64,000 nucleotides of DNA, taken from Chloroflexota bacterium (GTDB lineage: Bacteria > Chloroflexota > UBA11872 > VXOZ01). The stretch is from positions 160,001-224,000 of the forward strand of contig OY760183.1 in assembly GCA_963663275.1 (NCBI GenBank), in the 5' to 3' direction. Positions within the stretch are counted from its first letter, which is position 1. Every line of letters starts with the position of its first letter. The translations under genes and the position numbers were made by a program. Positions 1 to 64,000 of this stretch are shown piece after piece. The notes below the pieces were generated by a model that did not search any database, was not told where the DNA came from, and was given only the letters and a program-made list of their open reading frames with translations.

Positions 1-279
1 CTAGAAGGGATGATGGTGCAGGGCAGCGCCTTAGATTCCGCGCTCTTAGCGACTCTCCGCTGCGCTCCGTTCGGAATGACGGAAGTGTGCACAGGTCGCG
101 TGCGGGGTCTGGCCCGCGGCGGCGCCGGGTTGATAGCCCGCCGCTTCTCTGGCAAACGGTTAAACCTGCCGCCGGCGGCGCGAAGGCGGACGCGCCTCAC
201 GTCAAAGAGAGTATACTGGGAGTGGCCCCGCGCAGCGGGGCGCGGCGGAGACTAGCGCGCGCACTGAGAGTTGACGCTT

Positions 280-1662
280 ATGCAAAAAGTAGACCTGGCA
301 GTCATCGGCACCGGGCCGGCCGGGCATCGCGCCGCCATCCAGGCGGCCAAGCTGGGCAAGTCGGTGGTAGCAATCGAGGGCCGCCGCTTCGTGGGCGGCA
401 ATCTGGTCAATGCCGGCTCGATTCCCAGCAAGACCTTGCGCCAGGCCGTGCTCTACCTCACCGGCTTCTTCGAGCGCAACATCTACGGCATTACCTACTC
501 GGTTAAAGAGGACATTACCATCAGCGACCTGATGTTGCGCTGCGAGCACGTGATCAAGAATGAGACCGACGTGCTGGAGGTGCAGCTTTCCCGCAACGGC
601 GTCGCGCCCATGTATGGCAGCGCCGAGTTCATCAGTCCCCACCAGGTGGCGGTCACGCTGGAAGGGGGGCGGGTGGAAGAGATCGAAGCGGAATACGTCA
701 TCATCGCCACCGGCAGCCGTCCCGCGCGCACGGCCATGGTGCCGTTCAACGGCAAGACCATCATCGATACCGACGGCGTCTACATGCTCCAGGAATTGCC
801 CAAGCGCCTGGCGATCGTCGGCGCCGGCGTGATTGGCGTGGAATACGCCTGCATCTTCGCCGCCCTGGGCATAGACGTCACGCTCATCGAGCAGCGGGAC
901 GAGATGCTGGAGTTCATAGATGAAGAGATCCGCGAGGCGCTCTCCTACCACATGCGCGAGGCGGGCATCACGTTTCGCTTCCGCGAGGAGGTGGCCGAGG
1001 TGAGCGACGAAGGGCACCGCATCGTGGCCCGCACCCGCAGCCGCAAGACGATCATGGCGGACCACCTGCTCTACGCCGGCGGACGCCAGGGCAACACCGA
1101 TACGCTCAACCTGGCCGCGGCGGGACTGGAAGCCGACAAGCGCGGGCGGCTGCGGGTGAACGAGCGCTTCCAGACCGGCGTGCCCCACATCTACGCCTGC
1201 GGCGACGTGATCGGCTTTCCGGCGCTGGCGGCGTCCTCGATGGAACAAGGGCGGCTGGCCGCGCGCCACGCCTTTGGCGCCGGCGGCTCGTTCAATTCCC
1301 GCCTCTTCCCCTACGGCATCTACACCATTCCCGAAACGTCCATGGTGGGGCGCACGGAGAAGGAACTGAGCGAGGACGGAGTTCCCTACGAAATCGGCGT
1401 GGCCCGCTACCGCGAAATCGCGCGCGGCCAGATCATCGGCGATTCGAACGGCCTGGTGAAACTCCTCATACACGCCGACGAACGCACTATCCTGGGCGTG
1501 CACCTGCTGGGCACCGGCGCGTCGGAATTGGTGCACATCGGCCAGACCGCCATGGCCCTGGGCGGCACGCTGGATTTCTTCGTGGATAACGTCTTCAACT
1601 ACCCCACCCTGGCCGAGTGCTACAAGGTGGCGGCGCTGGACGCCTACAATAAACTCTCGTAA
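280..1662 (+). CDS. sthA: Soluble (Si-specific) pyridine nucleotide transhydrogenase
   Basis: GxGPAG FAD motif, GSIPSKTLR, GAGVIGVEYA NAD motif, C-terminal FNYPTLAECYKVAA; no redox-active Cys pair; ATG at 280 chosen. Confidence 0.88.
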   Translation: MQKVDLAVIGTGPAGHRAAIQAAKLGKSVVAIEGRRFVGGNLVNAGSIPSKTLRQAVLYLTGFFERNIYGITYSVKEDITISDLMLRCEHVIKNETDVLEVQLSRNGVAPMYGSAEFISPHQVAVTLEGGRVEEIEAEYVIIATGSRPARTAMVPFNGKTIIDTDGVYMLQELPKRLAIVGAGVIGVEYACIFAALGIDVTLIEQRDEMLEFIDEEIREALSYHMREAGITFRFREEVAEVSDEGHRIVARTRSRKTIMADHLLYAGGRQGNTDTLNLAAAGLEADKRGRLRVNERFQTGVPHIYACGDVIGFPALAASSMEQGRLAARHAFGAGGSFNSRLFPYGIYTIPETSMVGRTEKELSEDGVPYEIGVARYREIARGQIIGDSNGLVKLLIHADERTILGVHLLGTGASELVHIGQTAMALGGTLDFFVDNVFNYPTLAECYKVAALDAYNKLS

Positions 1663-1811
1663 GGTTTTCCTGCGCTGGCTTTGGTTGGTTGTGTGAGCCG
1701 GGATCCCGGTCGGCAGCGATGAAGTTTCCTCAGATTCTGCCTGGGTAAAGGGGGCGCCAGCCTCCCTGCGGCATGCTAGCCCCTCACCCTAAACCTTTCC
1801 CCCAAGAGAGG

Positions 1812-1960
1812 CTGACAGGGGTATGCATTCAATATCCGACTTCACGTGTCATTTGTATGCCACGTGGACTGTCATTCCGAGCGGAGCGAGGAATCTAGAG
1901 TGCTAATCGTTCGGGACAGCGCCCTAGATTCCTCTCTCCGCTGCGCTCCGCTCGGAATGA
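1812..1960 (+). mobile_element. MITE-A partial copy
   Basis: Left end CTGACAGGGGTA plus the internal GTCATTCCGAGCGGAGCG..GAATCT / AGATTCC..GGAATGAC palindromes seen in the 20069 copy; right TIR missing. Confidence 0.7.
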
Positions 1961-2075
1961 CAGATTTTCGCCCTTGTAAGTCGAGGAGAGGGAACCGGAG
2001 CGTATTAGCTAGTCTGCTGTCCTCCGGGAGTGGGAAGCGAAGCGGTGGTGGGGGGAAGCTGACGCTGGGGGGCGT

Positions 2076-2375
2076 TCAACGGGAAGTAAACGGGGTGTTG
2101 CGCGCCAGGCTGCGGCCAAAGGCGCGGGCGCCGGCCAGGGCGGCGTGGACGCGGGCGGTGGGTTGCACCACGCGCCGGCGGGAAATGGCGTCGGTCTGCG
2201 CCGCGATGACCGCGGCGTGGGCTTGCCCCGCGCGCAGCGCGTCGCGGAGCCCGGCGTTCGCCCGGCGCACCACGCTCGCCAGCAGCAGCGTCAGCACCAG
2301 GATGAGCACGCTGCCCAGCAGCGCCTCCAGGATGAGAATGAGCAGCGCAATGTCGCGCCAGTGGGCCAGGGTCAT
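2076..2375 (-). CDS. Small membrane protein, DUF948-like
   Basis: N-terminal RDIAL plus hydrophobic helix then an amphipathic tail; resembles the 2909 ORF; follows the YtxH gene. Confidence 0.55.
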   Translation of the reverse strand: MTLAHWRDIALLILILEALLGSVLILVLTLLLASVVRRANAGLRDALRAGQAHAAVIAAQTDAISRRRVVQPTARVHAALAGARAFGRSLARNTPFTSR

Positions 2376-2382
2376 GGCAGCC

Positions 2383-2580
2383 TCACTGCTTTGCTTCCTC
2401 GTAGCGGGCCAGCAACTCCTCTTCGGTGGCCTGGGCCGCTTGTTCCGCCTCCTGCTTGGCAACCTCGATCTGGCGGCGAATGTTCTCCCGGAACGCCTCG
2501 CCGCTGCTGGGGGCGAGCAGGCCGCCCAGCAACATGCCCAGCGACATCCCTACGGCAAAGCCGACGGTGAACCCTAACAT
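2383..2580 (-). CDS. YtxH domain-containing protein
   Basis: GxxxG-rich TM followed by LLAPSSGEAFRENIR, the YtxH signature; AAGGAG RBS upstream. Confidence 0.8.
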   Translation of the reverse strand: MLGFTVGFAVGMSLGMLLGGLLAPSSGEAFRENIRRQIEVAKQEAEQAAQATEEELLARYEEAKQ

Positions 2581-2643
2581 GCGCGTATTCTCCTTTGCGG
2601 TAAGCGTGCGGTCGTCGATGATGGACGGTGTGTGCACCGGTCG

Positions 2644-2886
2644 GCGGGGGACTAGCCCCCGCGCTACGTTTTCAATGTCAGCTGCACCGGTCGGCGGGGG
2701 ACGAGCCCCCGCGCTACGTTAGTAACGTCAGTTGCGCCAATCGGCGGGAGACTAGCCCCCGCGCTACAGTTAACCGGTAGGGGCAGGCCTTGTGCCTGCC
2801 CGACCTGAGAGGCGCGGCACTAGCCCCCACGCTACGTTGTTGGTTGCCGTTTGTTCCACCCGGCGGGGGACAAGCCCCCGCGCTAC
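2644..2886 (-). repeat. REP cluster (GTAGCGCGGGGGCTTGTCCCCCGC family), 5 copies, first three at 50-bp period
   Basis: Copies at 2644, 2694, 2744, ~2812 and 2863, plus a GTAGGGGCAGGCCTTGTGCCTGCCC REP at 2777. Confidence 0.85.
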
Positions 2887-2908
2887 ATTGTTGGCTGGGT
2901 GCGCGCGG

Positions 2909-3208
2909 CTAGCGTTTCTGTATGCGCGCCACCGTGCCGGCCAGCGCGCGGGCGAAGCGGATGACGCCAACGGTCTTGCCCGCGGCCTTGGCGGTGGGGC
3001 GCACCACGGCCTCGCTGACGAACTGCGTGGTGCCCTTCACCGTATTGCTCGTCTCGACCAGCGAGCGCAGCAGCGGCTGAATCTCCTGCTGGAGCGTGCC
3101 GGTGAGGCGCAGCACCGCCAGGACCAGCATGAGGAGCGAAAAGCCCATGAGCAGGGAGATGATCGCCAGTACGATGACCGCTATGTCGCGTATCTCACTC
3201 AGTCCCAA
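2909..3208 (-). CDS. Small membrane protein, DUF948-like
   Basis: EIRDIAVIVLAII TM helix followed by a coiled region (ETSNTVKGTTQFVSEAVVRP); start uncertain. Confidence 0.6.
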   Translation of the reverse strand: MGLSEIRDIAVIVLAIISLLMGFSLLMLVLAVLRLTGTLQQEIQPLLRSLVETSNTVKGTTQFVSEAVVRPTAKAAGKTVGVIRFARALAGTVARIQKR

Positions 3209-3450
3209 TGCCGCAATCCTTTCGTGTCTTGGCGGAATCCGCTTGAGCCGGCGGAGCACTTTTCTGCCCGCTCCGCCCTCAGTCTAACCCTCACCCTAAC
3301 CCTCTCCCTCAGGGAGAGGGGACAAGAGCCGGCGCCGTGCCGCGCTGTCTGCCGCGTTGCCTGCCATGTTGTCCGTCGTGTTGCCTCTCGTATTCATCCG
3401 GCAACGGTATGGTTCATCCAGCGACGGTACTGTTGATCCACGTTGCGCAT

Positions 3451-5898
3451 TCACTCCGGTTGTGCGCGGGCGGGGCTTTTGCGGCGCAGGAAGGGGATGA
3501 GCCGCCGGCCGCCCAGGCGCGCGCCCCGGCGGTAGAGCCGCCAGCGCACCCGGCCCCACGCCTTCAGCACCGCGTCCTTCTGCTGGGGCGAAATCCCTTC
3601 CGCGCTATAGAGCGATTCCGCGTAGGTGGCGCAGATCGCCTGCACCGCGATAGTGGGAAAGCGCGCGTCGCCGGCCGTGCGCAGGCCGTGCAGCAGGCGG
3701 TCGGCGTACTCGTCCGGCGTAATGGCCGTGGTGGCCGGCACGCCGGCGATCCGGCCGGCGCGCACCAGCTTGCGGTAGACGTGCCGCACCATCTGATGCG
3801 GGGTCATGCGCTTCTCCTGGATGAAATTATACGCGAACCAGCCGACGCCAATCACGAGCAGCACCGCCAGCAGCGGGCGCAGGTCGGGTATCTCCGGCAC
3901 GTCCACGCCGAGGATGTTCGTGCCCGGCACCGTGCCGCCCACAACGCCCGCAACGCCGGCGGACAGGAGTTCGTCCTCGCCAAGCTCATCGTAGAACTCA
4001 TCGAGTTCCGGGTTGGACGAGCCGCTGATCTCGGCGGCCAGAATGCCCCGGTCGATGGGCGTCTGGTTGGGACTGGGCTCGAACGGAATCCAGCCCAGGC
4101 CCGCAAAGTAGACCTCCGGCCAGGTGTGCGCCTGCTTCTCGGTCACCACGAAGCGGCGCTGCGCCACGTCGTAGCGGCCCGTGGCAAAACCCACGGCCAG
4201 GCGCGCCGGCACGCCCACCGTGCGCAGCATCACCACCATGGTGCTGGCGTAGTAGTCCGCGTAGCCGCGCTTGGCCTCGAAGAGGAAGTAGTCCACCGCG
4301 TCTTTGTCGGCGGGCGGCGGCGGGATGGAAATCGAGTAGGGGATGCGCCGCAGGAAGAGTTCGATCGCCAACGTCTTCTCATACTGCGTCTCTTTGCCCC
4401 GCACCACGGTCTTCGTCAGGTCCACCACGCGCTGCGGCAGCTTGGGCGCTTGCAGGTAGCGCCGGATTTCCGCGGGCACGTCGCCCTGGGCGTTCAGCAG
4501 TTGGTCCTCGGTAGCAGTGGTGACCAGGCTCTCCAGCGTGTATTCCAGATCCGGCACCGCCACGCGCCGGGCGCGCAAGAGGTCGTAGTCCAGCGGCGCG
4601 TCCGCGGACGCCACCTGCACGCGGTAGGGGATGCTGATGCTGGTGGGGAAGTCCGGCGCGAACACGATGTCGCTGGGGCTGTCCACGATGCGGAAGGTGA
4701 ACGTGGCCGGACGGCGGTAGCTCACCGGCGGCGGCGGAATCGGCTCCTCGTCGGCGCGGCGGTCCAGCAGCGTGCCGCTGGTGTTGTACCAGGTGTAGCC
4801 GGTATAGGCGTCGAAGGTGGCCCCGCGCCAGTAGCCGTTGAAGTTGCGCTCGTCGGTCGTCACGTACATGCGGTACGGTTGGCTGAAGCGCCGGGGCCCG
4901 CTGAAGAGGCGGTTGTCGGAGCCGAGAATCAGGCCCACGCCGCTGGGATTCTGGATGCCGGAGAAGAGTCGCTTCGTGGTGTTGTCGATTTCGGCCCACT
5001 CGCCGCCGAAGACGGTCCAGAACGTCTCCGAAATCGGATTGCTGCCCACCCGGGGCGCCATGGTTGCCGTGAACGTGAGCGCCGTAGTCAGGAGCACACT
5101 GGCAATCAACACGTCCAGGCCCACCTCGGTGGCGTAGTCCAGCTTGCGCGATTCCCAGCGCTTGTGCAGCGCGTGCAGATTGAGGCGCACCATCAGCAGG
5201 AGCGTGGCGGCCAGGAAGAGCACGAACGGCCAGCGCCCCTGGCCGGAGTAGGCCAGGTTGATCACCATGGCTACGCCGGGCACCAGCGCGGCGATGAGCA
5301 CGTCGTTGTGGCGGAAGAAGCCCCACGTGGCCACGTAGCCGATGGCCCAGCCCACCAGCGTGATCCAGAAGACGAACACGCCGTTGTCTTCGGAGTAGGT
5401 GCCGCGCAGGCCGGCGCGGGTCCAATCGCCCAAGCGGACGCCAAAGTCGCTGGCGTTCGTGACGAAGGTCGCGATCGCGTCGGCCGGCGGTATCGGCTGC
5501 GGCAGACCGCTGCCGCCGAGCAGGCCGGCCACGGCGCCCAGAATCCAGGTGAGCGTATTCAGGATCAGCGCCAGGGCGTCCTGGAAGATGCGGTCTACCG
5601 GCGGCAGGGCTTCGCTCACCAGCAGGAAGCAGTAGACGATGCCGATGGCGGCCCCAAGCAGCCAGCCCTTGCGCGTGCCCCAACGGGTGTGCGCCGCCAG
5701 AAAGCCCACGGCCAGGCCGAGCATCGACGTGGAAAAGATGGCGTCGGTGCCGGTGGCCCAGCCCGATTGATGGATTGCCCACGAGCTTACCAGCGTCATC
5801 GCGGCCAGCAGAAGCAGGGTGACCCAGTGCCGGAGCAGCGTTTCCAGCAAATTCGGCTGGTCCTCAGCGGCGGCATCGGTGTAGATCGAGTTCGCCAT
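3451..5898 (-). CDS. Membrane transglutaminase-like (TgpA/DUF3488-type) protein
   Basis: Multiple N-terminal TMs; DYFLFEAKRGYADYYASTMVVMLRTVGVPARLAVGF, HTWPEVYF and GWIPFEP transglutaminase-core motifs; adjacent to DUF58 gene. Confidence 0.85.
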   Translation of the reverse strand: MANSIYTDAAAEDQPNLLETLLRHWVTLLLLAAMTLVSSWAIHQSGWATGTDAIFSTSMLGLAVGFLAAHTRWGTRKGWLLGAAIGIVYCFLLVSEALPPVDRIFQDALALILNTLTWILGAVAGLLGGSGLPQPIPPADAIATFVTNASDFGVRLGDWTRAGLRGTYSEDNGVFVFWITLVGWAIGYVATWGFFRHNDVLIAALVPGVAMVINLAYSGQGRWPFVLFLAATLLLMVRLNLHALHKRWESRKLDYATEVGLDVLIASVLLTTALTFTATMAPRVGSNPISETFWTVFGGEWAEIDNTTKRLFSGIQNPSGVGLILGSDNRLFSGPRRFSQPYRMYVTTDERNFNGYWRGATFDAYTGYTWYNTSGTLLDRRADEEPIPPPPVSYRRPATFTFRIVDSPSDIVFAPDFPTSISIPYRVQVASADAPLDYDLLRARRVAVPDLEYTLESLVTTATEDQLLNAQGDVPAEIRRYLQAPKLPQRVVDLTKTVVRGKETQYEKTLAIELFLRRIPYSISIPPPPADKDAVDYFLFEAKRGYADYYASTMVVMLRTVGVPARLAVGFATGRYDVAQRRFVVTEKQAHTWPEVYFAGLGWIPFEPSPNQTPIDRGILAAEISGSSNPELDEFYDELGEDELLSAGVAGVVGGTVPGTNILGVDVPEIPDLRPLLAVLLVIGVGWFAYNFIQEKRMTPHQMVRHVYRKLVRAGRIAGVPATTAITPDEYADRLLHGLRTAGDARFPTIAVQAICATYAESLYSAEGISPQQKDAVLKAWGRVRWRLYRRGARLGGRRLIPFLRRKSPARAQPE

Positions 5899-5902
5899 GG
5901 CT

Positions 5903-7213
5903 CTAGCCCACGCCTATTTCATGGATGCGGCTCGTTGCCGTGGTCTCCACGGTCTGCGCGCGCCGCCGGACGTCTTCATCGCCCTTCTCCAGGATGATGG
6001 TGCGGAACTCCTGGCCGCGCTCGATTTCGATGTAGGAGATGCCGGCTGCGCCCAGCGCCTGCTGCAAGGGCGCGCTGTTGCGGTCGGCCCCAAACGTCTG
6101 CGGCGCCAGGTGAAGCACCGTGGGCCGGATGCCCCGGCGCGAGACGTTGACCAGGATCGGCGCCCAGGCCGGGTCGGTGTTCGGCGTGATTACGATCAGG
6201 CTCATGCTGCCGCGAATCTGCGGCGCGACCTCGGACAGCACGTCGCCCAGGCGCGCCGCGCCTTGGGCGCGCACCACCGCCAGTATCTCCATGATGCGCC
6301 ACATGTGCTGGCTGCCGCGATTGGCGCGCAAGAGGCGGCGCTCCTCGCCATAGGTGATCAGCCCGATCGACTTCTGCTCGCGGATCAGGCGGTAGACCAA
6401 CGCCGCCGCCAGCTTGACGCCGTATTCCTCCGTGGACTCTTCCTCGGCGCCGGCCTGGGCGGCCTGGTCCAGGTCCAGCAAGATCCAGGTGCTGCCGCCG
6501 GGCTCCATGTCGAACTCTTTGGTTTGCAAGCGGCCGCGCCGGGCGGTGGTGGGCCAGTGGATGATGTGCAGCGCGTCGCCGGGCACGAACTCGCGCACGC
6601 TGGCCGCGTCGGTTGTCAGGTGCAAGGCCCGCCGCGAGGAGCGCGATTCGCCGCTCTGGCGGCCGGTGGGCAGGGCCAGCCCCGGCACTTCCGTGATGGG
6701 CGGGTAGACCAGAAAAGTGGCTTGGTCGGGCAGTTCCTTGGTGGCGCGGAAGATGCCGAACGGGTCGCCGGTGTAGACGCGCAAGGGGCCCAGGCGATAG
6801 AGGCCGCGCCGGCTGCACACGGCCCGCGACTTCCATTCGCGGTGCTCCCGCGGCCCCAGCCCGGTGACCATGCCGGCCTGGTAGCCGGGCACGTCCGAGT
6901 GGTCGTTCACTTCCACCCACAGCACCGGCAGCGCGCCGGCGTTGCTCACCCGAAAGTTCTCCACGATCTCATCGCCCAGCGTCGCCCACTTGGAGAGCAG
7001 ATGCCGTTCCACCGAGAGATTGCGGATGTTGCGGGTGGTCCAGAAATAGCTGATGGCAATGAGCCCCAGCATGGCATAGAGGAACGAATAGAGCACGTTG
7101 ATGCCGGAGATGAGCGCCAGCACCAGGATGCCGGCGGCAAGCACGATGATGAACGGCCGCTCCAGTTGGACCTGAACGTTGCCGCGCTCCGCTTGACGAT
7201 CGGTTTCCTGCAT
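5903..7213 (-). CDS. DUF58 domain-containing protein
   Basis: GDPFGIF and VREFVPGDALHIIHWPTTAR signatures; typical partner of transglutaminase-like genes. Confidence 0.88.
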   Translation of the reverse strand: MQETDRQAERGNVQVQLERPFIIVLAAGILVLALISGINVLYSFLYAMLGLIAISYFWTTRNIRNLSVERHLLSKWATLGDEIVENFRVSNAGALPVLWVEVNDHSDVPGYQAGMVTGLGPREHREWKSRAVCSRRGLYRLGPLRVYTGDPFGIFRATKELPDQATFLVYPPITEVPGLALPTGRQSGESRSSRRALHLTTDAASVREFVPGDALHIIHWPTTARRGRLQTKEFDMEPGGSTWILLDLDQAAQAGAEEESTEEYGVKLAAALVYRLIREQKSIGLITYGEERRLLRANRGSQHMWRIMEILAVVRAQGAARLGDVLSEVAPQIRGSMSLIVITPNTDPAWAPILVNVSRRGIRPTVLHLAPQTFGADRNSAPLQQALGAAGISYIEIERGQEFRTIILEKGDEDVRRRAQTVETTATSRIHEIGVG

Positions 7214-7656
7214 CCGTCGCCCGCCTTTCGTGCCAGGTGTGGCCGCGTGTCGCGCCACGCGCAGCCGCCTCTCGCGCCTGGTGTGGCCGCCCCTTGTGCC
7301 AGGTGCGTCCGTGTCCCGTGCCAGGTGTCGCCGCGTCCCGCGCCCTTCACCCCACTATACCGCAAGTACCGGCGGGTCGCATGGCCTTGCGGCCAATTGC
7401 CGGAAGCGCGCTCAGGCTCCCTCTCCCAGGGGGCGACCGTCCGGTGTAGGGGCACGACATGTCGTGCCCCTACACCGGACGGCGCCAATGGCCGGCCGCT
7501 CCCGCGCGTTCGATACGGGCGGCGTCCCTGTGCTACCATTTAGACATCAGGCGCGCCCGGCCGCGGGGGCGCGGCCTACCGGCAGGTAAGGAATCATGCG
7601 GGTACTTTTGGCGCGCCGGCGCGCGGCGCGAACGGCGTCAGAAAGGACGTGGAGAG

Positions 7657-8937
7657 GTGGCCGACCTGGTCTCGGACAACGCGGACGACGTGCCGACCGG
7701 ACTCGAATCTATCGCCCGGCAAGACCCGGCGGTCTACGGCTGGATTCGCAAGGAACATCAGCGGCAGGAAGACCACCTGGAGTTGATCGCATCCGAAAAC
7801 TACACCAGCGCGGCGGTGCGCGCGGCGTGCGGCTCGATTCTCACCAACAAATACGCCGAGGGCTACCCGGGGCGGCGCTACTACGGCGGCTGCGAATACG
7901 TGGATGAGATCGAGCAACTGGCAATCGACCGGGCCAAGGCGCTTTTCGGCGCGGAACACGCCAACGTGCAGCCCTATTCCGGCTCCAACCCCAACGCGGC
8001 GGTCTACCTGGCCATGCTCCAGCCGGGCGCGACGGTGATGGGCATGTCGCTGGCCCAGGGCGGGCACCTGACCCACGGACACCCCAAGAATTTTTCCGGC
8101 CTCGTCTACAACTTCGTGCCCTACGGCGTGAATCTGGATACGGAACGCATCGACTACGACGAGGTGGAGCGCATCGCCCACGAGTGCAAGCCGCGCCTGA
8201 TCGTCGGCGGCGCCACGGCCTACGCGCGCACCATCGACTTCGCCCGCTTGCGCCGGATTGCCGACGCCGTGGACGCGCTCTTCCTGGTGGACATGGCGCA
8301 CATCGCGGGACTGGTGGCCGCGGGCCTGCATCCCAGCCCCGTGCCCCACGCGCACTTCGTGACCTCATCCACCCACAAGACCCTGCGCGGGCCGCGCGGC
8401 GGGCTGATCCTGTGCAAGGAAGAATTCGCCAAGCAGGTGGACGGCGCCGTCTTTCCCGGCCTCCAGGGCGGCCCGTTCATGCACATCATGGCCGGCAAGG
8501 CGGTGGCGTTCGCGGAGGCGATGACGCCGGATTTCAGGGCCTATAGCCAGGCGGTGGTGCACAACGCCCACGCGCTGGCGGAGACCCTGATGGAGCACGG
8601 CCTGCGCGTGGTCTCCGGCGGCACGGATAACCACCTGATGCTGGTGGACTTCGGCAAGGAAGGGCCTTCCGGCAAGGTGGTGGAAGCGGCGCTGGCCAAG
8701 GCGAACATCACCGTGAACAAGAACACGGTGCCCCGGGAGACCCGCTCGCCGTTCGTCACCAGCGGCATTCGCGTTGGCTCGCCGGCGGTCACTACGCGGG
8801 GCATGGGCGCGCCGGAGATGCGACGCATCGGCGCCGGCATCGCCGAGGCCGTGCGCAACCGCAAGGACAAGGCCGCCCTGCAACGGGTGCGGCAGGACGT
8901 GCTCGACCTCTGCGCCGCCTTCCCGGCGCCGGACTAG
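7657..8937 (+). CDS. glyA: Serine hydroxymethyltransferase
   Basis: [22 protein letters not shown] and [12 protein letters not shown] (PLP lysine); GTG start inferred. Confidence 0.97.
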
Positions 8938-8949
8938 GGCGCGCGGCGC

Positions 8950-9705
8950 TTACTCCGCAGGCGGTTCGCCGTCTTTCAGGCGGGCGTCCCGCGCGCGGCG
9001 GACGTGGAAGAGCAGCAGCGAACCGGCCACGGCGGCGTTGAGGGAGGCCACCTTGCCGGCCATGGGGATGCGCACGCGGTAGTCGCACGCCCGCCGCACC
9101 ACCGGCCGCAGGCCCTTCTCCTCGCTGCCCACCACCACCGCCAGCGGCCAATCGTAGTCCGGCGCGTCATAGGGCGTCTCGCCCTCCGGGTCGAGGCCCA
9201 CCACCCACACGCCGCGTTCCTTGTACCAGGCAAGGGTGCGCGCCAGGTTCGTCACGCCGCAGAGCGCCAGATGCTCCACCGCGCCGCTGGACGCCCGGGC
9301 GACGGCGGCGGTCACGCCCGCGCTGCGGTCTTTGGGCAGCGCCACGCCGTGCACGCCCACGGCTTCCGCCGTGCGCAGCAGCGCGCCGAGATTCTGCGGG
9401 TCTTGCAGGTGGTCCAGCGCCAACAGGAATGGGAGTTGCCCCCGCCGCTCCGCCAGCGACAGGGGATAGTCCAGCGGGCGCAGCGCGCGCTCGGGAAAGC
9501 GCGCGGCGACGTTCTGGTGGCGGCCGCTGCGGCAGAGCGCGCCCAACTCCTGCCGCGTGACCGTTTGCGCCGTCGTTCCGCCCGCCCGCGCCAGCCGGAC
9601 GATTTCACCCATGCCTTTCGCGCCCGCCGCGACCCACAGGGCCTCCGGCACGCGCCCGGCGCGCAACGCCTCCCGTACGGGATGGAAACCGAAGAGCAAT
9701 TCCAC
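8950..9705 (-). CDS. rlmB: 23S rRNA Gm2251 2'-O-methyltransferase (TrmH/SpoU family)
   Basis: LDHLQDPQNLGALLRTA, GSEEKGL and SLNAAVA SPOUT motifs. Confidence 0.9.
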   Translation of the reverse strand: MELLFGFHPVREALRAGRVPEALWVAAGAKGMGEIVRLARAGGTTAQTVTRQELGALCRSGRHQNVAARFPERALRPLDYPLSLAERRGQLPFLLALDHLQDPQNLGALLRTAEAVGVHGVALPKDRSAGVTAAVARASSGAVEHLALCGVTNLARTLAWYKERGVWVVGLDPEGETPYDAPDYDWPLAVVVGSEEKGLRPVVRRACDYRVRIPMAGKVASLNAAVAGSLLLFHVRRARDARLKDGEPPAE

Positions 9706-9995
9706 ACGAAAGTCCTTAGGCGTTTCTCATGCTTGCGTCACGGCATAGTATAGAATGAGAGAACGAGCCCGGCTACGCAGGCGCTGTGCCGGGCCTCTTG
9801 CTTGTCACTCTGAACGGAGTGAAGAGTCTCGGCCAGTTACCGGTAGGCCACGTTGTTGCCGGGCGAGAAACCTGGATTCCTCGCTGCGCTCGGAATGACA
9901 GCCGTGCGCGACATAGTGACAGTCGCGCGCGGCATAGTGACGGTCGCGCGCAACACACTAGTGGCATCCGGCCGGGCCGCGCGGAGAGAGACCCG

Positions 9996-10793
9996 ATGAT
10001 CATCGACGTCCACGTGCACATCCGCTCGGAAGCGATGCTCGCCCGCGCGCTGCGCCAGGCGGCGCAACTGGACATGATACTCTGCCTGAACAGCATCAAT
10101 CTGGAGGGCAGCAGTTCGCCCAACTTTCCGTCGCGGCGGTTCGTCTCACGCTGCAACAACCGCACGGCGGCGGTGGCCGCCGCCCACCCGGAGCGCGTCA
10201 TTCCCATGTGGTACCTCAATCCCGCCCACGGCCAATTTGCGGTGGATGAGTTGGAACGGCGGGTTGAGGAACATCGCGGCCCGCAGGGGGTCAAGCTCTG
10301 GACGGCGGTCAAGGCCAACGACCCGCGCGCGGACGGCATCTTCGCGGTCTGCGCCGACCGCCGGCTGCCGGTGCTCCAACACACGTGGCTGGAGGTGACC
10401 GGCAACCTCCCCGGCGAGACCGATCCGTGGGACATGCGCGCCGCCGCCCTACGGCATCCCAACGTGCCCTTCTTCTGGGGGCACGCCAGCGGCGACGTGG
10501 AATACACGGTCAAGCTGGCGGGCGGCCTGCCGAACGTGTATCTGGACATCGGCGGCTGCGAGGCGACCAACGGCTACACGGAGATGCTGGTGAAATACGT
10601 CGGCGCGGAGCACATCGTGCAAGGCAGCGACGGCACCGGCCGCTCTTTCACCTCGCAGTTGGCCAAAGTGTACGCGGCGGACATAGCGCCGGCGGAAAAA
10701 GAGCGGATTCTCTACAAGAACGCCCAGGCCCTCTTCGCGCGGCAGACCTACGGCGATGAGGCTTCCCCTCACCCCCAGGAGACCTTTGCATAA
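9996..10793 (+). CDS. Amidohydrolase_2 family metallohydrolase
   Basis: MIIDVHVH metal motif, VKL, LQH, GH and GSD motifs; the last codons and stop come from a MITE-B end. Confidence 0.8.
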   Translation: MIIDVHVHIRSEAMLARALRQAAQLDMILCLNSINLEGSSSPNFPSRRFVSRCNNRTAAVAAAHPERVIPMWYLNPAHGQFAVDELERRVEEHRGPQGVKLWTAVKANDPRADGIFAVCADRRLPVLQHTWLEVTGNLPGETDPWDMRAAALRHPNVPFFWGHASGDVEYTVKLAGGLPNVYLDIGGCEATNGYTEMLVKYVGAEHIVQGSDGTGRSFTSQLAKVYAADIAPAEKERILYKNAQALFARQTYGDEASPHPQETFA

Positions 10794-10918
10794 CCCCTTC
10801 CCCATCGAGGGGGAAGGTTGGGATGGGGGTGCAAAGGATTGAAAACAGGCTATTTTTAGTTGTAAATGCGGTCTGGATTCCGGCTTTCGCCGGAATGACA
10901 GAGTTATGCAAAGGTCTC
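10779..10918. mobile_element. MITE-B (140 bp; TIR GAGACCTTTGCATAAC; 5-bp TSD CCCAG)
   Basis: Perfect 16-bp TIRs with flanking CCCAG duplication; TIR resembles IS5/IS1106-type ends. Confidence 0.85.
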
Positions 10919-10925
10919 CCCAGGG

Positions 10926-11071
10926 AGAAGGGGGCATTTGAATGTCATTCCGAACGAAGCGCAGCGGAGAGAGGAATCTAGGGCGTTGCCTTGCAAGATC
11001 CTCATTCCTAGATTCCTCGCTCCGCTCGGAATGACACGTGAAGTCGGATGTAGTGTGAATACCCTTGTCAG
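10926..11071 (-). mobile_element. MITE-A diverged copy
   Basis: Inverted match to 20069-20214 including GACACGTGAAGTCGGATGTAG and a CTTGTCAG end. Confidence 0.7.
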
Positions 11072-11223
11072 CCAGCGAGAGAAGGGTCTGCCCGCTTGAC
11101 GGCGTAGGTGACTAAGACGTAGGGAATTCAATGGTAATTTTGGGCAAGATCGTATTGCGCAAGGCATAGTCGTCACATATAACACATAGTCCTCACACGC
11201 AAGGCAGAATCGTCACGCATTCC

Positions 11224-12138
11224 ATGGCTGAACTCGCGGTTACAACCCACCAATTGCGCAAGGTCTACGGCGGCGCGCCGGCCGTGGCGAGCCTGGATCT
11301 AGCCGTGCCCACCGGCGAGGTCTTCGGCTTCCTGGGCCCGAACGGCGCGGGCAAGAGCACCTGCGTCAAGATGCTGCTGGGCCTGGTCTTCCCCACCAGC
11401 GGCGGCGGCACGCTGCTGGGCGCGCCATTGGGCGAGCGCCGCGTCAAGGCCAGGATCGGTTTCTTGCCGGAGCAGTTCCGCTTCCACGAGTGGTTCACCG
11501 CCCGCGAGTTCCTGGATTTTCACGGCCAACTCTACGGCATGAACGCCCAGCGGCGCGCCCGGCGCATCGGCGACGCACTCGCGCTTGTCAATCTCGAACG
11601 CGCCGCCGGTCAGCAACTGCGCACCTTTTCCAAAGGCATGTTGCAGCGCATCGGCATCGCGCAGGCCGTGCTGCACGATCCGGAGTTGATCTTCCTGGAC
11701 GAACCCACCAGCGCCCTGGATCCCATCGGCCGCCGCCTGGTGCGGGACATCATCCGCCAGCTCAAGGCTGAAAAGAAGACGGTCTTTCTCAATTCGCACC
11801 TGCTCTCCGAGGTGGAGGCGGTGTGCGACCGGGTGGCGATCATCGAGCGAGGCGAGGTGGTGCGCGAGGGCACACTGGACGACCTGCTGGCCGCGCGCCG
11901 CCTGCTGGACGTGCGCGCCCGGGGCGTCGGCGAAGCGCTCCTGGAGCGCGTGAAAGCGCGGTGGTCGCTTGCCGAACACGAGGACGAGCGGCTGACCTTG
12001 GCGCTGTCCGACCCTGCCGAAGTGCCGGAGGTAGTGTCGCTCCTGGCCGCCGGCGGAGCCGCCGTGCACCACGTCGCGCTGCGCCACGAAAGCCTGGAAG
12101 ACCTCTTCGTGCGCACCGTAGACGACACCGGCGCATGA
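11224..12138 (+). CDS. ABC-2 type transporter ATP-binding protein
   Basis: GPNGAGKS, FSKGMLQR, LIFLDEPT and NSH motifs. Confidence 0.93.
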   Translation: MAELAVTTHQLRKVYGGAPAVASLDLAVPTGEVFGFLGPNGAGKSTCVKMLLGLVFPTSGGGTLLGAPLGERRVKARIGFLPEQFRFHEWFTAREFLDFHGQLYGMNAQRRARRIGDALALVNLERAAGQQLRTFSKGMLQRIGIAQAVLHDPELIFLDEPTSALDPIGRRLVRDIIRQLKAEKKTVFLNSHLLSEVEAVCDRVAIIERGEVVREGTLDDLLAARRLLDVRARGVGEALLERVKARWSLAEHEDERLTLALSDPAEVPEVVSLLAAGGAAVHHVALRHESLEDLFVRTVDDTGA

Positions 12139-12168
12139 TTGCAGACAATAGGATATCCCTCTCCTGGG

Positions 12169-12314
12169 GAGACAGGGGTTTGTATTCTATAATCGACTTC
12201 ACGTGTCATTCCGAACGGAGCGCAGCGGAGAGAGGAATCTAGAGATGCTGGCTTTGAAGGGCTGTGCTCTAGATTCCTCTCTCCGCTCGGAATGACACTT
12301 ACATACCCCTGTCA
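12169..12314 (+). mobile_element. MITE-A diverged copy
   Basis: GACAGGGG..CCCCTGTCA ends with the same internal palindromes. Confidence 0.7.
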
Positions 12315-12580
12315 CCCTCTCCCGTGGGAGAGGGCCGGGGTGAGGGGATTCCCATGCTGCCCATTTTCGTCATAGCCAAACTTCACGGCCCACGATAGCT
12401 CGCAGATTGAACTCCCTCTCCCGCGGGAGAGGGCCGGGGTGAGGGGAAACCGATGCTGCCCACATTCGTCACAGCCAAACTTCACGGCCCACGATAGCTC
12501 GCAGATTAAGCTCCCTCTCCCGCGGGAGAGGGCCGGGGTGAGGGGAAACCGATGCTGCCCATATTCGTCATAGCCAAGCT
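12315..12580 (+). repeat. 99-bp tandem repeat (about 2.7 units) that includes the permease start region
   Basis: ATGCTGCCCA..TTCGTCA.AGCCAA at 12354, 12453 and 12552. Confidence 0.9.
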
Positions 12581-13394
12581 CACGTTGCAGGAAGGCGCGC
12601 GCAAGAAAGCGGTGCTGGGCGGCTTGCTGCTCGCCGCCGCGTTCCTCACGCTCTACGGCCTGGGCATGTACTTCGTGATGCGCGACCTGTCGGCGCCGGA
12701 GAACTTCATCAATCCGCGGGTCTTCCGCGACGCCGTATCCGGCCAACTGCTCGCCTCGGCGCTCAACGTGGCCGGCATGTTGACCGCGCTGGTGGCGATC
12801 TTCACCTCGGCCGGCGCCATCGCCACCGAGGTTGAGCAGAACACGCTGCACGCCATCATCCCCAAGCCGCTGGCGCGCTGGCAGGTGCTGGCGGGCAAGT
12901 GCTGCGGCCTGGGCGCGATGTCCGCCGCATTCGCCGTCGGCACCACCCTGGCTTTGCTGGCGCTCACCTGGCTCTTTGCCGGATTCTTCTCGTGGTCCAG
13001 TTGGCAGTCGGCGCTGCTGCTGGGACTGCTGGGGGTGTTGCTTACCTGCGTCACCGTGTGCGCCAGCACCATGCTCTCCACGCTCACCGCGGGCGTGACC
13101 GTCATCATGCTCTACGGCCTGGCGCTGGTGGGCGGCATGGTGGAACAACTGGGCGTGCTGCTGCAGAACCAGGTGATGCAGAACATCGGCATCATCTCCA
13201 GCCTGCTGCTGCCCTCGGACGCGCTGTGGCGCATGGCCGCGCAACGGCTGGGCGTGCAGGAGTTCGCCGGACTGGCCGGCGGCCCGTTCGAGGGCTTCAG
13301 CCAACCCTCGGTGTTCATGCTCGCCTGGGTGCTCCTGTACATCGCCGCGGCCGTGCTGTTGGGCATGGGAGTCTTCGGGCGTAAAGACCTCTAG
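12552..13394 (+). CDS. ABC-2 type transporter permease
   Basis: About 6 TM helices; IATEVEQNTLHAIIPKPLARWQVLAGK motif; ends FGRKDL. Confidence 0.88.
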   Translation: MLPIFVIAKLTLQEGARKKAVLGGLLLAAAFLTLYGLGMYFVMRDLSAPENFINPRVFRDAVSGQLLASALNVAGMLTALVAIFTSAGAIATEVEQNTLHAIIPKPLARWQVLAGKCCGLGAMSAAFAVGTTLALLALTWLFAGFFSWSSWQSALLLGLLGVLLTCVTVCASTMLSTLTAGVTVIMLYGLALVGGMVEQLGVLLQNQVMQNIGIISSLLLPSDALWRMAAQRLGVQEFAGLAGGPFEGFSQPSVFMLAWVLLYIAAAVLLGMGVFGRKDL

Positions 13395-13426
13395 GCGCGC
13401 TGCCAGACGCGCGTTCCTTGTTACCC

Positions 13427-13601
13427 CAATGCTGTCGCATTTGGGAGTGGAGAGTAACGAATGTGAGCCTCTGCTCGGCTTGTCACAAGGTGTAGGGGCA
13501 CGACATGTCGTGCCCCTACACCTTGTTGCAGACAGGCCAAGCGCATTAGCAGCGCGGATTCGCCATACTTGCCTGAGTCGGAAGCTAAAGCGGCAGCATT
13601 G
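13427..13601. mobile_element. MITE-C (TIR CAATGCTGTCGCATT) carrying a GTAGGGGCACGACATGTCGTGCCCCTAC REP
   Basis: Imperfect TIRs; homologous in inverted orientation to 29488-29657. Confidence 0.75.
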
Positions 13602-13707
13602 TCCCCCTCACCCCGGCCCTCTCCCCAGGGAGAGGGAGTCACGCAGCCCGGCCCTCTCCCCGGGGAGAGGGAGTTTCTTCGCCCGGCGGCAGTGAAAATC
13701 GCGGCGC

Positions 13708-15042
13708 CTACGCCGGGGAATAGAACCGCCAACTGCCGATTTCGCCCTGGTTGCCCACGTCGTCTTCCAGCAATTCCGCGTAGTTCTCGGCGGCCTTGCG
13801 ATAAGCGGCGGCGTACTCTTCGATAATCTGCGGCCGGAACTTCTTGAACCACGGGATGCTGAACGCCCGGCCGCCGATGCTCTCGCTGGCCGGCAGGCTG
13901 CCGCGCGGCTGGCGCACGTCCCGGTTGCTATTGGCGATCACGGTCGGCTTGCCGTGGCCGTAGACGTCGGCCTCGTGGAAGAGCGGGTGCAGGTGCAGGG
14001 GATTATTGGTGCCCGGCCCGCAGCGCGCGCCCTCGGCGGAAACGGCCTGGGCAAAGCGCGAAATCGAGAGACCGCCGACTTCCTCCGGTCGATACAGGCC
14101 GCGCGCCGCGTACCAGCCGCCCATGGTGCTGCCGGAGTCTTTGGCCGGTCGATGCGCCGCGATGCCCGGCGCGCCTTCCAGCAGATCCCAGAAGTAGTTC
14201 ATGGCCTGCTGGATTTCCGCCACGTAGCCGTCGTAGTACTTCAGCGTCACTCGTCCCATGGCGGAACTCAACTGGTTCACGCGGAACTTGTAGCCGCCCA
14301 GGGGCAGTCCCGCCCAGGGCTTGAGGTACTCGGTCTCGATGTTTTCCGCGGAATACATGTCGTAGTGTCCAAAGGCGATGGCGCGGTCGTAGATTTCGCG
14401 GTCGTTGGTGGTCAGGATACCCGCCTCGCCGGTGGCGAAGGACTTGCCGCTCATGAGCGACATTGCGCCCACGTCGCCAATCGCGCCCACCGTGCGGCCC
14501 TTGTAGCGCCCGCCGTGGGCGTGGGAAACGTCCTCGATCACCTTGACGTTGTGCCTGGCGGCGATCTCCAGGATGGGGTCCATGTCGGCGGGATGGCCGC
14601 AGTAGTGCACGGGCACGATGGCCTTGGTGCGCTCGGTGATGCGGTGCTCGATGTCGTTGGGATCGATGCAGAGCGTATCCGGGTCGATGTCGGCAAAGAC
14701 GACGGTCGCGCCCAAAGACAAGGCCGGCAGGCAGGAGGCCCAATAGGTCACGCTGGGAGAGATGATTTCGTCGCCCACGCCCACGCCGCAGCCGTACATG
14801 GCGGCGCGCAGGGCCTCGGTGCCCGTGTTCGCGCCCAAGGCGTAGGTCGTGCCGACCCAATCGGCGTACTCTTTCTCGAACTGCCGGGTCACGTCCGTGC
14901 CGGACATGCCGCCCCGGCGCAGCACTTCCAGCACGGCTTCTTCGTGCTCGGGCGTGACGATGGGCCAGTTGAAGATGTCGCCGGGCGCGCTCCGCACCGA
15001 CTTGGGGCCGCCCAGCAACGCCAGCTTCGACTTGACTTGCAT
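13708..15042 (-). CDS. DegT/DnrJ/EryC1/StrS family PLP-dependent aminotransferase
   Basis: GVGVGDEII, VIEDVSHAHG and SLMSGKSFATGEAG (PLP Lys) motifs. Confidence 0.9.
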   Translation of the reverse strand: MQVKSKLALLGGPKSVRSAPGDIFNWPIVTPEHEEAVLEVLRRGGMSGTDVTRQFEKEYADWVGTTYALGANTGTEALRAAMYGCGVGVGDEIISPSVTYWASCLPALSLGATVVFADIDPDTLCIDPNDIEHRITERTKAIVPVHYCGHPADMDPILEIAARHNVKVIEDVSHAHGGRYKGRTVGAIGDVGAMSLMSGKSFATGEAGILTTNDREIYDRAIAFGHYDMYSAENIETEYLKPWAGLPLGGYKFRVNQLSSAMGRVTLKYYDGYVAEIQQAMNYFWDLLEGAPGIAAHRPAKDSGSTMGGWYAARGLYRPEEVGGLSISRFAQAVSAEGARCGPGTNNPLHLHPLFHEADVYGHGKPTVIANSNRDVRQPRGSLPASESIGGRAFSIPWFKKFRPQIIEEYAAAYRKAAENYAELLEDDVGNQGEIGSWRFYSPA

Positions 15043-15238
15043 ACCGTCGTTTCCTTTCCTCATTTCCGACAGACGGGGTGAAATTGGGATGCGCTTACAC
15101 GGTAGGATAGCACGAAACCCTGGGGGCTGGCATTCCTGGCCGCGCGCCAGCGCGCCCGGCGCGACTGCACTATACTGGCATTGGAGCCTTACGATTTTTT
15201 TCAGTCCGGCCTTGCCAGGAGCGACGCATGTCAGCGGC

Positions 15239-15470
15239 GTAGGGGCACGATATATCGTGCCCCTACGCTAACGGAGAATAACCCAGGGCGCCGCGCTAGA
15301 GTGAAGCGTGTTCGCCAGAATGCTTCTGGGTGAATTGTCGCGCCGGTGTAGGGGCACGACTAACGGAGAATAGACCCAGGGCGCCGGGTAAGAGTGAAGC
15401 GTGTTCGCCGGAGTGCCTTTGGGTGAATTGTCGCGCCGGTGTAGGGGCACGACATGTCGTGCCCCTACAC
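15239..15470 (+). repeat. Three GTAGGGGCACGA REPs separated by a duplicated ~80-bp spacer
   Basis: CTAACGGAGAATA..GAGTGAAGCGTGTTCGCC..GGGTGAATTGTCGCGCCGGT occurs twice. Confidence 0.85.
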
Positions 15471-15535
15471 CGGCGGGCAGAGCGGTCTATGCTGTTGGCG
15501 GCGCCCGCCTGCCGTCATCGAGGAGAGGCGAATCC

Positions 15536-16117
15536 ATGCCGGTCTTGAGCGACCGCACGATTTCCGCGTACATCGCGGACGGACGCCTGCGCATCGAGCC
15601 GTTCGATCCAGCGCACGTGCAGCCCTCCAGCGTGGATCTGCGTCTGGGCCGGCACTTCCGCGTCTTCGAGCACAGCCGCTACACGCACATCGACGTGCGC
15701 GCGCCGCAGCCGGACCTGACGCAGGAAATCGCGGTGGCGGAAGATGAGCCGTTCGTGCTCCATCCGGGCGAGTTTGCCCTGGGCACGACCCTGGAGCGGG
15801 TGGGCCTGCCCGACAACCTGGTGGGACGGCTGGAGGGCAAGAGTTCGCTGGGACGCCTGGGTCTGATCATCCACTCGACGGCGGGCTACGTCGACCCCGG
15901 CTTCAGCGGCACGATTACGCTGGAGCTTTCCAACGTGGCCAAACTGCCGATACCGCTCTACCCGGGCATGTTCATCGGCCAGATTTCCTTTCTCACGCTC
16001 ACGACGCCGGTAGACCGCCCCTACGGCTTCCCCGGCCTGGGCAGCCGCTACCAGGGCCAGGAGAAGCCCACTGAGAGCAAGGTGCACCTGGACTTCGACC
16101 GGCGCGCGGGTGGATGA
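15536..16117 (+). CDS. dcd: dCTP deaminase
   Basis: QPSSVDLRL, EGKSSLGRLGL, HSTAGYVDPGF, TLELSN and YQGQ motifs. Confidence 0.95.
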   Translation: MPVLSDRTISAYIADGRLRIEPFDPAHVQPSSVDLRLGRHFRVFEHSRYTHIDVRAPQPDLTQEIAVAEDEPFVLHPGEFALGTTLERVGLPDNLVGRLEGKSSLGRLGLIIHSTAGYVDPGFSGTITLELSNVAKLPIPLYPGMFIGQISFLTLTTPVDRPYGFPGLGSRYQGQEKPTESKVHLDFDRRAGG

Positions 16118-16231
16118 GGCGGCGGGTAGTGTACGGCGGCGCGCGGCGGGGCACTTGTCAGCGCGGCGTACGGTGTACTACATTAGATGCGTGTGTGTCA
16201 CGCGGCGCGTTCGGTAGCGGGGAGGCTGTAC

Positions 16232-16636
16232 ATGAAGCGAGGTCGCGGTTCGAGAGCCCACGCGCTGCTGCTGTGTCTGGCGGCGGCCGCGCTGCTGGGC
16301 GCGTGCATACCCTTCCTGGGCGATGAAAACGGCGCGGATACGCCGCCCACGCCCACGCCAACCATCATGATCATCCGGCCCAGCCCCACCGCGGTGGTGG
16401 AGCCGACGGCGCCGCCGGCTGAAGGGACAACGTACGTGGTGAAATCGGGGGACACCCTGAGCGGAATCGCGAGCCAGTTTCCCGGCGTGACGTATCTGGA
16501 CATCGCCAACGCCAACAACCTCGAGGACCCCTATCCCCTGCAAGTCGGCCAAGAACTAATCATCCCGCCGCCGCCAAGCCAGGAAGCCCCGCCAACCCCG
16601 GCGGGCACCTCCGTGGTGAACACGCCTGCGCCGTAG
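16232..16636 (+). CDS. LysM-domain lipoprotein
   Basis: Lipobox LGAC, Pro/Thr linker, YVVKSGDTLSGIA..LQVGQELIIP LysM domain. Confidence 0.88.
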   Translation: MKRGRGSRAHALLLCLAAAALLGACIPFLGDENGADTPPTPTPTIMIIRPSPTAVVEPTAPPAEGTTYVVKSGDTLSGIASQFPGVTYLDIANANNLEDPYPLQVGQELIIPPPPSQEAPPTPAGTSVVNTPAP

Positions 16637-16730
16637 GGCCGGGCAGTATTGCCGGTCTCGTTTGGCTGATAGGCGACATCTCCGCAGCGCAGACGCCTTC
16701 CCCCAAGGTGGCGCGGCATCAGTCCCACGC

Positions 16731-17248
16731 GGACAGGCCCGCGCGCTACGGTTTACCGGTAGGGGCAGGCCTCGTGCCTGCCCTAATCGCGAGACGGCAG
16801 TCATACCCACGCTCGCGCAGGTTACAAACCTGCGCTACCGGAGGGGGGCAAGCCCCAATGTTGAGCCATAGAGCGTACGAGCACTGTACTACCCGTTCGT
16901 GCTGAGCCTGTCGAAGTATGAACGGGTAGTACAGCGCGCCGCAACCGACCCGCCGTTCACCTTTCGACAGGCTCAAGGCGAACGGCGGGTTGGAGGATCA
17001 TCCTCTTTTGAAGAATTGAAGAGACAGCGGTCTGCGCTACCGGAAGGGGCGTTGCGCTACGGGAGACGACATCGCGCCGCCGGAGGCGGGGGACAAGCCC
17101 CCGCGCTACGGCTTACCGGTAGGGGCAGGCCTTGTGCCTGCCCTAGTCGCGAGACGGCAGTCATGCCCTCGCTCGCGCAGGTTGCAAACCTACGCTACCG
17201 GAGGGGGCGTCGCGCCGCCGGAGGCGGGGGACAAGCCCCCGCGCTACG
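16731..17248. repeat. Mosaic REP cluster with several palindrome families
   Basis: GGGGACAAGCCCCCGCGCTAC, GCAGGTTACAAACCTGCGCTAC, GTAGGGGCAGGCC.. and CTGAGCCTGTCGAAG units between convergent genes. Confidence 0.85.
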
Positions 17249-17299
17249 TCAAGGGGACGTGAATAGGGGCGGTCCTAAGCCGCCGGGTCCGAGGGCGGA

Positions 17300-18589
17300 T
17301 TAGAGGGGCCGCGTCGCGCCGTCGCCGTAGACGATCCACTTGTAGGTGGTCATCTCGTGCAGGGCCATGGGGCCGCGGGCGTGGAGTTTCTGGGTGCTGA
17401 TGCCCACCTCCGCGCCGAGACCGAACTGCGCGCCGTCGGTGAACTGGGTCGAAGCGTTCCAGTAGACCGCGGCCGCGTCCACCTCGCGCATGAAGCGTTG
17501 TCCGGTGGTGTAGTCCTGGGTCACGATCGCTTCCGAGTGGCCGGACGTGTAGGTATGCAGGTGTTCCATGGCGGCGTCGAAGTCGTCCACCACCTTCACC
17601 GCCATGGTCAGCGCCAGGAACTCCGTGCCCCAGTCGTCGTCCGTGGCCGGCAGCACGTGGAGCGACTCGCCCAGGATGGCCTGGGTGCGCGGGCAGCCGT
17701 GAATCTCCACCCCGGCCGCCGCCATGTCCGCAAAGACGGCCGGCAGGAAATCCGGCGCGGCGTCCGCGTGCACCAGCAGCGTATCCAGGGCGTTGCAGAT
17801 CGAATAGCGCCGTGTCTTGGCGTTCACCACGATGCGCTGGGCTTTTTCCAGGTCGGCGAGGGCGTCCACGTAGGTATGGCAGACGCCGGCCCCGGTCTCG
17901 ATCACCGGCACGGTGGCGTTTTCCACCACGAAGTTGATCAGGCCGGCGCCGCCGCGTGGAATCACCAGGTCGATCTCGCCTTTGGCCCGCAACATGCGGT
18001 GCACCAGTTCGCGGTCGGTATCCTCGATCAGTTGCACCCAGTGGGGCGGCGCGCCGGCTTCCACCCCGGCGTCGTGGATCACCCGCGCCAGGGCGATGTT
18101 GGAGTGAATCGCCTCGGAACCGCCGCGCAGCACCACGGCGTTGCCGGACTTGAAGCAGAGGCAGGCGATGTCCGCCGTCACGTTGGGCCGCGACTCGTAG
18201 ATCGCGCCCACCACGCCAAAGGGCACGCGGATGCGCCCCACCGTAATGCCGCTTTCCACCGTGCGCATCTCGCTCACCGCGCCCACCGGGTCTTCCAGCA
18301 AAGCCACCTTGCGCACGTCGCCGGCGATACCGGCCAGGACCTTTGGCGTAAGCGTCAGCCGGTCGATCGTATAGGGATCGAGCCCGTTCTGAGTGGCGGC
18401 GTTAACGTCTTTGGCGTTTTCCGCCACCAGGTACTCGGCCTCCGCTTCCAGGGCGGCGGCCACCGCCTGGAGCACGGTATTCTTGGCTTTGGTGGAAAGC
18501 TGGGCCACGGCGCGCGCGCCGACGCGCGCCTGGGGCAGCTTTTCCGTCAACACGTCAAGGGCAACACTCATCTTCGCATACTCCACCAT
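17300..18589 (-). CDS. proA: Gamma-glutamyl phosphate reductase
   Basis: IYESRPNVT, SGNAVVLRGGSEA, ICNALDTLLVH and NASTQFTDGAQFGLGAEVGISTQKLHARGP; start may be 18571. Confidence 0.96.
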   Translation of the reverse strand: MVEYAKMSVALDVLTEKLPQARVGARAVAQLSTKAKNTVLQAVAAALEAEAEYLVAENAKDVNAATQNGLDPYTIDRLTLTPKVLAGIAGDVRKVALLEDPVGAVSEMRTVESGITVGRIRVPFGVVGAIYESRPNVTADIACLCFKSGNAVVLRGGSEAIHSNIALARVIHDAGVEAGAPPHWVQLIEDTDRELVHRMLRAKGEIDLVIPRGGAGLINFVVENATVPVIETGAGVCHTYVDALADLEKAQRIVVNAKTRRYSICNALDTLLVHADAAPDFLPAVFADMAAAGVEIHGCPRTQAILGESLHVLPATDDDWGTEFLALTMAVKVVDDFDAAMEHLHTYTSGHSEAIVTQDYTTGQRFMREVDAAAVYWNASTQFTDGAQFGLGAEVGISTQKLHARGPMALHEMTTYKWIVYGDGATRPL

Positions 18590-18710
18590 GCTGGCTGGGA
18601 AACGTGGTATGCTCGTACCACGTTTGGGCAGTTTTCGCGGGCCGGCTCGCGCGGCTGCTCGAGCCTATAGTCTTAGTATAGTTTCCTGAACCGAATATCT
18701 GCAAAGCGCC

Positions 18711-19211
18711 ATGAATCGCGATCGCAAGCAGCCGCGCTCCCGCCGGCCGCCTCCCCCGCGGGGCGCCCGCAAGCGGCGCCTGCACCGGGAGGTTTCCGCC
18801 GGCGGCATCGTCTACCGCGAGGAGAACGGCGGTTTGGGCGTGCTGGTGACGCAAAGCAGCGCCCACGACGGCTGGATCTTCCCCAAAGGCCACCTGGAAC
18901 ACGGCGAAACGGCCACCGACGCCGCGCTGCGGGAAGTGAAGGAGGAAACCGGCGTGGACGCCCGCATCGTGGAGCGCGTGGGCGCGATCCGCTACGTCTT
19001 CCGCGCCCGGGGCCGGCAGGTAGCGAAAACCGCCCAGTTCTACCTGATGGAGTACGCCGGCGGCAGGACCAACGACGCCAGTCCCGAGGTGAACGCCGTG
19101 CTGTGGGTGCCGGAAGAGCGGGTGACGAGCACGCTCAGCTTCGCCAACGAGGCCGCGCTCTGGGCTAAGGCGCGAGGTCTGCTACAACAGCGGCGAGCGC
19201 GCTCCGCGTGA
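18711..19211 (+). CDS. NUDIX hydrolase
   Basis: Nudix box GHLEHGETATDAALREVKEETG. Confidence 0.9.
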   Translation: MNRDRKQPRSRRPPPPRGARKRRLHREVSAGGIVYREENGGLGVLVTQSSAHDGWIFPKGHLEHGETATDAALREVKEETGVDARIVERVGAIRYVFRARGRQVAKTAQFYLMEYAGGRTNDASPEVNAVLWVPEERVTSTLSFANEAALWAKARGLLQQRRARSA

Positions 19212-19794
19212 GCGCCCCTTCACGCAGAATGCGCGCCGGCCGCACTGTGCAGTCTATCACGGTGGAAGGCGCGCTGCCGGCCGCCGGGCCGCCGTCCAGG
19301 ATCAGGTCTACCGCCGCGCCCAATTGCTCCCACACTTCTTGCGCCGTGGTGGCGGACGGCTGGCCGCTGCGGTTGGCGCTGGTGCCGGTGATGGGCACGC
19401 CGGCCGCCGCCAGCAAGGCGCGGCTGGCCGCATGGTCCGGCTGGCGCGCGCCCAGCGTGGTATCGCCGAGCAGCGGCGAGAGTCGCGGCCGCTTGGGCAG
19501 GACGATCGTGAGCGCGCCGGGCCAGAAGGCCGCCATCAGCCGCTCCGCGTCCGGCGAAATGCTTGTGACGAGTTCAGCCAGTTGCGACCGCTCGCCAATG
19601 AGCGCCGGCATGTGCTTCTCTTCCGGCCGCCGCTTGGCCGCCGCCACCTTCTCCGGCGCCCCCGGCAGAAAGACGTTCGCCCCCAACCCGTACACCGTGT
19701 CGGTGGGATAAGCGACGATGCCGCCGCCAAGAATCACGTCCGCCGCGCGCCGGATGGCGGCGGGATCGGATGTGCTGAGAATGCGCTCTTTCAT
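19165..19794 (-). CDS. tsaC: L-threonylcarbamoyladenylate synthase (Sua5/TsaC)
   Basis: YPTDTVYGLG, KRR, FWPGALT and TSANRSG motifs. Confidence 0.92.
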   Translation of the reverse strand: MKERILSTSDPAAIRRAADVILGGGIVAYPTDTVYGLGANVFLPGAPEKVAAAKRRPEEKHMPALIGERSQLAELVTSISPDAERLMAAFWPGALTIVLPKRPRLSPLLGDTTLGARQPDHAASRALLAAAGVPITGTSANRSGQPSATTAQEVWEQLGAAVDLILDGGPAAGSAPSTVIDCTVRPARILREGALTRSALAAVVADLAP

Positions 19795-19933
19795 TGCTCT
19801 TGCGCGAGTGCTTACGCGCCCTTTCAAGCGCCGGCTAAACGCTCACTAAACGCCTTGCAAACGCCCTCGCTTCACAGCCCTCCCTAATTTGTGCCGTTGA
19901 TGGATATTCAAGATTGCCTTTGCCACACCGGTA

Positions 19934-20247
19934 GAGATCTTTGCATAACTCCGTCATACAGGTGAAAGCCCCCCCGGTGTGGGGGCGCAGAATCCAGGGA
20001 GTTCTTACAACTAAAGACAGCATGAAGTCAAGCCATTCCACCGCCATCCCAACCTTCCCTCTCGAGGGCTGACAGGGGTAGGCATTCTACATCCGACTTC
20101 ACGTGTCATTCCGAGCGGAGCGCAGCGGAGAGAGGAATCTAAGGCTTTCGCTGCAAAAACGTCGGTTCTAGATTCCTCGCTCCGCTCGGAATGACACTTG
20201 CCTACCCCTGTCAGCCCTCGAGGGGGAAGGGGCTATGCAAGGGTCTC
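19934..20247. mobile_element. MITE-B copy interrupted by a MITE-A
   Basis: GAGATCTTTGCATAAC..GCTATGCAAGGGTCTC ends; internal similarity to 55106-55245. Confidence 0.8.
20069..20214 (+). mobile_element. MITE-A (146 bp; TIR CTGACAGGGGTAGGCA)
   Basis: Perfect 16-bp TIR; near-duplication CTCTCGAGGG/CCCTCGAGGG on the flanks. Confidence 0.88.
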
Positions 20248-20265
20248 AGCAAACGCGGGCATCCC

Positions 20266-21126
20266 TCACACCGGCTCGCTCGTCCGGTTGATGCGCGCCA
20301 TGATCTCCGAGAGGCGCGACCAGTTTTGCAGCGTCATGGGAAGCACCAACGCGGATTCAACGAACTCCCACGAATAGCTGATGATAGAGAAGATCCTGCC
20401 GACCGTCACGGCCACGTACGCTGCCGCGAACCAGAGATTGAACACGATCAGTCCCAGCAGCACCGTATAGATCGCGCCGTAGACGTAGGCCTCCGTATCT
20501 GACAGCCTGATCTGGATCCGGCGCAGTCTCTGCAAATAGGAGAGAATGCCCACGGGCGACTGTGATTCCAGAAAGCGGACCTGCTGCTCCGTCTGCTGGT
20601 TATAGGCGGCGTTCAGCCGGTAGAAGCGCTTATGGGAAAGTGCGTAGAATCCGATCATCAGCACGGCGGCCGCGAGCGTTGCCAGGAACAAGACGGGATG
20701 AAAGGCGTACAGCACAATCAGCGCAATAATCAACTGCACCACGGACGCCATCACCGCCGGGGCCTCTTCCTCCAGGAAGTCGACCAGCTCGCGGCTCATC
20801 TCCAGTCTGGCGTTCAGCGTGGAAACCGGTATTCCCGCCGAGCGTCCGGTCAAGGCTTCACCGAGTTTGACCCCGATTGTGCCGTAGACGCGCGTATCGT
20901 ATAAGCGGCGCACGACGCTCACGCCAATCAGCGCGGCCAAGACCCCGGCCAGCCGCAGGAGCGCCGTCGGGTCGTCGGCCAGGAGGCCGTCAATGGCGAG
21001 TCCGATGAGCAACGGCGTAAACGCCGTCAGCGCCGTCTCGCAGAGCATGAGGAACCAGGTCAAGCTGATCGGGCGCAAGAACGTCCGCAGCAGCACGCCA
21101 ATGGTGAGCGGCTGATCCTGCAGCAT
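20266..21126 (-). CDS. ABC transporter six-transmembrane domain protein
   Basis: Multi-TM protein with RRLYDTRVYG and SRELVDFLE motifs; no ATPase domain. Confidence 0.75.
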   Translation of the reverse strand: MLQDQPLTIGVLLRTFLRPISLTWFLMLCETALTAFTPLLIGLAIDGLLADDPTALLRLAGVLAALIGVSVVRRLYDTRVYGTIGVKLGEALTGRSAGIPVSTLNARLEMSRELVDFLEEEAPAVMASVVQLIIALIVLYAFHPVLFLATLAAAVLMIGFYALSHKRFYRLNAAYNQQTEQQVRFLESQSPVGILSYLQRLRRIQIRLSDTEAYVYGAIYTVLLGLIVFNLWFAAAYVAVTVGRIFSIISYSWEFVESALVLPMTLQNWSRLSEIMARINRTSEPV

Positions 21127-21138
21127 GGCGCGCGTTCC

Positions 21139-21957
21139 CTAGGCGTTCAGCACGTGCTTCTCGATAGCCACCGCCACGCCGTCTTCCTCGAACGCGGCGG
21201 TGACGAAGTCCGCCGCCGCCTTCACGCGCGGGGCGCCGTTGCCCATCGCCACGCCGAAGCCGGCGGTGCGCACCAGGCTCAGGTCGTTCAGGTTGTCGCC
21301 AATGCCCATCACCTGCGCCAGCGGCACGTCCAGCGCCTCGGCGAGTTGCGTCAGGGCGCGTCCCTTGTTCACGTCCGGATGAATCGCCTCGGTGTAGTAG
21401 GGGTGGGACTTGGTGATGCCCAGGCGGCCGCCAAAGTGGGCGCTGAGTTCCTCGACCAGGCGGTCGGTCTTGTCTTCATCGAGATTCACCAGCACCAGCT
21501 TGCTGGAGGGATTGTCCGCCAGGAAGTCCGCCAGGTCCGGCACCACGGTGGCCTCCACGTTGGCAATGCGCATGTAGACCTCCGCTTCCGGCGTCAGGGA
21601 TTCCACGTGCAGGCGGTCGTCCACGAAAGCGTTTACCTGGATGCGCCGCGCCCGCGCCAGTTCCACCACCTCCCGCGCCAGCGCCGTGGGCACGGCCAAA
21701 TGGAAAGTCGTCTCGCCGCTCACCGGATGGCGCACCAGCCCGCCCTGGTAGCAAATGAGCGGGGCGGTGATGTTAAGCTCCTGGGCAAAGGGGACCATGG
21801 CCGCGAACATGCGCCCGCTGGCCAGGGTGACCGTCACGCCTTGCGCCTGGGCCGCGGCGATGGCCCGCTTGACGCGCGGCGCGATGGTGAGCCGCTCGTC
21901 GATGAGCGTGCCGTCCAGGTCGATGGCGATCAGCCGGATTTCGCGAGCGGCGCTCAT
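21139..21957 (-). CDS. Cof-type HAD-IIB hydrolase
   Basis: DLDGTL, ASGR, VNKG, GDNLNDL and VAMGN motifs. Confidence 0.92.
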   Translation of the reverse strand: MSAAREIRLIAIDLDGTLIDERLTIAPRVKRAIAAAQAQGVTVTLASGRMFAAMVPFAQELNITAPLICYQGGLVRHPVSGETTFHLAVPTALAREVVELARARRIQVNAFVDDRLHVESLTPEAEVYMRIANVEATVVPDLADFLADNPSSKLVLVNLDEDKTDRLVEELSAHFGGRLGITKSHPYYTEAIHPDVNKGRALTQLAEALDVPLAQVMGIGDNLNDLSLVRTAGFGVAMGNGAPRVKAAADFVTAAFEEDGVAVAIEKHVLNA

Positions 21958-22790
21958 GCGTACAGCCCCCGCACGATGTCCATGTTGGCTTGGTCGGGAC
22001 CCTTGTCGTCGAACCCGGGCACTTCCAGCACGGCGCAGGTGTCGCTCAGCGCCTCATGGTTGACGATGTAACGGAACGCTTCCAGCCCGATGTGGCCTTC
22101 GCCGATGTTCTCGTGGCGGTCCCTCTGGGCGTTGAACGGGACTTTGGAGTCGTTGAGGTGGAAGGCGGCCAGACGCTCCAGCCCGAATTCCGCGTCGATT
22201 TCCGCCAGCATGGCGTCGAAGCCCTCCGCCGTCTCCACGTGATAGCCGGAGGCGAAGGCGTGGGCGGTGTCCACGCAGAGCTTGATGCGCTCGTGGTTGC
22301 CGCACGCGCGCAGGATCGTGCCCAGGTCGGCGAAGTTCGAGCCGATGTTGCCGCCGGAACCGGCGCTATTCTCCAGCAGGAGCGGCACGCTGTCCGAGGC
22401 GTCCAGCGCCGCGCCGATGGCGGCCTCGATCCGCGGCAAGGCCTGGTCGAGACCGTCGCCCATGTGGCTGCCGACGTGGGTAATGACGCCGGCGGCGCCA
22501 AGCAAGTCGCCCGTTTGCAGTTGGAACGTGAGCGTCATCACCGACTTTTCGTAGTTTTCCGGCTTGGGCGAGCCGGTGTTGATGAGATACTGGGTGTGGA
22601 AATAGGCGGGCATGGGGGTTTCGGCGTTGGCGGCCTTGTAGGCGGCCACGTGCTCGTCCTTGGGCAGCGCGCGCTGCCAGCCGCGCGGGTTGGCGCTGAA
22701 GATCTGCATGCATTCGCACCCCAGGTCCGCGGCCCGGGCAAACGCGGTGGCAATGCCGCCGGTGGTGCGCACGTGGGCGCCAAGTCGCAT
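21954..22790 (-). CDS. nfo: Endonuclease IV
   Basis: GAH, LLENSAG, CVDTAHAFASG, HLNDSK and DRHENIGEG motifs. Confidence 0.93.
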   Translation of the reverse strand: MRLGAHVRTTGGIATAFARAADLGCECMQIFSANPRGWQRALPKDEHVAAYKAANAETPMPAYFHTQYLINTGSPKPENYEKSVMTLTFQLQTGDLLGAAGVITHVGSHMGDGLDQALPRIEAAIGAALDASDSVPLLLENSAGSGGNIGSNFADLGTILRACGNHERIKLCVDTAHAFASGYHVETAEGFDAMLAEIDAEFGLERLAAFHLNDSKVPFNAQRDRHENIGEGHIGLEAFRYIVNHEALSDTCAVLEVPGFDDKGPDQANMDIVRGLYA

Positions 22791-22964
22791 AGATGTATCC
22801 CTTCGTGAACGTTACTGGAGGGGAAAGACGGTCGGGCGGTTGACTGTGACCATTATAGCAAAGCCGGAGTTGCGGTGACGCTATAATGTGGAGTGAGGGT
22901 TTGGCCGCCGGCGCCACGGTGGCATTTGCCGGTGGCGGCAAGAGGCGGGGATGGCAACCGGTCA

Positions 22965-23237
22965 CGTAGGGGCGGTTCGCGAACCGCCCCTACCGCACGG
23001 CACGATGCGGAGGACGAGCACCCGCCCAACGGGAGCGGCCCGGCCCTCGGGTAGCCCGGCCCTCCGGTAGCGCAGGTTTGTAACCTGCGTCCGTTGCGCT
23101 GGCGGGGGACAAGCACCCGCGCTACGTGTCGTGTTGGAGAATCATAAGGGCGGGAGAGGCAACCGGTCCCCGTAGGGGCGGTTCGCGAACCGCCCCTACC
23201 GCACGGCGCAATGCGGGGGACAAGCCCCCGCGCTACG
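22965..23237. repeat. REP cluster including GTAGGGGCGGTTCGCGAACCGCCCCTAC
   Basis: Perfect palindromes at 22966 and 23172 plus copies of two other GTAG families. Confidence 0.85.
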
Positions 23238-23307
23238 AAATCTATGCTGAACGGGAAACCATGATGCGATTCCGGGCCTTGAAGGCGCGAAGGAGAGATG
23301 CGGCTAC

Positions 23308-25761
23308 ATGCGGAACATCTTGAGCGGTCTCCTGGGCGGTCGTGACGAGGATGACGTTACGCTAGCGGAACGTCCGGCGCAGCGCGACCCCGCCGACGCC
23401 GGCGGGCTGTTGCGCGACCTGGGCGGCGGCGTACTGCTCTACGAGCATGCGTTCGTCCTCGGCGCCGGCGCCTACCGCCGCCGCCAGCCGCCGCTCTCCC
23501 TGGAACTGGAGCGCGGCGAGGACACGGCCTACGGCGACGTTCCCAGCCAGTTCGACGGCTGGGACGGCGCGCGCAGCTTTGCCGGCGCCGTGCCCCGGGA
23601 GCGCGAGGTCTTTCGCCACTGCACGCCCCGCATGACCGCGACCCTGCGGCAGATGGCGCACGTGTTGCGCGGCGCGTCCGCCAACCCTTCCCTGTTGCTC
23701 ACCGGGCCCACCGGCTGCGGCAAGACGACCCTGGCCAAGACCTTCTGCTACCTGGCAAACGAGCCGTGCGTCGAAATCACGTTCAGCGGCGATACCGCGC
23801 TCAGCGATTTCTACCAGTCGGTGGAGGTCGTCACCCAGGCCGGCAGCCAGGCGCACAGCACGGCCACCGTGCTCGGCCCGGCGGTGGACGCCATGCTCAC
23901 CGGCAAGAAACTGCTGCTCAACGAGGTGAACATCATTCCCCAGGACCTGCTGAGCGTCTTCACCCAGGCGCTGGACGCGCGCCAGGTGACGCTCTCCGGC
24001 AGCGAGTGGGGCAACGTGACCGTGCCGGTGCATCCGCAATTCGGCGTCATCGCCACCGCCAACCCCAACTATACCGGCACGCTGGAAATCGGCGTCACGT
24101 GGGAACGGCGCTTTGGTCACGGCACCGGCAACGTGGCCATGGACTTCCTGCCGCCGGAGGAAGAGGCCGAGGCCGTGGGGCATGAACTGCGGCGCGTGGC
24201 GGCGGTGGCGCAAGTGGGCGCTATGCCGCCAAGCGAGGCGTGCGCGGCGGTGGCCGCGGCGGCCGCGGCACTGCGCAGCCACCCGGAACTCGGCGGCATC
24301 ATGCGCGACCGGGTTTCCACCCGTTCATTGGTGCACTGGCTCAGCGTGTGCGCGCTGACGGGGTTTGCGCTGGCGGCGGTGGCGCGGGACGCCGTCCTCA
24401 CTCTGGCGCCGCCGGAAGCGCGGCAGGAGGCCGCCGACCTCATCGAGAAGACGCTGCGCGGCGTTACCTGGCCGGCCCGCGCCCAGCGCCGGGTGAGCGG
24501 CGTGCTGCTGCCGGAGATCACGGTACCGGAGGAGAGCGTGGTCCCGCTGGCAGGCGTGGCCGAGGCGCGCCTGCCCTTCGCGCCGCCCGCCGACGAAACA
24601 GGCCGGGACGGCGGCCTGGAGCACGAGGTCTACCAGCCGCTGGAAAGCGATGCGCCCGGCGGACAACCGGCGCTGGCGCGTTACCGTTGCACGCTGCCCG
24701 ACGGCGCCCGCCTGGAACTGCGCGAACCGCTCTACACCTGGGACGGCAACCCCATGGCCCTGGGCCTGCGCCTGCGGGCGTGGGATCCAAACGGGTTCGA
24801 GATTACGGAACCGGCGCGGCTGGAGGCGCTGGAGGCGGAGTTGGGCGACACCTACGGCGTCACGGTGCCCCGGCCGATCGGCAACATACCCTCCGGCGGC
24901 GCGGCGCTGCCATGCCTGACCCGCTCCGGTTGGACCGCGCTGCGCCTGCTGGAGGCGGCCCTGGCGCTGGACCGTCCGGTCTATATCAAAGGCCCGCCCG
25001 GCAGCGGCAAGTCGGCGCTGGCGCGCACCCTGGCCCGGCTGCGGCAGACGCCGCTGGTGGAACTCTCGTTTACGGGCGAGACCTCCAAGCACGACCTGCT
25101 CGTCAGCCGCCGCCTGCGCACGGGTGAGACCCAGTGGACGGTGCAGGCCTTCCTGGAAGCGGTGCTGAAGGGCTACCTGGTGCTGGTGAACGACTACAAC
25201 CTGGCCTACTCGGACGTGCACTCGCTCCTGAACAGTCTCTTCGACAAAGGGCGGCGCGTTACGCTGCCGGACGGGCGCACGGTGACGGCGCACCCGGGCT
25301 TTCGTCTGGTTGCCACCGGGCAGCCGGAAGGCCCGGGCGTGAAGCCGCTCAACGAGGGGGTGGAGAATCGCTTCGGCGCGATTCTGGAACTGGCGTACCC
25401 CTCGGCCGGCGAGGAACTGGCAATCCTGGGCAACGTGGGACGCGGCCTGCCCGCGCCCACGCTGCGCGCGGTGGTGGATTTCGTGGGTCAATGCCGCCGC
25501 TGGGCCGCCGGCATGGCGCCCGCGGACGTGGAACAGGAGGCGATCTGGCAGGACGCGGTCTCGCCTGAGTTGATCGCGTCTGTGGCGGCGGCCGGCAACT
25601 GGAGCACGGCGGAACTGGTGGCCCTGGCGCGGGACGCGGACGACGGCGCGGCCCTGGTGGCACGGTTCCAGGAGGGCGTGCTCTCGGCGGCCGCCCCCGC
25701 CACCCGCCGCATCCTGGAGGCGCTGCTGCTGCAATATAACGTGACCACGGAAGCGCCGTAG
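23308..25761 (+). CDS. Tandem MoxR/CbbQ-like (AAA_5) double AAA+ ATPase
   Basis: Two Walker A motifs (GPTGCGKT, GPPGSGKS), sensor motifs IATANP and VATGQP, Arg-finger motifs ERRF and ENRF. Confidence 0.8.
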   Translation: MRNILSGLLGGRDEDDVTLAERPAQRDPADAGGLLRDLGGGVLLYEHAFVLGAGAYRRRQPPLSLELERGEDTAYGDVPSQFDGWDGARSFAGAVPREREVFRHCTPRMTATLRQMAHVLRGASANPSLLLTGPTGCGKTTLAKTFCYLANEPCVEITFSGDTALSDFYQSVEVVTQAGSQAHSTATVLGPAVDAMLTGKKLLLNEVNIIPQDLLSVFTQALDARQVTLSGSEWGNVTVPVHPQFGVIATANPNYTGTLEIGVTWERRFGHGTGNVAMDFLPPEEEAEAVGHELRRVAAVAQVGAMPPSEACAAVAAAAAALRSHPELGGIMRDRVSTRSLVHWLSVCALTGFALAAVARDAVLTLAPPEARQEAADLIEKTLRGVTWPARAQRRVSGVLLPEITVPEESVVPLAGVAEARLPFAPPADETGRDGGLEHEVYQPLESDAPGGQPALARYRCTLPDGARLELREPLYTWDGNPMALGLRLRAWDPNGFEITEPARLEALEAELGDTYGVTVPRPIGNIPSGGAALPCLTRSGWTALRLLEAALALDRPVYIKGPPGSGKSALARTLARLRQTPLVELSFTGETSKHDLLVSRRLRTGETQWTVQAFLEAVLKGYLVLVNDYNLAYSDVHSLLNSLFDKGRRVTLPDGRTVTAHPGFRLVATGQPEGPGVKPLNEGVENRFGAILELAYPSAGEELAILGNVGRGLPAPTLRAVVDFVGQCRRWAAGMAPADVEQEAIWQDAVSPELIASVAAAGNWSTAELVALARDADDGAALVARFQEGVLSAAAPATRRILEALLLQYNVTTEAP

Positions 25762-25951
25762 CGCGGGGGCTTGTCCCCCGCCTGCATTGCGAACGCAGGT
25801 TACAAACCTGCGCTACCGGACAACCGAACCATCATCGTAGCGCGGGGGCTTGTCCCCCGCATCAGAACGTGCGGTAGGGGCGGTTCGCGAACCGCCCCTA
25901 CGTGGGGCAGTTGCCTCCCACAGTAGTGAGAACGCGATAGTTAGGGGAACC

Positions 25952-27949
25952 ATGGCATCCACCGGAACGGCGAACGCGGCGGCGCGGGCGGAGGCCCGCG
26001 TGCGCGAAACGCGCTACACCCACGGCGAGGTGGTGGCGCTGGCGCGCCTGATCCTGCGCGACGCGCGCCTGAACGTCGTCTCCGGCAGCGAGTGGGCCTA
26101 CATTGCCCGGGGGCGCACCCTGACCTATCCGGCGCGGGTGCTGCACACCTGGCCCGGCACCAGCGTCGTCGGCGCGATCTGCCAGCAGATGGCGGAAGCC
26201 CAGCACACCGGCGAGATGGGCGCGCGGGCGCTCCAGAGCTTTGCCCGCATCGCGCCGCTGGCGTTCGCCGACGTCATGCCGTTCGCCCGCTTCGTGAACG
26301 AACTGCGCGTGAACCGCATGCACCTGGAACGCCGCCCCGGCTCGGCGCGCTTCCTGCGTGCGCTCTATGCCGACAATCCGCAATGGTCGTCGGTCCGGCG
26401 GCGCAGCACCCCCCTGCGGGAGCAGGTGCAGCAGGGCCTGCTGGACCGCTGGCGCGGCGAAGTGTGGCCGGAGAGCGCGGGCGCGCCGGAGATTGGCGGC
26501 ACGGCGCGCCGCTACGTGGACGTGCTCTGGCCCGGCGTGCGCGACGCGCTGCTGCGTGATTCCCTGCCGCAGATGCTGGACGTGCTCTCCCGCCGCATGC
26601 TGCCGCTGCTGGACGACCTGGTGGCGGAAGACGCCCGGCGCGCCCGGGACCGGCCGGAAACCGAACGGCCCACGCCTGAAGAAGACCCCGACGCGGAGGA
26701 TGCGGCCGAGGTTCTGGGAGAACTGCGCATCGAGGCGGGTAACGCCGCCGACGCCGGCTCGTCCGCCAAGCGGGAAGAGACTGGGATGCAGGATCCTGAG
26801 GCCCCCACGGCGGACGCCGACCCGGTGCCGGCTTCCCCGGAAGAAGACGGCGGCCCGGCCAAAGTGGAGGGCGGCCCCAACGAGCAGTCCGAGTTGCGCC
26901 AGGACGACGACCCGGCCGCGCGGCGGCGCGACCGCCCGCAAGGCCCGCCGCGCCTGATCGACCCGCGCATGTTCAAGGCGCGGCCCGGCGCGCTCAATCC
27001 CATGCCGCGCACCATCGTGCAGGGCCTCGGCGCGCGGCCGGCCGCGCCCAAGACGGACTACGAAAACTTCGACTACCGCGCGGCCGCGCGGCGGCTGGAA
27101 CCGGCGATCCGCCGCTCGCTGGACGGCGAGGCCGGCCGGCGGGGTCTCAAGGAGATCATGATGCGCCGCCGCTTTGGCACGGTGGAACCGGGGCGGCGCC
27201 CCCGCCGCCGGCGCGGCGGCGACAGCGGCGAAATCGATACCGACCACGTGGAACGCCTGGTGGTCGCGCCGGAACAGGCCTTTCTCAAGGGCGTGCGCGC
27301 GCCCCGGGCGGACCACCAGAAGGACTTTGCCGCAATCATCCTGATGGACGTCAGCGGCAGCATGGTGGCGAAAGGCTACTCCACGCGCAAGTTCGACCAC
27401 ACCGTGGACGCCGCCATCATCTTCTCCGAAATCCACGAGCGGCTGCGCATCCCCTACCAGATGATGGCGTTCTCCGAGGAGGTCTGGAACCTGCGCGCGT
27501 TCGACGAATGCCGGTTCGCGACCCAGGTGGTGGCCAACGAGCGCACCTACACGCCGCCGGACCTGAGCGGCGTCTTCCGCGCGATGTACGAGCAGCCCCA
27601 CAAGAAGACGGACGACGCCGGCGCTCTGCGCCAGGCGGTGGCGGACGTGCAGCAGCAGAAGGGATTCAAGACTATACTGGTCTTAACCGACGGCATCTCG
27701 TCCAACCGGCGCAAACTGCAAGAGGTGCTGCTGGGCGTGGAACGGCGCAACGGCATGATGAGCGCCGGCGACGGCCTGGGTATCATCGTGTTTGGCATCG
27801 GCGTGCCCGGCGACGCGCTGCATGAGTCCTACGTGGGACAGGCCGGCGGCAAATTCCTGCGCTGCCTGCAAACGGTGGTGGTTCCCGACGTGGCGCGGCT
27901 GCCGCGCATGATACAGACGACGATCGAGCGCCGCATTCGCGGCGTATGA
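25952..27949 (+). CDS. VWA (MIDAS) domain protein, CobT/NorD/CbbO-like
   Basis: Acidic linker, then DVSGSM, TDD and LTDG MIDAS elements; directly downstream of the AAA+ gene. Confidence 0.8.
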   Translation: MASTGTANAAARAEARVRETRYTHGEVVALARLILRDARLNVVSGSEWAYIARGRTLTYPARVLHTWPGTSVVGAICQQMAEAQHTGEMGARALQSFARIAPLAFADVMPFARFVNELRVNRMHLERRPGSARFLRALYADNPQWSSVRRRSTPLREQVQQGLLDRWRGEVWPESAGAPEIGGTARRYVDVLWPGVRDALLRDSLPQMLDVLSRRMLPLLDDLVAEDARRARDRPETERPTPEEDPDAEDAAEVLGELRIEAGNAADAGSSAKREETGMQDPEAPTADADPVPASPEEDGGPAKVEGGPNEQSELRQDDDPAARRRDRPQGPPRLIDPRMFKARPGALNPMPRTIVQGLGARPAAPKTDYENFDYRAAARRLEPAIRRSLDGEAGRRGLKEIMMRRRFGTVEPGRRPRRRRGGDSGEIDTDHVERLVVAPEQAFLKGVRAPRADHQKDFAAIILMDVSGSMVAKGYSTRKFDHTVDAAIIFSEIHERLRIPYQMMAFSEEVWNLRAFDECRFATQVVANERTYTPPDLSGVFRAMYEQPHKKTDDAGALRQAVADVQQQKGFKTILVLTDGISSNRRKLQEVLLGVERRNGMMSAGDGLGIIVFGIGVPGDALHESYVGQAGGKFLRCLQTVVVPDVARLPRMIQTTIERRIRGV

Positions 27950-28134
27950 ATGAGAAATCATTCGGTCCGGTAGCCGTTCGCGGTGAGCACGTCGAACCGT
28001 GAACGACCCTTCGACAGGCTCAGGGCGGACGGGGAAGTAGGTTTGGGGCGAACGGAGGAGCAGGTCTGGGGCGAACGGATGACACTACGTGGCAGAATCT
28101 TTGCAAACATCCTCTGGGTGAAAAGGAGTGTGCG

Positions 28135-28905
28135 GTGAGGCCCGGTATCCAGCGCAATGATAGCGACCAACTGCCGTGGGGTATGCGCGCGGTGTTGCTG
28201 GTGTGGTTGCTCTGGCTCGTGTTAGCGTTCATTGGCCGGACGCTGCTCGACCTGTACGTAGCGTTCGCGCCGCTGCGCTACCTGGGCGGCGCCAGCCCAC
28301 TGACGTTGCGCGGCACCAGCCTTGCTCCCGGCTACATGGTCGCCGGTGTGTTGCTCGTCCCCATACTCGTCGCGGCCGCCATTGCCTTGCGCCTGGTGGC
28401 GCGCCGCTACGCCGGCGCTCCCCTGGAGGCGCTGGCGTTTACGCGGCTGAATCCCGTGTGGATGTTGGCGGCGGTGGTGCTGGTGGGCGTGCTGCTGGCG
28501 TTTCTGCTGCGGTTCGCCCTGGGCTGGTCGAACTACCCGCTGCCGCTGCTGGAGCCGCCCGCCGGCTTCTTCTCCGCGCTCGACGTGGCGCTGTACTGCG
28601 TGAGCGTGCCGCTCACGGCGCTGCTGGCGGGGGCGCTGGTATTTGGATTCTGCTATCCGGCGCTGGTGGGGCGCTTGGGCGTCTGGCCAGGCGGGTTCGC
28701 CTGCGCCGTAGGCTTCGCGCTGCCGCAACTTGCCGCCCAGGGCGTCTACTGGCAACCGGCGGCGGCGCTGCTGGCGATGGGAGCTTACCTGACCGCGGTG
28801 CGCTGGCGCGCGGATTCGGCCTACACCGCTACGCTGGGCTATACCGGCGTTGCCGTCTATCTCGCGCTCTCGGCGGCCGTGTCGGAAATGGCCGCGGCGG
28901 CATAA
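28135..28905 (+). CDS. CPBP/Abi (CAAX protease)-like membrane protein, catalytic motifs degenerate
   Basis: Multi-TM topology; AGALVFGFCYPAL, FALPQ and RWRADSAY occupy the positions of EExxFRG, FxxxH and RTGSL; AAGGAG RBS. Confidence 0.55.
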   Translation: MRPGIQRNDSDQLPWGMRAVLLVWLLWLVLAFIGRTLLDLYVAFAPLRYLGGASPLTLRGTSLAPGYMVAGVLLVPILVAAAIALRLVARRYAGAPLEALAFTRLNPVWMLAAVVLVGVLLAFLLRFALGWSNYPLPLLEPPAGFFSALDVALYCVSVPLTALLAGALVFGFCYPALVGRLGVWPGGFACAVGFALPQLAAQGVYWQPAAALLAMGAYLTAVRWRADSAYTATLGYTGVAVYLALSAAVSEMAAAA

Positions 28906-28918
28906 ACTCGAACCGTTT

Positions 28919-29022
28919 TGCCGACGACCCCGGCCACTTGGCCGAAGGCCCTGGCCGCCTGGCCGACGACCCCGACCGCTTGGCCGAAGGCCCTGGAACC
29001 TGGCCGAAGACCCCCGGCCGCC
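28919..29022 (+). repeat. ~21-bp tandem repeat (TGGCCGA.G.CCC.GGCC) x5
   Basis: Seen directly between two convergent stop codons. Confidence 0.8.
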
Positions 29023-29432
29023 TAGCCGTCGGCGTGCTGCCAGAGATAGCGGCCGGTAGCGCAGGCCACCACCACAAAGAGCGGATCGATAATCGCCCAG
29101 ATGGTCTGGCTGACGACGCTCTGCGCGTCAGTCTCCAGGTTCAGGAAGTCGAACCAGTTCCAGAAGAACCACAGGGCCAACAAGAGGGTTATCCACAAGG
29201 CCGCGTTGGCCGCCAGGCGCGCGGATCCGCTGGCTTCATCAGCGGCGCGCACGCGCCGCGCGTGCACCCCCAACGCCGCCACGATGCCCACGGCCATGAA
29301 CCAGTCCAGCACACCCCACACCGCGATGGGATCGACGACCTCCCGATAGAATGACGAAAACATGAAGTGCGCCGCCACCACCAGGGCTGCGGCCATGAGA
29401 TACACCGCAAGCGCCTTCTTTGCCACGTCCAT
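29022..29432 (-). CDS. Hypothetical 4-TM membrane protein
   Basis: Four hydrophobic segments; AAGGAA RBS-like sequence upstream. Confidence 0.7.
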   Translation of the reverse strand: MDVAKKALAVYLMAAALVVAAHFMFSSFYREVVDPIAVWGVLDWFMAVGIVAALGVHARRVRAADEASGSARLAANAALWITLLLALWFFWNWFDFLNLETDAQSVVSQTIWAIIDPLFVVVACATGRYLWQHADG

Positions 29433-29487
29433 GCGCGCCGTTCCTTTCTATAGTCGAAACCCACTTCGTAGCGCGGAGGCTTATGCT

Positions 29488-29657
29488 CAAAGCCGTCGCA
29501 TTAACTTCTGACTCAGGTAACCACGGCGAATCCGCGCTCTTAATGCGCTTCACCTGGGGTCAACGCGGTGTAGGGGCACGACATGTCGTGCCCCTACACC
29601 GCGTGCCAAGCCGTGTAGAGGCTCTTAGTCGTGACCTCCACTTTTGCGACAGCATTG
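29488..29657. mobile_element. MITE-C copy
   Basis: CAAAGCCGTCGCATTAA..TGCGACAGCATTG ends; central REP; inverted homolog of 13427-13601. Confidence 0.75.
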
Positions 29658-29710
29658 AAACTCGTACCCGACCTCCCGGCCCCGTATCCACGCGCTCTTG
29701 AGCCAAACGT

Positions 29711-32152
29711 TTAGCAACGCGAGTACCCGCACACGAGGCACTTCTCGCAGCCTTCCTCGTAGACCACGCCGGCCGCGCCGCAATCCGGGCAGATTTCGCC
29801 GTGCCGCGCTTCATGAGCCGGGGCCGCGGCTTGCGCCCCGGCCAAGCCGAGTTGCACCACCGACGCCTCTTCGGCGGCGGACGCGCCGTTGCCGTTGATC
29901 CCCGTGGGAATATCGTAGATTTCGGCGATGACCTGCGCGATGGCGTCGGGCACCGAGAGCACCCGGTTCGGGCCGATGCCCGTCACGTCCAGCGAGCCGA
30001 TGCCGCGTAGGTGCTTGTAGTGCTCCCTGATGGGCACGCCGCTGCGCAGGCCGAGCGTAATCGAGCGCGCCAGCGCCTCCAGATACGCCTGATCCGCCGT
30101 GCCGGCCTTGCCCAGAGTCAGGAAAATCTCGATCGGCCGGCTGTCCTGACCTTCGCCGACGGAGTTGATGGTGACGTAGAGGTCGCCGCGCGCCGTGACT
30201 TTCTTTACGGTCACGCCGGCAACCACCGCCGGGCGTTTGCGCGGATGCATGGCTACCGGCACCGCCGGACTGTGCGGCTGCTCCGCGACTGCGTCTTTCG
30301 CCGCCTCTTTCTCAACGGTCTCTTCCTTCGGCTTCGCCGCCTTCTCATCCTCCACGCGGGAGAGCACCGGCGTGCGCGAGCCGTCGCGGAAGAAGGTGAT
30401 GCCCTTGCAGCCCAGGTCGTAGGCCAGGGTGTAGAGCTTCTCCACGTCGGCTACCTCATAGGAATTCGGCGCGTTCACGGTTTTGGAAATGCTGGAGTCG
30501 GTGAATTCCTGCACAACAGCCTGCACGCGCACGTGGTCCTCCGGCCGCAGGTCGTTGCTGGAGGCGAAATAGTCCGGCACGGGCGCGCCGTCGTGGGCGT
30601 CCTTCCACGCTTTGAAGAGCGGGTGGTAGAGAATGTGCTCGCCAGTGCGGTCCACGCGCTTCATGGCAAAGTCGAACACCGGCTCGATGCCGCTGGAAAC
30701 GCCGGAGAGCAGCGAGGTGGTGCCGGTGGGCGCTTGGGTGAGCAACACACCGTTGCGGATGCCGTGGGCGGCAATCTGCTCTTGCAGCGCCGCAGGCAAC
30801 TGCCGGATGAAATCGCCCCGCATGTATTTCTCCGCGTCGAAGTGCGGAAACGGCCCTTTCTCCTTGGCAATCTCCATCGAGGCGCTGTAGGAAGCGTCGC
30901 GGATAGTGCGGTAGATGCGCTCCACCACCGGCATCGACTCCTCGCTGCCGTAGCGCACTTTCAGCTTGATGAGCGCGTCGGCAAGCCCCATGGTGCCCAG
31001 GCCCGTGCGGCGCGTGCCGTGGCGTTGCTGCCGCTCGTTGTCGTCGATGAAGTAGGGCGTGGCGTCGATGACGTTATCCAGGAAGCGGATGGCGATTTTG
31101 GACGTCTCGGCCAGCAGGTCGTAGTCCATCGCGCCGTCTTCTACGAACGCGGAAAGATTGATCGCGCCCAGATTGCACACGCCCCAGGCGGGCAAGCCCT
31201 GCTCGCCGCAGGGGTTCACGCAGCGGATTTGCTCGAAGTACCAGGTGTTGGAGCGTTTCTGATAGCGCTCCATGAAGACCAGCCCCGGCTCCGCCGAACG
31301 CCAGGCGGCTTCGCAAATCTTCTGCCAGATCTCCCGCGCCTTGACCGTGCGCTGGACGGTGACGCCCTTGCCCAAGGCGCGCCACGCGGCCAAGTCGCCG
31401 TTCCAGACGTCGTCGTACTCCGGGTCGGTGGTGTCCGGGAAGACCAGGTCCCAATCGTCGTCGGCTTTCACGGCCTCCATGAACGAGTCGGAAGCGCAGA
31501 TGGAAAGGTTGGCGTGGTTGATGCGGGAGAGGTCGGTCTTGACCGTGATGAACTCCTCGATGTCCGGATGCCAATCGTCCAGCATGAGCATGAGCGCGCC
31601 GCGCCGGGAGCCGCCCTGCTGGATGACGTCGCCGGTGGCCACCGAGTACAACTCGCCCCAGGAGCACGGCCCGCTGGCGGTGCCGTTCACCGAGCGAATA
31701 TACGACCCGCGCGGCCTGAGGCTGGAAAGATTGATGCCCACGCCGCCGCCGCGCGCCATGATCTCCGTCATGGTGCTCAGGTTCTCCAGGATGCCGCCGC
31801 GGCTATCCTGCGGCGAGGGAATGACGTAGCAGTTGTAGAAGGTGACCTCGTGTCCCGTGCCCGCGCCGGCCAGGATGCGGCCGCCGGGGACGAACTTGAA
31901 GTCCCGCAGCGCGTGGTAGAATTGTTCTTCCCAGGCGGTGCGGACTTCCTCCTCTTCCACGGCGGCGATGCCGCGCGCCACCCGCCGCCACATCTGCTCC
32001 GGATACTCTTCCAGTGCCGCGCCGGTCTCGTCTTTGTACGAATAGCGGTCGGCAAAGACCTTCTGGCGGATGCCGTCGAGCATTGTGCCGTTCTCTACGT
32101 CGGCTACAGGCTGCCCGTTGGCGCTCTTGCCGTTGGGGTGAATGACTGCCAT
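29711..32152 (-). CDS. nrdJ: Class II (adenosylcobalamin-dependent) ribonucleotide reductase
   Basis: PGGRIL, FYNCYV, QQGGSRRGA, NPCGEQ and APTGTTS motifs; C-terminal TSCPD-like domain and Cys ribbon (CPDCG..GCEKCLVCGYSRC). Confidence 0.95.
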   Translation of the reverse strand: MAVIHPNGKSANGQPVADVENGTMLDGIRQKVFADRYSYKDETGAALEEYPEQMWRRVARGIAAVEEEEVRTAWEEQFYHALRDFKFVPGGRILAGAGTGHEVTFYNCYVIPSPQDSRGGILENLSTMTEIMARGGGVGINLSSLRPRGSYIRSVNGTASGPCSWGELYSVATGDVIQQGGSRRGALMLMLDDWHPDIEEFITVKTDLSRINHANLSICASDSFMEAVKADDDWDLVFPDTTDPEYDDVWNGDLAAWRALGKGVTVQRTVKAREIWQKICEAAWRSAEPGLVFMERYQKRSNTWYFEQIRCVNPCGEQGLPAWGVCNLGAINLSAFVEDGAMDYDLLAETSKIAIRFLDNVIDATPYFIDDNERQQRHGTRRTGLGTMGLADALIKLKVRYGSEESMPVVERIYRTIRDASYSASMEIAKEKGPFPHFDAEKYMRGDFIRQLPAALQEQIAAHGIRNGVLLTQAPTGTTSLLSGVSSGIEPVFDFAMKRVDRTGEHILYHPLFKAWKDAHDGAPVPDYFASSNDLRPEDHVRVQAVVQEFTDSSISKTVNAPNSYEVADVEKLYTLAYDLGCKGITFFRDGSRTPVLSRVEDEKAAKPKEETVEKEAAKDAVAEQPHSPAVPVAMHPRKRPAVVAGVTVKKVTARGDLYVTINSVGEGQDSRPIEIFLTLGKAGTADQAYLEALARSITLGLRSGVPIREHYKHLRGIGSLDVTGIGPNRVLSVPDAIAQVIAEIYDIPTGINGNGASAAEEASVVQLGLAGAQAAAPAHEARHGEICPDCGAAGVVYEEGCEKCLVCGYSRC

Positions 32153-32275
32153 AGCGGGATTCTCCTTGGGTCAATGAATTGGCAGATTGAACGAAGGTGC
32201 TCGCAGAAGAGGGATGCGCTCAAGTCTCGCGAATGCGCAAAGCGGCGGAGGGGCGCTGCTCAATATGCTGCGTGC

Positions 32276-32328
32276 TCAATATATCTTGTTGTAGTGGAGA
32301 TTATAGAAAACAAGATATAGGGTGTCAA
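32276..32328 (-). promoter_or_regulatory. nrdJ sigma70 promoter overlapped by two NrdR boxes
   Basis: Minus-strand TTGACA (32328-32323), 17-bp spacer, TATAAT (32305-32300); NrdR-like boxes TCAATATATCTTGTTG (32276-32291) and AAACAAGATATAGGGT (32308-32323), 32 bp apart. Confidence 0.85.
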
Positions 32329-32587
32329 GGGAGAACAGGAGAGTTTTGGACAGAATTAAGCAGGTTCGGCAAATGGTGGAACAGGGGCAGGCTAAGGCAT
32401 TCAGTCAAGGGGCTGTATACAGTCTACCATACGCGACGGCGGCAGTGTTGCGCTATGCGCCGCGCGGAGGAGAAAAGAGGCCGGCGCTGTCAGGAAACGG
32501 GCGCCGGCCAACCGGGTATCCTGCCAGCGCACGCCGGAAAGTCAGGCAAAGAGGCGCCCCGCTTGGCGGCGGCTGCCGCCCAACCGG

Positions 32588-33292
32588 TCACGAACCATAC
32601 GGCGCGTGTGACGCTACCGCCGGATTCTCCCGGTCGTATTCCCAACGCGCCGGGTTGCTGCGAATGTACTCCCGAATCTTTGCCAGAGATTCCTCGCCGC
32701 GCACCACGTGCTCGAAGTAGTTGCGCTGCCAGAGGGAGTTGCCGGGGAGACCATGCGCGCGATTGACCTGTTTTGTGCTGACGGTTTTGAATGCGCCAAT
32801 CAATCGTCCCAAAGGCTTGCGCTTCCCACCGGTAGGGGCAGTTCGCGAACCGTCCGTGCGCACGCCGTCGTCCCCTCCCTCGGTAGGGGCAGTTCGTGAA
32901 CTGCCCACGTGCGCGCCATCGTCCTCACCGGTAGGGGCAGTTCGCGAACTGCCCCTACGCGCGCCGTCGTCCTCACCGGTAGGGGCAGTTCGCGAACTGC
33001 CCCTACGAGTGTCGTCACTGATCATGATGAGGCCGTGGAGATGGTTCGGCATCACCACGAATTCGTCCAGCGTCACATAGGGATATTGCGTCTCCAGCCA
33101 TTGCCACGCATCAGTCACCAAACGGCCGGTATCGCTCAGACGCACGGCTCCATCAACCACCTCGCCCAACAGACACGCCCGCCCTTGCACCACAATCGTC
33201 ACAAAGTAAACGCCCGCCTGCGAGTAGTCATAACCTCGCAGGCGGACCGATCGGCGGTTGCGGCTAGCTGGCCGCGTGTTGGAACGAATCAC
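32588..33292 (-). CDS. REP-associated tyrosine transposase (RAYT, Y1 HUH)
   Basis: RLRGYDYSQAGVYFVT, MPNHLHG (HUH), WQRNYFEHVVR and YIRSNP (catalytic Tyr); four REPs in frame. Confidence 0.92.
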   Translation of the reverse strand: MIRSNTRPASRNRRSVRLRGYDYSQAGVYFVTIVVQGRACLLGEVVDGAVRLSDTGRLVTDAWQWLETQYPYVTLDEFVVMPNHLHGLIMISDDTRRGSSRTAPTGEDDGARRGSSRTAPTGEDDGAHVGSSRTAPTEGGDDGVRTDGSRTAPTGGKRKPLGRLIGAFKTVSTKQVNRAHGLPGNSLWQRNYFEHVVRGEESLAKIREYIRSNPARWEYDRENPAVASHAPYGS

Positions 33293-33384
33293 TACACTTC
33301 ACTATAGTTCAGGACACATCTGACTCGACTACGGCTCGGCCTCAAACGATCCCTTGGTTACCCCGATAGGCGATAAAAGGCCGC

Positions 33385-33663
33385 TCACGCCCCGTCTCCG
33401 TCAGCGAACGGGATCTCCCGGCGGGACTCGCGGTCGCCGGGAATTTCAAGCTCCACGCCGCGCGGGACGTTTTCCACCAGCCACCGGCCAAGAGGCGCGC
33501 GCTGCGAGAGCTTGGCGTGCCAGGAGTCGGCAGGCACGACCACACACGGGCGCCGCACGCCGATCTGCTGCGGCCCTTCCACCTCCGCCAGGCGCAAAAC
33601 CTCCGAGAGCCGCGCTTTGGCCTCGGCCACGGTCCATACACGGTGGGCAGCGGGTTTCTTCAC
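33385..33663 (-). CDS. Phd/YefM-family antitoxin (orphan)
   Basis: WTVAEAKARLSEVLRLAEVEGPQQI N-terminal signature. Confidence 0.8.
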   Translation of the reverse strand: MKKPAAHRVWTVAEAKARLSEVLRLAEVEGPQQIGVRRPCVVVPADSWHAKLSQRAPLGRWLVENVPRGVELEIPGDRESRREIPFADGDGA

Positions 33664-34145
33664 GCGCGTGCGACACTCCTCTGATTGGGAATGAGTAGAT
33701 TCAGACGTGACCTAGTCATGGGGCTCGGTTTCATGTCAAACCAAAACGCAGCGTCCAACAGGATTCACGGAATGGAGAATCCCGCACACGAGATCCTTCG
33801 TCGCTGCGCTTCTCAGAACGACCGGCTAAGGCGCCGGGTGGAGTTTAGCCTGAGCTTGCCGAAGGGAAGGGATGCGCAAAGTGTCCGGCACGGAGACGCG
33901 GCCTACGCCCGCATCTACCAAAACCGCTCCACTGCATATACGAGTCCAGACTAGTACACGCATATTCGCAAGTGTGCTCCGGCCACACGGAACAACGGGA
34001 TATCCCGCCAACCGTCGCCGGTCTGTCAGGCAAGCAACCCCCGTTCGACGCGCACTTCCGCGGAGGCGCTCATACGACCCAACCTTTCCCCTCAATGGGC
34101 AAGGGGTATTGCAGAAGTCTCCGTTGGGATTCGCGCCGCCTCAAG

Positions 34146-35885
34146 TCACGCCGGATAGGGGCGGTATTCCACAAGCGCCGCTCTGCCTTCGATGGCGATG
34201 ATGCGCACCAGGAGTTCTGCTCCCGCGGCGTCGGTTAAGCGCAGGTCTTCGCCGGGGATGAAGTTGACCGGCTGCTGCTTGCCCTCGTCGATGGCGATGT
34301 TCGAGGCGTAGAGGTACGTGCGGCCGTGGGTATCGCGGATGGGATTCAGTCTGCCCTCGATGCCCGGCACGCAGCCGGCGGCCTCGGCGAAGATGACGCT
34401 GCCGCCTTCGAGCGCGTGCAGTTCAAGCGCCAGCGCCCCCTGGCGCGGCAACCAGGCTTGTTCCAGATGCGCGGCGTGGCCGGGAGCGGCGGCGAACACG
34501 GTCATGGGAAGGTGGGTCGTGTGCAGGTCTACGGTCGCCTCGCCGTTTTCGTCCGTAGTCCCGCGCTGCCAGGCGCCATTGGGGAAGAGCGCCAGCAGGT
34601 TGGCGCCGGGCAGGGGCTGCCCCGCGGACCGCACCGTGATGACGGCGCGGGCCGGGCTGTGCTCCTGCACGGCCGCCGGTATGGAGAGGCAGACTTCAGA
34701 GTTGTCGATCAAGCGGTATTCGGGCGGTTTGCCGGCGAGTTCCCGTGTTTCGCGCAGGATGATGGGCACGCCATCTCCACGCCGTTCCATGAAGTACTGT
34801 CTTTCCGCCGCGCCGTGAATGCCCCCTACCGTCATGCGCGCCAGCACAGAGGTCAGCGCCTCGTTGCGGGTTGCTTGCGGCTCCGCCATGCTCTCCACCG
34901 TCAGGTTGTTCGGCAGAGAGCCCGGCGATTGAATCTCCAGCCGGTCTTGAAACAGCGAAAGGCGGATCTTACTGCCGCGTATCGCATAGTCGCGATGGGC
35001 CACGGCGTTGACGAGCGCCTCGAACAGCGCCTGCGGGCTGTACTGGGGAATGTCCACTCGCGCCGGCTGCTTGCGGGCCGCGACGCGCATGTTTCTGACG
35101 GCGAAAGCCACCGCCTCGGCGATCTGCCGGTTCAGGGGGCCGGTGATTTCTTGCGCGTCGATCTGCCCGGAAGCGCGGTCGAGTCCCCGGTAGCAGGTTG
35201 CCGTAATGCAAGCGTTGGGGAGCCAGCGGTCGGGGTTTTGGGTGCACAGCAGCACACCGGCCACCGTGGCGCGCAAGACCCCGGCCTCGTCGTCGGCCAG
35301 GAGCGCCAGCTTCTGAAGCGCCGGCGCCGGGTTCGCCGCGCCCTCCGCGCTCAGCAGGGGCTTCCACAACGACTCTTCCAGCGTGTTGAAACCCGTGTCC
35401 TGAACGGTCTGCTCATCGAACGACGAGAACCGCGCCTGCCCCCGCCGCTGCGCCAAGCGCAACCGCTCGTCGCTGGTCATCTTGCGCTTCGAGCCGCCGA
35501 CCCGCACGTAGCTTCCGCCGGGGCTGTCGTGCTGCGCATCGCCCTCGGGCACCTCGACCAGCAGCAGACGCTTGCCGTTTGGCAGTTGCCGATGGTACGT
35601 GCGAATGCGCACGGCCGGCCGCACGGAGTCGGAACTGACCTCGACGAGCAAAGCGTCCAACGCGACGATCTGCGCGCGCGACATGCCCTGCACATCGCCC
35701 TCGTCAGTGACGCCGCAGAGCAGCATGCCGCCGTTCGCGTTGGCAAAAGCGGCGATTTCGTCCGCCCAGTCGCCGCGCTCCGGGCTTCTTGGTCGATTGC
35801 CAGCGAATTCGACGGCTTTGAACTCCCAGTTGCTGTCCTCGCCCAACTGCAATTGGCGCAGCACTTCGTCGTCGCTGTACGTCAT
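34146..35885 (-). CDS. Schlafen/AlbA_2 plus HATPase_c_4 (RecG-C-like) protein with an extra C-terminal beta domain
   Basis: GEDSNWEFK, IAAFANANGGMLLCGVTDEG, EALVNAVAHRDY, LEIQSPG and MERRGDGV motifs. Confidence 0.85.
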   Translation of the reverse strand: MTYSDDEVLRQLQLGEDSNWEFKAVEFAGNRPRSPERGDWADEIAAFANANGGMLLCGVTDEGDVQGMSRAQIVALDALLVEVSSDSVRPAVRIRTYHRQLPNGKRLLLVEVPEGDAQHDSPGGSYVRVGGSKRKMTSDERLRLAQRRGQARFSSFDEQTVQDTGFNTLEESLWKPLLSAEGAANPAPALQKLALLADDEAGVLRATVAGVLLCTQNPDRWLPNACITATCYRGLDRASGQIDAQEITGPLNRQIAEAVAFAVRNMRVAARKQPARVDIPQYSPQALFEALVNAVAHRDYAIRGSKIRLSLFQDRLEIQSPGSLPNNLTVESMAEPQATRNEALTSVLARMTVGGIHGAAERQYFMERRGDGVPIILRETRELAGKPPEYRLIDNSEVCLSIPAAVQEHSPARAVITVRSAGQPLPGANLLALFPNGAWQRGTTDENGEATVDLHTTHLPMTVFAAAPGHAAHLEQAWLPRQGALALELHALEGGSVIFAEAAGCVPGIEGRLNPIRDTHGRTYLYASNIAIDEGKQQPVNFIPGEDLRLTDAAGAELLVRIIAIEGRAALVEYRPYPA

Positions 35886-35986
35886 TGGCGACCTATTCCA
35901 TCAGTGAAGGTCTCTCGGCTTCCTCCCATGCTGCCCACCGGTCCCGCTGCAAACCTTTGCGCGCGGCAGAGTCGTCGCGGGTGGGC

Positions 35987-36223
35987 TTAACCGAGGTGTT
36001 TCAGCACCTCGTCGTGTTCGGGGAAGCGGCCTGTCTGGTGTTTGGAGAAGATGACGGTGTTATCGAGGGTGACCTCGAAGGCGCCGCCGCCGGAGGGGAT
36101 GAGTTCCAGGCTTTCCAGGTTGAATTCGTACTCGCTCAGCACTTTTTCCGTCAAACTGACGGCTTTGGGGAGGTAGCCTCACGAGGTGCAGTATTCGATG
36201 CTCAGGCGCTGCTTGGCGGCCAT
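35987..36223 (-). CDS. Rdx family (SelT/SelW/SelH) selenoprotein, 78 aa
   Basis: MAAKQRLSIEYCTS-UGA-GYLPKAVSLTEKVL..LELIPSGGGAFEVTLDNTVIFSKHQTGRFPEHDEV; CxxU motif; hairpin CCGTCA-GTT-TGACGG 16 nt after the UGA; absent from the ORF track. Confidence 0.9.
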
Positions 36224-36649
36224 GGGTGTGCTCCTTCCGGCTCGCTGTACGTTGGTTCTGTCGTTCTTTATTCAGTATGACTCTTCTTGCGCGTTTCGGT
36301 CAACGGCGCGGGTCGCAAATGCGCGTCTACACGGTGGAAGACGCAGGTTACAAACCTGCGCTACCGGAAGCACGGCTTCCAGGTTGCATACCCGCGCTAC
36401 CGGTCTGAGATGGAGAATGCCCGCGCGTCCCATGGGAACCCGCCGTACAGGGGATGCCGCGCGCGGCGGTCTTTTTCCGCAAAAGACCGTCTCTTGGCGG
36501 CGCATTGTGGCTTGCGCGGGATAGAGCGGCTTGGTACCCTATGGTATGGCTACTTTGGGCGTGGGTGTTGCCGTTCCGAAGCCACGCCGCTTCGAACCGC
36601 AACGCGCGCGCTGCCGCTTAACTGAAGGCAGGGAGAAGGTACAGTAGTC

Positions 36650-37900
36650 ATGAGTGAACCGCAACCAGAGCAGCCGGAGGACCTGGCGCGGTCCAACGGC
36701 CACGTGCGCGTGAGCGTGCGCAACGTTTGGAAAGTGTTCGGCCCGGTAGCGGGCCCGGACGTGGCGGAGACCCTGGAGGGCAAGACCAAGGACGAGGTGC
36801 AGGACGAACTGGATTCCGTGCTGGCGCTGCACGACGTGAGTTTCGACGTGCAGCAGGGCGAGACGTTCGTGGTGATGGGCCTCTCCGGCAGCGGCAAGTC
36901 CACGCTGGTGCGCTGCCTCATCCGGCTCATCGAGCCGACCTCCGGCCAGGTCATCGTCGACGGCGAGGACGTCCTCAGCCAGACCGATGAGGAACTCACC
37001 CAGACGCGGCGGCAGAAGACCGGCATGGTCTTCCAGTATTTCGGCCTGCTGCCCCACCGCACGGTGATCGACAACGCCGCCTGGGGCCTGGAGGTGCAGG
37101 GGGTTCCCGCGGAGGAGCGCCGCGAGCGGGCGGCCGAGGTGCTGCGCATCGTCGGCCTGGAAGGCTGGGAAGACTACCGCCCGGCGGCCCTCAGCGGCGG
37201 CATGCAGCAGCGCGTCGGCCTGGCGCGGGCGCTGGCCTGCGACCCGGAAATCCTGCTGATGGACGAGCCGTTCAGCGCGCTGGATCCGCTCATCCGGCGG
37301 GACATGCAGAACGAACTCATCCGCCTGCAGGAGCAGATGCACAAGACCATCATCTTCATCACGCACGACCTGGTGGAGGCCACCAAGCTGGGCAGCCGCA
37401 TCGCCATCATGCGCGACGGCGCGATCGTCCAGATCGGCACGCCGGAAGAGATCATGGCGAATCCGGCGGACGACTACGTGGCCGACTTCACCCGCGACGT
37501 GCGCACCTCGTCGGTGGTCACCGTGGGCTACGTGATGGAAGAATGCCCGGTGCAGGCGCAGAGCGGAGCGGCGCCGGCGGAGACGCTGGCCGCGCTGGAG
37601 GCGGCTGACGCCGATTGCGCGTTCGTCGCCGCTGAAGACGGCGCGTACCAGGGCGAGATCAGTTTGGACGACGTGAGCGAGGCCGCCGCCAACGGCGACG
37701 ACACCATCGATAGCGCCGTAGAACGGCGGCGCGAGCCGGTGGAAACCGGGCAGTGCATCGAGGAGGCCCTCTCCCAGGCCTGGCCCTACGAGGGCAGCAT
37801 TCCCGTGGTGGACGAAGAAGAACGCCTGGTGGGGACGGTCGAGCGCGACACGCTGGCCGAAGCCGTGTTTTCCGAAGTGCGCGAGGAGGCCGGCGCTTAG
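36650..37900 (+). CDS. proV: Glycine betaine/proline ABC transporter ATP-binding protein
   Basis: MGLSGSGKST, LSGGMQQRVGLARALA and LLMDEPFSALDPLIR; CBS-like C-terminus. Confidence 0.92.
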   Translation: MSEPQPEQPEDLARSNGHVRVSVRNVWKVFGPVAGPDVAETLEGKTKDEVQDELDSVLALHDVSFDVQQGETFVVMGLSGSGKSTLVRCLIRLIEPTSGQVIVDGEDVLSQTDEELTQTRRQKTGMVFQYFGLLPHRTVIDNAAWGLEVQGVPAEERRERAAEVLRIVGLEGWEDYRPAALSGGMQQRVGLARALACDPEILLMDEPFSALDPLIRRDMQNELIRLQEQMHKTIIFITHDLVEATKLGSRIAIMRDGAIVQIGTPEEIMANPADDYVADFTRDVRTSSVVTVGYVMEECPVQAQSGAAPAETLAALEAADADCAFVAAEDGAYQGEISLDDVSEAAANGDDTIDSAVERRREPVETGQCIEEALSQAWPYEGSIPVVDEEERLVGTVERDTLAEAVFSEVREEAGA

Positions 37901-37912
37901 CCGGACACTACT

Positions 37913-38914
37913 ATGGCCGTAACGACACGCTCCGAGGAAGCAACCGAAGAGAGCCGCCAGGCCGCCCGCGGCGGCATACCCATGCCCCCGAAAGGCGTGC
38001 TGGCCCTGGCCGGGTTCGTCGCCTTGTTCATCGTGACGCTGCTGGTGTGGGGGCCCAGGACGGAGTTTCCGCTCGACTGGAGCAACGGCATCAGCCGCTG
38101 GATCAATGAAGGCGTGGAAACCATCACCGTCGCCTGGGGCCCGGCGTTCGACCTGGTGTCCGATTCGGTGCTGCACTTCCTGCTGTGGATCGAGACGGCG
38201 TTCCTGTGGACGCCGTGGCCGGTGGTAGTCGTGGCCGTCGCCGCCATCGCCTGGGCCACGGTCGGCTGGAAATTTGCCGCGTTCGGCACGATCGCGCTGC
38301 TCACCACCGGCGTGTTCGGCCTCTGGGAGAGCGCGATGGAGACCATGGCGCTCATCGTCGTCTCGGTCTTCCTCTCCATCGTCGTGGGCATTCCCATCGG
38401 GGTGCTGGCCGCGCGCAGCAACACCTTCGACGCGGTCCTCAAACCGCTGCTGGACGGCATGCAGACCATGCCGTCGTTCGTCTACCTGGTGCCGGTGGTC
38501 ATGTTCTTCGGCATCGGCAACGTGCCCGCCGTCTTTGCCACCATCATCTACGCCGCGCCGCCCACGATTCGCTTCACCAGCCTCGGCATCCGGGAAGTCA
38601 GCCCGCAGGTGGTGGAAGCGGCGCGCTCCTTTGGCACCACCCCCCGCCAACTGCTCTTCAAGGTGCAACTGCCCATGGCGATGCCGACCATCATGGCCGG
38701 CATCAATCAAACGACCATGATGGCGCTGGCGATGATGGTGATTGCCTCGCTGGTGGGCGCCGGCGGCCTGGGCGAGGACGTGCAGCGGGCGCTCTCGCGG
38801 GCGCAGCCGGGTCAGGCGCTGCTGGGCGGCCTGGGCATCGTCTTCCTGGCAATCATCATCGACCGCATCACGCAAGCCTGGGCGAAGAGCCGGCAAGAAT
38901 CTTTGCGGATGTAG
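37913..38914 (+). CDS. proW: Glycine betaine/proline ABC transporter permease
   Basis: LDGMQTMPSFVYLVP and TIMAGINQTTMMALAMMVIASLVGAGGLG motifs. Confidence 0.92.
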   Translation: MAVTTRSEEATEESRQAARGGIPMPPKGVLALAGFVALFIVTLLVWGPRTEFPLDWSNGISRWINEGVETITVAWGPAFDLVSDSVLHFLLWIETAFLWTPWPVVVVAVAAIAWATVGWKFAAFGTIALLTTGVFGLWESAMETMALIVVSVFLSIVVGIPIGVLAARSNTFDAVLKPLLDGMQTMPSFVYLVPVVMFFGIGNVPAVFATIIYAAPPTIRFTSLGIREVSPQVVEAARSFGTTPRQLLFKVQLPMAMPTIMAGINQTTMMALAMMVIASLVGAGGLGEDVQRALSRAQPGQALLGGLGIVFLAIIIDRITQAWAKSRQESLRM

Positions 38915-39008
38915 GGCATTTTTGCTGCATTAATGGTTGATTGTGGAGCGGATTTGCGGCATTATTAGGCTAGAGCGTTGTATACACAATTGGGAGGTTC
39001 CCAACGTT

Positions 39009-40064
39009 ATGCGAATACGAACGTGGAAGACACTGGGTGGCATCTTGGCGCTGTTGTTCGCCATGATGCTCGCCCTCAGCGCGTGCGGCACAGCCCAGGT
39101 GGCGCCCACGGACGGCGAGGCCGCGCCGGCCGAGGAAGAGGCCGCGGAACCGATGGAGAAGCCGACCATCGTCTTTGCCGACCTGAGCTGGGATAGCGCC
39201 CAGATCCAGAACGCGGTGGCGCGCTACATCCTGGAAAACGGCTACGGCTACGAGACCGACGCGGTCTTTGGCGACACCGTGCCCATGCTGGTGGCGCTGC
39301 GCGCCGGTGACGTGAACGTGAACATGGAAATCTGGCTGCCCAACCAGGAAGAGCCCTTCCTGCTGGCGCTGGAAGAAGGCACCGTCGAGGTTGTGGGCAA
39401 GAGCCTGGAAGACAACTGGCAGTCGGCCTTCATCATTCCGCAGTACGTCGCGGACGCGAACCCCGACCTGAAAACGGTGGAAGACCTGAAAGACCACATG
39501 GAACTCTTCGTAACGCCGGACAGCAACGGCAAGGCGCGTCTGCTGACGTGCATCCCCGGCTGGGCGTGCGAGGCCGTGAACGCGGCGCAGGTCGAAGCCT
39601 ATGGCTTGAGCGACGTGGTCGAGTTGGTCAATCCGGGTTCGGACTCGGCTCTCCAGAGTGAGATCCGCGCGGCATTCCTCAAGGAAGAGCCGGTGCTCTT
39701 CTACTACTGGGGTCCGACGACGTTCTCCTTCGAGCTTGAAACCCAACTCGGCGGCTTCTACTTCCTGGAAGAGCCGGAATACAACGAGGAGTGCTGGGAA
39801 ACGCGCGCCTGCGCCTACCCGGTAGCCGAAGTTGTGATTGCCGTCAACACGGGTATCAAGGATTCCGCCGGTGACGTGGTCGATATGCTCAGCAAGTGGG
39901 ACTGGAACTTCAACAACCAGCGCCAGGCTGAGACCTACTTCTCCGAGTCCGGCGGCGAGTACGCCGACGTGGCCATCTGGTGGCTGCAGAACAACGATTC
40001 GTGGCGCGAGTGGGTGACCGCCGACGCCGCGGAGAAGGTTGCTGCCGCCCTGGCCGCCGAATAA
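39009..40064 (+). CDS. proX: Glycine betaine ABC transporter substrate-binding lipoprotein
   Basis: Lipobox LSAC; ADLSWDS, MEIW, CIPGWAC and FYYWGPT motifs; GGGAGG RBS. Confidence 0.88.
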   Translation: MRIRTWKTLGGILALLFAMMLALSACGTAQVAPTDGEAAPAEEEAAEPMEKPTIVFADLSWDSAQIQNAVARYILENGYGYETDAVFGDTVPMLVALRAGDVNVNMEIWLPNQEEPFLLALEEGTVEVVGKSLEDNWQSAFIIPQYVADANPDLKTVEDLKDHMELFVTPDSNGKARLLTCIPGWACEAVNAAQVEAYGLSDVVELVNPGSDSALQSEIRAAFLKEEPVLFYYWGPTTFSFELETQLGGFYFLEEPEYNEECWETRACAYPVAEVVIAVNTGIKDSAGDVVDMLSKWDWNFNNQRQAETYFSESGGEYADVAIWWLQNNDSWREWVTADAAEKVAAALAAE

Positions 40065-40147
40065 TCCGCTTACACGCTATGTTCATGCTACCGCTTGCGG
40101 AGTGATACTCCGCTGAGCGGAGCGGCATGACGGCAACGAGCGAGAAA

Positions 40148-40185
40148 GAGAGAGGGACGCGCGACTGCGCGTCCCTCTCTCTTTG
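40148..40185 (+). terminator. Probable intrinsic terminator
   Basis: GAGAGAGGGACGCGC-GACT-GCGCGTCCCTCTCTC followed by TTT; between convergent genes. Confidence 0.65.
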
Positions 40186-40274
40186 CGCCCAACCCGGACG
40201 GACGCACTCCTGATGACGGAGTCAACTTGACTGTGCCCTGCTGTTTCACCCTCACCCTGACCCTGAAGGAGAGG

Positions 40275-40420
40275 CTGACAGGGGTAGTCATACTACATCC
40301 GACTTCACGTGTCATTCCGAGCGGAGCGCAGCGGAGAGAGGAATCTAAGGCGTTCGCTGTAGAAAAGTCGGTTCTAGATTCCTCGCTCCGCTCGGAATGA
40401 CACTTGTCTACCCCTGTCAG
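40275..40420 (+). mobile_element. MITE-A (146 bp)
   Basis: CTGACAGGGGTAG..CTACCCCTGTCAG; near-identical to 20069-20214. Confidence 0.88.
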
Positions 40421-40507
40421 ATGAGGGAGAGGGGACTAATCCGGAACTTGGCTATCTGTCCTAGCTAACTGTCCTGGCTATCCGTCAGAGATAGATTGAT
40501 ACCGTTG

Positions 40508-42016
40508 CTAGCGCAGGAATTGGCGAAAGACCGCGCGGCCGCGGTAGACGCCCTGCGGGCCCAGTTCTTCCTCGATGCGCAGCAGTTGGTTGTACTTGGC
40601 CAGGCGTTCCGAGCGGGTGATGGAGCCGATCTTGATCTGGCCGGCGCCGGTTCCCACGGCCAGGTCGGCAATGGTGGCGTCCTCGGTCTCGCCGGAACGC
40701 GCCGACACCACGGGCAGGTAGCCGTGGGCGCGCGCCAGGCGCAGCGTTTCGATCGCGGCCGTGAGCGTGCCGACTTGATTCACCTTGACCAGCACCGCGT
40801 TGGCCGCGTTGCGCGCAATGCCCTCTTGCAGGCGCGCCGCGTTGGTGACGAAGAGATCGTCGCCGATGAGTTGCGCCCGGTCGCCGGCCCGCGCCGTAAG
40901 CGCCCGCCAGCCGTCCCAATCGTCTTCCGCCAGGCCGTCTTCGATTGAGATGATCGGATAGTCATCAACCCACCGCGTGAGCAGAGCGACCATCTCATTG
41001 CTCGAAAGCGCACGGCCTTCCGCGCGCAGGCGGTATGCGCCCTCGTGGTAGAAGTGGGTGGCCGCCACGTCCAGACCGATGGCCGCGTCTTCTCCCGGAC
41101 GGTACCCGGCTTTCTCGATCGCTTGAACCAAGAGTTGTACGGCGCTCTCGTTAGCGCCGGCCGTGCTTTCGTTCGCGCCGGTCGCGGAATCGTTCCCGCC
41201 GTTGGCGTTGTCGGGCGCGCCGGTCGCGGCTTCGAGCGGATTCACGGCCGGCGCTAAGCCGCCCTCATCCGCCACCAGGGTGCTCGCGCCCCGGGCCGTC
41301 AGGATTTCGCCCATGGCGTGGTAGACGTTGCACACCATCACCAGGGCCTCGCTGTAGCTCTGGGCGCTCAAAGGGATGCACAAAAAATCCTGGAAATCGA
41401 CGATGCCGCGGGCGTGCAGGCCGCCGCTGAGGATGTTCACCATGGGCACGGGCAACTCCCGCGCCTGGCTGCCGCCCAGGTAGCGGTAGAGCGGCAGGCC
41501 GCAACTCGCCGCGGCCGCGTGGGCCGTAGCCAGCGAGACGCCGAGCACGGCGTTGCCGCCCAGGCGGCGCAGGTTGGGCGTGCCGTCGGTGGCCAGCAGC
41601 AGCGCGTCCACCGTGTGCTGGCGCGCGGCGTCCGCGCCCACCACCGCCGGACCCAGCACCTCGTTCACGTGGCGCGCGGCGTGGCGCGCGCCCTTGCCCT
41701 GGTAGCGGGCCGGATTGCCGTCGCGAAACTCCAGGGCCTCGTGCCGTCCGGTGGACGCGCCCGAGGGCACGATGGCGCGGCCGCGCGCGCCGTCCGCCAG
41801 GGTTGCGTCCACCTCGACCGTGGGCACGCCCCGGGAGTCGAGCACCTCCCTGGCGCGCACGGCCGCAATCGTCGTCGCGGGCTCGGCTCTGACACGTCCG
41901 CGTCCGGTTCCGTCAGACCCGCGTCTCGTTCCGCCAAGCCCACGTCCGGCTCCGTCTTGCCCGTGTTCTGTGCCGTCATTCCCGCGAAAGCGGGAATCCA
42001 TCTGCTCGGACTGCAT
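40508..42016 (-). CDS. eno: Enolase family protein (divergent paralog)
   Basis: VPSGASTG, DEGG, SIEDG, GDDLFVTN, VKVNQ and SERLAKYNQLLRIEEELG; non-canonical SARS and FQDF; repeat-derived N-terminus. Confidence 0.85.
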   Translation of the reverse strand: MQSEQMDSRFRGNDGTEHGQDGAGRGLGGTRRGSDGTGRGRVRAEPATTIAAVRAREVLDSRGVPTVEVDATLADGARGRAIVPSGASTGRHEALEFRDGNPARYQGKGARHAARHVNEVLGPAVVGADAARQHTVDALLLATDGTPNLRRLGGNAVLGVSLATAHAAAASCGLPLYRYLGGSQARELPVPMVNILSGGLHARGIVDFQDFLCIPLSAQSYSEALVMVCNVYHAMGEILTARGASTLVADEGGLAPAVNPLEAATGAPDNANGGNDSATGANESTAGANESAVQLLVQAIEKAGYRPGEDAAIGLDVAATHFYHEGAYRLRAEGRALSSNEMVALLTRWVDDYPIISIEDGLAEDDWDGWRALTARAGDRAQLIGDDLFVTNAARLQEGIARNAANAVLVKVNQVGTLTAAIETLRLARAHGYLPVVSARSGETEDATIADLAVGTGAGQIKIGSITRSERLAKYNQLLRIEEELGPQGVYRGRAVFRQFLR

Positions 42017-43158
42017 TAGGGCACCGTCTCCCTGGCAATGCGCGCGTATACGTCGGACATCGTCGCCGGCTCTTCTTGCAGGATGAACCGGCTCACGCGC
42101 CGCACGGTATCTTTGGTCGGCTCATCCGTAATGTACTCTACCGGAGACTTGCCGTCGATGCGCGCCAGCATGAGGCAGCCAAGCTGGAGCCGCGTCTCGC
42201 CCGCCAACTCGCGCCAATGCACGCCCGGCAGCGTCTCTCGATAGCCCTCCAAGAACGCCTCGACGGACTGGAAGTACGCCGGCTGCACGTGCGCGTTGAC
42301 GATTGACTTGATCAGCAGATGATTGACGCAAAAGGCCAGATCGAACGCCGGGTCGCCCCAATGCACCACCTCGAAGTCGAGCAGAAGGATGGAACCGGCG
42401 TTCCCTCCGTCATTCCCGCACGAGTGGGGAGCTACCGTCGCACTCTCTCCGTCATTCCCGCGAAAGCGGGAATCCATCTTCTCCCGCAGCACAAACATAT
42501 TCTTCGGACTATAGTCCCCGTGCACCAGCGCCGTCTTGCGCGCCCGCATGTGCGCAATTGCCATGGCGAACACCGGCTGCAAGGACGGATGCTTCTCCGC
42601 CGTCGTGTTGTAGTACGGATCGACCCGCAGTTGCCAGAAGACCTCGTCATCGATGAAGCGTTCGCGCGCGGCCGGTTCCTGGATGGCGTGCAGTTGTGCC
42701 AGCAGCCGGCCCGCGGCCGCCGCCACCGGCGTCTCCACCACGCCGCCCAGCAGGTCTTCCTTCCAGAGCGTTGCCGAAGCCGGCGCGCACGACATGCCGT
42801 AGATGTAGTTCTCCTCATCGACAAAGGCGACTTCCGGCACGGCGCCGTCCGGCAAATGCTCCGCCGCGATGCGCAGCGCGTCCGCCTCGCGCAAGGCGCG
42901 ATCGACGCGCGACGGCCAGTACGCCTCTACCCGCAACTCCGGCAGCGCCTGCTTGAGCACCAAACACCGCGCCGGTCTCTTCACCGCCGCCTGCTTCACG
43001 CCCCGCGCCTCTTCATCCGGCGTCGTCACCCGCAGCACAATATTCGAGACGCCGCCGCCCAGCGGTTCCACCGCCAGCGCCGCGCCGTCGTCCACCACCC
43101 CCCGCGCCGCCAGGTAGCGCCCAATTTCAGCACTGTCCATTCGGTCAAGAGCAAGCAT
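42016..43158 (-). CDS. Phosphotransferase (APH/5-methylthioribose kinase-like)
   Basis: GGGVSN, VLKQALPELRV, QLRVDPYY, LVHGDYSPKN and LDFE motifs; start 43158 or 43140. Confidence 0.85.
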   Translation of the reverse strand: MLALDRMDSAEIGRYLAARGVVDDGAALAVEPLGGGVSNIVLRVTTPDEEARGVKQAAVKRPARCLVLKQALPELRVEAYWPSRVDRALREADALRIAAEHLPDGAVPEVAFVDEENYIYGMSCAPASATLWKEDLLGGVVETPVAAAAGRLLAQLHAIQEPAARERFIDDEVFWQLRVDPYYNTTAEKHPSLQPVFAMAIAHMRARKTALVHGDYSPKNMFVLREKMDSRFRGNDGESATVAPHSCGNDGGNAGSILLLDFEVVHWGDPAFDLAFCVNHLLIKSIVNAHVQPAYFQSVEAFLEGYRETLPGVHWRELAGETRLQLGCLMLARIDGKSPVEYITDEPTKDTVRRVSRFILQEEPATMSDVYARIARETVP

Positions 43159-43234
43159 GGTTTCGCACTTCTCTAAACCTGCGTCAAGCTCTACGCCGAG
43201 CAGAATTCTGCCAGCCGGTCTACGACTGCTCAGT

Positions 43235-43642
43235 CTACGACTGCTTAACTTCCAACAGAGTAGCGCCTGCCGCCCGTGACAGTTTGCGGTCGAAGGTATA
43301 GAGCGGTCGGGCTTCTTCACGGGCCGCCGCGGCGAGAATCATCAAGTCCGCGAAATCAGCCCCACTCTGCCGAAAGGAGGATGCGGCAGTGGCCACGTCA
43401 TCGGCAGTCTCGACAACGAGGCTATCGGTAGCGATTACGTTCACCACCACGTCCGCAACCTGCCGGCGGTTGAACCGGTAGGCCCGTTCCAACACCCACA
43501 CGACCTCCAGCACAACTTCGCGGCAGATGAATCCTGGGCGTTCAGGCGTCAGACTTCCCAGAAACGCGCGGGCCGCCGTTGCCAGCCTTTCGTCGTCTTC
43601 AACCAAGGCGCTCACGAGCACGTTTGTATCCACGGCGATCAC
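43235..43642 (-). CDS. VapC-family PIN toxin
   Basis: MIAVDTNVLV, VVLEVVWVL, DFADLMI and YTFDRK motifs; GTGA overlap with the antitoxin gene. Confidence 0.9.
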   Translation of the reverse strand: MIAVDTNVLVSALVEDDERLATAARAFLGSLTPERPGFICREVVLEVVWVLERAYRFNRRQVADVVVNVIATDSLVVETADDVATAASSFRQSGADFADLMILAAAAREEARPLYTFDRKLSRAAGATLLEVKQS

Positions 43643-43872
43643 GTTCCACTGGCCCCCTCCGCAATGGCGCGCTCCATGTCTTCAAGGGTCACGGGCGGCC
43701 CATCGTGCTTCAGCACACCGAACAAATGACCAATGGGACGCACCTTGACGATCCGCACTTGCCCATCCTGGATGATGTAGCGCACTCGATCTCCGGCCTG
43801 CACGTCCAAGGCCTCCCGTACGGCCTTGGGCAGTGTCGTCTGTCCTTTGCTCGTGATTCCCGATTCAAGCAT
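43639..43872 (-). CDS. AbrB/MazE-family antitoxin
   Basis: ITSKGQTTLPKAVREALDVQAGDRV signature. Confidence 0.9.
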   Translation of the reverse strand: MLESGITSKGQTTLPKAVREALDVQAGDRVRYIIQDGQVRIVKVRPIGHLFGVLKHDGPPVTLEDMERAIAEGASGT

Positions 43873-44068
43873 GGAACACCTCATTATCTCATTACTTCAT
43901 TCTCAAGGTCATTACTATGTCTAGCATAGCAAAGAGGTTGGCTGAAATGCACGCATTTACTGGCTCCACATCCTCGTTGGCGTCGCTCCCATGCGGTGGG
44001 ATGGGCCGGGAAAGCCGCTTTCAAGCCGCAAAGAAATCCCCTCACCCCGGCCCTCTCCCCAGGGAGAG

Positions 44069-44214
44069 CTGACAGGGGTAGGCACGTGTCATTCCGAGCG
44101 GAGCGAGGAATCTAGATCCGACGTTTTTGCAGCGAAAGCCTTAGATTCCTCTCTCCGCTGCGCTCCGCTCGGAATGACACGTGAAGTCGGATGTAGAATG
44201 CCTACCCCTGTCAG
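44069..44214 (-). mobile_element. MITE-A (146 bp) with a perfect 12-bp TSD
   Basis: TIR CTGACAGGGGTAGGCA; CCCCAGGGAGAG at 44057-44068 and 44215-44226. Confidence 0.92.
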
Positions 44215-44333
44215 CCCCAGGGAGAGGGAGTAAGGAAACGGAGCGGGAGCGGTTCCCTCTCCCCAGGGAGAGGGAGTCTGGACGCCTGTCGGCCAGGTTG
44301 TGCGCAGCCTGCGCTGCGCGCTCTACGGGTTGC

Positions 44334-45011
44334 TTACGGCAGCGGCCGGAAGACGCGATCGTGCCTCCCCGGCCCCCATTCGTCCGGGTCCAGGCCGTCG
44401 CCCAGCAGCGGGTAAGTCTCCGATAGCCCAAACGTATAGGCATAGAGCCTTAGCTGGAGCCGCTGCGTGTACACCATGAACGCGAAAAGACTATCGGGAT
44501 ACTGTCCCATGAAGAGCACGGGAATCCAGGATAGCCAGAACACGAGCATTACCAGAATGCCAAGAACGAACAGGAAGATGAAGAAGGGGACGAGCACGGC
44601 AAAGCGGAAGAGGCCGCCAAGCAGCGGGAACGCAAGCAGGCGGTTCGGTCGCGCGGGCAGGGGAAACTCTACCCTGACCGCGGCGCTGGAGTCGAGTGAA
44701 AACCCAGGGTAGGCGTCGCTGAGGCCCAGAAAGAAGCAGTTGGCTTTGGCTCTGAGCCTCATGCCGCCCACGACAAGCGCATAGGCCGGCGCCCAGTACT
44801 TGCCGGTAAAGAAAACCACGAACGCGTTGATGACGCTCAAAGCAATCGCGGCGAAGTCTACGACCAGCAGCCAGAGAGCCACCGGCAGCACGACGACGTT
44901 CTTGGCCGCGCCGCCCAGCACGGGAAACGCCCACAGCCGGTTTGGGCGCTCATTGTGCGCGATAGACAGCATTTGCAGGTCTCTTTCCGGTGTGGGAGCG
45001 CCGGTGTTCAT
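44334..45011 (-). CDS. DUF4389 domain membrane protein
   Basis: Two internal repeats RPNRL.AFP..VFFTGKY..LSDAYP and RPNRLLAFP..VLFMGQYP..LSETYP. Confidence 0.75.
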   Translation of the reverse strand: MNTGAPTPERDLQMLSIAHNERPNRLWAFPVLGGAAKNVVVLPVALWLLVVDFAAIALSVINAFVVFFTGKYWAPAYALVVGGMRLRAKANCFFLGLSDAYPGFSLDSSAAVRVEFPLPARPNRLLAFPLLGGLFRFAVLVPFFIFLFVLGILVMLVFWLSWIPVLFMGQYPDSLFAFMVYTQRLQLRLYAYTFGLSETYPLLGDGLDPDEWGPGRHDRVFRPLP

Positions 45012-45226
45012 GGGAATAGCCCCTGGCTTTACTCGATATCCGGACCCAGGCGCGCGCCGCGCCGCCAATCACCGCCGCATCGATCACGCGCGGCATGTCT
45101 CACAACGACTCTAGCGGCTCCGGTGGAAGGTGACAATCCAACGCCCAAGGAATAGCGTACACTACACGGGTGTCGGGTTTCGGCGATGAGCGCGCGCTGA
45201 GCGGCAGCCACACAGAGGAGCAGACC

Positions 45227-46366
45227 ATGATTCGCATCACCAGCGACGTCGAGTGCGGCAACGGCAAGGAGATCGAGCAACTGGCGGACGACCGCTTTCG
45301 CTTGCAGGTGGACGGCGACAAGCAGAGCGGCTACTGCGGCTACTTCTGCTTCGACATCGTCAACGACGGGCCGGCGGCGGACGTGACCATCGAGCTTTGG
45401 GAGGACGCCAAGTTCGGCGGGCCCACCGGCTTTCGCAGCCTCTTTCCCACCACCGTCTGGTTCAAGCCGGTGGAGTTTCACCGTTACCGTCCGCTGCCCA
45501 GCGCGCCGCCGCAATGCGCAAAGGATCACGCCGTCTTCACCGTGCCGGTGGAGCGGGAGCAGCGCGTGCGGGTGGCCATGACCTACGTCGCGCCCTATAG
45601 CGAGATTGCCGCGAACCTGCGCCAATTCGCGGCGGAGCGTCCCGAACGCTGCGCGCTCTTCTCCCTCGGCGAGACGGTACAGGGGCGGCAGATCCTGGGG
45701 TTGCGGGCGGGCACGCCGGGCGCGCCGAAGCTCTTCTGCGTCGCCGGCCAGCATCCCCACGAACACGCCGGGGTCTGGGGCGTGCTGGGCATCGCCGACT
45801 TCATCTCCTCGCTGCTGCCGGACGCCGAGGCGCTGCGCGGGCAACTTGAGGTATTCGTCGTGCCCACCGTGAACCCGGACGGCAACGTCCTGGGACGCAA
45901 CGCCTTCAACGCCGAGGGTTTCGACATGTACCAGGCCTTTGGCGGCGAGCCCGACGCCGACCTGCCGGAAGCGCACGAAAGCCGCCTGCTCTGGGAGTGG
46001 GTGCGCGCGGAAAATCCCGCGCTGTGGATGAACTTCCACTGCTTCACCGGCTGGCGGCTGAACAGCGAGTATCCCTACGACGGCTGGTACGAGGTGGCGG
46101 ACTACGGCCTCTTCAGCGACCCGGCGCGGCGGCGGCTCTACGCGGCTATCTGCGACACCATGCGCCTGGAAACCGACGGCCCTTCCACTCACCAGCGCGC
46201 CAGCATCCACCAACCGAACACGCTCTGCTACCAGTTCGCCAAGCGTTTCGACCTGCCCCACGCCTTCTACGAAATCAACAACGGCACCGCGGGCAAGCAC
46301 CAAGGCGCGCAGCGGGCGCTGCGCGTCTTCAGGCGCGTGACCAACACGCTGCTGCGCTACGCTTAA
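45227..46366 (+). CDS. M14 family zinc carboxypeptidase-like protein
   Basis: QHPHE (HxxE), VNPDG, GRN and NFH motifs; GAGGAG RBS. Confidence 0.8.
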   Translation: MIRITSDVECGNGKEIEQLADDRFRLQVDGDKQSGYCGYFCFDIVNDGPAADVTIELWEDAKFGGPTGFRSLFPTTVWFKPVEFHRYRPLPSAPPQCAKDHAVFTVPVEREQRVRVAMTYVAPYSEIAANLRQFAAERPERCALFSLGETVQGRQILGLRAGTPGAPKLFCVAGQHPHEHAGVWGVLGIADFISSLLPDAEALRGQLEVFVVPTVNPDGNVLGRNAFNAEGFDMYQAFGGEPDADLPEAHESRLLWEWVRAENPALWMNFHCFTGWRLNSEYPYDGWYEVADYGLFSDPARRRLYAAICDTMRLETDGPSTHQRASIHQPNTLCYQFAKRFDLPHAFYEINNGTAGKHQGAQRALRVFRRVTNTLLRYA

Positions 46367-46974
46367 TAGGCCGCGTACACGTCGCGCACTTGCCGCTCTA
46401 CTTCGTCCGCGAAAGCGTCCACCCACAGGATCTCGTCGGCCCGGCACTGGAGTTTGGTAGACACACCGTCTTGAAAGACCACGAGCACAATGCGCTTGCC
46501 GCGCTCGGAAAGAAACTCGATGGCGGGCAGAAGGTCGCTGTCGCCGGAGGAGAGCAACAGCGTATCGTAGCGTTCGCTATGCGTCAGCGCGAGCGTGGCC
46601 AGCCCCACGTCAACGCCCTTCTGCTGCTCCTTGACGATGTGGTGATGGGTGCCGTGCGGGCAGGTGAGGCGCACTTTCCGTTCGCAGTCTTCGCAGTAGG
46701 CGGAATCCGCTCTGACCGTCTTCAGTTCATAGAGTTGGGTGATGATCTTCGGCCCCTGCGGCGGCGCGGACTCCAGCCAGTTGTGAAAGCTGTTCTGCCC
46801 TTCGGACGGCACGTTGGGCGTGGAATTGAGGAAGTACGCCCGCCAGATCTTGTACTCCTCTTCGATCTTCGTCCTGAGTTTCAGGTAATCCACGGTATAG
46901 TCGGGCGCCAGGGAACGCTGGGCGTTGAAGATGTAGCCCCCGTCGATCAACCACAGGCAATTCGTGTTCAGCAC
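46363..46974 (-). CDS. NYN domain-containing protein
   Basis: IDGGY, QKGVDV and SSGDSDLLP motifs; Cys/His-rich insertion; AAGGAG RBS. Confidence 0.85.
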   Translation of the reverse strand: MLNTNCLWLIDGGYIFNAQRSLAPDYTVDYLKLRTKIEEEYKIWRAYFLNSTPNVPSEGQNSFHNWLESAPPQGPKIITQLYELKTVRADSAYCEDCERKVRLTCPHGTHHHIVKEQQKGVDVGLATLALTHSERYDTLLLSSGDSDLLPAIEFLSERGKRIVLVVFQDGVSTKLQCRADEILWVDAFADEVERQVRDVYAAY

Positions 46975-47147
46975 GTTCGACTCCTTCTATTCTGACTGTA
47001 TTTTGGCGGCTCGTTTTGCCGATAGCCCCCTCCTTCGTTCCGGCGGCGGCCGGCGCCGGTTTGCATCGAGCAAGCGCCGCGCGCCCCCGCCGCCACGCCT
47101 AGCCCCGCAAGCGTAACGCGCCGACCAGCAAGCGGCGGCGAACCCCG

Positions 47148-49661
47148 CTAGGCCGTTGCCTTCACCCGCTTTTGCAGGGGATGGAGCGCCAGCGCCAGCA
47201 CTTCGCTCACGTTCTCAACCGGATGAAACGCGATGTCCTCGCGCACGTGTTCCGGCACGTCCACCAGGTCTTTCGTGTTCTCCTTGGGCAGGATGATCGT
47301 GCGGATGCCGGCGCGGTGCGCGGCGAGCACTTTCTCCTTCAGGCCGCCGATTGGCAGCACGCGGCCGCGCAGGGTCATCTCGCCGGTCATCGCCACCTCG
47401 CGCCGCACCGCCCGCTCGGAGAGCGCCGAAATGAGGGCCGTGGTGAGCGTAATGCCGGCGCTGGGGCCTTCCTTCGGCACGGCGCCGGCCGGCACGTGGA
47501 TGTGCACGTCCAGCTTCTCCCAGTCCCACTCCCGCAAGCGCAGTTTCTCCGCATGCACCCGGGCGTAGCTGAGCGCGGCGCGACCGGATTCTTTCATCAC
47601 CGCGCCCAGTTTGCCGGTCAGGATCAGCTTGCCCTTGCCCGGCACCAGGGTCACCTCCACGGGGATGATGTCGCCGCCGAACTCGGTCCACACCAGGCCG
47701 GTGGCCGTGCCGACCTGGTCGCTCTCCTCGGCCATGCCGTAGAAGAACTGCGGCGCGCCCAGGTAGGCGTTGAGATTGCGCACGCTCACCGACACCGTCC
47801 CGTTGTCGCCTTCCGCGTGCTTGCGGGCCACCTTGCGGCAAATGGTCGCCACCTGCCGTTCCAGGTTGCGCACGCCGGCCTCGCGGGTGTACTGGCGCAC
47901 GATCTGCCGCAGCGCGCCCGCGGTGAAGCGCAGATTGCGCTGCTTCAAGCCGTGCTCGGCCCGCTGCTTCGGCACGATGTAGCGCGTGGCAATCGGCAGT
48001 TTGTCTTCCTCCGTATAGCCGGGCAACTCGATCACTTCCATGCGGTCGCGCAGGGCAACCGCCAATGTATCTACGGTGTTGCCCGTAGTTATGAAAATAA
48101 CGTTCGAGAGGTCGTAGGGGGCTTCCAGGTAGTGGTCTGAGAAAGCGTAGTTCTGCTCCGGGTCCAGCACCTCCAGCAGGGCCGCGGACGGATCGCCGCG
48201 AAAGTCGGCGCCCATCTTTTCGATCTCGTCCAGCATGAAGACCGGGTTCACCGTGCCCACCTGGCGCATAGCTTGCAGGATGCGCCCCGGCAGCGCGCCC
48301 ACGTAGGTGCGCCGGTGGCCGCGGATTTCCGCCTCGTCCCGGATGCCGCCCAGGGAGATGCGCACGAATTTCCTGCCCAGCGCCTGGGCGATGGAAAGTC
48401 CCAGCGAGGTCTTGCCCACGCCCGGCGGCCCCACGAAGCACAGGATCGGCGTGCGCACGTCGGGCGCCAGTTTGCGCACCGCGATGTATTCCAGGATGCG
48501 TTCCTTCACTTTCGGCAGGCCGTAGTGGTTGGCGTCCAGCACCTTCTTGGCGTGCTCGATGTCCAGGTCGTCCTGGCTCGGCTCGCCCCACGGCAGCGCC
48601 AGCAGCCAATCGAGATAAGTCTGGATCACGCTCACCTCCGGGCTGGCGGTGGGCATCGCCTCCAGGCGATCGAGTTCCTTGTAGGCTTTCTCCTTTACGC
48701 CTTCGGGCAACTCCGTCTCATCCACCCGTTCGCGCAGGGCGGCGATGTCGCTGCTCACCTGGTCGGTCTCGCCCAGTTCCTTGTGAATGAGCTTGAGTTG
48801 CTCGCGCAGGAAGCGTTCGTGCTCCTCGGCGTCGGAGGTAGTGGGCGCGGCGTCCTCGTCCAGCTTGCGCTGCAACGCCAGAATGTCCAACTCGCGCCGC
48901 AGCCGCCGGATGACGTTCTCCACCCGCTTGGCTACGTCCAGTTCCTCCAGCAACTCTTGCTGCACCGGCGTGGTCAGGTCGATCGTCGAGGCGATCAAGT
49001 CCGCCAGCGCGCCGGCCTCGTGGGTGTTGATTGCCTGCACGTAGGCCTCGTCCGGCAGGTCCTTGCTCAGTTCCACGGCCTCCTTGAAGAGGGCCAGCAT
49101 GGCGTCCATCTGCGCCTTGAGCGCCCGGCCGGACGCGGCCGCCGGTTCGACGTCGATGGCCTGCACGCGAATGTGGGGGTCGAGCTGGAGGAAGTGGGTG
49201 ATGGTCAGGCGGCGCTGCCCCTCCACCAGGATGCTCACGCTGCCGTCCGGCATCTTGAGCGTGCGCCGGATGGTGACTTCCACGCCGACGAAGTAGAAAT
49301 CCTCCGGGTTGACGTCGTCGATCGTGGGGTCGCGCTGCGTGACTACGAACAACCGCCGGTCGCCGTCCAGCGCGTTGCTCACGGCGTCCAGGGAGCGGTC
49401 GCGCGCCACGATGAGCGGCGCCGTCATCCCCGGAAAGACCACCTGGTCCCGGATTGCCAGCACCGGCAACTCCACCGGATGGAGCATGGCGTCCATCACG
49501 TCCACCGCGTCCTGGCGGCGGGTAGAGCGCCTCTTCCGCTTCGCGCCGTCACCGTTGGCCGTGTCCGGCTCCGCCGTCGTCGATTCAGTGCGTCCTTCCG
49601 ACGCCGTTCGTTCTTCCGACGCCGTGCGTCTCGTGGACGCCTTCCGTTTGCTTTCCGCCAC
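47148..49661 (-). CDS. lon: ATP-dependent protease La
   Basis: GPPGVGKTS, HRRTYVGALPG, PKEGPSAG (catalytic Ser) and IGGLKEK (catalytic Lys). Confidence 0.97.
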   Translation of the reverse strand: MAESKRKASTRRTASEERTASEGRTESTTAEPDTANGDGAKRKRRSTRRQDAVDVMDAMLHPVELPVLAIRDQVVFPGMTAPLIVARDRSLDAVSNALDGDRRLFVVTQRDPTIDDVNPEDFYFVGVEVTIRRTLKMPDGSVSILVEGQRRLTITHFLQLDPHIRVQAIDVEPAAASGRALKAQMDAMLALFKEAVELSKDLPDEAYVQAINTHEAGALADLIASTIDLTTPVQQELLEELDVAKRVENVIRRLRRELDILALQRKLDEDAAPTTSDAEEHERFLREQLKLIHKELGETDQVSSDIAALRERVDETELPEGVKEKAYKELDRLEAMPTASPEVSVIQTYLDWLLALPWGEPSQDDLDIEHAKKVLDANHYGLPKVKERILEYIAVRKLAPDVRTPILCFVGPPGVGKTSLGLSIAQALGRKFVRISLGGIRDEAEIRGHRRTYVGALPGRILQAMRQVGTVNPVFMLDEIEKMGADFRGDPSAALLEVLDPEQNYAFSDHYLEAPYDLSNVIFITTGNTVDTLAVALRDRMEVIELPGYTEEDKLPIATRYIVPKQRAEHGLKQRNLRFTAGALRQIVRQYTREAGVRNLERQVATICRKVARKHAEGDNGTVSVSVRNLNAYLGAPQFFYGMAEESDQVGTATGLVWTEFGGDIIPVEVTLVPGKGKLILTGKLGAVMKESGRAALSYARVHAEKLRLREWDWEKLDVHIHVPAGAVPKEGPSAGITLTTALISALSERAVRREVAMTGEMTLRGRVLPIGGLKEKVLAAHRAGIRTIILPKENTKDLVDVPEHVREDIAFHPVENVSEVLALALHPLQKRVKATA

Positions 49662-49702
49662 AGTTATGCTCTCTTTTACTCGCGCTTCTCGTGTTGTCTT
49701 CT

Positions 49703-50374
49703 CTACGCCTCAAGCGAAACTCCGCACCGCTCCAGCAGCGCCGCCGGGTTTACTTGCCGTATCGTATCGATCTGCGCCCGGTCCAGGCCCGCGCCCAGGA
49801 TGACCTTCTCCACCAGCGCCTCCGTCAGCAGGTCGCCCGGCGCGTGGGCGTCGCTATTGACGACCATGGCCGCGCCCACCTCCTGGCAGACCCGCGCCAC
49901 GCGCCCGTTGGCCGCGCTGTGCCCCCGGCGGGCGCTGAGTTCGAAGACCAGGCCGCGTTCCCGCCCGGCGCGCGCGTCCGCCGCCGTGAGCAGGCCGGGA
50001 TGCGCCAGCAGGTCTACCGCGCCGCACGCCGCGGCCGCGGCGTTCGTGCCGGGCGGCACCGGTTCCGTAATCGTCTCGCCGTGCACCGCCACCACCTGCG
50101 CGCCGGCCGCCTTGCAGCGTTCCGCCAGCGTACCCAGCGCCCCGGGCGCGACGTGGGTAATCTCAACGCCGACCAGCGCCGTAATTGCCATCTCGCGCTC
50201 CACCACCTCGCACTCCCGCAGCAACGCCTCGCACACGTACGCGTAATTGGCAAAACCGACGTGGTCGGTGATGGCAATCGCCCGGTAGCCGGCGGCCACG
50301 GCGCGCTGCACGAGTTCCGCCGGTGAGAGTTCGCCGTCGCTGAGAAAGGTATGGGAATGAAAATCGAGAATCAT
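49703..50374 (-). CDS. PHP domain protein (histidinol-phosphatase-like)
   Basis: DFHSHT, AITDH, GVEITH, VHGET, AHPG and NSDAH motifs. Confidence 0.85.
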   Translation of the reverse strand: MILDFHSHTFLSDGELSPAELVQRAVAAGYRAIAITDHVGFANYAYVCEALLRECEVVEREMAITALVGVEITHVAPGALGTLAERCKAAGAQVVAVHGETITEPVPPGTNAAAAACGAVDLLAHPGLLTAADARAGRERGLVFELSARRGHSAANGRVARVCQEVGAAMVVNSDAHAPGDLLTEALVEKVILGAGLDRAQIDTIRQVNPAALLERCGVSLEA

Positions 50375-50470
50375 GCGTCTCGGGCTCTTAGCTTGGCGGC
50401 GCGCGGTTGCGGTATCCACATAGTCCAGTGTACCCAACGGGTAGCATGTGCTTCAAACCGCCGCCGCGCC

Positions 50471-52252
50471 TCACCGCACGAGCCCGCCTAACGCTTTGGC
50501 AATCTCGCCGCTGTTCACCACGGTCACGTCGCCGGCGCTGGCAAAATTCGTATCCACCTGCCACCACTGGAACGCCGCCCGCTGCGCGCGCAGGACTACC
50601 ACGTCGCCATAGTCGTGGACGCTCACGGGCAGGCCGTAACGCTCCAGCCAGCGCGGCGTATCCAGCACGAACGCGGCAATCGGCGGCGCGCGCTCCAGCA
50701 TGGCCACGCGGCGCGCCACGATTTCATCCCACGTCATGCCGTCCTCGGCGGCGGTGTCCGCGGGCGGCGGGATCAGGTGTTCGTTGGCCAGCGCCTCATC
50801 GAAGCCCCGCTCGCTGAGAATATCGAAGATTGCCAGGTACGTGAACGAGCGCGTGGACGGCTGCCATTGCAGCGCGCCCTTTTGGAAGAGTTGCGTGGCC
50901 TTGCCCTCATAGGTGATGGCGCGGGTGAGGGGATAGCCCAGCCCGTTCACGCCCCCCAGCCGCCGGAACGTGGTGAGGAACGGCGCCGCGCCGTACGCCT
51001 CCGACACGTCCACCACGTCGTAGCAGGGCAGCATGAGCGCGCTGCCGGCCAGCGTGGGGCTGAAAGAGTTCGCGGTCTGGCCGTAGCAGGCGATGTCCTC
51101 GGCCTCGTACTCGGTCAGCAGGCGCGGCGGGCCTTGGGTGAACCGCAGCCGGAGCGTGCGCGGCAGAAAGGCGGATTGGGTGGTGAACGACCACGCGCGG
51201 GCAAACGTGCCGATGCCGCCGCCCGCGGTTCCCACCACGCTGACCGTATGGGTCTGGCCCGCGCCCAGCGGCAGCACGGTAATGAAGTACGCCCAGCCGC
51301 CGTCGTCCACCCGGCGGTACGGCAAAAGTGTGCCGGACTGGTCGACGATACGTACTTCGTCAAGTGCCGGCGGCGCGTCCGCCCACGGCGAAAGGCCGAT
51401 GCTGATCGGACTGCCCACGAAGCCGGCCGCCTCCGGCAGCGGATTGGGACGCTCGCTCCTGGGCAGAAAGCTGTGGGGCACGTCCGTCTGGCCCGCGCCG
51501 GGATAGACGTGGAGGCGCTCCACCCGCGGCGCGTCGTCCCGGCAGCCGCCAAAGGCGAAGACGCTGCCGCCCGCGCTCTGGGCGAACCCCACCAGCGTGA
51601 GCGCCGGATGCAGCATGACCGTGCGATGGTAGACGCTGTTCACCAGGGCGTCCACGGCGGCGGCCGGGTCGCCCGCCATGCTGGTGGCCGATTCGCCGCT
51701 GCACCGGCCATCGAAACCGGCGGCCCGGATGCGGTCCGCCGGCGCCGCGCCGGTGAAGCCGGGCCGCGTCGGCTCCTGCCCGTGCCCGCTGAAGCCATGC
51801 AGCGCGTAGTACGCCGCGTGCCCCTCCGCCGCGCGCCGCAATGCGGCGTCCGCCCGCACCGGCGCTACCTGCGCGTGGGCGCGCAATTCATTCAGCCGCG
51901 CCACGGCCCGCTCCTGCGCCGTGCCGCCCGCCGCGTGCAGCGACACCTGCGGCGCAAGCACAACACCCGCCACCACCACCGCCAGCGCAATCACCCACCG
52001 CACACCGAAGCCACCCAACCCAATCCCCCCAGCGGAACGCCCCATTACCCTGGAAGGAACCTGCCCCCTCTCCCTGTGAAGAGAACGCCCCATCACCCTG
52101 GGGAGAATCCGCCCCATCACCCTGGAGAAATTCTGCCCCCTCTCCCTGGGGAGAGGGCCGGGGTGAGGGGAATCCTGCGCTCCCAAGCCGAGCCCCGTGT
52201 GCTCATCAGCAGAGTGCACAAGTCTCCTCAACGCGGTTGCCATTCCACGCAA
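50471..52252 (-). CDS. Secreted CAP/SCP domain protein
   Basis: LNELR..AAEGHAAY..SVYHRTVML CAP motifs; C-terminal GLGYPLT and YGLPVS repeats; signal-like segment begins near GTG 52003, so the true start is uncertain. Confidence 0.7.
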   Translation of the reverse strand: MRGMATALRRLVHSADEHTGLGLGAQDSPHPGPLPRERGQNFSRVMGRILPRVMGRSLHRERGQVPSRVMGRSAGGIGLGGFGVRWVIALAVVVAGVVLAPQVSLHAAGGTAQERAVARLNELRAHAQVAPVRADAALRRAAEGHAAYYALHGFSGHGQEPTRPGFTGAAPADRIRAAGFDGRCSGESATSMAGDPAAAVDALVNSVYHRTVMLHPALTLVGFAQSAGGSVFAFGGCRDDAPRVERLHVYPGAGQTDVPHSFLPRSERPNPLPEAAGFVGSPISIGLSPWADAPPALDEVRIVDQSGTLLPYRRVDDGGWAYFITVLPLGAGQTHTVSVVGTAGGGIGTFARAWSFTTQSAFLPRTLRLRFTQGPPRLLTEYEAEDIACYGQTANSFSPTLAGSALMLPCYDVVDVSEAYGAAPFLTTFRRLGGVNGLGYPLTRAITYEGKATQLFQKGALQWQPSTRSFTYLAIFDILSERGFDEALANEHLIPPPADTAAEDGMTWDEIVARRVAMLERAPPIAAFVLDTPRWLERYGLPVSVHDYGDVVVLRAQRAAFQWWQVDTNFASAGDVTVVNSGEIAKALGGLVR

Positions 52253-52422
52253 TGACGCTCGTCTCCATTAGTCATCTGGAAAGCGTATCTCTCTCTATAT
52301 TACGCCTGATCCGCCTCCGGTTGCTCAGGCGCGCGCCAGACATCCCCTGGCAGCGATGCTCCCCTCACCCTAACCCTCTCCCCCAGGAGAGGGAACCTAA
52401 CCGTAGCGCGGGGGCTTGTCCC

Positions 52423-52584
52423 CAATGCTGTCGCATTAACGTAGCGCGGGGGCTTGTCCCCCGCCGGAACAAGAAAAGCGAGAACGGAATGGACTGACCC
52501 TACGGAAGACGCAGGTTACAAACCTGCGCTACCGGAGAAACGAGCGTAGTTTTCATTCTCATCGCGTTTAATGCGACAGCATTG
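52423..52584. mobile_element. MITE-C (17-bp TIR CAATGCTGTCGCATTAA; 11-bp TSD GGGCTTGTCCC)
   Basis: Perfect TIRs; TSD at 52412-52422 and 52585-52595; followed by a degenerate second copy to ~52733. Confidence 0.9.
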
Positions 52585-52755
52585 GGGCTTGTCCCCCGCC
52601 GGAACGAGAAAAGTGAGAACGGAATGGACTGACCCTACGGAAGACGCAGGTTACGCGCACCTCCCGTGCGAACCTGCGCTACCGGAGAAACGAGCGTAGT
52701 TTTCATTCTCATTGCGTTTATTGCGACAACACTAGGGCTTGCCCCGCGCGCCGGT

Positions 52756-54675
52756 TCAACTCTTACGGTCCGTAAGCCAGATCGGGCTTGCCCAGGCAAT
52801 CTGCCGATTGCCCTGCGACACACGAAGATAGTAGAAGACGAAGGAACGATCATGGGCAAACGTGGGTGCAAGGGCCAGCGCAGCCAGAGATTCGGCGTCC
52901 GTCCATTCACCCTCCCAGACGTCGTTGCCCGGATTTGCTGAAAACACCACTTCGTTATTCCGGAGCAACTCAACCGAGTCAATGCGATAGGTACCCGCCG
53001 CGCGCATGGCGAATCGTCTGGGTCCGTACTGAGCAAGGTCTACGTCCAGGTCGGTACCCATCGGCGCGTCGTTCATGGTGAAATCCAGCAGAATGCGATC
53101 GCCGGTAGTTGCGTAGCAGCGGCGCTCGTTGAGCGCCTGCCAAATGGCATCCCGTGTCAACTCGCGCGCCACGACGCAGGCGAGGCCGTTGCCGTCGTCC
53201 ACGAAGAAACTGCCCTGGTTTGCCAGGCCGTGATGGGAGTCCGTGCCGCCGATGAAACCAAGCCGGTGCCCCATGGCCAGCGCCCGCTGCACGCTGTACG
53301 GCCCGCCGGTCTCCGAGATGCCCCAGCTTGAGCAAATCTCCACCAAGCGCTGGTGCTCGTCGTTGCGGTAGTCCCAGTTGGTGACATTGCCGAATTTTGT
53401 GTGATGCGGGATGGTCAGAGCCTCGCGCCCTGCCAGGATCTTCCAAAGCTCATCCGGCGTCATGCCGCCGGGCCCGAATGAACGGATGAATTCGGCGCTG
53501 TCGCCGCGGTGGTAGATGTTCTTGTGGCCGTTGGGATTGCCCGTGCCCCACTCGTGGCTGACCAGCGTGACGAACCGGTGGGGATCATTGAAAGCGTTGG
53601 ACGTATCCACCACCTCCTGCCAGACGTCATCGACGATCTCGAAGCGCATCTTATAGTGATTGGCCGGCGCGCAGAAGTCCAGGCCCGCCACGTCGCGCCC
53701 CCACTGAAAGAACTCTTCGGTCGTGCCAGTTCCCTGGCTGTGCCACATCTGGCTGTGCATCTCGCCAAAGTAGACGCACCGGTCCGGCAGGAACCCCGCG
53801 CCGATAGGATTGCTCTTGCCGGCGATGCCGGTGGCAGGGTCTACCACCGTGACCCGGTGGATGCCTTCGCTGGTGGCCTTTGCTTGCATGGAGGCGCCGG
53901 TGGCGTTTGCCTTCTGGTCAAGGGCAACGCCTCCCGGTATGTCGAGCCCTTCAGTGACGATGGTATTGGCATAGCCCGCATAGCCGGTCGCCGCATTGTA
54001 GCTATAGCCGTCCACCGGCAGCACGCGAATGGAGCACTCCTCACCCGGCTGGACGACGGCAGGCGCGAACACCTTGAAGCGCTCGGCATGGGCGCCCACC
54101 ACGCGCACGGTTGGGTGCGTGGCGGCGCGCCGGTACGCGCCGTCGCCCGCGCGGTCCACGCCAACCGTAAAGATCGCCACCTGGGCATAGCGCTGGGCCT
54201 GCACCAGATTGCCGTCGGGCGGTCCCAGGACGATGCGGATTGCGTCTCCAGGCTCCAGCTCGCCCTCCTGCACGACCACGTCTACCAGGTCCATGTGCCG
54301 CCCCCATGAGGCCGCGTGGGCCAGCTTCACGTCGAGGCGCGAACACGCTACATCAGTGAATGCCCCATATCCCACCTTGCGAATTTGACCCTTGTCGCGG
54401 CTGCCGACGGTCTTCAGCCCGCGCGGATAGGGATTCCCCAGGTGGCACTCCCACGTGCTCGGCACTTCCATGGTGACGTGGGCTCCCTTTGGGAGCGTGA
54501 TGTCCGGCCCCAGCGTGAGCGTCGCAGTAAACGTGTGCCCACTGGCGGCTTGGACTTGATCCGGCGACATTTCACCGTGGATATCCGCCGGCCGCTCGAA
54601 CTGCCACGAGCGGTTGATGGGAAACCAATCGGAGGTATTGTCAAAGAGGCGCGGCTGCGAGAGTTCCTCTGACAT
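52756..54675 (-). CDS. DUF3604 / PHP-like metallohydrolase
   Basis: YFGEMHSQ, HEW, GHKN, IPHH, GFIGGTDSHHG, RRCYATTG and AWASPIW motifs. Confidence 0.78.
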   Translation of the reverse strand: MSEELSQPRLFDNTSDWFPINRSWQFERPADIHGEMSPDQVQAASGHTFTATLTLGPDITLPKGAHVTMEVPSTWECHLGNPYPRGLKTVGSRDKGQIRKVGYGAFTDVACSRLDVKLAHAASWGRHMDLVDVVVQEGELEPGDAIRIVLGPPDGNLVQAQRYAQVAIFTVGVDRAGDGAYRRAATHPTVRVVGAHAERFKVFAPAVVQPGEECSIRVLPVDGYSYNAATGYAGYANTIVTEGLDIPGGVALDQKANATGASMQAKATSEGIHRVTVVDPATGIAGKSNPIGAGFLPDRCVYFGEMHSQMWHSQGTGTTEEFFQWGRDVAGLDFCAPANHYKMRFEIVDDVWQEVVDTSNAFNDPHRFVTLVSHEWGTGNPNGHKNIYHRGDSAEFIRSFGPGGMTPDELWKILAGREALTIPHHTKFGNVTNWDYRNDEHQRLVEICSSWGISETGGPYSVQRALAMGHRLGFIGGTDSHHGLANQGSFFVDDGNGLACVVARELTRDAIWQALNERRCYATTGDRILLDFTMNDAPMGTDLDVDLAQYGPRRFAMRAAGTYRIDSVELLRNNEVVFSANPGNDVWEGEWTDAESLAALALAPTFAHDRSFVFYYLRVSQGNRQIAWASPIWLTDRKS

Positions 54676-54766
54676 GAATGACCTTTCCTTCGTTCTTTGA
54701 ATATGGCGTGGGTCAGCGCAGAATGCCGGCGATCGCCCTCACCCAAACCCTCTCCCCCAGGATTGG

Positions 54767-54957
54767 GAATCTATCGTAGCGCGGGGGCTTGTCCCCCGCC
54801 TTCGGCGCGAAACACGGCGGGCGGGCGTGTTCACTCCCTCGACCCTGCGCCTTGCGTGGCAGGAAATCTATCGTAGCGCGGGGGCTTGTCCCCCGCCTCT
54901 GGCGCGAAACACGGCGGGCGGGCGTGTTCACTCCCTCGACCCTGCGCCTTGCGTGGG
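54767..54957 (+). repeat. ~97-bp tandem duplication containing a GTAGCGCGGGGGCTTGTCCCCCGC REP
   Basis: AATCTATCGTAGCGCGGGGG..CCCTGCGCCTTGCGTGG occurs twice. Confidence 0.9.
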
Positions 54958-55105
54958 ATAGAGTAGTATATATTCCCGGACGCCACAAGTGGTTGTCTTT
55001 TGACGAGGCCTTTGCATAACTCGAATCTGTAGGCAATAGACCCTTTCTCCCTGGGGAGACCTTTGCATAACCCTCTGTTAGGCGAGCAAGTCCCCTCTCC
55101 CTGAG

Positions 55106-55245
55106 GAGACCTTTGCATAACTCCGTCATTCCGGTGAAAACCGGAATCCAGAGCGGTGTTACACCTACAGATTGCATGATGTCAAGCCATTTCACCCCCC
55201 ATCCCAACCTTCCCCCCAATGGGGAAGGGGTTACGCAAAGGTCTC
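55106..55245. mobile_element. MITE-B (140 bp; 5-bp TSD CTGAG), preceded by two orphan left ends at ~55005 and ~55056
   Basis: GAGACCTTTGCATAAC..GTTACGCAAAGGTCTC; CTGAG at 55101-55105 and 55246-55250. Confidence 0.88.
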
Positions 55246-55348
55246 CTGAGGGAGAGGGTTAGGGTGAGGGGAAAGCGGTGCTGTTCCAGCCCAGTGCCAA
55301 CTGTTTGACAGAGTTAAGCATAGTTCTCCCTGACGAGGCCGATAAACA

Positions 55349-58300
55349 ATGGATGAAACTGAAGACACCGCCCAACTCAGCGACCTGGCCGCCGGCATCC
55401 TGCGGCGGCACGACAACCGCGAGCCCGAGGCCAACATCACCAGCGCCGTGCGCCGATTCCTCACCGACACCGGCCTGGTAAGCGAGGCAGACATCCAGGA
55501 GGAGAATCCGCCCACACAAGGTTCGCGCCAGGCCGTAGACCTGCGCGCGCTGGACACCTTCATCGAGTTCAAGCGCCGCGTCGGCCCCGGCGGCATCACG
55601 CCCAACCCCGATTACGTGCGCCAACTCGACGACTACCTGTCGCAGTCCGCGGCCGCGGGCAAGAGCGTGCGCCTGGGCATCCTGACCGACGGTAAGCACT
55701 GGCTGCTGCGCTGGCCCGGCGCCGGGGCGGTGCGCACCGCGCGCCCGTACGCCTTCATCCTCGAATCTCCTGAAAGCGGCGCCGCTCTTTACACCTGGCT
55801 GCGGGACGAGGCCTTGGCCGCCACCCAGCAGACCCAACCCGACCGGCAGAGCATCACGGCGCGTTTCGGGCCGGACAGCCTGCTGTACCAGCGCGACATC
55901 GACACCCTGCGGCAGCTTTACCAGTCTACCGCCGCCAGCGAGACCATCGCCGTCAAGCGCCGCCTCTGGCACAACCTGCTCATGGCGGCCCTGGGCGAGA
56001 TTGCCCGCGGCCGGCAGCAGATGGACGACCTCTTCGTCCGCCACACCTATCTCAGCATGACCATCGGCATGGTGGTGCAGGCCTCGTTTGGCATTGACAT
56101 TGCCGAAGTCGCGGCCAGCGATCCCGCCGCGCTGCTGCACGGCCGCCGCTTCCACAACGCCACCGGCCTGCACGGCATCGTGGAGTCGGACTTCTTTGCC
56201 TGGCCGGCCGAGGTGGAGGGCGGGCTGGCGCTGGTCAAGACCCTGGCGCGGCGCGTGGCGCGGTTCGATTGGACCCAGGCCCCGGCCGACGTGGGCGCGA
56301 TTCTCTACGAAACCGTCATTCCGCCCGACGAGCGCCGCCAACTGGGCGAATACTACACGCCGGACTGGCTGGCGCGGGTGATGGTGCGCGAGTTGGTCGC
56401 CGAACCGCTTGACCAACGGGTGCTGGATCCGGCCTGCGGTTCCGGCACCTTCATCGTGGAAGCCGTGGCGCATTTTTTGGAAGCGGCACGCGCGGCAAAC
56501 CTCGCGCCTGACATAGTTATGGAAAAACTACGGCTGGCGGTGACCGGCATCGACGTGCATCCGGTGGCGGTGCACCTGGCCCGCGCCGCGTGGACGCTGG
56601 CGGCGCGCCCGGCCATCATGGCCGCCGCCCGCGCCGGCTACAGCAATCCCATCTCCGTGCCGGTCTACCTGGGCGACGCGCTGCAACTGCGCTTCCACAC
56701 CGGCGACATGATTGCTGCCAATGAGGTGCGCATCGAGGTTGAAGACGAACAGAACACGACCCTGATCTTCCCGACCTCTCTGGTGGCCCGCGCCGACACC
56801 TTCGACCCGCTGCTGAGCGACGTGGCCGACGCCACCGAACGCGGCGCCGACCCCCGCGTGGCCCTGGACGACCACGCCGTCACCGACCCCTACGAGCGCG
56901 AAACCCTGCGACACACCATCGCCGCAATGCAACGCCTCCACGCCGCCGGCCGCGACCACATCTGGGCCTACTACACCCGCAACCTCGTCCGCCCCGTCGT
57001 CCTCAGCCGCGAAAAAGTGCACGTAATCATCGGCAACCCACCGTGGCTGAACTACAACCAAACTGTGAGCACCCTGCGCACCGCATTGGAAGACCTGAGC
57101 AAGGACCGCTACGGCATCTGGACCGGCGGCCGCTACGCCACCCACCAGGACGTGGCCGGCCTCTTCTTCACCCGCTGCGTTGACCTCTACCTACGAGACG
57201 GCGGCGTGATCGGCATGGTGTTGCCCCACAGCGCGCTGCAAACGGGACAGTACACCAAGTGGCGCACCGGCCTCTGGCGCTCCAAACCACAGGGCCGGGG
57301 CCGCAACCGCACGCCTACGCTCACCTTGTCGGTGGAGTTCGACTACAAGCGGGCCTGGGACTTGGAACGGCTGGAACCCAATACCTTCTTCCCGATACCT
57401 GCCTGTGTTGTCTTTGCGCAGAGCACCGGCGATAGCGGAGTGGCGAACGCCCTAAAGGGAACCGTCGAGCGGTGGCGCGGCAAGACCGGGGCAGACGACA
57501 ACCACAGGGAGCCTATGCCCATCACCGACACATCAGATATTGGCGATTCTCATTACGCCAAGCACGCAAAACAAGGAGCGGTGATTGTACCTCGCTGCCT
57601 GTTCTTCGTGCACGAGGGCGAAAACCCGGCCATCATCCAGGCCGGCCAAACGGTCATTGTTAACCCACGACGAGGAACTTATGACAAGGAGCCGTGGCGC
57701 GGCCTTGACCTTTCACTAATCGCTGGTCAGGCCATTGAGCGTCAGCATGTCTTTGACGTGCACTTGGGAGAGACTGTTGTACCCTACGCTACGCTTGACG
57801 CTCTCAAGGCGGCGCTACCGCTAAAACGGGATGACACCACTCCGCCTGCCGACCCGAACGGAGTGGGCGGTATCCGCCTCGGTGGACTGGATAGACGGAT
57901 GCGCGAACGCTGGCAGACCGCTAGTTCTTTGTGGGAAGAGAACAAAGCGGCAGCCAACGAACTGGACTTGCTGGGTCAGTTAGACTATTACGGCAAACTG
58001 TCTGCACAACTCGAATGGCGGCAGAATCTCTCTACCAGACCCGTTCGCGTAGTCTATAATTCCTCGGGCACGCCGACAGCGGCATTGCTCTGCGACGATG
58101 ACGCTTTGGTTGATTACACGCTGTTTTGGATTGCCTGTAACAATGTCCAAGAAGCCTACTACCTGCTAGCAATCATCAACAGCGATGCCCTGTACGAGGC
58201 CGTAACCCCGTTGATGGCTAAAGGCCAGTTCGGCGCACGCCATCTACAGAAGCACCTCTGGAAACTCCCCATCCTCGCATTCGACCCATCCGTCCCCCTC

Positions 58301-58486
58301 CACGCCGCCATAGCCGACGCCGGCCAAACTGCCGCCACCGCCGCCGCCCACCAACTCGAGCAACTCCGCGCTACCCGCCCCCGACTCACCGTAACCATAG
58401 CCCGTCGCGAACTCCGCAAATGGCTCCGCGCGTCTACCGAAGGCCAAGCCGTTGAGGAAGTGGTCAAGAAGCTATTGAACGGCTAG
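55349..58486 (+). CDS. Type IIG-like fused restriction endonuclease / N6-adenine methyltransferase
   Basis: N-terminal D..IEFK nuclease-like motif and GILTDG; GEYYTP, VLDPACGSGTF (motif I) and IIGNPPW (motif IV). Confidence 0.88.
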   Translation: MDETEDTAQLSDLAAGILRRHDNREPEANITSAVRRFLTDTGLVSEADIQEENPPTQGSRQAVDLRALDTFIEFKRRVGPGGITPNPDYVRQLDDYLSQSAAAGKSVRLGILTDGKHWLLRWPGAGAVRTARPYAFILESPESGAALYTWLRDEALAATQQTQPDRQSITARFGPDSLLYQRDIDTLRQLYQSTAASETIAVKRRLWHNLLMAALGEIARGRQQMDDLFVRHTYLSMTIGMVVQASFGIDIAEVAASDPAALLHGRRFHNATGLHGIVESDFFAWPAEVEGGLALVKTLARRVARFDWTQAPADVGAILYETVIPPDERRQLGEYYTPDWLARVMVRELVAEPLDQRVLDPACGSGTFIVEAVAHFLEAARAANLAPDIVMEKLRLAVTGIDVHPVAVHLARAAWTLAARPAIMAAARAGYSNPISVPVYLGDALQLRFHTGDMIAANEVRIEVEDEQNTTLIFPTSLVARADTFDPLLSDVADATERGADPRVALDDHAVTDPYERETLRHTIAAMQRLHAAGRDHIWAYYTRNLVRPVVLSREKVHVIIGNPPWLNYNQTVSTLRTALEDLSKDRYGIWTGGRYATHQDVAGLFFTRCVDLYLRDGGVIGMVLPHSALQTGQYTKWRTGLWRSKPQGRGRNRTPTLTLSVEFDYKRAWDLERLEPNTFFPIPACVVFAQSTGDSGVANALKGTVERWRGKTGADDNHREPMPITDTSDIGDSHYAKHAKQGAVIVPRCLFFVHEGENPAIIQAGQTVIVNPRRGTYDKEPWRGLDLSLIAGQAIERQHVFDVHLGETVVPYATLDALKAALPLKRDDTTPPADPNGVGGIRLGGLDRRMRERWQTASSLWEENKAAANELDLLGQLDYYGKLSAQLEWRQNLSTRPVRVVYNSSGTPTAALLCDDDALVDYTLFWIACNNVQEAYYLLAIINSDALYEAVTPLMAKGQFGARHLQKHLWKLPILAFDPSVPLHAAIADAGQTAATAAAHQLEQLRATRPRLTVTIARRELRKWLRASTEGQAVEEVVKKLLNG

Positions 58487-58606
58487 CGTAAGCCATTGCC
58501 ACTTGCAACCCCCAATGCGAGCCTGACGGCAGACCAGTGACAAGACCCGCATCTTGTTGGTACATTGCCAGATAATCTGACGGAATTGCTCGAAGGGCGG
58601 CGAGTG

Positions 58607-59041
58607 ATGAATCTTCCATACCCAGAGCCAACGAGCGCCACTGCGACCAAGAAGATGCGCTCCAACCGTCGGGTCGATACGAAACCCGAAGTTGCGCTCA
58701 GGTCATTGCTGCACCGGCGAGGGCTGCGCTTCAGGAAAGATTACCCCATTCGCCTACCGAACGGTCGGACAGTACACCCGGACATCGTCTTCACCAGGAA
58801 GAAACTCGCCATATTCGTGGACGGCTGCTTCTGGCACTCATGCCCCGAACACGGCACGACGCCAAAGACCAACCAGGACTACTGGACTCCCAAGCTGCGG
58901 CAGAATGTCGAGAGGGACAAGAAAACAGACGACGGCTTGCGGACTAATGGATGGCAGGTCGTACGTATATGGGAACACACAGGTTCAGAAGATGCCATAG
59001 CCACGATCCAAGGGGCTCTGGCACAATCTTGCGTCACTTAA
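58607..59041 (+). CDS. vsr: Very short patch repair endonuclease
   Basis: DTKPEVALR, PDIVF, FVDGCFWHSCP and GWQVVRIWE motifs. Confidence 0.93.
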   Translation: MNLPYPEPTSATATKKMRSNRRVDTKPEVALRSLLHRRGLRFRKDYPIRLPNGRTVHPDIVFTRKKLAIFVDGCFWHSCPEHGTTPKTNQDYWTPKLRQNVERDKKTDDGLRTNGWQVVRIWEHTGSEDAIATIQGALAQSCVT

Positions 59042-61046
59042 AGTTTGGATTCATGGCTTTGATGTCTTCTATTGAAATGCTGTTAATTAGGCGGAATACT
59101 CTTCCTGCTTCTGTCTCTCGATCTAGGTAGTCCTCATACGCTTGTAGCGCATTATGGATCAATTCCTCATACCTAATCACTCGAGCCCTTGCTCCTTCAA
59201 GCGTTCTAGCTGACACTTCCCTTCCGCCGGGACTCGACCAATCTGACAATGGCTTGCCGATCAAGCAAATGAATTCTAGGGGTTCGTTAGACCTGCCATG
59301 AGACTCTAATACTTTGGAAACTCCAGTTCGGTACTTGAGGATCTGTTGCACCAATCCACCAGTTTCAAGCGGGCGACTTGCACGCTTCAGTTCGATTATC
59401 ACGTGTTTGTTTCCTGTTGTCGTATAACGAATGTCCAGTCTTGCGAGTCTTTGCTCTTCGGTAAGCGACTGGTAAACCTCGTCGAGCTTCCTAGCGATCT
59501 GGGTTTCCATTCGCGTAGTGTGAGTCGCACGTTCCCAGGATGGGTCCAGCAGCCATAGGTGTTTGTACAGGTGATCCTGAATCACTCTTTCCTTGGCGTC
59601 ATCGTCAATCAGGTCTGTCAGCTTATCTATAACTTCCAGCCGATCTTTGCTGATTTGGTAGTATGCGCTCGCCTCCAAATCATCAAGTTGACTGAAGACG
59701 TCACCGAGTGAACCTAAGTTTTCCGCCGATAGTTGCTCTATGCGATGTAAGAGATGCCGGAACTTCAAACTTTCAAATGCCAGTATTCCGCTGACGAACA
59801 GTTGTCGTTTTTGGCTAACGTCGTCAATTGGCAGTTGGTTGAATTTGCCGAACAATTGCTCTGCTGACCTCTTGTGATCAGGGCTGAGGCTTTCGTACCA
59901 TTCCTTGATTTGAGGAATTGTAACGGCAACTTTCCGTCCCTGATTGTTTCTCAGAACAGTCCAATCGCTTTGTATGGCTTTCAACTCGGACTGGAGTTTC
60001 GATCTCAGAGCCTGGTACCTCGGATCTTCCTCTATGATCCGCTGTCTGCTGGTGGTAGCGATGTCATCTGCATGATCTAGATCGAGGAAGTCAGCGTGGA
60101 TTTCCCCAATGATGTACTTGCTGTAAATTCCGCCTTCGCCAAACTCCTCCAGGATGTCTTCCTGGGCTAACTTCCCTCGTACCATTACTACAATCTTGTT
60201 TATGCTCTCGCCGGTGTCCGAATCTTTCAGTTGACCAGCTTCTTTGACCGTTCCAATCCAGCCGTCGATCGCAAACTTGGCTTCGCCTACTTCGACTTCC
60301 CCTGCGCGTGGCTTTTGGTGCTCCAAATTACTTGCAAGGGTACGAGCCTCTTCTCCACGTGCGCCGAATGTCCACATGTACTGAAGCTTGTCGTAGTAAT
60401 CACGATCCTCAATAGTAATCGGAGCACTGTCCAATTCGATTTCAAAGTGATGCTTAGCTCCTATGATGCTGAATCTGCGAGCGAGCCTGCGTCTCAAAGC
60501 TGAACTGGACCGATGAAGCTGGCGCTTCATATCGGTAAGGAATATCTTGGTACCTTTCGCAATCTCGACTCTCGCAGGATCGACAGGGTCAGGCGAGTAT
60601 TCATTGTCTTCGCTATCCGTAATAGCTTTCTCAATGTCGTCGAGGTTCATTCTGAAACCATGTCGCTTGCCCTGCTTCACACTGTGGACTTCGACGGTCC
60701 TTGCGATAGAGAATAGGGACAGCTTGCCAATCCCCTTTCGTCCCATCACTGGCCTTTGAAACCTTGGCGACCTGGCCCCGTCTTTCTGTTTGCGACGCTC
60801 GTAACCGACCGTCAGGTACCTGTCGTTCGCGTCGTCCACGCTCATGCCGTGTCCGTCGTCCTGGATCACGATCCTGTCGCCCCGAGGGTCGATCTCAATG
60901 ATCACGTGCTCGGCATCAGCATCCCACGCGTTGGCAACTACCTCTGAAAGGACTGCGGGCACGTTGCTGTAGAGCCCTAACCCCAAGTGCTTCAGCACAT
61001 TCAGATCCAGCGTCATCCTATATTTGTGTTCGCTGTCGTCAGTCAT
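59034..61046 (-). CDS. GHKL/MORC-type ATPase with a C-terminal restriction-nuclease-like domain
   Basis: EVVANAWDA, DDGHGM and GRKGIGKLS motifs; C-terminal RLDI..IIELKR; lower GC; ATGA-type overlap region with the C5 MTase gene. Confidence 0.85.
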   Translation of the reverse strand: MTDDSEHKYRMTLDLNVLKHLGLGLYSNVPAVLSEVVANAWDADAEHVIIEIDPRGDRIVIQDDGHGMSVDDANDRYLTVGYERRKQKDGARSPRFQRPVMGRKGIGKLSLFSIARTVEVHSVKQGKRHGFRMNLDDIEKAITDSEDNEYSPDPVDPARVEIAKGTKIFLTDMKRQLHRSSSALRRRLARRFSIIGAKHHFEIELDSAPITIEDRDYYDKLQYMWTFGARGEEARTLASNLEHQKPRAGEVEVGEAKFAIDGWIGTVKEAGQLKDSDTGESINKIVVMVRGKLAQEDILEEFGEGGIYSKYIIGEIHADFLDLDHADDIATTSRQRIIEEDPRYQALRSKLQSELKAIQSDWTVLRNNQGRKVAVTIPQIKEWYESLSPDHKRSAEQLFGKFNQLPIDDVSQKRQLFVSGILAFESLKFRHLLHRIEQLSAENLGSLGDVFSQLDDLEASAYYQISKDRLEVIDKLTDLIDDDAKERVIQDHLYKHLWLLDPSWERATHTTRMETQIARKLDEVYQSLTEEQRLARLDIRYTTTGNKHVIIELKRASRPLETGGLVQQILKYRTGVSKVLESHGRSNEPLEFICLIGKPLSDWSSPGGREVSARTLEGARARVIRYEELIHNALQAYEDYLDRETEAGRVFRLINSISIEDIKAMNPNFK

Positions 61047-62130
61047 GAAATCTCTCTAGGTGCGCGACTATGGACCTGCCAACCGCCTCGCCAAGCTTCA
61101 CGGGAACCGCATTGCCGATCAGCCGCGCCACTGAGGTGATCTGCACGGATTCTCCTGTTGGGACGAACGAGTAATCTCTTGGAAACGTCTGTAGCAGAGC
61201 GCCCTCGCGCAAGGATATAGCGCGGTCCTGGACCGGGTGGCCAAATCGCCCGTTGCCGTAGCCGTGGAACTGGGTGGTGATGGTTGGAGCAGGCCGGTCC
61301 CACTCCATGCGACCGTAGACGCTGGGATAGGTCTTGCCGGATTGCTTGACATGGCAGTCGGCGCGGAGGTCTTGACCGGATGCTGAATCCGCCCAATCCC
61401 GCCAGGTTCCGCCGGGCTTGGAATGCTGGACGCGCGCCAAGTTCGCAGCGGATAGTCCACTTGACTTGTGCAATGGGTCTAATGGGGACGCCTGCCCTGC
61501 TTCGATGTGCGGCAAATGCTGGATCGCATCCCTTACGGTCACGGAGTCACTATCGGCATGTGTCGGCGGGATCATTTGGATAGGGCCGAGCCTGGAGGCT
61601 AGCAACACCAAGCGCCTTCTCGATTGGGGTACACCGTAGTCGGCACAGTGAACTACAGAATAGTCGCAATAGTAGCCAGCGTTGCGCAAAGCGGCTTGGA
61701 ATTCATCGAAGACGGCATATCCCCGCAAGCGTGGGACATTCTCCATGGTGACGATCTCCGGCTGTAGCGCGGTGACCATTTCGCCAAACTTGGGTAGCAA
61801 TTGCCACTGGGCATCGCGTTCGAATCTGCGATTGGAGTAAGACGAAAACGGCTGACAGGGAGCGCAGCCCGCGAGAATCCTGATGACATTCGCCGGAAAC
61901 AGCGACTCGACGAATCGCGGCGATAGCGCGGCCACATCTTTCTCATAGAATGCAGCTTCGACATTTGCTTCGAACGGGTGTTTGCAAGCGGGGTCGATGT
62001 CGATCCCGGCGCGGATCGTGATGCCAGCGTGCTTCATGCCGTAGGAAAGCCCACCGGCGCCGCAAAAGAGGTCTACGGCAACTGGCTGTGAAGTTGGCTG
62101 CGTCTTGTCGATGGGGGCTTCAAGCCACAT
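61039..62130 (-). CDS. dcm: DNA (cytosine-5) methyltransferase
   Basis: DLFCGAGG, APCQPFS, MENVP, YGVPQSRRR and IGNAVP motifs; start 62130 or 62178. Confidence 0.93.
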   Translation of the reverse strand: MWLEAPIDKTQPTSQPVAVDLFCGAGGLSYGMKHAGITIRAGIDIDPACKHPFEANVEAAFYEKDVAALSPRFVESLFPANVIRILAGCAPCQPFSSYSNRRFERDAQWQLLPKFGEMVTALQPEIVTMENVPRLRGYAVFDEFQAALRNAGYYCDYSVVHCADYGVPQSRRRLVLLASRLGPIQMIPPTHADSDSVTVRDAIQHLPHIEAGQASPLDPLHKSSGLSAANLARVQHSKPGGTWRDWADSASGQDLRADCHVKQSGKTYPSVYGRMEWDRPAPTITTQFHGYGNGRFGHPVQDRAISLREGALLQTFPRDYSFVPTGESVQITSVARLIGNAVPVKLGEAVGRSIVAHLERFHD

Positions 62131-62237
62131 ATCTCCGCCGCCAGTTGCTACTTGCGGTCTTGGAACTGCCTTCACCATAGCCGACTCTGTTCACTTTGAG
62201 CAACTTTGGCTTGGAATCCCCACCTGGCGCCGCGCGG

Positions 62238-62822
62238 GTGAAGGACGTCCTGTGGGGGATGCAGGTGGGGGTGACGGTGTTGGCGGTGGTTCTGGGCGCG
62301 ATCTTTGCCGCCTACAAGTGGCAGGTCTTCCGCGAATCCGAGCCGCACCTGACGATCACCCACGAGGTATCCCACCGGCCCGTCGGCGCAAGCTACGTCC
62401 ACATCGCCGTGACCGCGGTTCTGCACAATAGTTCAAAGGTCAAAATGGAATTTCGCGAAGCGTTTTTTCTCATGCAGAAGATCTCCCCGGTGTCGGACGA
62501 GGAAATTGAAGCACTGTACGCTGAGTACGCTCAGGCATTTGAGCAAGGGGAGTACAAGAACATGCAGTGGGATACGCTTGACAAGATTCCCATCACCTGG
62601 GATGAAGACGTAGTGATCGTGGAACCGGGTGAAATGCATCAAGAAACGTGCGAGTTCATCGTGCCGAAGGACGTTAAGTCGGCTATCATATACTCATATT
62701 TCTATAACTCTCGGGTGCCGCAGGTTCCTCAAGGATGGGGCGCGACTACAGTCCACGACATAGCGGCCCGTGATTGCGGGAGTGTCGATGTGGAAGGAGA
62801 TTGCAATGCCAGCCAAGAATGA
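62238..62822 (+). CDS. Hypothetical protein with an N-terminal TM anchor and a predicted beta-rich domain
   Basis: Hydrophobic VGVTVLAVVLGAIFAAY followed by alternating beta-strand patterns; start uncertain (62196/62238/62259). Confidence 0.7.
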   Translation: MKDVLWGMQVGVTVLAVVLGAIFAAYKWQVFRESEPHLTITHEVSHRPVGASYVHIAVTAVLHNSSKVKMEFREAFFLMQKISPVSDEEIEALYAEYAQAFEQGEYKNMQWDTLDKIPITWDEDVVIVEPGEMHQETCEFIVPKDVKSAIIYSYFYNSRVPQVPQGWGATTVHDIAARDCGSVDVEGDCNASQE

Positions 62823-62964
62823 GAAGAAAAGAGGAGATGTCGCCATAAAAGGAGGCGGGCCGAGGCAGAGTCCTCCCAAACGTGAGCCCCCGGTCAAACC
62901 ACCAGGAGCGAGCAAGCCTAAACCCGCGTCCAATCCACCGCAGCAATCCAAGCCGGCCAAGTGA
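62806..62964 (+). CDS. Pro/Lys-rich small peptide 1 (52 aa)
   Basis: AAGGAG RBS; MPAKNEKKRGDVAIKGGGPRQSPPKREPPVKPPGASKPKPASNPPQQSKPAK. Confidence 0.7.
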   Translation: MPAKNEKKRGDVAIKGGGPRQSPPKREPPVKPPGASKPKPASNPPQQSKPAK

Positions 62965-63000
62965 GCGCCGCCGGGCGGCACGGCGGTTGAACCTTGATCG

Positions 63001-63111
63001 ATGCCGTTGGCGTCCAGGCAGGTAGTCGCCTACTACAATTCGAGAGTGCCGCAAGTTCCCCAGGGTTGGGGCGCGACCGCGATTCACGACATAGCTGACC
63101 ATGGTCAATGA
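63001..63111 (+). pseudogene. Orphan fragment or mini-ORF homologous to the C-terminus of the 62238 gene
   Basis: MPLASRQVVAYYNSRVPQVPQGWGATAIHDIADHGQ versus FYNSRVPQVPQGWGATTVHDIA; differences mostly synonymous. Confidence 0.65.
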
Positions 63112-63135
63112 GCAGTAGTGTAAAGGAGGGTTACA

Positions 63136-63279
63136 ATGCCGGCAAGTTCCAAGGTGCAAAGAGAAAGTGTCGGGCCAAAAGGCGGCGGGCCCAAGAAGAG
63201 GCCGCCCAAAGTTCCTTCCAAGAAACCACCGGGAGCAACTCCGCCTAAGCCTCCCCAATCGTCGAAGCCATCCAAGTGA
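63136..63279 (+). CDS. Pro/Lys-rich small peptide 2 (47 aa)
   Basis: AAGGAGG RBS; MPASSKVQRESVGPKGGGPKKRPPKVPSKKPPGATPPKPPQSSKPSK. Confidence 0.7.
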   Translation: MPASSKVQRESVGPKGGGPKKRPPKVPSKKPPGATPPKPPQSSKPSK

Positions 63280-63335
63280 ACGCCAATCGAAGAGGCTGCT
63301 GGAACGAAGGACTCCAGCCGTTCCAATTGGAGAGC

Positions 63336-63701
63336 ATGATGCCGGAGGAAAGAGAAGCCAGCAAGAGCAGGCCGGTCAGGAGTGGAACGGGCCCAAGGGT
63401 TCGACTTGAACAGTTACCGCCTGAGAAACGCATAGCGGGCAAGAGCGGCACGGGTCCGAAAGAGAATCCGCCGCTGGTGAAGACTTCGCGCAAGCCGCCG
63501 GGCGGATTGGGGTTGACCAAAGCCTCGATAAGGTCGACTATGCCAGCCGACGAAGAGTGCACCAATAGAGTGGTCATCAAGAAGGGAACGGGGCCAAAGC
63601 AGAGGCCCCCTATGACTGCTTCCTCAGGTAAACCCCCGGGCGGCCCGCCTAAACCCAAACCCTCATCTCCACCTCACAAGCAACCGCAATCATCCAATTG
63701 A
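63336..63701 (+). CDS. Pro/Lys-rich peptide 3 with three GTGP(R/K) motifs
   Basis: GGAG RBS; SGTGPR, SGTGPK and KGTGPK; internal MPA start at 63540 matches the other peptides. Confidence 0.6.
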   Translation: MMPEEREASKSRPVRSGTGPRVRLEQLPPEKRIAGKSGTGPKENPPLVKTSRKPPGGLGLTKASIRSTMPADEECTNRVVIKKGTGPKQRPPMTASSGKPPGGPPKPKPSSPPHKQPQSSN

Positions 63702-63791
63702 AGGCAGGCAAGCCGCCGAAGGCCGGGGCGCGACGACCCTCCATGCTATTGTGGAAATGTAACCGCACAGTATGCGCTCATGGAGGTTGCA

Positions 63792-63950
63792 ATGCCAGAC
63801 AACGAGAAAGGCAATGAGACACAGGTCGTCATTAAAGGGACAGGACCAAGAACCGCGCCTCCCAAAGCCGATTCTTCCGGGAAACCCCCGCGAGCGAGCA
63901 GGCCTAAACCCGCGTCCAATCCACCGCAGCAATCCAAGCCGGCTAAGTGA
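63792..63950 (+). CDS. Pro/Lys-rich small peptide 4 (52 aa)
   Basis: GGAGG RBS; MPDNEKGNETQVVIKGTGPRTAPPKADSSGKPPRASRPKPASNPPQQSKPAK. Confidence 0.7.
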   Translation: MPDNEKGNETQVVIKGTGPRTAPPKADSSGKPPRASRPKPASNPPQQSKPAK

Positions 63951-64000
63951 GCGGCGCCAGGCGCGTTGCCTCAATCTACCTTGCCCCCATGCCTAAGGCT

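Follow-up and report, generated by a model that had tools for sequence, protein, structure and literature searches.

A two-gene module of Chloroflexota with a downstream array of small-protein genes and putative displaced gene ends

The array and its gene family

The window, that is, the whole 64,000-nucleotide stretch of Chloroflexota DNA analysed here, contains a 5′-truncated membrane-protein gene followed by five peptide units in four ORFs and two short copies of the gene's own 3′ end (Table 1). The locus belongs to a family of two-gene modules in which a gene for a membrane-anchored acidic Ig-like protein (gene 1) is coupled to a gene for a basic, proline-rich protein of about 50 aa (gene 2), whose start lies about −37 to +41 nt from the gene 1 stop.

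Table 1. Coordinates of the array and of the genes to its left, numbered from the first letter of the window.
Feature	Position	Strand	Description
Type IIG restriction-modification (RM) gene	55349..58486	+	Left border conserved in G009 and G011, 77–80% nt identity
RM cassette, apparently inserted	58565..62178		vsr, BbrUII/HgiDII-family endonuclease and C5 cytosine methylase
vsr	58565–59041	+	
BbrUII/HgiDII-family endonuclease	59034–61046	−
C5 cytosine methylase	61039–62178	−
Membrane-protein gene (gene 1), decapitated	62224..62822	+	ORF from GTG 62238 (or TTG 62196), stop 62820–62822
pep1	62806..62964	+	52 aa, basic, Pro-rich; current partner; peptide HMM score 32.3
Stump 1	63031..63111	+	Final 26 codons and stop of a putatively displaced G009-type membrane-protein gene
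pep2	63136..63279	+	47-aa orphan, G009 primary type; omega 0.26
pep3	63336..63701	+	121-aa ORF, in-frame fusion of two cassettes; HMM units 26.8 and 33.9
pep3a	63336–63539	+	B-type (GTGPKENPPLVKTSRKPPGG); core aligns with orphan pepB of G009 and G011
pep3b	63540–63701	+	Own ATG at 63540; resembles the L018/L036 peptide type
Stump 2	63700..63759	+	Some 19 codons, decayed, and the stop of a putatively displaced G011-type gene; reads …QAAEGRGATTLHAIVEM before the stop
pep4	63792..63950	+	52-aa orphan, G011 primary type; omega 0.24 vs L012

Intact copies of gene 1 encode a protein of about 215 aa with an N-terminal two-helix membrane hairpin followed by an acidic Ig-like β-sandwich, and by the positive-inside rule the sandwich would face the cytoplasm. 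The window protein, at 194 aa, comprises one transmembrane helix and the acidic sandwich (AF2 model, pLDDT 88.7), and the family HMM covers only positions 31–213 of 214. Homology with the intact gene of the same-genus genome G009 ends near 62224, and the start codon and first transmembrane helix are therefore missing. The slot to the left of this break, occupied in the window by the RM cassette (called by Pfam, by NCBIfam NF050001 at 811 bits and by PADLOC as REase_II), holds a TPR-HEPN gene in G009 and two DUF5677 genes in G011; insertion of the HgiDII-type cassette appears to have removed the 5′ end of gene 1.

The predicted structure and fold search proposed originally for 62238–62822 returned an Ig-like sandwich, with matches to ApaG 1xq4 (Foldseek, E = 8.5e-5), to TMEM106B 8b7d (Z 10.6, rmsd 3.1 Å, 115 residues aligned) and to the Ig domains of GH2 proteins (Z about 12), all of them fold-level matches at 5–12% identity and tied with many unrelated Ig-like domains. 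As modelled, this is an Ig-like sandwich of a generic kind, which has no toxin signature and is uninformative on function. Solved structures searched by profile yielded a single match, at chance level (E = 0.074), and an Atlas search with the membrane protein returned hypothetical-protein clusters only. Neither the window protein and P0007 nor 15 longer distant relatives had a Pfam match, and no fused Pfam domains were found in the latter.

The peptide genes share the motif GTGP[KR]xxPPK…KPPG within the core (V/I)xxG[TS][GA]P[KR]xxPPK…[KR]PPG, KPPG being changed to KPPR in pep4, and their products are probably disordered. Across four orthologous pairs omega was 0.17–0.26 (0.17–0.22 for pep1 against its G015 and G003 orthologues), which shows purifying selection on these genes. 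pep1 overlaps the membrane-protein gene stop by 17 nt. An Atlas search with pep4 gave a 0.75 match, under the lead level, and a promoter and terminator scan found no promoter-like site and three terminator-like sites, each of them on the minus strand, a yield not above that of shuffled sequences. Two other readings of the peptide ORFs were rejected: chance frames in GC-rich DNA, given these omega values, the conserved ribosome-binding site (RBS) and the presence of a peptide at every locus; and fusion of peptide and membrane protein by read-through or frameshift as the normal product, given that spacing and relative frame vary among loci.

At least one peptide unit scored above the wrong-strand control in 78 of 81 loci, always on the same strand and downstream of gene 1; at the other three, inspection by eye identified basic ORFs that contain Pro but are divergent. 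The peptide was also found at five further loci from other genomes, including one of a different family (G082), and in the distant homologue P0260 a Pro-rich basic tail is fused at the C-terminus. The partners are of opposite net charge, with medians of −13 for the soluble domain (−20 to −7, n = 63) and +8 for the peptides (+2 to +12, n = 51). Searches for gene 1 homologues yielded 294 at E ≤ 1e-3 and 1647 50%-cluster representatives. The family is patchily distributed, being present in 8 of 301 genomes sampled evenly across the phylum; the module occurs at two places in several genomes, and a scan of viral contigs gave no relative. Neither partner matched a family in Pfam (E ≤ 0.01), NCBIfam or PADLOC (both E ≤ 0.1), and no description of the gene 1 family or its peptide partner was found in literature searches. 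What emerges is a large family of genes to which a small-protein partner is strictly linked, both outside these three collections.

Repeated gene tails and same-genus genomes

The gene that ends at 62822 has its final 22 codons repeated at 63034–63099, within a direct repeat of 71 nt (62702–62772 vs 63033–63103, 76% identity) that has a third copy of 36 nt at 63719–63754 (72%). In frame, FYNSRVPQVPQGWGATTVHDIA (from 62700) is matched by YYNSRVPQVPQGWGATAIHDIA (from 63031). The 22-codon core differs at 16 of 66 nt, distributed 3/1/12 over codon positions 1/2/3 (binomial p = 8e-4 for the third-position excess), and by Nei-Gojobori counting 13.0 differences fall on 16.2 synonymous sites and 3.0 on 49.8 nonsynonymous sites (Fisher p = 1.6e-8). 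The recurrence with mostly third-position changes, the enrichment at synonymous sites, a second and more decayed copy, and an RBS and peptide gene behind each copy had all been noted from the sequence, and each was recovered, the sites after the two anchors being of the GGAG type. Among the matches listed for the membrane protein against the whole 3.53-Mb genome (tblastn) were one full copy and the stump 1 fragment (E = 8.8e-8).

Stump 1 differs from the intact G009 tail at 8 of 78 nt and from the tail of the adjacent main gene at 21 of 78, in keeping with the original proposal that the cassettes derive from diverged alleles rather than from a recent local duplication. Together with pep2 it aligns to the tail of the intact G009 gene and its peptide gene at 82% over 251 nt. 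Stump 2, in which a conserved GW has become GR and a conserved D has become A, is borderline by itself, with a C-terminal HMM score of 10.8 against 10.7 for the best wrong-strand control. Its identity was accepted because stump 2 and pep4 align by blastn over 241 nt (75.5%, E = 3e-41) to the G011/L012 counterpart, from the last ~17 codons of the intact sister-genome homologue through its peptide gene. Both anchors are best explained as 3′ stumps of formerly complete membrane-protein genes; no stump was detected upstream of pep3.

The main gene itself is a recombinant mosaic of three allele types: positions 62230–62349 are G009-like (85–90%), 62320–62439 G011-like (87–93%) and 62440–62739 G003-like (82–92%). 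The closest relatives of pep1 and of the 3′ part of the main gene, in G003 and G015, lie at a locus that is not syntenic. In G009 and G011 the locus is syntenic with that of the window: it is flanked on the left by the type IIG RM gene and on the right by a PhyH-family oxygenase gene, which adjoins the array. Cassette number and order vary at this syntenic position, as the original prediction had anticipated. The order is full gene, pep2-like gene, stump (~60 codons) and pepB in G009, and full gene, pep4-like gene, stump and pepB in G011; B-type and pep4-type units are reversed between G000 (… B-type, 3b, pep4) and G011 (pep4-type, B-type).

Other loci hold further states of the array, including two full tandem modules (L049), a second copy interrupted by an IS (L010) and a stump followed by a peptide gene (L012, L027), and elsewhere peptide genes have multiplied with no stump, for example at L022 (two adjacent genes) and L056 (three units in one ORF). 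The layout of a 3′ fragment followed by a partner gene, present twice in the window, also occurs in G009, G011/L012 and L027. Stump lengths range from ~17 to ~60 codons, and in 25 of the 30 loci with several peptide units no stump was detectable above control. Where G009 and G011 share a stump, 43 of 168 nt differ, spread 17/12/14 over the codon positions, with nine gap columns and a frameshift, a pattern that points to neutral decay of the stump in these two sister genomes. The core of the orphan pepB differs between the same genomes at 11 of 90 nt, seven of them at third positions.

Contigs of run X1 bridge the methylase gene to gene 1 and pep1, pep1 through stump 1 to pep2, and pep3 through stump 2 to pep4, all with zero differences, and run X2, labelled as a sponge metagenome, contains pep2–pep3 with 11 differences in 586 nt. 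Depths were 60, 18 and 4.8 between pieces of the locus, contig depth not being readable as strain heterogeneity. In none of four runs does a contig lead straight from the main gene into a stump, which is weak evidence because contigs drop rare variants.

How the array may have arisen

Taken together, the locus is probably, at a likelihood of roughly 70%, a fossil stack, made up of copies of a single two-gene module that have been displaced. The array would be best read as a record of the repeated replacement of one gene pair by foreign versions. Briefly, diverged module alleles would recombine into the resident gene 1, each event replacing the middle and 3′ part of that gene and bringing a new peptide gene, while the old 3′ stump and old peptide gene would be pushed downstream. 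Repeated events, combined with 5′ deletions, could then give the present order of pep1, stump–pep2, pep3a–pep3b and stump–pep4. The synonymous-biased divergence of stump 1 would date from the time when both alleles were working in different lineages; after displacement the stumps would drift neutrally and the peptide cores would stay more conserved. The last step would be the arrival of the RM cassette, by which the current gene 1 lost its 5′ end. The 5′ part of the window gene is G009-like, as is stump 1, and its 3′ part together with pep1 is G003-like, which fits integration into a resident G009-type gene. Because B-type and pep4-type units are reversed in order between G000 and G011, a single simple stacking history fails and independent events are needed. 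The origin of the right-hand junction (62965–63030) was not found.

In programmed cassette switching, as in orphan Rhs/CdiA modules and silent pilS copies, the conserved 3′ anchor would be retained as a site at which homologous recombination could join the expressed gene with one of the silent units downstream, so that it is paired with another peptide. The three-allele mosaic of the main gene, the homology that the stumps still have to it and the differing arrays of same-genus genomes would all suit such a device, and PMC4927057 considers reserve cassettes as one of two models for cdi orphans. Against this, the stump common to G009 and G011 has drifted to an even degree at all codon positions and is frameshifted, stump 2 has lost conserved residues, and the stumps are of unequal length. 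Peptide genes have moreover multiplied stump-free at L022 and L056, and the four runs, weak as their contigs are in this respect, hold no main gene–stump junction. Switching is accordingly rated unlikely, and the swapping role first proposed for the anchor was not supported: since the shared stump decays neutrally and most multi-peptide loci show none, the array is probably not kept up as a device for swapping.

The array could also be accounted for with no foreign DNA if the whole module had long ago been duplicated in tandem in situ, the paralogues then diverging over a long time under selection and being deleted differently in each lineage. Full tandem modules do exist (L049), several genomes carry the module twice, and long-lived paralogues would likewise give synonymous-biased divergence. 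The non-collinear cassette order between G000 and G011, the closest relationship of pep1 and the main-gene 3′ part to sequences at a non-syntenic locus, and the mosaic breakpoints inside the main gene all speak against it and make it very unlikely. If the array is a fossil stack, the intermediate states kept in sister genomes offer a clean natural series for array build-up and decay.

Possible function and relation to known systems

RM, HEPN, Abi, PIN, GmrSD, Uma2 or HNH genes were among the three nearest ORFs per side at 12–13 of 24 loci; the ABC-2 genes near L001, L008, L018 and L036 represent one syntenic context. The family lies among restriction, HEPN, Abi and toxin-antitoxin genes and is therefore a candidate conflict system in uncultured Chloroflexota. 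Tentatively, and short of an even chance, the module may be a toxin-antidote-like conflict or defence module, in which binding by the basic peptide would hold the acidic, membrane-tethered protein in check. A peptide acting as antidote would account for the survival of peptide genes whose partners are lost, gene 1 being broken and the peptide ORF intact in the window and at L045, L074, L089/G004, L105/G006 and L007. The argument is weakened by size, as peptide genes of 150 nt are likelier survivors than genes of 650 nt for that reason alone. A complex prediction for the soluble domain and pep1, both supplied as alignments, scored 0.00, which is not evidence either way.

A more specific and quite unlikely version would make the pair a new toxin-antidote or abortive-infection module, in which a short, unstable, basic polyproline antidote reads out translation capacity. 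The peptide carries two near-invariant PP motifs, xPPK and KPPG, which we take to belong to the classes that need EF-P for efficient translation, so antidote supply would directly follow that capacity. Shutdown or overload of translation by a phage would free the sandwich to act on the membrane, and the trailing orphans would be antidotes kept against alleles that circulate in the population. If this were true, the locus would evolve like a polymorphic toxin/immunity locus and yet act inside the cell.

The genes could instead encode precursors of ribosomally made peptides that are secreted or modified, as in a bacteriocin or RiPP array or as proline-rich antimicrobial-like effectors, with the membrane protein serving as immunity or export factor. 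Tandem short variable peptide genes, a Gly-rich motif (KGGGP/KGTGP) that in our view loosely recalls double-glycine leaders, and the PhyH-family oxygenase gene beside the array would agree with this. Only the three syntenic genomes, however, have PhyH next to the array, and no conserved maturation enzyme, protease or peptide exporter lies beside the module among the three nearest ORFs per side of 24 loci. Conservation extends over the whole core and not over a leader, the peptides have no signal peptide or hydrophobic segment, and toxic peptides would make it costly to lose the membrane protein and keep four peptide genes, which together render this explanation highly improbable.

In its succession of a transmembrane helix and a seven-to-eight-stranded β-sandwich, the gene 1 protein resembles the luminal domain of TMEM106B, ApaG/DUF525 and LEA_2-like proteins, but the likeness to the ApaG/DUF525, LEA_2 and TMEM106 families stops at the fold, with no sequence-profile match. 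CBASS and Pycsar two-TM effectors are likewise small proteins of defence islands with an N-terminal TM hairpin and a β-rich C-terminal domain. The PADLOC "2TM effector" model gave one insignificant match, to the TM region only (E = 0.038), and the Cap15 chain was absent from the fold-match lists, an absence that does not exclude a likeness to Cap15. Unlike these systems, the module has a Pro-rich peptide partner, and no cyclase or other signal-generating gene was present in 24 neighbourhoods. With type II toxin-antitoxin and abortive-infection pairs it shares two small, tightly coupled genes, variable defence-rich neighbourhoods and several copies per genome, and, as where antitoxins are orphaned, opposite charges and a larger partner that is often broken where the small one survives. 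It differs from type II pairs in having the larger gene first, a small partner that is basic rather than acidic and lacks a DNA-binding fold, and no known toxin or antitoxin domain.

The closest parallel in architecture is with the orphan modules of polymorphic toxins, cdiA-CT/cdiI and rhs-CT/rhsI, to which the locus had been likened at the outset. Here, too, downstream units in the same orientation combine a displaced 3′ end of the main gene with a small partner gene, arrays differ from strain to strain and the main gene is a mosaic. This part of the comparison stands, and it fits the "fossil record" model set out for cdiA-CT/cdiI orphans in PMC4927057, by which new alleles integrate and displaced 3′ ends move downstream. 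The likeness does not extend to the upstream gene, which, with its TM hairpin and Ig-like sandwich and no assigned family, is not a polymorphic toxin. In place of a giant secreted toxin the main gene encodes a membrane protein of ~215 aa; the stump is a conserved tail rather than a toxin domain that varies and follows a VENN or PxxxxDPxGL boundary; what varies here is a separate peptide gene; and there is neither a linked secretion system nor a sequence relationship. Arrays of displaced 3′ ends and partner genes, known from contact-dependent and Rhs toxins, would thus also form around a small gene pair of intracellular appearance.

The two-gene module and its family

In the window, a membrane-protein ORF (gene 1) is followed by an array of peptide ORFs (pep1 to pep4), each basic and proline-rich with the common core G-x-G-P-[KR]-x-x-P-P-K … K-P-P-G, and a PhyH-family gene lies on the opposite strand 3′ of the array. 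The gene 1 ORF is a member of a large family without a name: 294 homologues reached E≤1e-3 in one search, among 1.84 billion representatives a profile search recovered 1647 at that threshold, 975 of which passed E≤1e-10, and no Pfam, NCBIfam or PADLOC match was obtained. These relatives measure ~215 aa and carry two hydrophobic helices at the N-terminus, where their positive charge points to an N-in/C-in hairpin that would place the following domain in the cytoplasm. The AF2 model of the window protein (pLDDT 88.7) consists of a long helix followed by a beta-sandwich that is interrupted by a single helix. Fold searches brought up nothing more specific than generic Ig-like domains, namely those of ApaG, the luminal part of TMEM106B, GH2 Ig domains and transglutaminase barrels, with a top Z of ~12 shared by many unrelated entries; such resemblance of a predicted structure says nothing about function. 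A distant homologue of 307 aa (P0260) has a C-terminal extension finishing in a proline-rich basic tail, and would be a natural fusion combining features of both partners. Two other long relatives (P0215, P0235) bear acidic Ser/Thr-rich tails instead.

Features of the peptide array and of the restriction-modification (RM) genes to its left
Feature	Position	Strand	Length	Basis or content
Type IIG RM gene	55349-58486			N6_Mtase/Eco57I
Complete HgiDII-type RM cassette	58565-62178			vsr, BbrUII/HgiDII-family endonuclease (NF050001, 811 bits), C5 methylase
Gene 1 ORF	within 62196-63950, stop at 62822	+	194/208 aa	ORF scan
pep1	62806-62964	+	52 aa	ORF
Stump 1 (copy of gene 1 3′ end)	63031-63111	+
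pep2	63136-63279	+	47 aa	ORF
pep3	63336-63701	+	121 aa	ORF; two cassettes fused in frame, the second keeping its own ATG at 63540
Stump 2 (copy of gene 1 3′ end)	63700-63759	+
pep4	63792-63950	+	52 aa	ORF; end of array

The window was compared with 80 loci of other Chloroflexota/Dehalococcoidia genomes. At least one peptide unit scored above the best wrong-strand score in 78 loci, without exception downstream of gene 1 and on its strand (one unit in 48 loci, two in 22, three in 7 and five in the window); the other three loci have, as judged by eye, divergent basic proline-containing ORFs at the same position. In most loci the peptide starts between −37 and +41 nt from the gene 1 stop. Orthologous peptide pairs gave omega values of 0.17-0.26, so the peptide ORFs are genuine coding genes. 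Median net charge is −13 for the acidic soluble domain of gene 1 (n=63) and +8 for the basic peptides (n=51). The peptide profile matched 124 called proteins, none informatively named, the one source name among the matches listed being 'hypothetical protein'. The module occurs in several copies per genome, in variable neighbourhoods with defence-type genes nearby in 12-13 of 24 loci.

Repeated gene 1 ends and their sister-genome counterparts

The original prediction held that the 3′ end of gene 1 recurs with mostly third-position changes, and this was confirmed. A 71-nt direct repeat (62702-62772 and 63033-63103) is 76% identical, with 12 of 16 differences over 22 in-frame codons at third positions, and a third copy lies at 63719-63754 (72%). 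Divergence is concentrated at synonymous sites (13.0/16.2 versus 3.0/49.8 non-synonymous; Fisher p=1.6e-8), which are near saturation, the non-synonymous sites being nearly unchanged. The whole 3.53-Mb genome contains one full copy of gene 1 and a single significant fragment (E=8.8e-8). The more decayed second copy (stump 2, …QAAEGRGATTLHAIVEM*) is short and by itself borderline, scoring 10.8 where the best control reached 10.7, and is secured by its alignment with a sister genome over 241 nt.

The window shows synteny with two genomes of the same genus, G009 and G011, with which it shares the type IIG RM gene on the left (77-80% identity) and, on the right (82-91%), PhyH, a pair of GFO/IDH/MocA genes, a gene judged by eye from its sequence to be sulfatase-like, and DegT. 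In G009 the order is intact gene 1, a pep2-like peptide, a ~60-codon stump and pepB, an orphan peptide type; G011 has intact gene 1, a pep4-like peptide, a stump and pepB. Stump 1 with pep2 matches the tail of the intact gene and its peptide in G009 (82% over 251 nt), stump 2 with pep4 matches those of G011 (75.5% over 241 nt), and the main-gene tail with pep1 is 79% identical to a copy in another genomic context in G003. Derivation of the cassettes from diverged alleles, as proposed earlier, is borne out by stump 1, which differs from the G009 tail at 8/78 nt and from the main-gene tail at 21/78. Sliding comparison showed the main gene to be a mosaic, G009-like at 62230-62349 (85-90%), G011-like at 62320-62439 (87-93%) and G003/G015-like at 62440-62739 (82-92%). 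The main-gene 5′ part and the stump behind pep1 are thus of the resident G009 type, and the piece between them is foreign. Integration of a new allele into the resident gene 1, shifting the old 3′ end and its peptide gene downstream, would be expected to leave such a pattern.

Homology of the window gene 1 to the intact G009 gene stops near 62224, upstream of which lies the start region of the divergent C5 methylase gene, and the family HMM match begins only at position 31; the main gene therefore lacks a start codon and the first TM helix. All three recognisable gene 1 copies of this genome are truncated at the 5′ end, and all peptide ORFs are open. Where the window has the RM cassette, G009 carries a TPR-HEPN gene and G011 two DUF5677 genes, which marks the interval separating the type IIG RM gene from the module as a hot spot of defence-cargo exchange. 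The module has a type IIG RM gene as its immediate or near-immediate upstream neighbour in the window, G009, G011, L010, L049 and L056, an association that may recur beyond shared ancestry. The gene at 52772-54675, upstream of the type IIG RM gene, has its G011 counterpart (L093:6940-8843, 81%; DUF3604 match in L012) between PhyH and the peptide array, a local island rearrangement. Past the window end, adjacent paralogous genes on the minus strand (window-equivalent 65915-67204 and 67401-68441) each match both copies in G009 and G011 (82-91% nt identity); their counterparts in L003 and L005 are GFO/IDH/MocA oxidoreductases (Pfam).

Anchors as probable relics

The suggestion that the anchor is kept for swapping downstream units found no support. 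The stump of G009 is orthologous to that of G011 and has the same left boundary; between the two, 43/168 nt differ (17/12/14 by codon position), with 9 gap columns (a frameshift); flanking DNA is 79% identical, and the pepB cores behind differ at 11/90 positions, 7 of them third. The stump thus drifts and the peptide cores are somewhat constrained. Among the 30 multi-unit loci, 25 showed no further gene 1 piece or copy above control; of the other five, three have a 3′ stump (window, L012 of G011, L027), one has a second copy interrupted by 1.1 kb of inserted DNA with a DDE transposase gene (L010:5737-7387; peptide gene intact at 7424-7567) and one has a complete second gene, making two full tandem modules (L049). 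An internal deletion in L105 (G006:C1, ~1902493-1902691) fuses HMM positions ~82 and ~184 of gene 1 and leaves the downstream peptide gene intact, and in L022 and L056 peptide genes multiply without any stump. We conclude from these sequence comparisons that displacement and deletion probably left the anchors behind as by-products; recombination could use them as substrates, and nothing indicates retention for that role.

Function, distribution and relation to known systems

The recurrent pattern is a broken gene 1 beside a surviving peptide gene, accompanied by strict linkage, purifying selection on the peptide and opposite charges. On this basis the peptide may bind the acidic sandwich, the pair acting in a toxin-antidote or abortive-infection-like manner with surplus antidotes tolerated or useful, a reading given a probability of about 35%. 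Were the polarity reversed, so that the peptide acted as effector and the membrane protein conferred immunity, the match to the observed decay would be poorer. Another alternative is that the peptides are RiPPs or bacteriocins, against which stands the lack of a conserved maturation or export gene in the 24 loci scanned.

The family was found by DNA search in 18/41 relatives' genomes (13/16 in family f1, 4/6 in f5), by profile search in 8/301 evenly sampled genomes of the phylum, and in no viral contig. Parts of the stretch occur in runs labelled sponge metagenome. In one run (X1), contigs on L081:453-3252 (window 61132-63931) had word depths of 60 for methylase-gene-pep1, 18 for pep1-stump1-pep2 and 4.8 for pep3-pep4; strains that differ in their arrays, or mobile DNA held in common, may account for this, contig depth being no discriminator.

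No description of the gene 1/peptide family was found in the literature, coverage of subscription journals being thin. The same displacement logic has been put forward as a 'fossil record' model for orphan cdiA-CT/cdiI pairs (PMC4927057). The displaced-orphan arrays are alike, but that of the window, an architecture known from polymorphic toxin loci, is built on an unrelated, uncharacterised gene pair and is a new variant.

Follow-up and report, generated by a model that had tools for sequence, protein, structure and literature searches.

A two-gene module of a membrane-anchored beta-sandwich protein and a proline-rich basic peptide, stacked as an array in a Chloroflexota bacterium

The four small open reading frames P1 to P4, located at the end of a 64,000-nt stretch of Chloroflexota DNA (contig OY760183.1; hereafter the window), are real genes of an undescribed peptide family, and their array consists of stacked cassettes, each comprising the 3' end of a membrane-protein gene and a peptide gene. 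Throughout the genomes compared, members of the family occur solely in second position within a two-gene module, behind the gene for a small membrane protein with an acidic beta-sandwich. As the best explanation of the whole, which we hold tentatively and somewhat short of an even chance, peptide and sandwich would form a docked pair that acts as an effector/antidote-like accessory of methylation-based defence loci.

Peptide genes and their array

The array follows a 5'-truncated membrane-protein gene, and its components are arranged as follows.

62238-62822, + strand: membrane-protein gene, 5'-truncated; 194 aa from a GTG at 62238, with one remaining transmembrane (TM) helix and an acidic ApaG-like beta-sandwich
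62806-62964, + strand: P1 (type A, 52 aa; family HMM E 5e-14)
63001-63111, + strand: type-B membrane-gene 3'-end remnant (membrane HMM positions 186-212), lacking a start context of its own
63136-63279, + strand: P2 (type B, 47 aa; HMM E 6e-10)
63336-63701, + strand: P3 (121 aa), a type-D unit (63336-63539) fused to a type-C unit (63540-63701)
63719-63760, + strand: short type-E membrane-gene 3'-end remnant (direct repeat D3, third copy, 72% identity)
63792-63950, + strand: P4 (type E, 52 aa; HMM E 4e-15), the last gene of the array

The initial annotation had described four co-oriented frames (62806, 63136, 63336 with an internal restart at 63540, and 63792), each with a ribosome-binding site, and all were found at these starts with a GGAG-type Shine-Dalgarno sequence 6-9 nt upstream. 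Its account of the products was equally accurate: P1-P4 contain no Phe, Trp or Tyr, are basic (pI 10.4-11.4; K+R 19-26%) and rich in Pro (19-28%), and carry six copies of (K/S)G(G/T)GP(R/K), of which P3 holds three and the other peptides hold one apiece. P1 starts within the last 17 nt of the membrane gene (a 17-nt gene overlap), and the almost identical 3' end reported for P1 and P4 corresponds to 106 nt at 84% identity. The multi-core layout assigned to the third peptide was also recovered, as P3, which begins with MMP and has an in-frame internal ATG at 63540, gave three HMM domains, its type-D unit holding one partial and one full core. A six-frame translation of the 3.53-Mb genome contained 185 matches to G[GTSA]GP[RK], only 15 of which were trailed by PP within 1-6 residues; since 6 of these 15 fall inside the 1.1 kb of the array, the clustering of the motif exceeds chance. 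When the family HMM was run against 70,857 six-frame genome segments, P1-P4 were the only matches.

An Rfam search of 61900-64000 on both strands (E up to 0.1) gave no family match, and on this basis the idea that the segment is a known RNA element instead of a set of coding genes was rejected. A promoter/terminator scan revealed nothing above the shuffled expectation, and Tandem Repeats Finder reported no repeats within 62600-64000, the array copies therefore being too diverged for it. The suggestion that the array may run on beyond the window edge proved wrong, because the next gene (64075-64857) is convergent and encodes a PhyH-family dioxygenase. A gene for a retropepsin-like protease sits just past the window edge.

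Motif and constraint of the peptide family

The members of the family, about 40-65 residues in length, are intrinsically disordered and strongly basic, with a median pI of 10.8 and a median charge of +7.5 (n=80; pI above 9 in 74/80). Their core is a bipartite polyproline element, [VI]x[IV]KG-x-G-P-[RK]-x-x-P-P-[KR], then exactly six residues, then K-P-P-G; this six-residue spacing between P[RK]xxPP[KR] and KPPG was kept in 48 of 56 motif pairs. In an alignment of 61 peptides the conserved columns were those of the central motif, with P19, P23, K31 and P32 nearly invariant and both ends variable. The core was found multiplied in frame in several genomes, with a 114-nt repeat occurring three times in L063 and a pair of cores in each of L022, L028, L031-L033, L044, L080, L081 and L083, and in L075 it was fused to an XkdF-like protease domain. 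The dN/dS comparison proposed with the initial annotation gave 0.11-0.26 for orthologous peptide pairs, next to 0.18-0.19 for the membrane gene, and the peptides are accordingly under purifying selection.

The peptides belong to no family in Pfam, NCBIfam or PADLOC; their profile had no match among PDB sequences (E up to 1), the ESM Atlas yielded no usable match, and a literature search found no description of the peptide/membrane-protein pair. Three functions were considered and set aside: EF-P-dependent stalling at PPG/PPK, which leaves the conserved flanks and the fixed spacing unexplained; mimicry of eukaryotic SH3/WW ligands toward the sponge host, as the peptides are without a secretion signal; and possible DNA binding of the SPKK or AT-hook-like kind.

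Linkage of the peptide to the membrane gene

Partnership with the upstream membrane protein, one of the roles that the initial annotation had considered, was strongly supported by the search of related genomes for homologues of both genes. A family peptide gene lay directly downstream of the membrane gene and on the same strand in 9/9 loci of the first homologous set, and directly downstream in 67 of 73 Chloroflexota/Dehalococcoidia loci with the second-round HMM (80 matches), the first round having detected it in 55 of the 73. Four of the six loci missed by the HMM show candidate peptides by eye. Every peptide match was on the same strand and just downstream of a membrane gene, except one in L080, which sits behind a second membrane paralogue, and two peptide genes were present in 13 of the 67 loci.

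The distribution of the module is patchy (18/98 genomes of the class and 11/16 in the genus), and broken copies were detected in G318, G452, G197, G451 and G000. In G318, G452, G197 and G000 the membrane gene is broken and the peptide ORF intact, an asymmetry that comprises four cases. The peptide gene offers mutation a target four times smaller than the membrane gene does.

Structure of the membrane protein

The membrane protein family is large (422 clusters at 90% identity; 1,687 at 50%), and it matched no family in Pfam (E up to 0.1), NCBIfam or PADLOC. [quoted passage not shown] The K+R counts of family members favour a predicted N-in/C-in topology, and the acidic sandwich probably faces the cytoplasm. 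The soluble domains of 67 sequences had a median pI of 4.8 and a median charge of -13, and the sandwich has Trp, Tyr and Phe residues that are fully conserved or almost so. The AF2 model of the protein in the window (pLDDT 88.5) comprised a helix (2-33) followed by the sandwich (38-174).

The best structural matches of the sandwich were ApaG/DUF525 and TMEM106B/LEA-2-like folds, with Foldseek E values of 2e-5 to 3e-4, TM scores by target of 0.53-0.72, VIA Z scores of 9.9-10.6 and sequence identities of 6-10%; GH2 sandwich domains scored as high or higher (Z 11.7), and therefore only the general fold is shared. Membership in ApaG/DUF525 was rejected, as no Pfam DUF525 match was obtained (E up to 0.1) and the likeness is one of fold only. 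To our knowledge, ApaG has no established function. A cupin-like metal site in EPGExHxE was likewise rejected, because the fold matches are Ig-like and not cupin.

A Pro/Lys-rich tail is fused on to the protein in the distant homologue P0277. The search for longer or fused forms of the membrane protein gave one match only, with tRNA-synthetase domains, which is probably a gene-call fusion. No relative was found on viral contigs, and a fold search of viral structures returned weak matches only, with TM scores no higher than 0.49, all to phage proteins that are TM/Ig-like and uncharacterised. A scan of metagenome contigs with an alignment of the distant subfamily (A6) gave no confirmed locus.

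Truncation of the membrane gene and stacking of cassettes

Upstream of the array, the window contains the following restriction-modification genes and a breakpoint.

55349-58486, + strand: Type IIG restriction enzyme-methyltransferase (1045 aa; Pfam N6_Mtase, Eco57I; PADLOC REase_MTase_IIG 5e-62)
58565-59041, + strand: Vsr very-short-patch endonuclease, part of the inserted cassette (Pfam Vsr 1.4e-17; PADLOC Vsr)
59034-61046, - strand: BbrUII/HgiDII-family type II restriction enzyme with a GHKL ATPase N-terminus (NCBIfam NF050001 811 bits, cut-off 550; PADLOC REase_II 9e-103)
61039-62178, - strand: C5 cytosine DNA methyltransferase, the partner of the restriction enzyme (Pfam DNA_methylase 1.5e-52; PADLOC MTase_II/DrmMII)
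62228: breakpoint at which homology to intact membrane genes begins, the first TM helix being missing upstream

The truncation was evident from three observations: the tblastn alignment starts at residue 31 of an intact homologue, the membrane HMM alignment starts at position 31 of 214, and the X1 and X3 contigs continue from 62228 into sequence coding for the end of helix 1. The Type IIG gene, whose counterparts upstream of the module in 13 further loci share 60-76% identity with it, was probably the original upstream neighbour. Insertion of the Vsr/HgiDII-type restriction-modification cassette between this gene and the module cost the membrane gene its first helix.

The remnants preceding P2 and P4 match the membrane-gene type cognate to each peptide. 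That at 63001-63111 was detected by the membrane HMM (E 1.6e-4 to 2e-6), its tail resembles the type-B membrane gene of G080, and a direct repeat links 62702-62772 to 63033-63103 at 76% identity; that at 63719-63760 is similar, in its frame-2 translation, to the C-terminus of the G450 membrane protein. The array holds five peptide types, whose counterparts adjoin the membrane gene in other species: P1 is 71% identical to the G188 peptide (dN/dS 0.17-0.22), P2 70% to the first G080 peptide (0.11-0.26), the type-D unit of P3 44% to the second G080 peptide, its type-C unit 55% to the G134 peptide, and P4 65% to the first G450 peptide (0.24). Two-cassette arrays are also present in G080 and G450, independent metagenome contigs bridge P1-P2-P3, and run X4 contains a variant whose P1-like end leads straight into the flank after P4, corresponding to an allele without the inner cassettes. 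Recombination has stacked the cassettes of 3' end plus peptide behind the damaged gene, with the result that five types found singly in sister species share one array.

Rather less probable than the preferred reading, while the most serious of its rivals, is that P2, P3 and P4 are functionless relics of this recombination, in which case only the peptide beside an intact membrane gene matters and the repertoire is a decaying by-product. The orphan type-D copies G450b and G080b, at a dN/dS of 0.85, suggest that stacked copies may be decaying; the P3a and P3b pairs stand at 0.41-0.48, P3 looks like an accidental fusion of two units, the X4 allele dispenses with the inner cassettes, and the membrane gene of the window is itself truncated. 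However, start codon, Shine-Dalgarno sequence, frame and both motifs are intact in all four ORFs, the low dN/dS values of P2 and P4 (0.11-0.26) were obtained against orthologues adjoining a membrane gene, and both arrays (G080, G450) and paired peptide genes (13/67 loci) recur.

Genomic neighbourhood of the module

The placement of the array beside a defence island, as initially annotated, was borne out and is not a one-off, given the Type IIG orthologue upstream in 13 other loci. Immediately upstream, the neighbour was a restriction/modification gene in 19 of 72 cases, including 11 Type IIG-like genes in the same orientation as the module, and in L072 and L073 the module lies between HmaC and HmaB. 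After the membrane gene, the most frequent neighbour families were an ABC transporter (14/73 loci) and Type IIG (13/73).

On a rival view, the membrane protein would be a housekeeping or stress scaffold uninvolved in defence or addiction, and the peptide its multivalent polyproline ligand or chaperone-like partner; the restriction-modification neighbours would then be incidental, a consequence of the insertion-prone sites that the module occupies. Ordinary metabolic genes are the upstream neighbours at about 50 of 72 loci, in the genus the module is usually flanked by an ABC-2 permease gene on one side and a ceramidase-like gene on the other, PADLOC matches were not commoner beside the module (10/73) than 4-6 kb away (10/64), and a single orthologous enzyme underlies all 13 Type IIG associations, which may therefore go back to one ancestral linkage. 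In contrast, the patchiness and frequent decay of the module, its position inside Hma operons, and its polymorphic, stacked alleles are all atypical of housekeeping genes, and we consider the scaffold explanation unlikely, a little more so than the relic one.

Proposed mechanism

In the mechanism that we favour, the peptide core would dock on the acidic cytoplasmic sandwich, a proposal based on the opposite charges, the conserved aromatic residues of the sandwich, the overlap of the genes, the favoured N-in/C-in topology, and the multiplication and fusion of cores. The module would thereby constitute a membrane-tethered receptor/ligand pair, in which a labile peptide restrains the membrane protein by an effector-plus-antidote logic; the polarity, with the peptide as antidote, is suggested by the four genomes in which the membrane gene is broken and the peptide intact. 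The pair may move with methylation-based defence loci (Type IIG, Hma, and methyltransferase plus helicase operons), to which it would be an accessory cassette, as suggested by the patchy distribution, the restriction/modification neighbours, the embedding in Hma operons, and the Type IIG orthologue in 13 loci. A more specific version, speculative and less probable than either alternative above, is a cell-autonomous switch in which a bipartite polyproline "key" peptide silences a two-helix effector, allelic types exist among related symbionts, and keys are hoarded as an immunity or anti-addiction repertoire at methylation-based defence loci.

With the opposite polarity, the basic peptide would do the harm, binding nucleic acids or ribosomes as proline-rich antimicrobial peptides may do, and would be sequestered by the acidic membrane domain. 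This would agree with the order of classic antitoxin-toxin operons (larger neutraliser first, small gene second), with the complementary charges, and with the Pro/Arg/Lys-rich composition of the peptides. However, in four genomes the peptide genes remain intact although the membrane gene before them is broken, one of these genomes carrying four peptide genes; this would be lethal if the membrane protein were the sole antidote, and this polarity is accordingly very improbable.

RiPP precursors characteristically combine a conserved leader with a variable core. The least probable proposal, RiPP-like precursors with multiple cores modified after translation and a membrane protein engaged in maturation or export, could draw on the multi-core ORFs (P3, the three tandem cores of L063, and two cores in nine other loci) and on the PhyH-family dioxygenase and protease just past the window, but we regard it as hardly tenable, since the central motif is conserved and the ends vary in the reverse of the leader/core pattern, the peptides lack patterns of Cys or Ser/Thr, their partner is simply a beta-sandwich, the PhyH gene lies in convergent orientation and is absent from the other loci, no neighbour family besides the membrane gene occurs in more than 14 of 73 loci, and scans upstream, downstream and in the next window found no known RiPP enzyme, peptidase or exporter domain recurring beside the module. 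The initial interpretation, taken as a whole, was well supported on the membrane-protein partnership, right about the defence island, unsupported on RiPPs and mistaken about the continuation of the array.

If the peptide does gate a membrane effector, the docked pair would show that toxin/antidote or defence modules can be built on a new principle, and it would offer a clean natural model of how bacteria recognise polyproline motifs. Proteins as small as some 50 residues routinely escape notice, as reflected in the called proteins, which included 23 peptides versus 422 partner membrane proteins; here they form a whole family, defined by a sharp linear motif and an obligatory partner and displaying allelic types and stacked cassettes, next to a membrane family that is entirely unannotated despite its 1,687 clusters at 50% identity. 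Even a conservative reading yields a gene pair worthy of a name for Chloroflexota genomes.

Comparison with known systems

Type II toxin-antitoxin pairs are characterized by disordered, labile antitoxins. The module resembles them as a translationally coupled two-gene pair with a small disordered partner and a patchy distribution, in which the presumed toxin (membrane) gene decays and the partner survives. Unlike them, neither gene belongs to a toxin-antitoxin family in Pfam, NCBIfam or PADLOC, and the peptide is without a DNA-binding fold.

The position of the module between HmaC and HmaB in two loci, beside the Hma-embedded HEC-09, recalls the "embedded" defence candidates of the preprint by Payne et al. 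(bioRxiv 10.1101/2024.01.29.577857). The module matched none of the HEC and PDC models of PADLOC 2.0.0, and the words transmembrane, peptide and proline are absent from the main text of that preprint (10.1101/2024.01.29.577857).

[quoted passage not shown] Our membrane protein is comparable in its size, in its occurrence at defence loci, and in its two TM helices followed by a small all-beta C-terminal domain, a layout found in the AF2 models. It had no Cap15 match in PADLOC, Cap15 was not among the fold matches listed for the sandwich, and no CD-NTase/cyclase was seen among the immediate neighbours. The putative ligand is here a gene-encoded peptide, unlike the nucleotide ligand of Cap15.

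The array itself is most readily compared with the orphan cdiA-CT/cdiI and Rhs-CT/rhsI arrays, for which Poole et al. 2011 (PMC3150448) describe the same organisation: a main gene followed by stacked modules of a 3' fragment and a small partner gene, fragments without start signals next to small genes that keep theirs, orphans each nearer to the module of another strain than to their own neighbours, and deletion variants that reload or remove cassettes. Unlike the CDI and Rhs proteins, the main protein here is only about 215 aa and showed no delivery, secretion, Rhs, filamentous-haemagglutinin or recognisable C-terminal toxin domain; in place of their folded immunity protein, its partner is a polyproline peptide of 50 aa that is disordered. 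The part that varies between cassettes is the last 60 or so residues of the beta-sandwich. With its stacked 3' fragments, each accompanied by a partner gene, the array extends orphan-cassette stacking beyond secreted polymorphic toxins.

Features and conservation of the peptide genes

The initial annotation had described four co-oriented ORFs (P1-P4), all of which were recovered at exactly the positions it gave:

62806-62964, +, P1, 52 aa
63136-63279, +, P2, 47 aa
63336-63701, +, P3, 121 aa, with an in-frame ATG at 63540; fusion of units P3a and P3b
63792-63950, +, P4, 52 aa

A GGAG-type ribosome-binding site lies upstream of each ORF, and the products were basic (pI 10.4-11.4), rich in Pro (19-28%) and devoid of Phe, Trp and Tyr. 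Six copies of (K/S)G(G/T)GP(R/K) are distributed across P1-P4, P1 and P4 share a 106-nt 3' end of 84% identity, and the observation on the array as a whole was confirmed. In the 3.53-Mb genome, G[GTSA]GP[RK] gave 185 six-frame matches, only 15 of which were followed by PP within six residues, 6 of these 15 lying in the array; furthermore, P1-P4 were the sole matches of a peptide-family HMM among 70,857 six-frame segments. These two results exclude chance as the origin of the array.

The array had been suspected to continue past the window edge; it was found to end at 63950, facing a convergent gene for a PhyH-family Fe(II)/2-oxoglutarate dioxygenase (window coordinates 64075-64857; L087:175-957 in the continuing stretch, -; Pfam 3.8e-27). 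A scan of the next window identified, beyond this gene, a retropepsin-like protease, oxidoreductases, a sulfatase and an aminotransferase, and the proposal that the peptides are RiPP precursors was not supported. The peptides abound in X-Pro-Gly and Lys sites, which are hydroxylase targets; this dioxygenase gene was not found beside the module (the membrane gene at 62238-62822, +, plus downstream peptide gene) at the other loci. The retropepsin-like aspartic protease (149 aa; L087:1527-1976, +, about 1.5 kb past the window; gag-asp_proteas, Asp_protease_2 and RVP) is preceded by a 161-aa ORF without a family.

An alignment of 61 peptides revealed variable termini around a conserved centre, in which a short hydrophobic stretch is followed by G-x-G/A-P-[RK]-x-x-P-P-[KR] and then K-P-P-G, the two motif halves being spaced by exactly six residues in 48 of 56 pairs. 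Among 80 peptides, 74 had a pI above 9 (median pI 10.8, median charge +7.5) and 35 started with Met-Pro. The dN/dS values of orthologue pairs were 0.11-0.26 (0.24 for P4 and its orthologue in genome G450), and therefore the peptide frame is coding and constrained; the membrane gene gave 0.18-0.19 in the same species pairs.

Multiplication of the core was also observed: in one gene (L063:6687-7028), a 114-nt repeat occurs three times in frame (91% identity), encoding a three-core 126-aa peptide, nine other ORFs have two cores, and two distinct peptide genes are present at 13 of 67 loci. In genome G318, a 203-aa ORF (L075:6889-7497, +, equal to L007:558-1223) immediately downstream of a module with a frameshifted membrane gene joins an N-terminal peptide core to an XkdF-like Peptidase_S78_2 domain, a putative phage serine protease (48 bits; cut-off 24). 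The 307-aa P0277, a distant membrane-protein homologue, bears a C-terminal Pro/Arg/Lys-rich tail fused to its sandwich. These fusions, one case each, are compatible with a portable docking motif. The tails of two relatives of P0277 (P0238 and P0267) are acidic and Thr/Glu-rich instead.

Distribution of the two-gene module

The membrane gene matched nothing in Pfam, NCBIfam or PADLOC (defence-gene models), and its relatives, 422 at the 90% cluster level, were all unnamed; at the 50% level there were 1,687, of which 1,012 had E <= 1e-10. A search of 401 genomes of the phylum with the window protein alone gave matches in 9, including the window's own (G000); of the 11 other genomes of the genus, 7 matched. 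A profile query detected the gene in 18 of the 98 class genomes; 11 of the 16 genomes of the genus had it, as did 6 of 9 from a second genus, and no genome of the remaining 18 genera did.

A Pro/Lys-rich peptide gene lay directly downstream in all nine homologous loci fetched. Scanning of species-representative genomes yielded another 73 loci, each from a record titled as a Chloroflexota, Chloroflexi or Dehalococcoidia MAG; a first HMM built from 15 peptides matched 55 of them and a second round 67 (80 matches). The matches were always just downstream of the membrane gene on the same strand, except for one that follows its second paralogue. As for the six loci without a match, candidates were recognized by eye in four (L061, L064, L077 and L082), one was doubtful (L053) and one broken (L084). 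Only 23 called proteins matched the profile, gene callers mostly overlooking the peptides. This conserved linkage supports the earlier suggestion that the peptides are partners of the upstream membrane protein. Neither gene is described in the database families, solved structures and literature searched; the supplements of the embedded-defence preprint (Payne et al.), outside that scope, could include the membrane protein as one of their unnamed embedded families.

Structure of the membrane protein and proposed docking

An intact homologue was predicted to have two N-terminal helices (AlphaFold2, pLDDT 77.5), and the truncated window protein one helix followed by a beta-sandwich of seven to eight strands that has a single helix inserted (pLDDT 88.5, pTM 0.73). 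Among solved structures, Foldseek ranked ApaG/DUF525 proteins and the luminal domain of TMEM106B closest (E 2e-5 to 3e-4, TM by target 0.53-0.72), and an exhaustive aligner placed GH2 sandwich domains on top (Z 11.7), with ApaG, Spo0M, IPI and TMEM106B at about Z 10. The soluble domain as modelled is a generic Ig/FnIII-like sandwich, a fold without a functional label. It is acidic throughout (median pI 4.8, charge -13, n=67), with Trp, Tyr and Phe residues that vary little or not at all. Two transmembrane segments were predicted in 62 of 66 members, and the K+R counts (2.27 at the N-terminus, 1.32 in the 12-residue loop, 2.13 after helix 2) weakly favour a cytoplasmic sandwich that a leaderless peptide could reach.

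We infer that the peptide docks on this sandwich, because the two genes are strictly linked and share a 17-nt overlap in the window, the partners are oppositely charged, the motif is rigid and bipartite as expected of a linear motif that a folded surface recognizes, aromatics are plentiful on the sandwich surface, and the last ~60 residues of the membrane protein co-vary with peptide type. The membrane gene is broken in four genomes (frameshifts in G318 and G452, remnants in G197, truncation in G000), and the adjoining peptide ORF is intact in all four. A harmful membrane protein with the peptide as antidote suits this asymmetry, and the same asymmetry argues against the peptide as the harmful partner, although n=4 and the peptide gene offers mutations a much smaller target.

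Genomic context

In the window, a Type IIG restriction enzyme-methyltransferase comes first, followed by a Vsr (very-short-patch) endonuclease, a BbrUII/HgiDII-family restriction enzyme, a C5 methyltransferase and the module:

55349-58486, +, Type IIG enzyme

The membrane gene aligns with intact relatives from 62228 onwards, and upstream of this point contigs from two metagenome runs (X1 and X3) continue into the coding sequence for the end of helix 1; therefore, insertion of the Vsr/restriction/methylase cassette separated the Type IIG gene from the module and removed helix 1. Elsewhere, the immediate upstream neighbours (n=72) included 11 co-oriented Type IIG-like genes, 3 N4/N6 methyltransferases, 3 GmrSD-like genes and 2 HmaC, and a Type IIG enzyme 60-76% identical to that of the window lay <= 6 kb upstream in 13 loci. 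In L072 and L073 (about 2400-12000), the module sits between HmaC and HmaB of an Hma defence locus, the "embedded" position that Payne et al. (bioRxiv 10.1101/2024.01.29.577857) use to nominate defence genes. Further downstream is a protein matching HEC-09, which has been published as an Hma-embedded candidate.

Counting against a defence role, neighbours at most module loci are metabolic, PADLOC matches were as frequent at 4-6 kb (10/64) as in the adjacent downstream gene (10/73), no relative of the membrane protein was found in viral contigs, and the Type IIG association may represent one inherited linkage. As our best model, we tentatively propose, at somewhat below even chance for the whole chain, that a membrane beta-sandwich effector would be gated by the polyproline peptide and that the pair would travel with methylation-based defence loci.

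Elsewhere in the window, an 836-aa protein (47148-49661, -) has a BrxL-like (Lon-type) C-terminus by PADLOC (4e-15) and may be an ordinary Lon protease. At the module site of sister species, an ABC-2 permease gene, the module and a ceramidase-like gene adjoin; the equivalent site in G000 (C1 2,072,766-2,075,167) has two tandem permease copies and no module, with a 65-residue ceramidase-like fragment about 8 kb away (C1 2,083,561-2,083,755).

Cassette stacking

Two 3' remnants of membrane genes were identified within the array, the second by repeat and translation comparison:

63001-63111, +, remnant before P2, DNA 76% identical to 62702-62772
63719-63760, +, shorter remnant before P4

Both are similar to membrane-protein C-termini from other species, in each case from the protein found together with the same type of peptide. 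Five peptide types were distinguished in the genus, all present in the window.

Peptide types and their members
Type A: P1; peptides of G278 and G188
Type B: P2; peptides of G080 and G318
Type C: P3b; peptides of G134, G143, G449 and G197
Type D: P3a; peptides of G451 and G452; second position in G080 and G450
Type E: P4; first peptide of G450

P1 and P2 were clearly closer to a peptide of another genome (71% and 70%) than to any copy in their own array (62% and 60%); for P4 (65 vs 62), P3b (55 vs 53) and P3a (44 vs 43) the margins were small. Two-cassette arrays with remnants also occur in G080 and G450. The array is a stack of cassettes. The P1-P2-P3 junctions recurred at 90-97% identity in independently assembled low-depth contigs from sponge-metagenome runs of another study, and one low-depth contig, in which a P1-like 3' end is joined straight to the sequence after P4, is an allele without the inner cassettes. 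In an X3 contig, 74 nt over the P1 start (window 62782-62857) are swapped for 73 other letters, and therefore related strains have a gene that is P1-like except for a different N-terminal half. Unlike the orphan cdiA-CT/cdiI arrays of Poole et al. (PMC3150448), the module contains nothing resembling a delivered toxin, but the layout of the array matches theirs.
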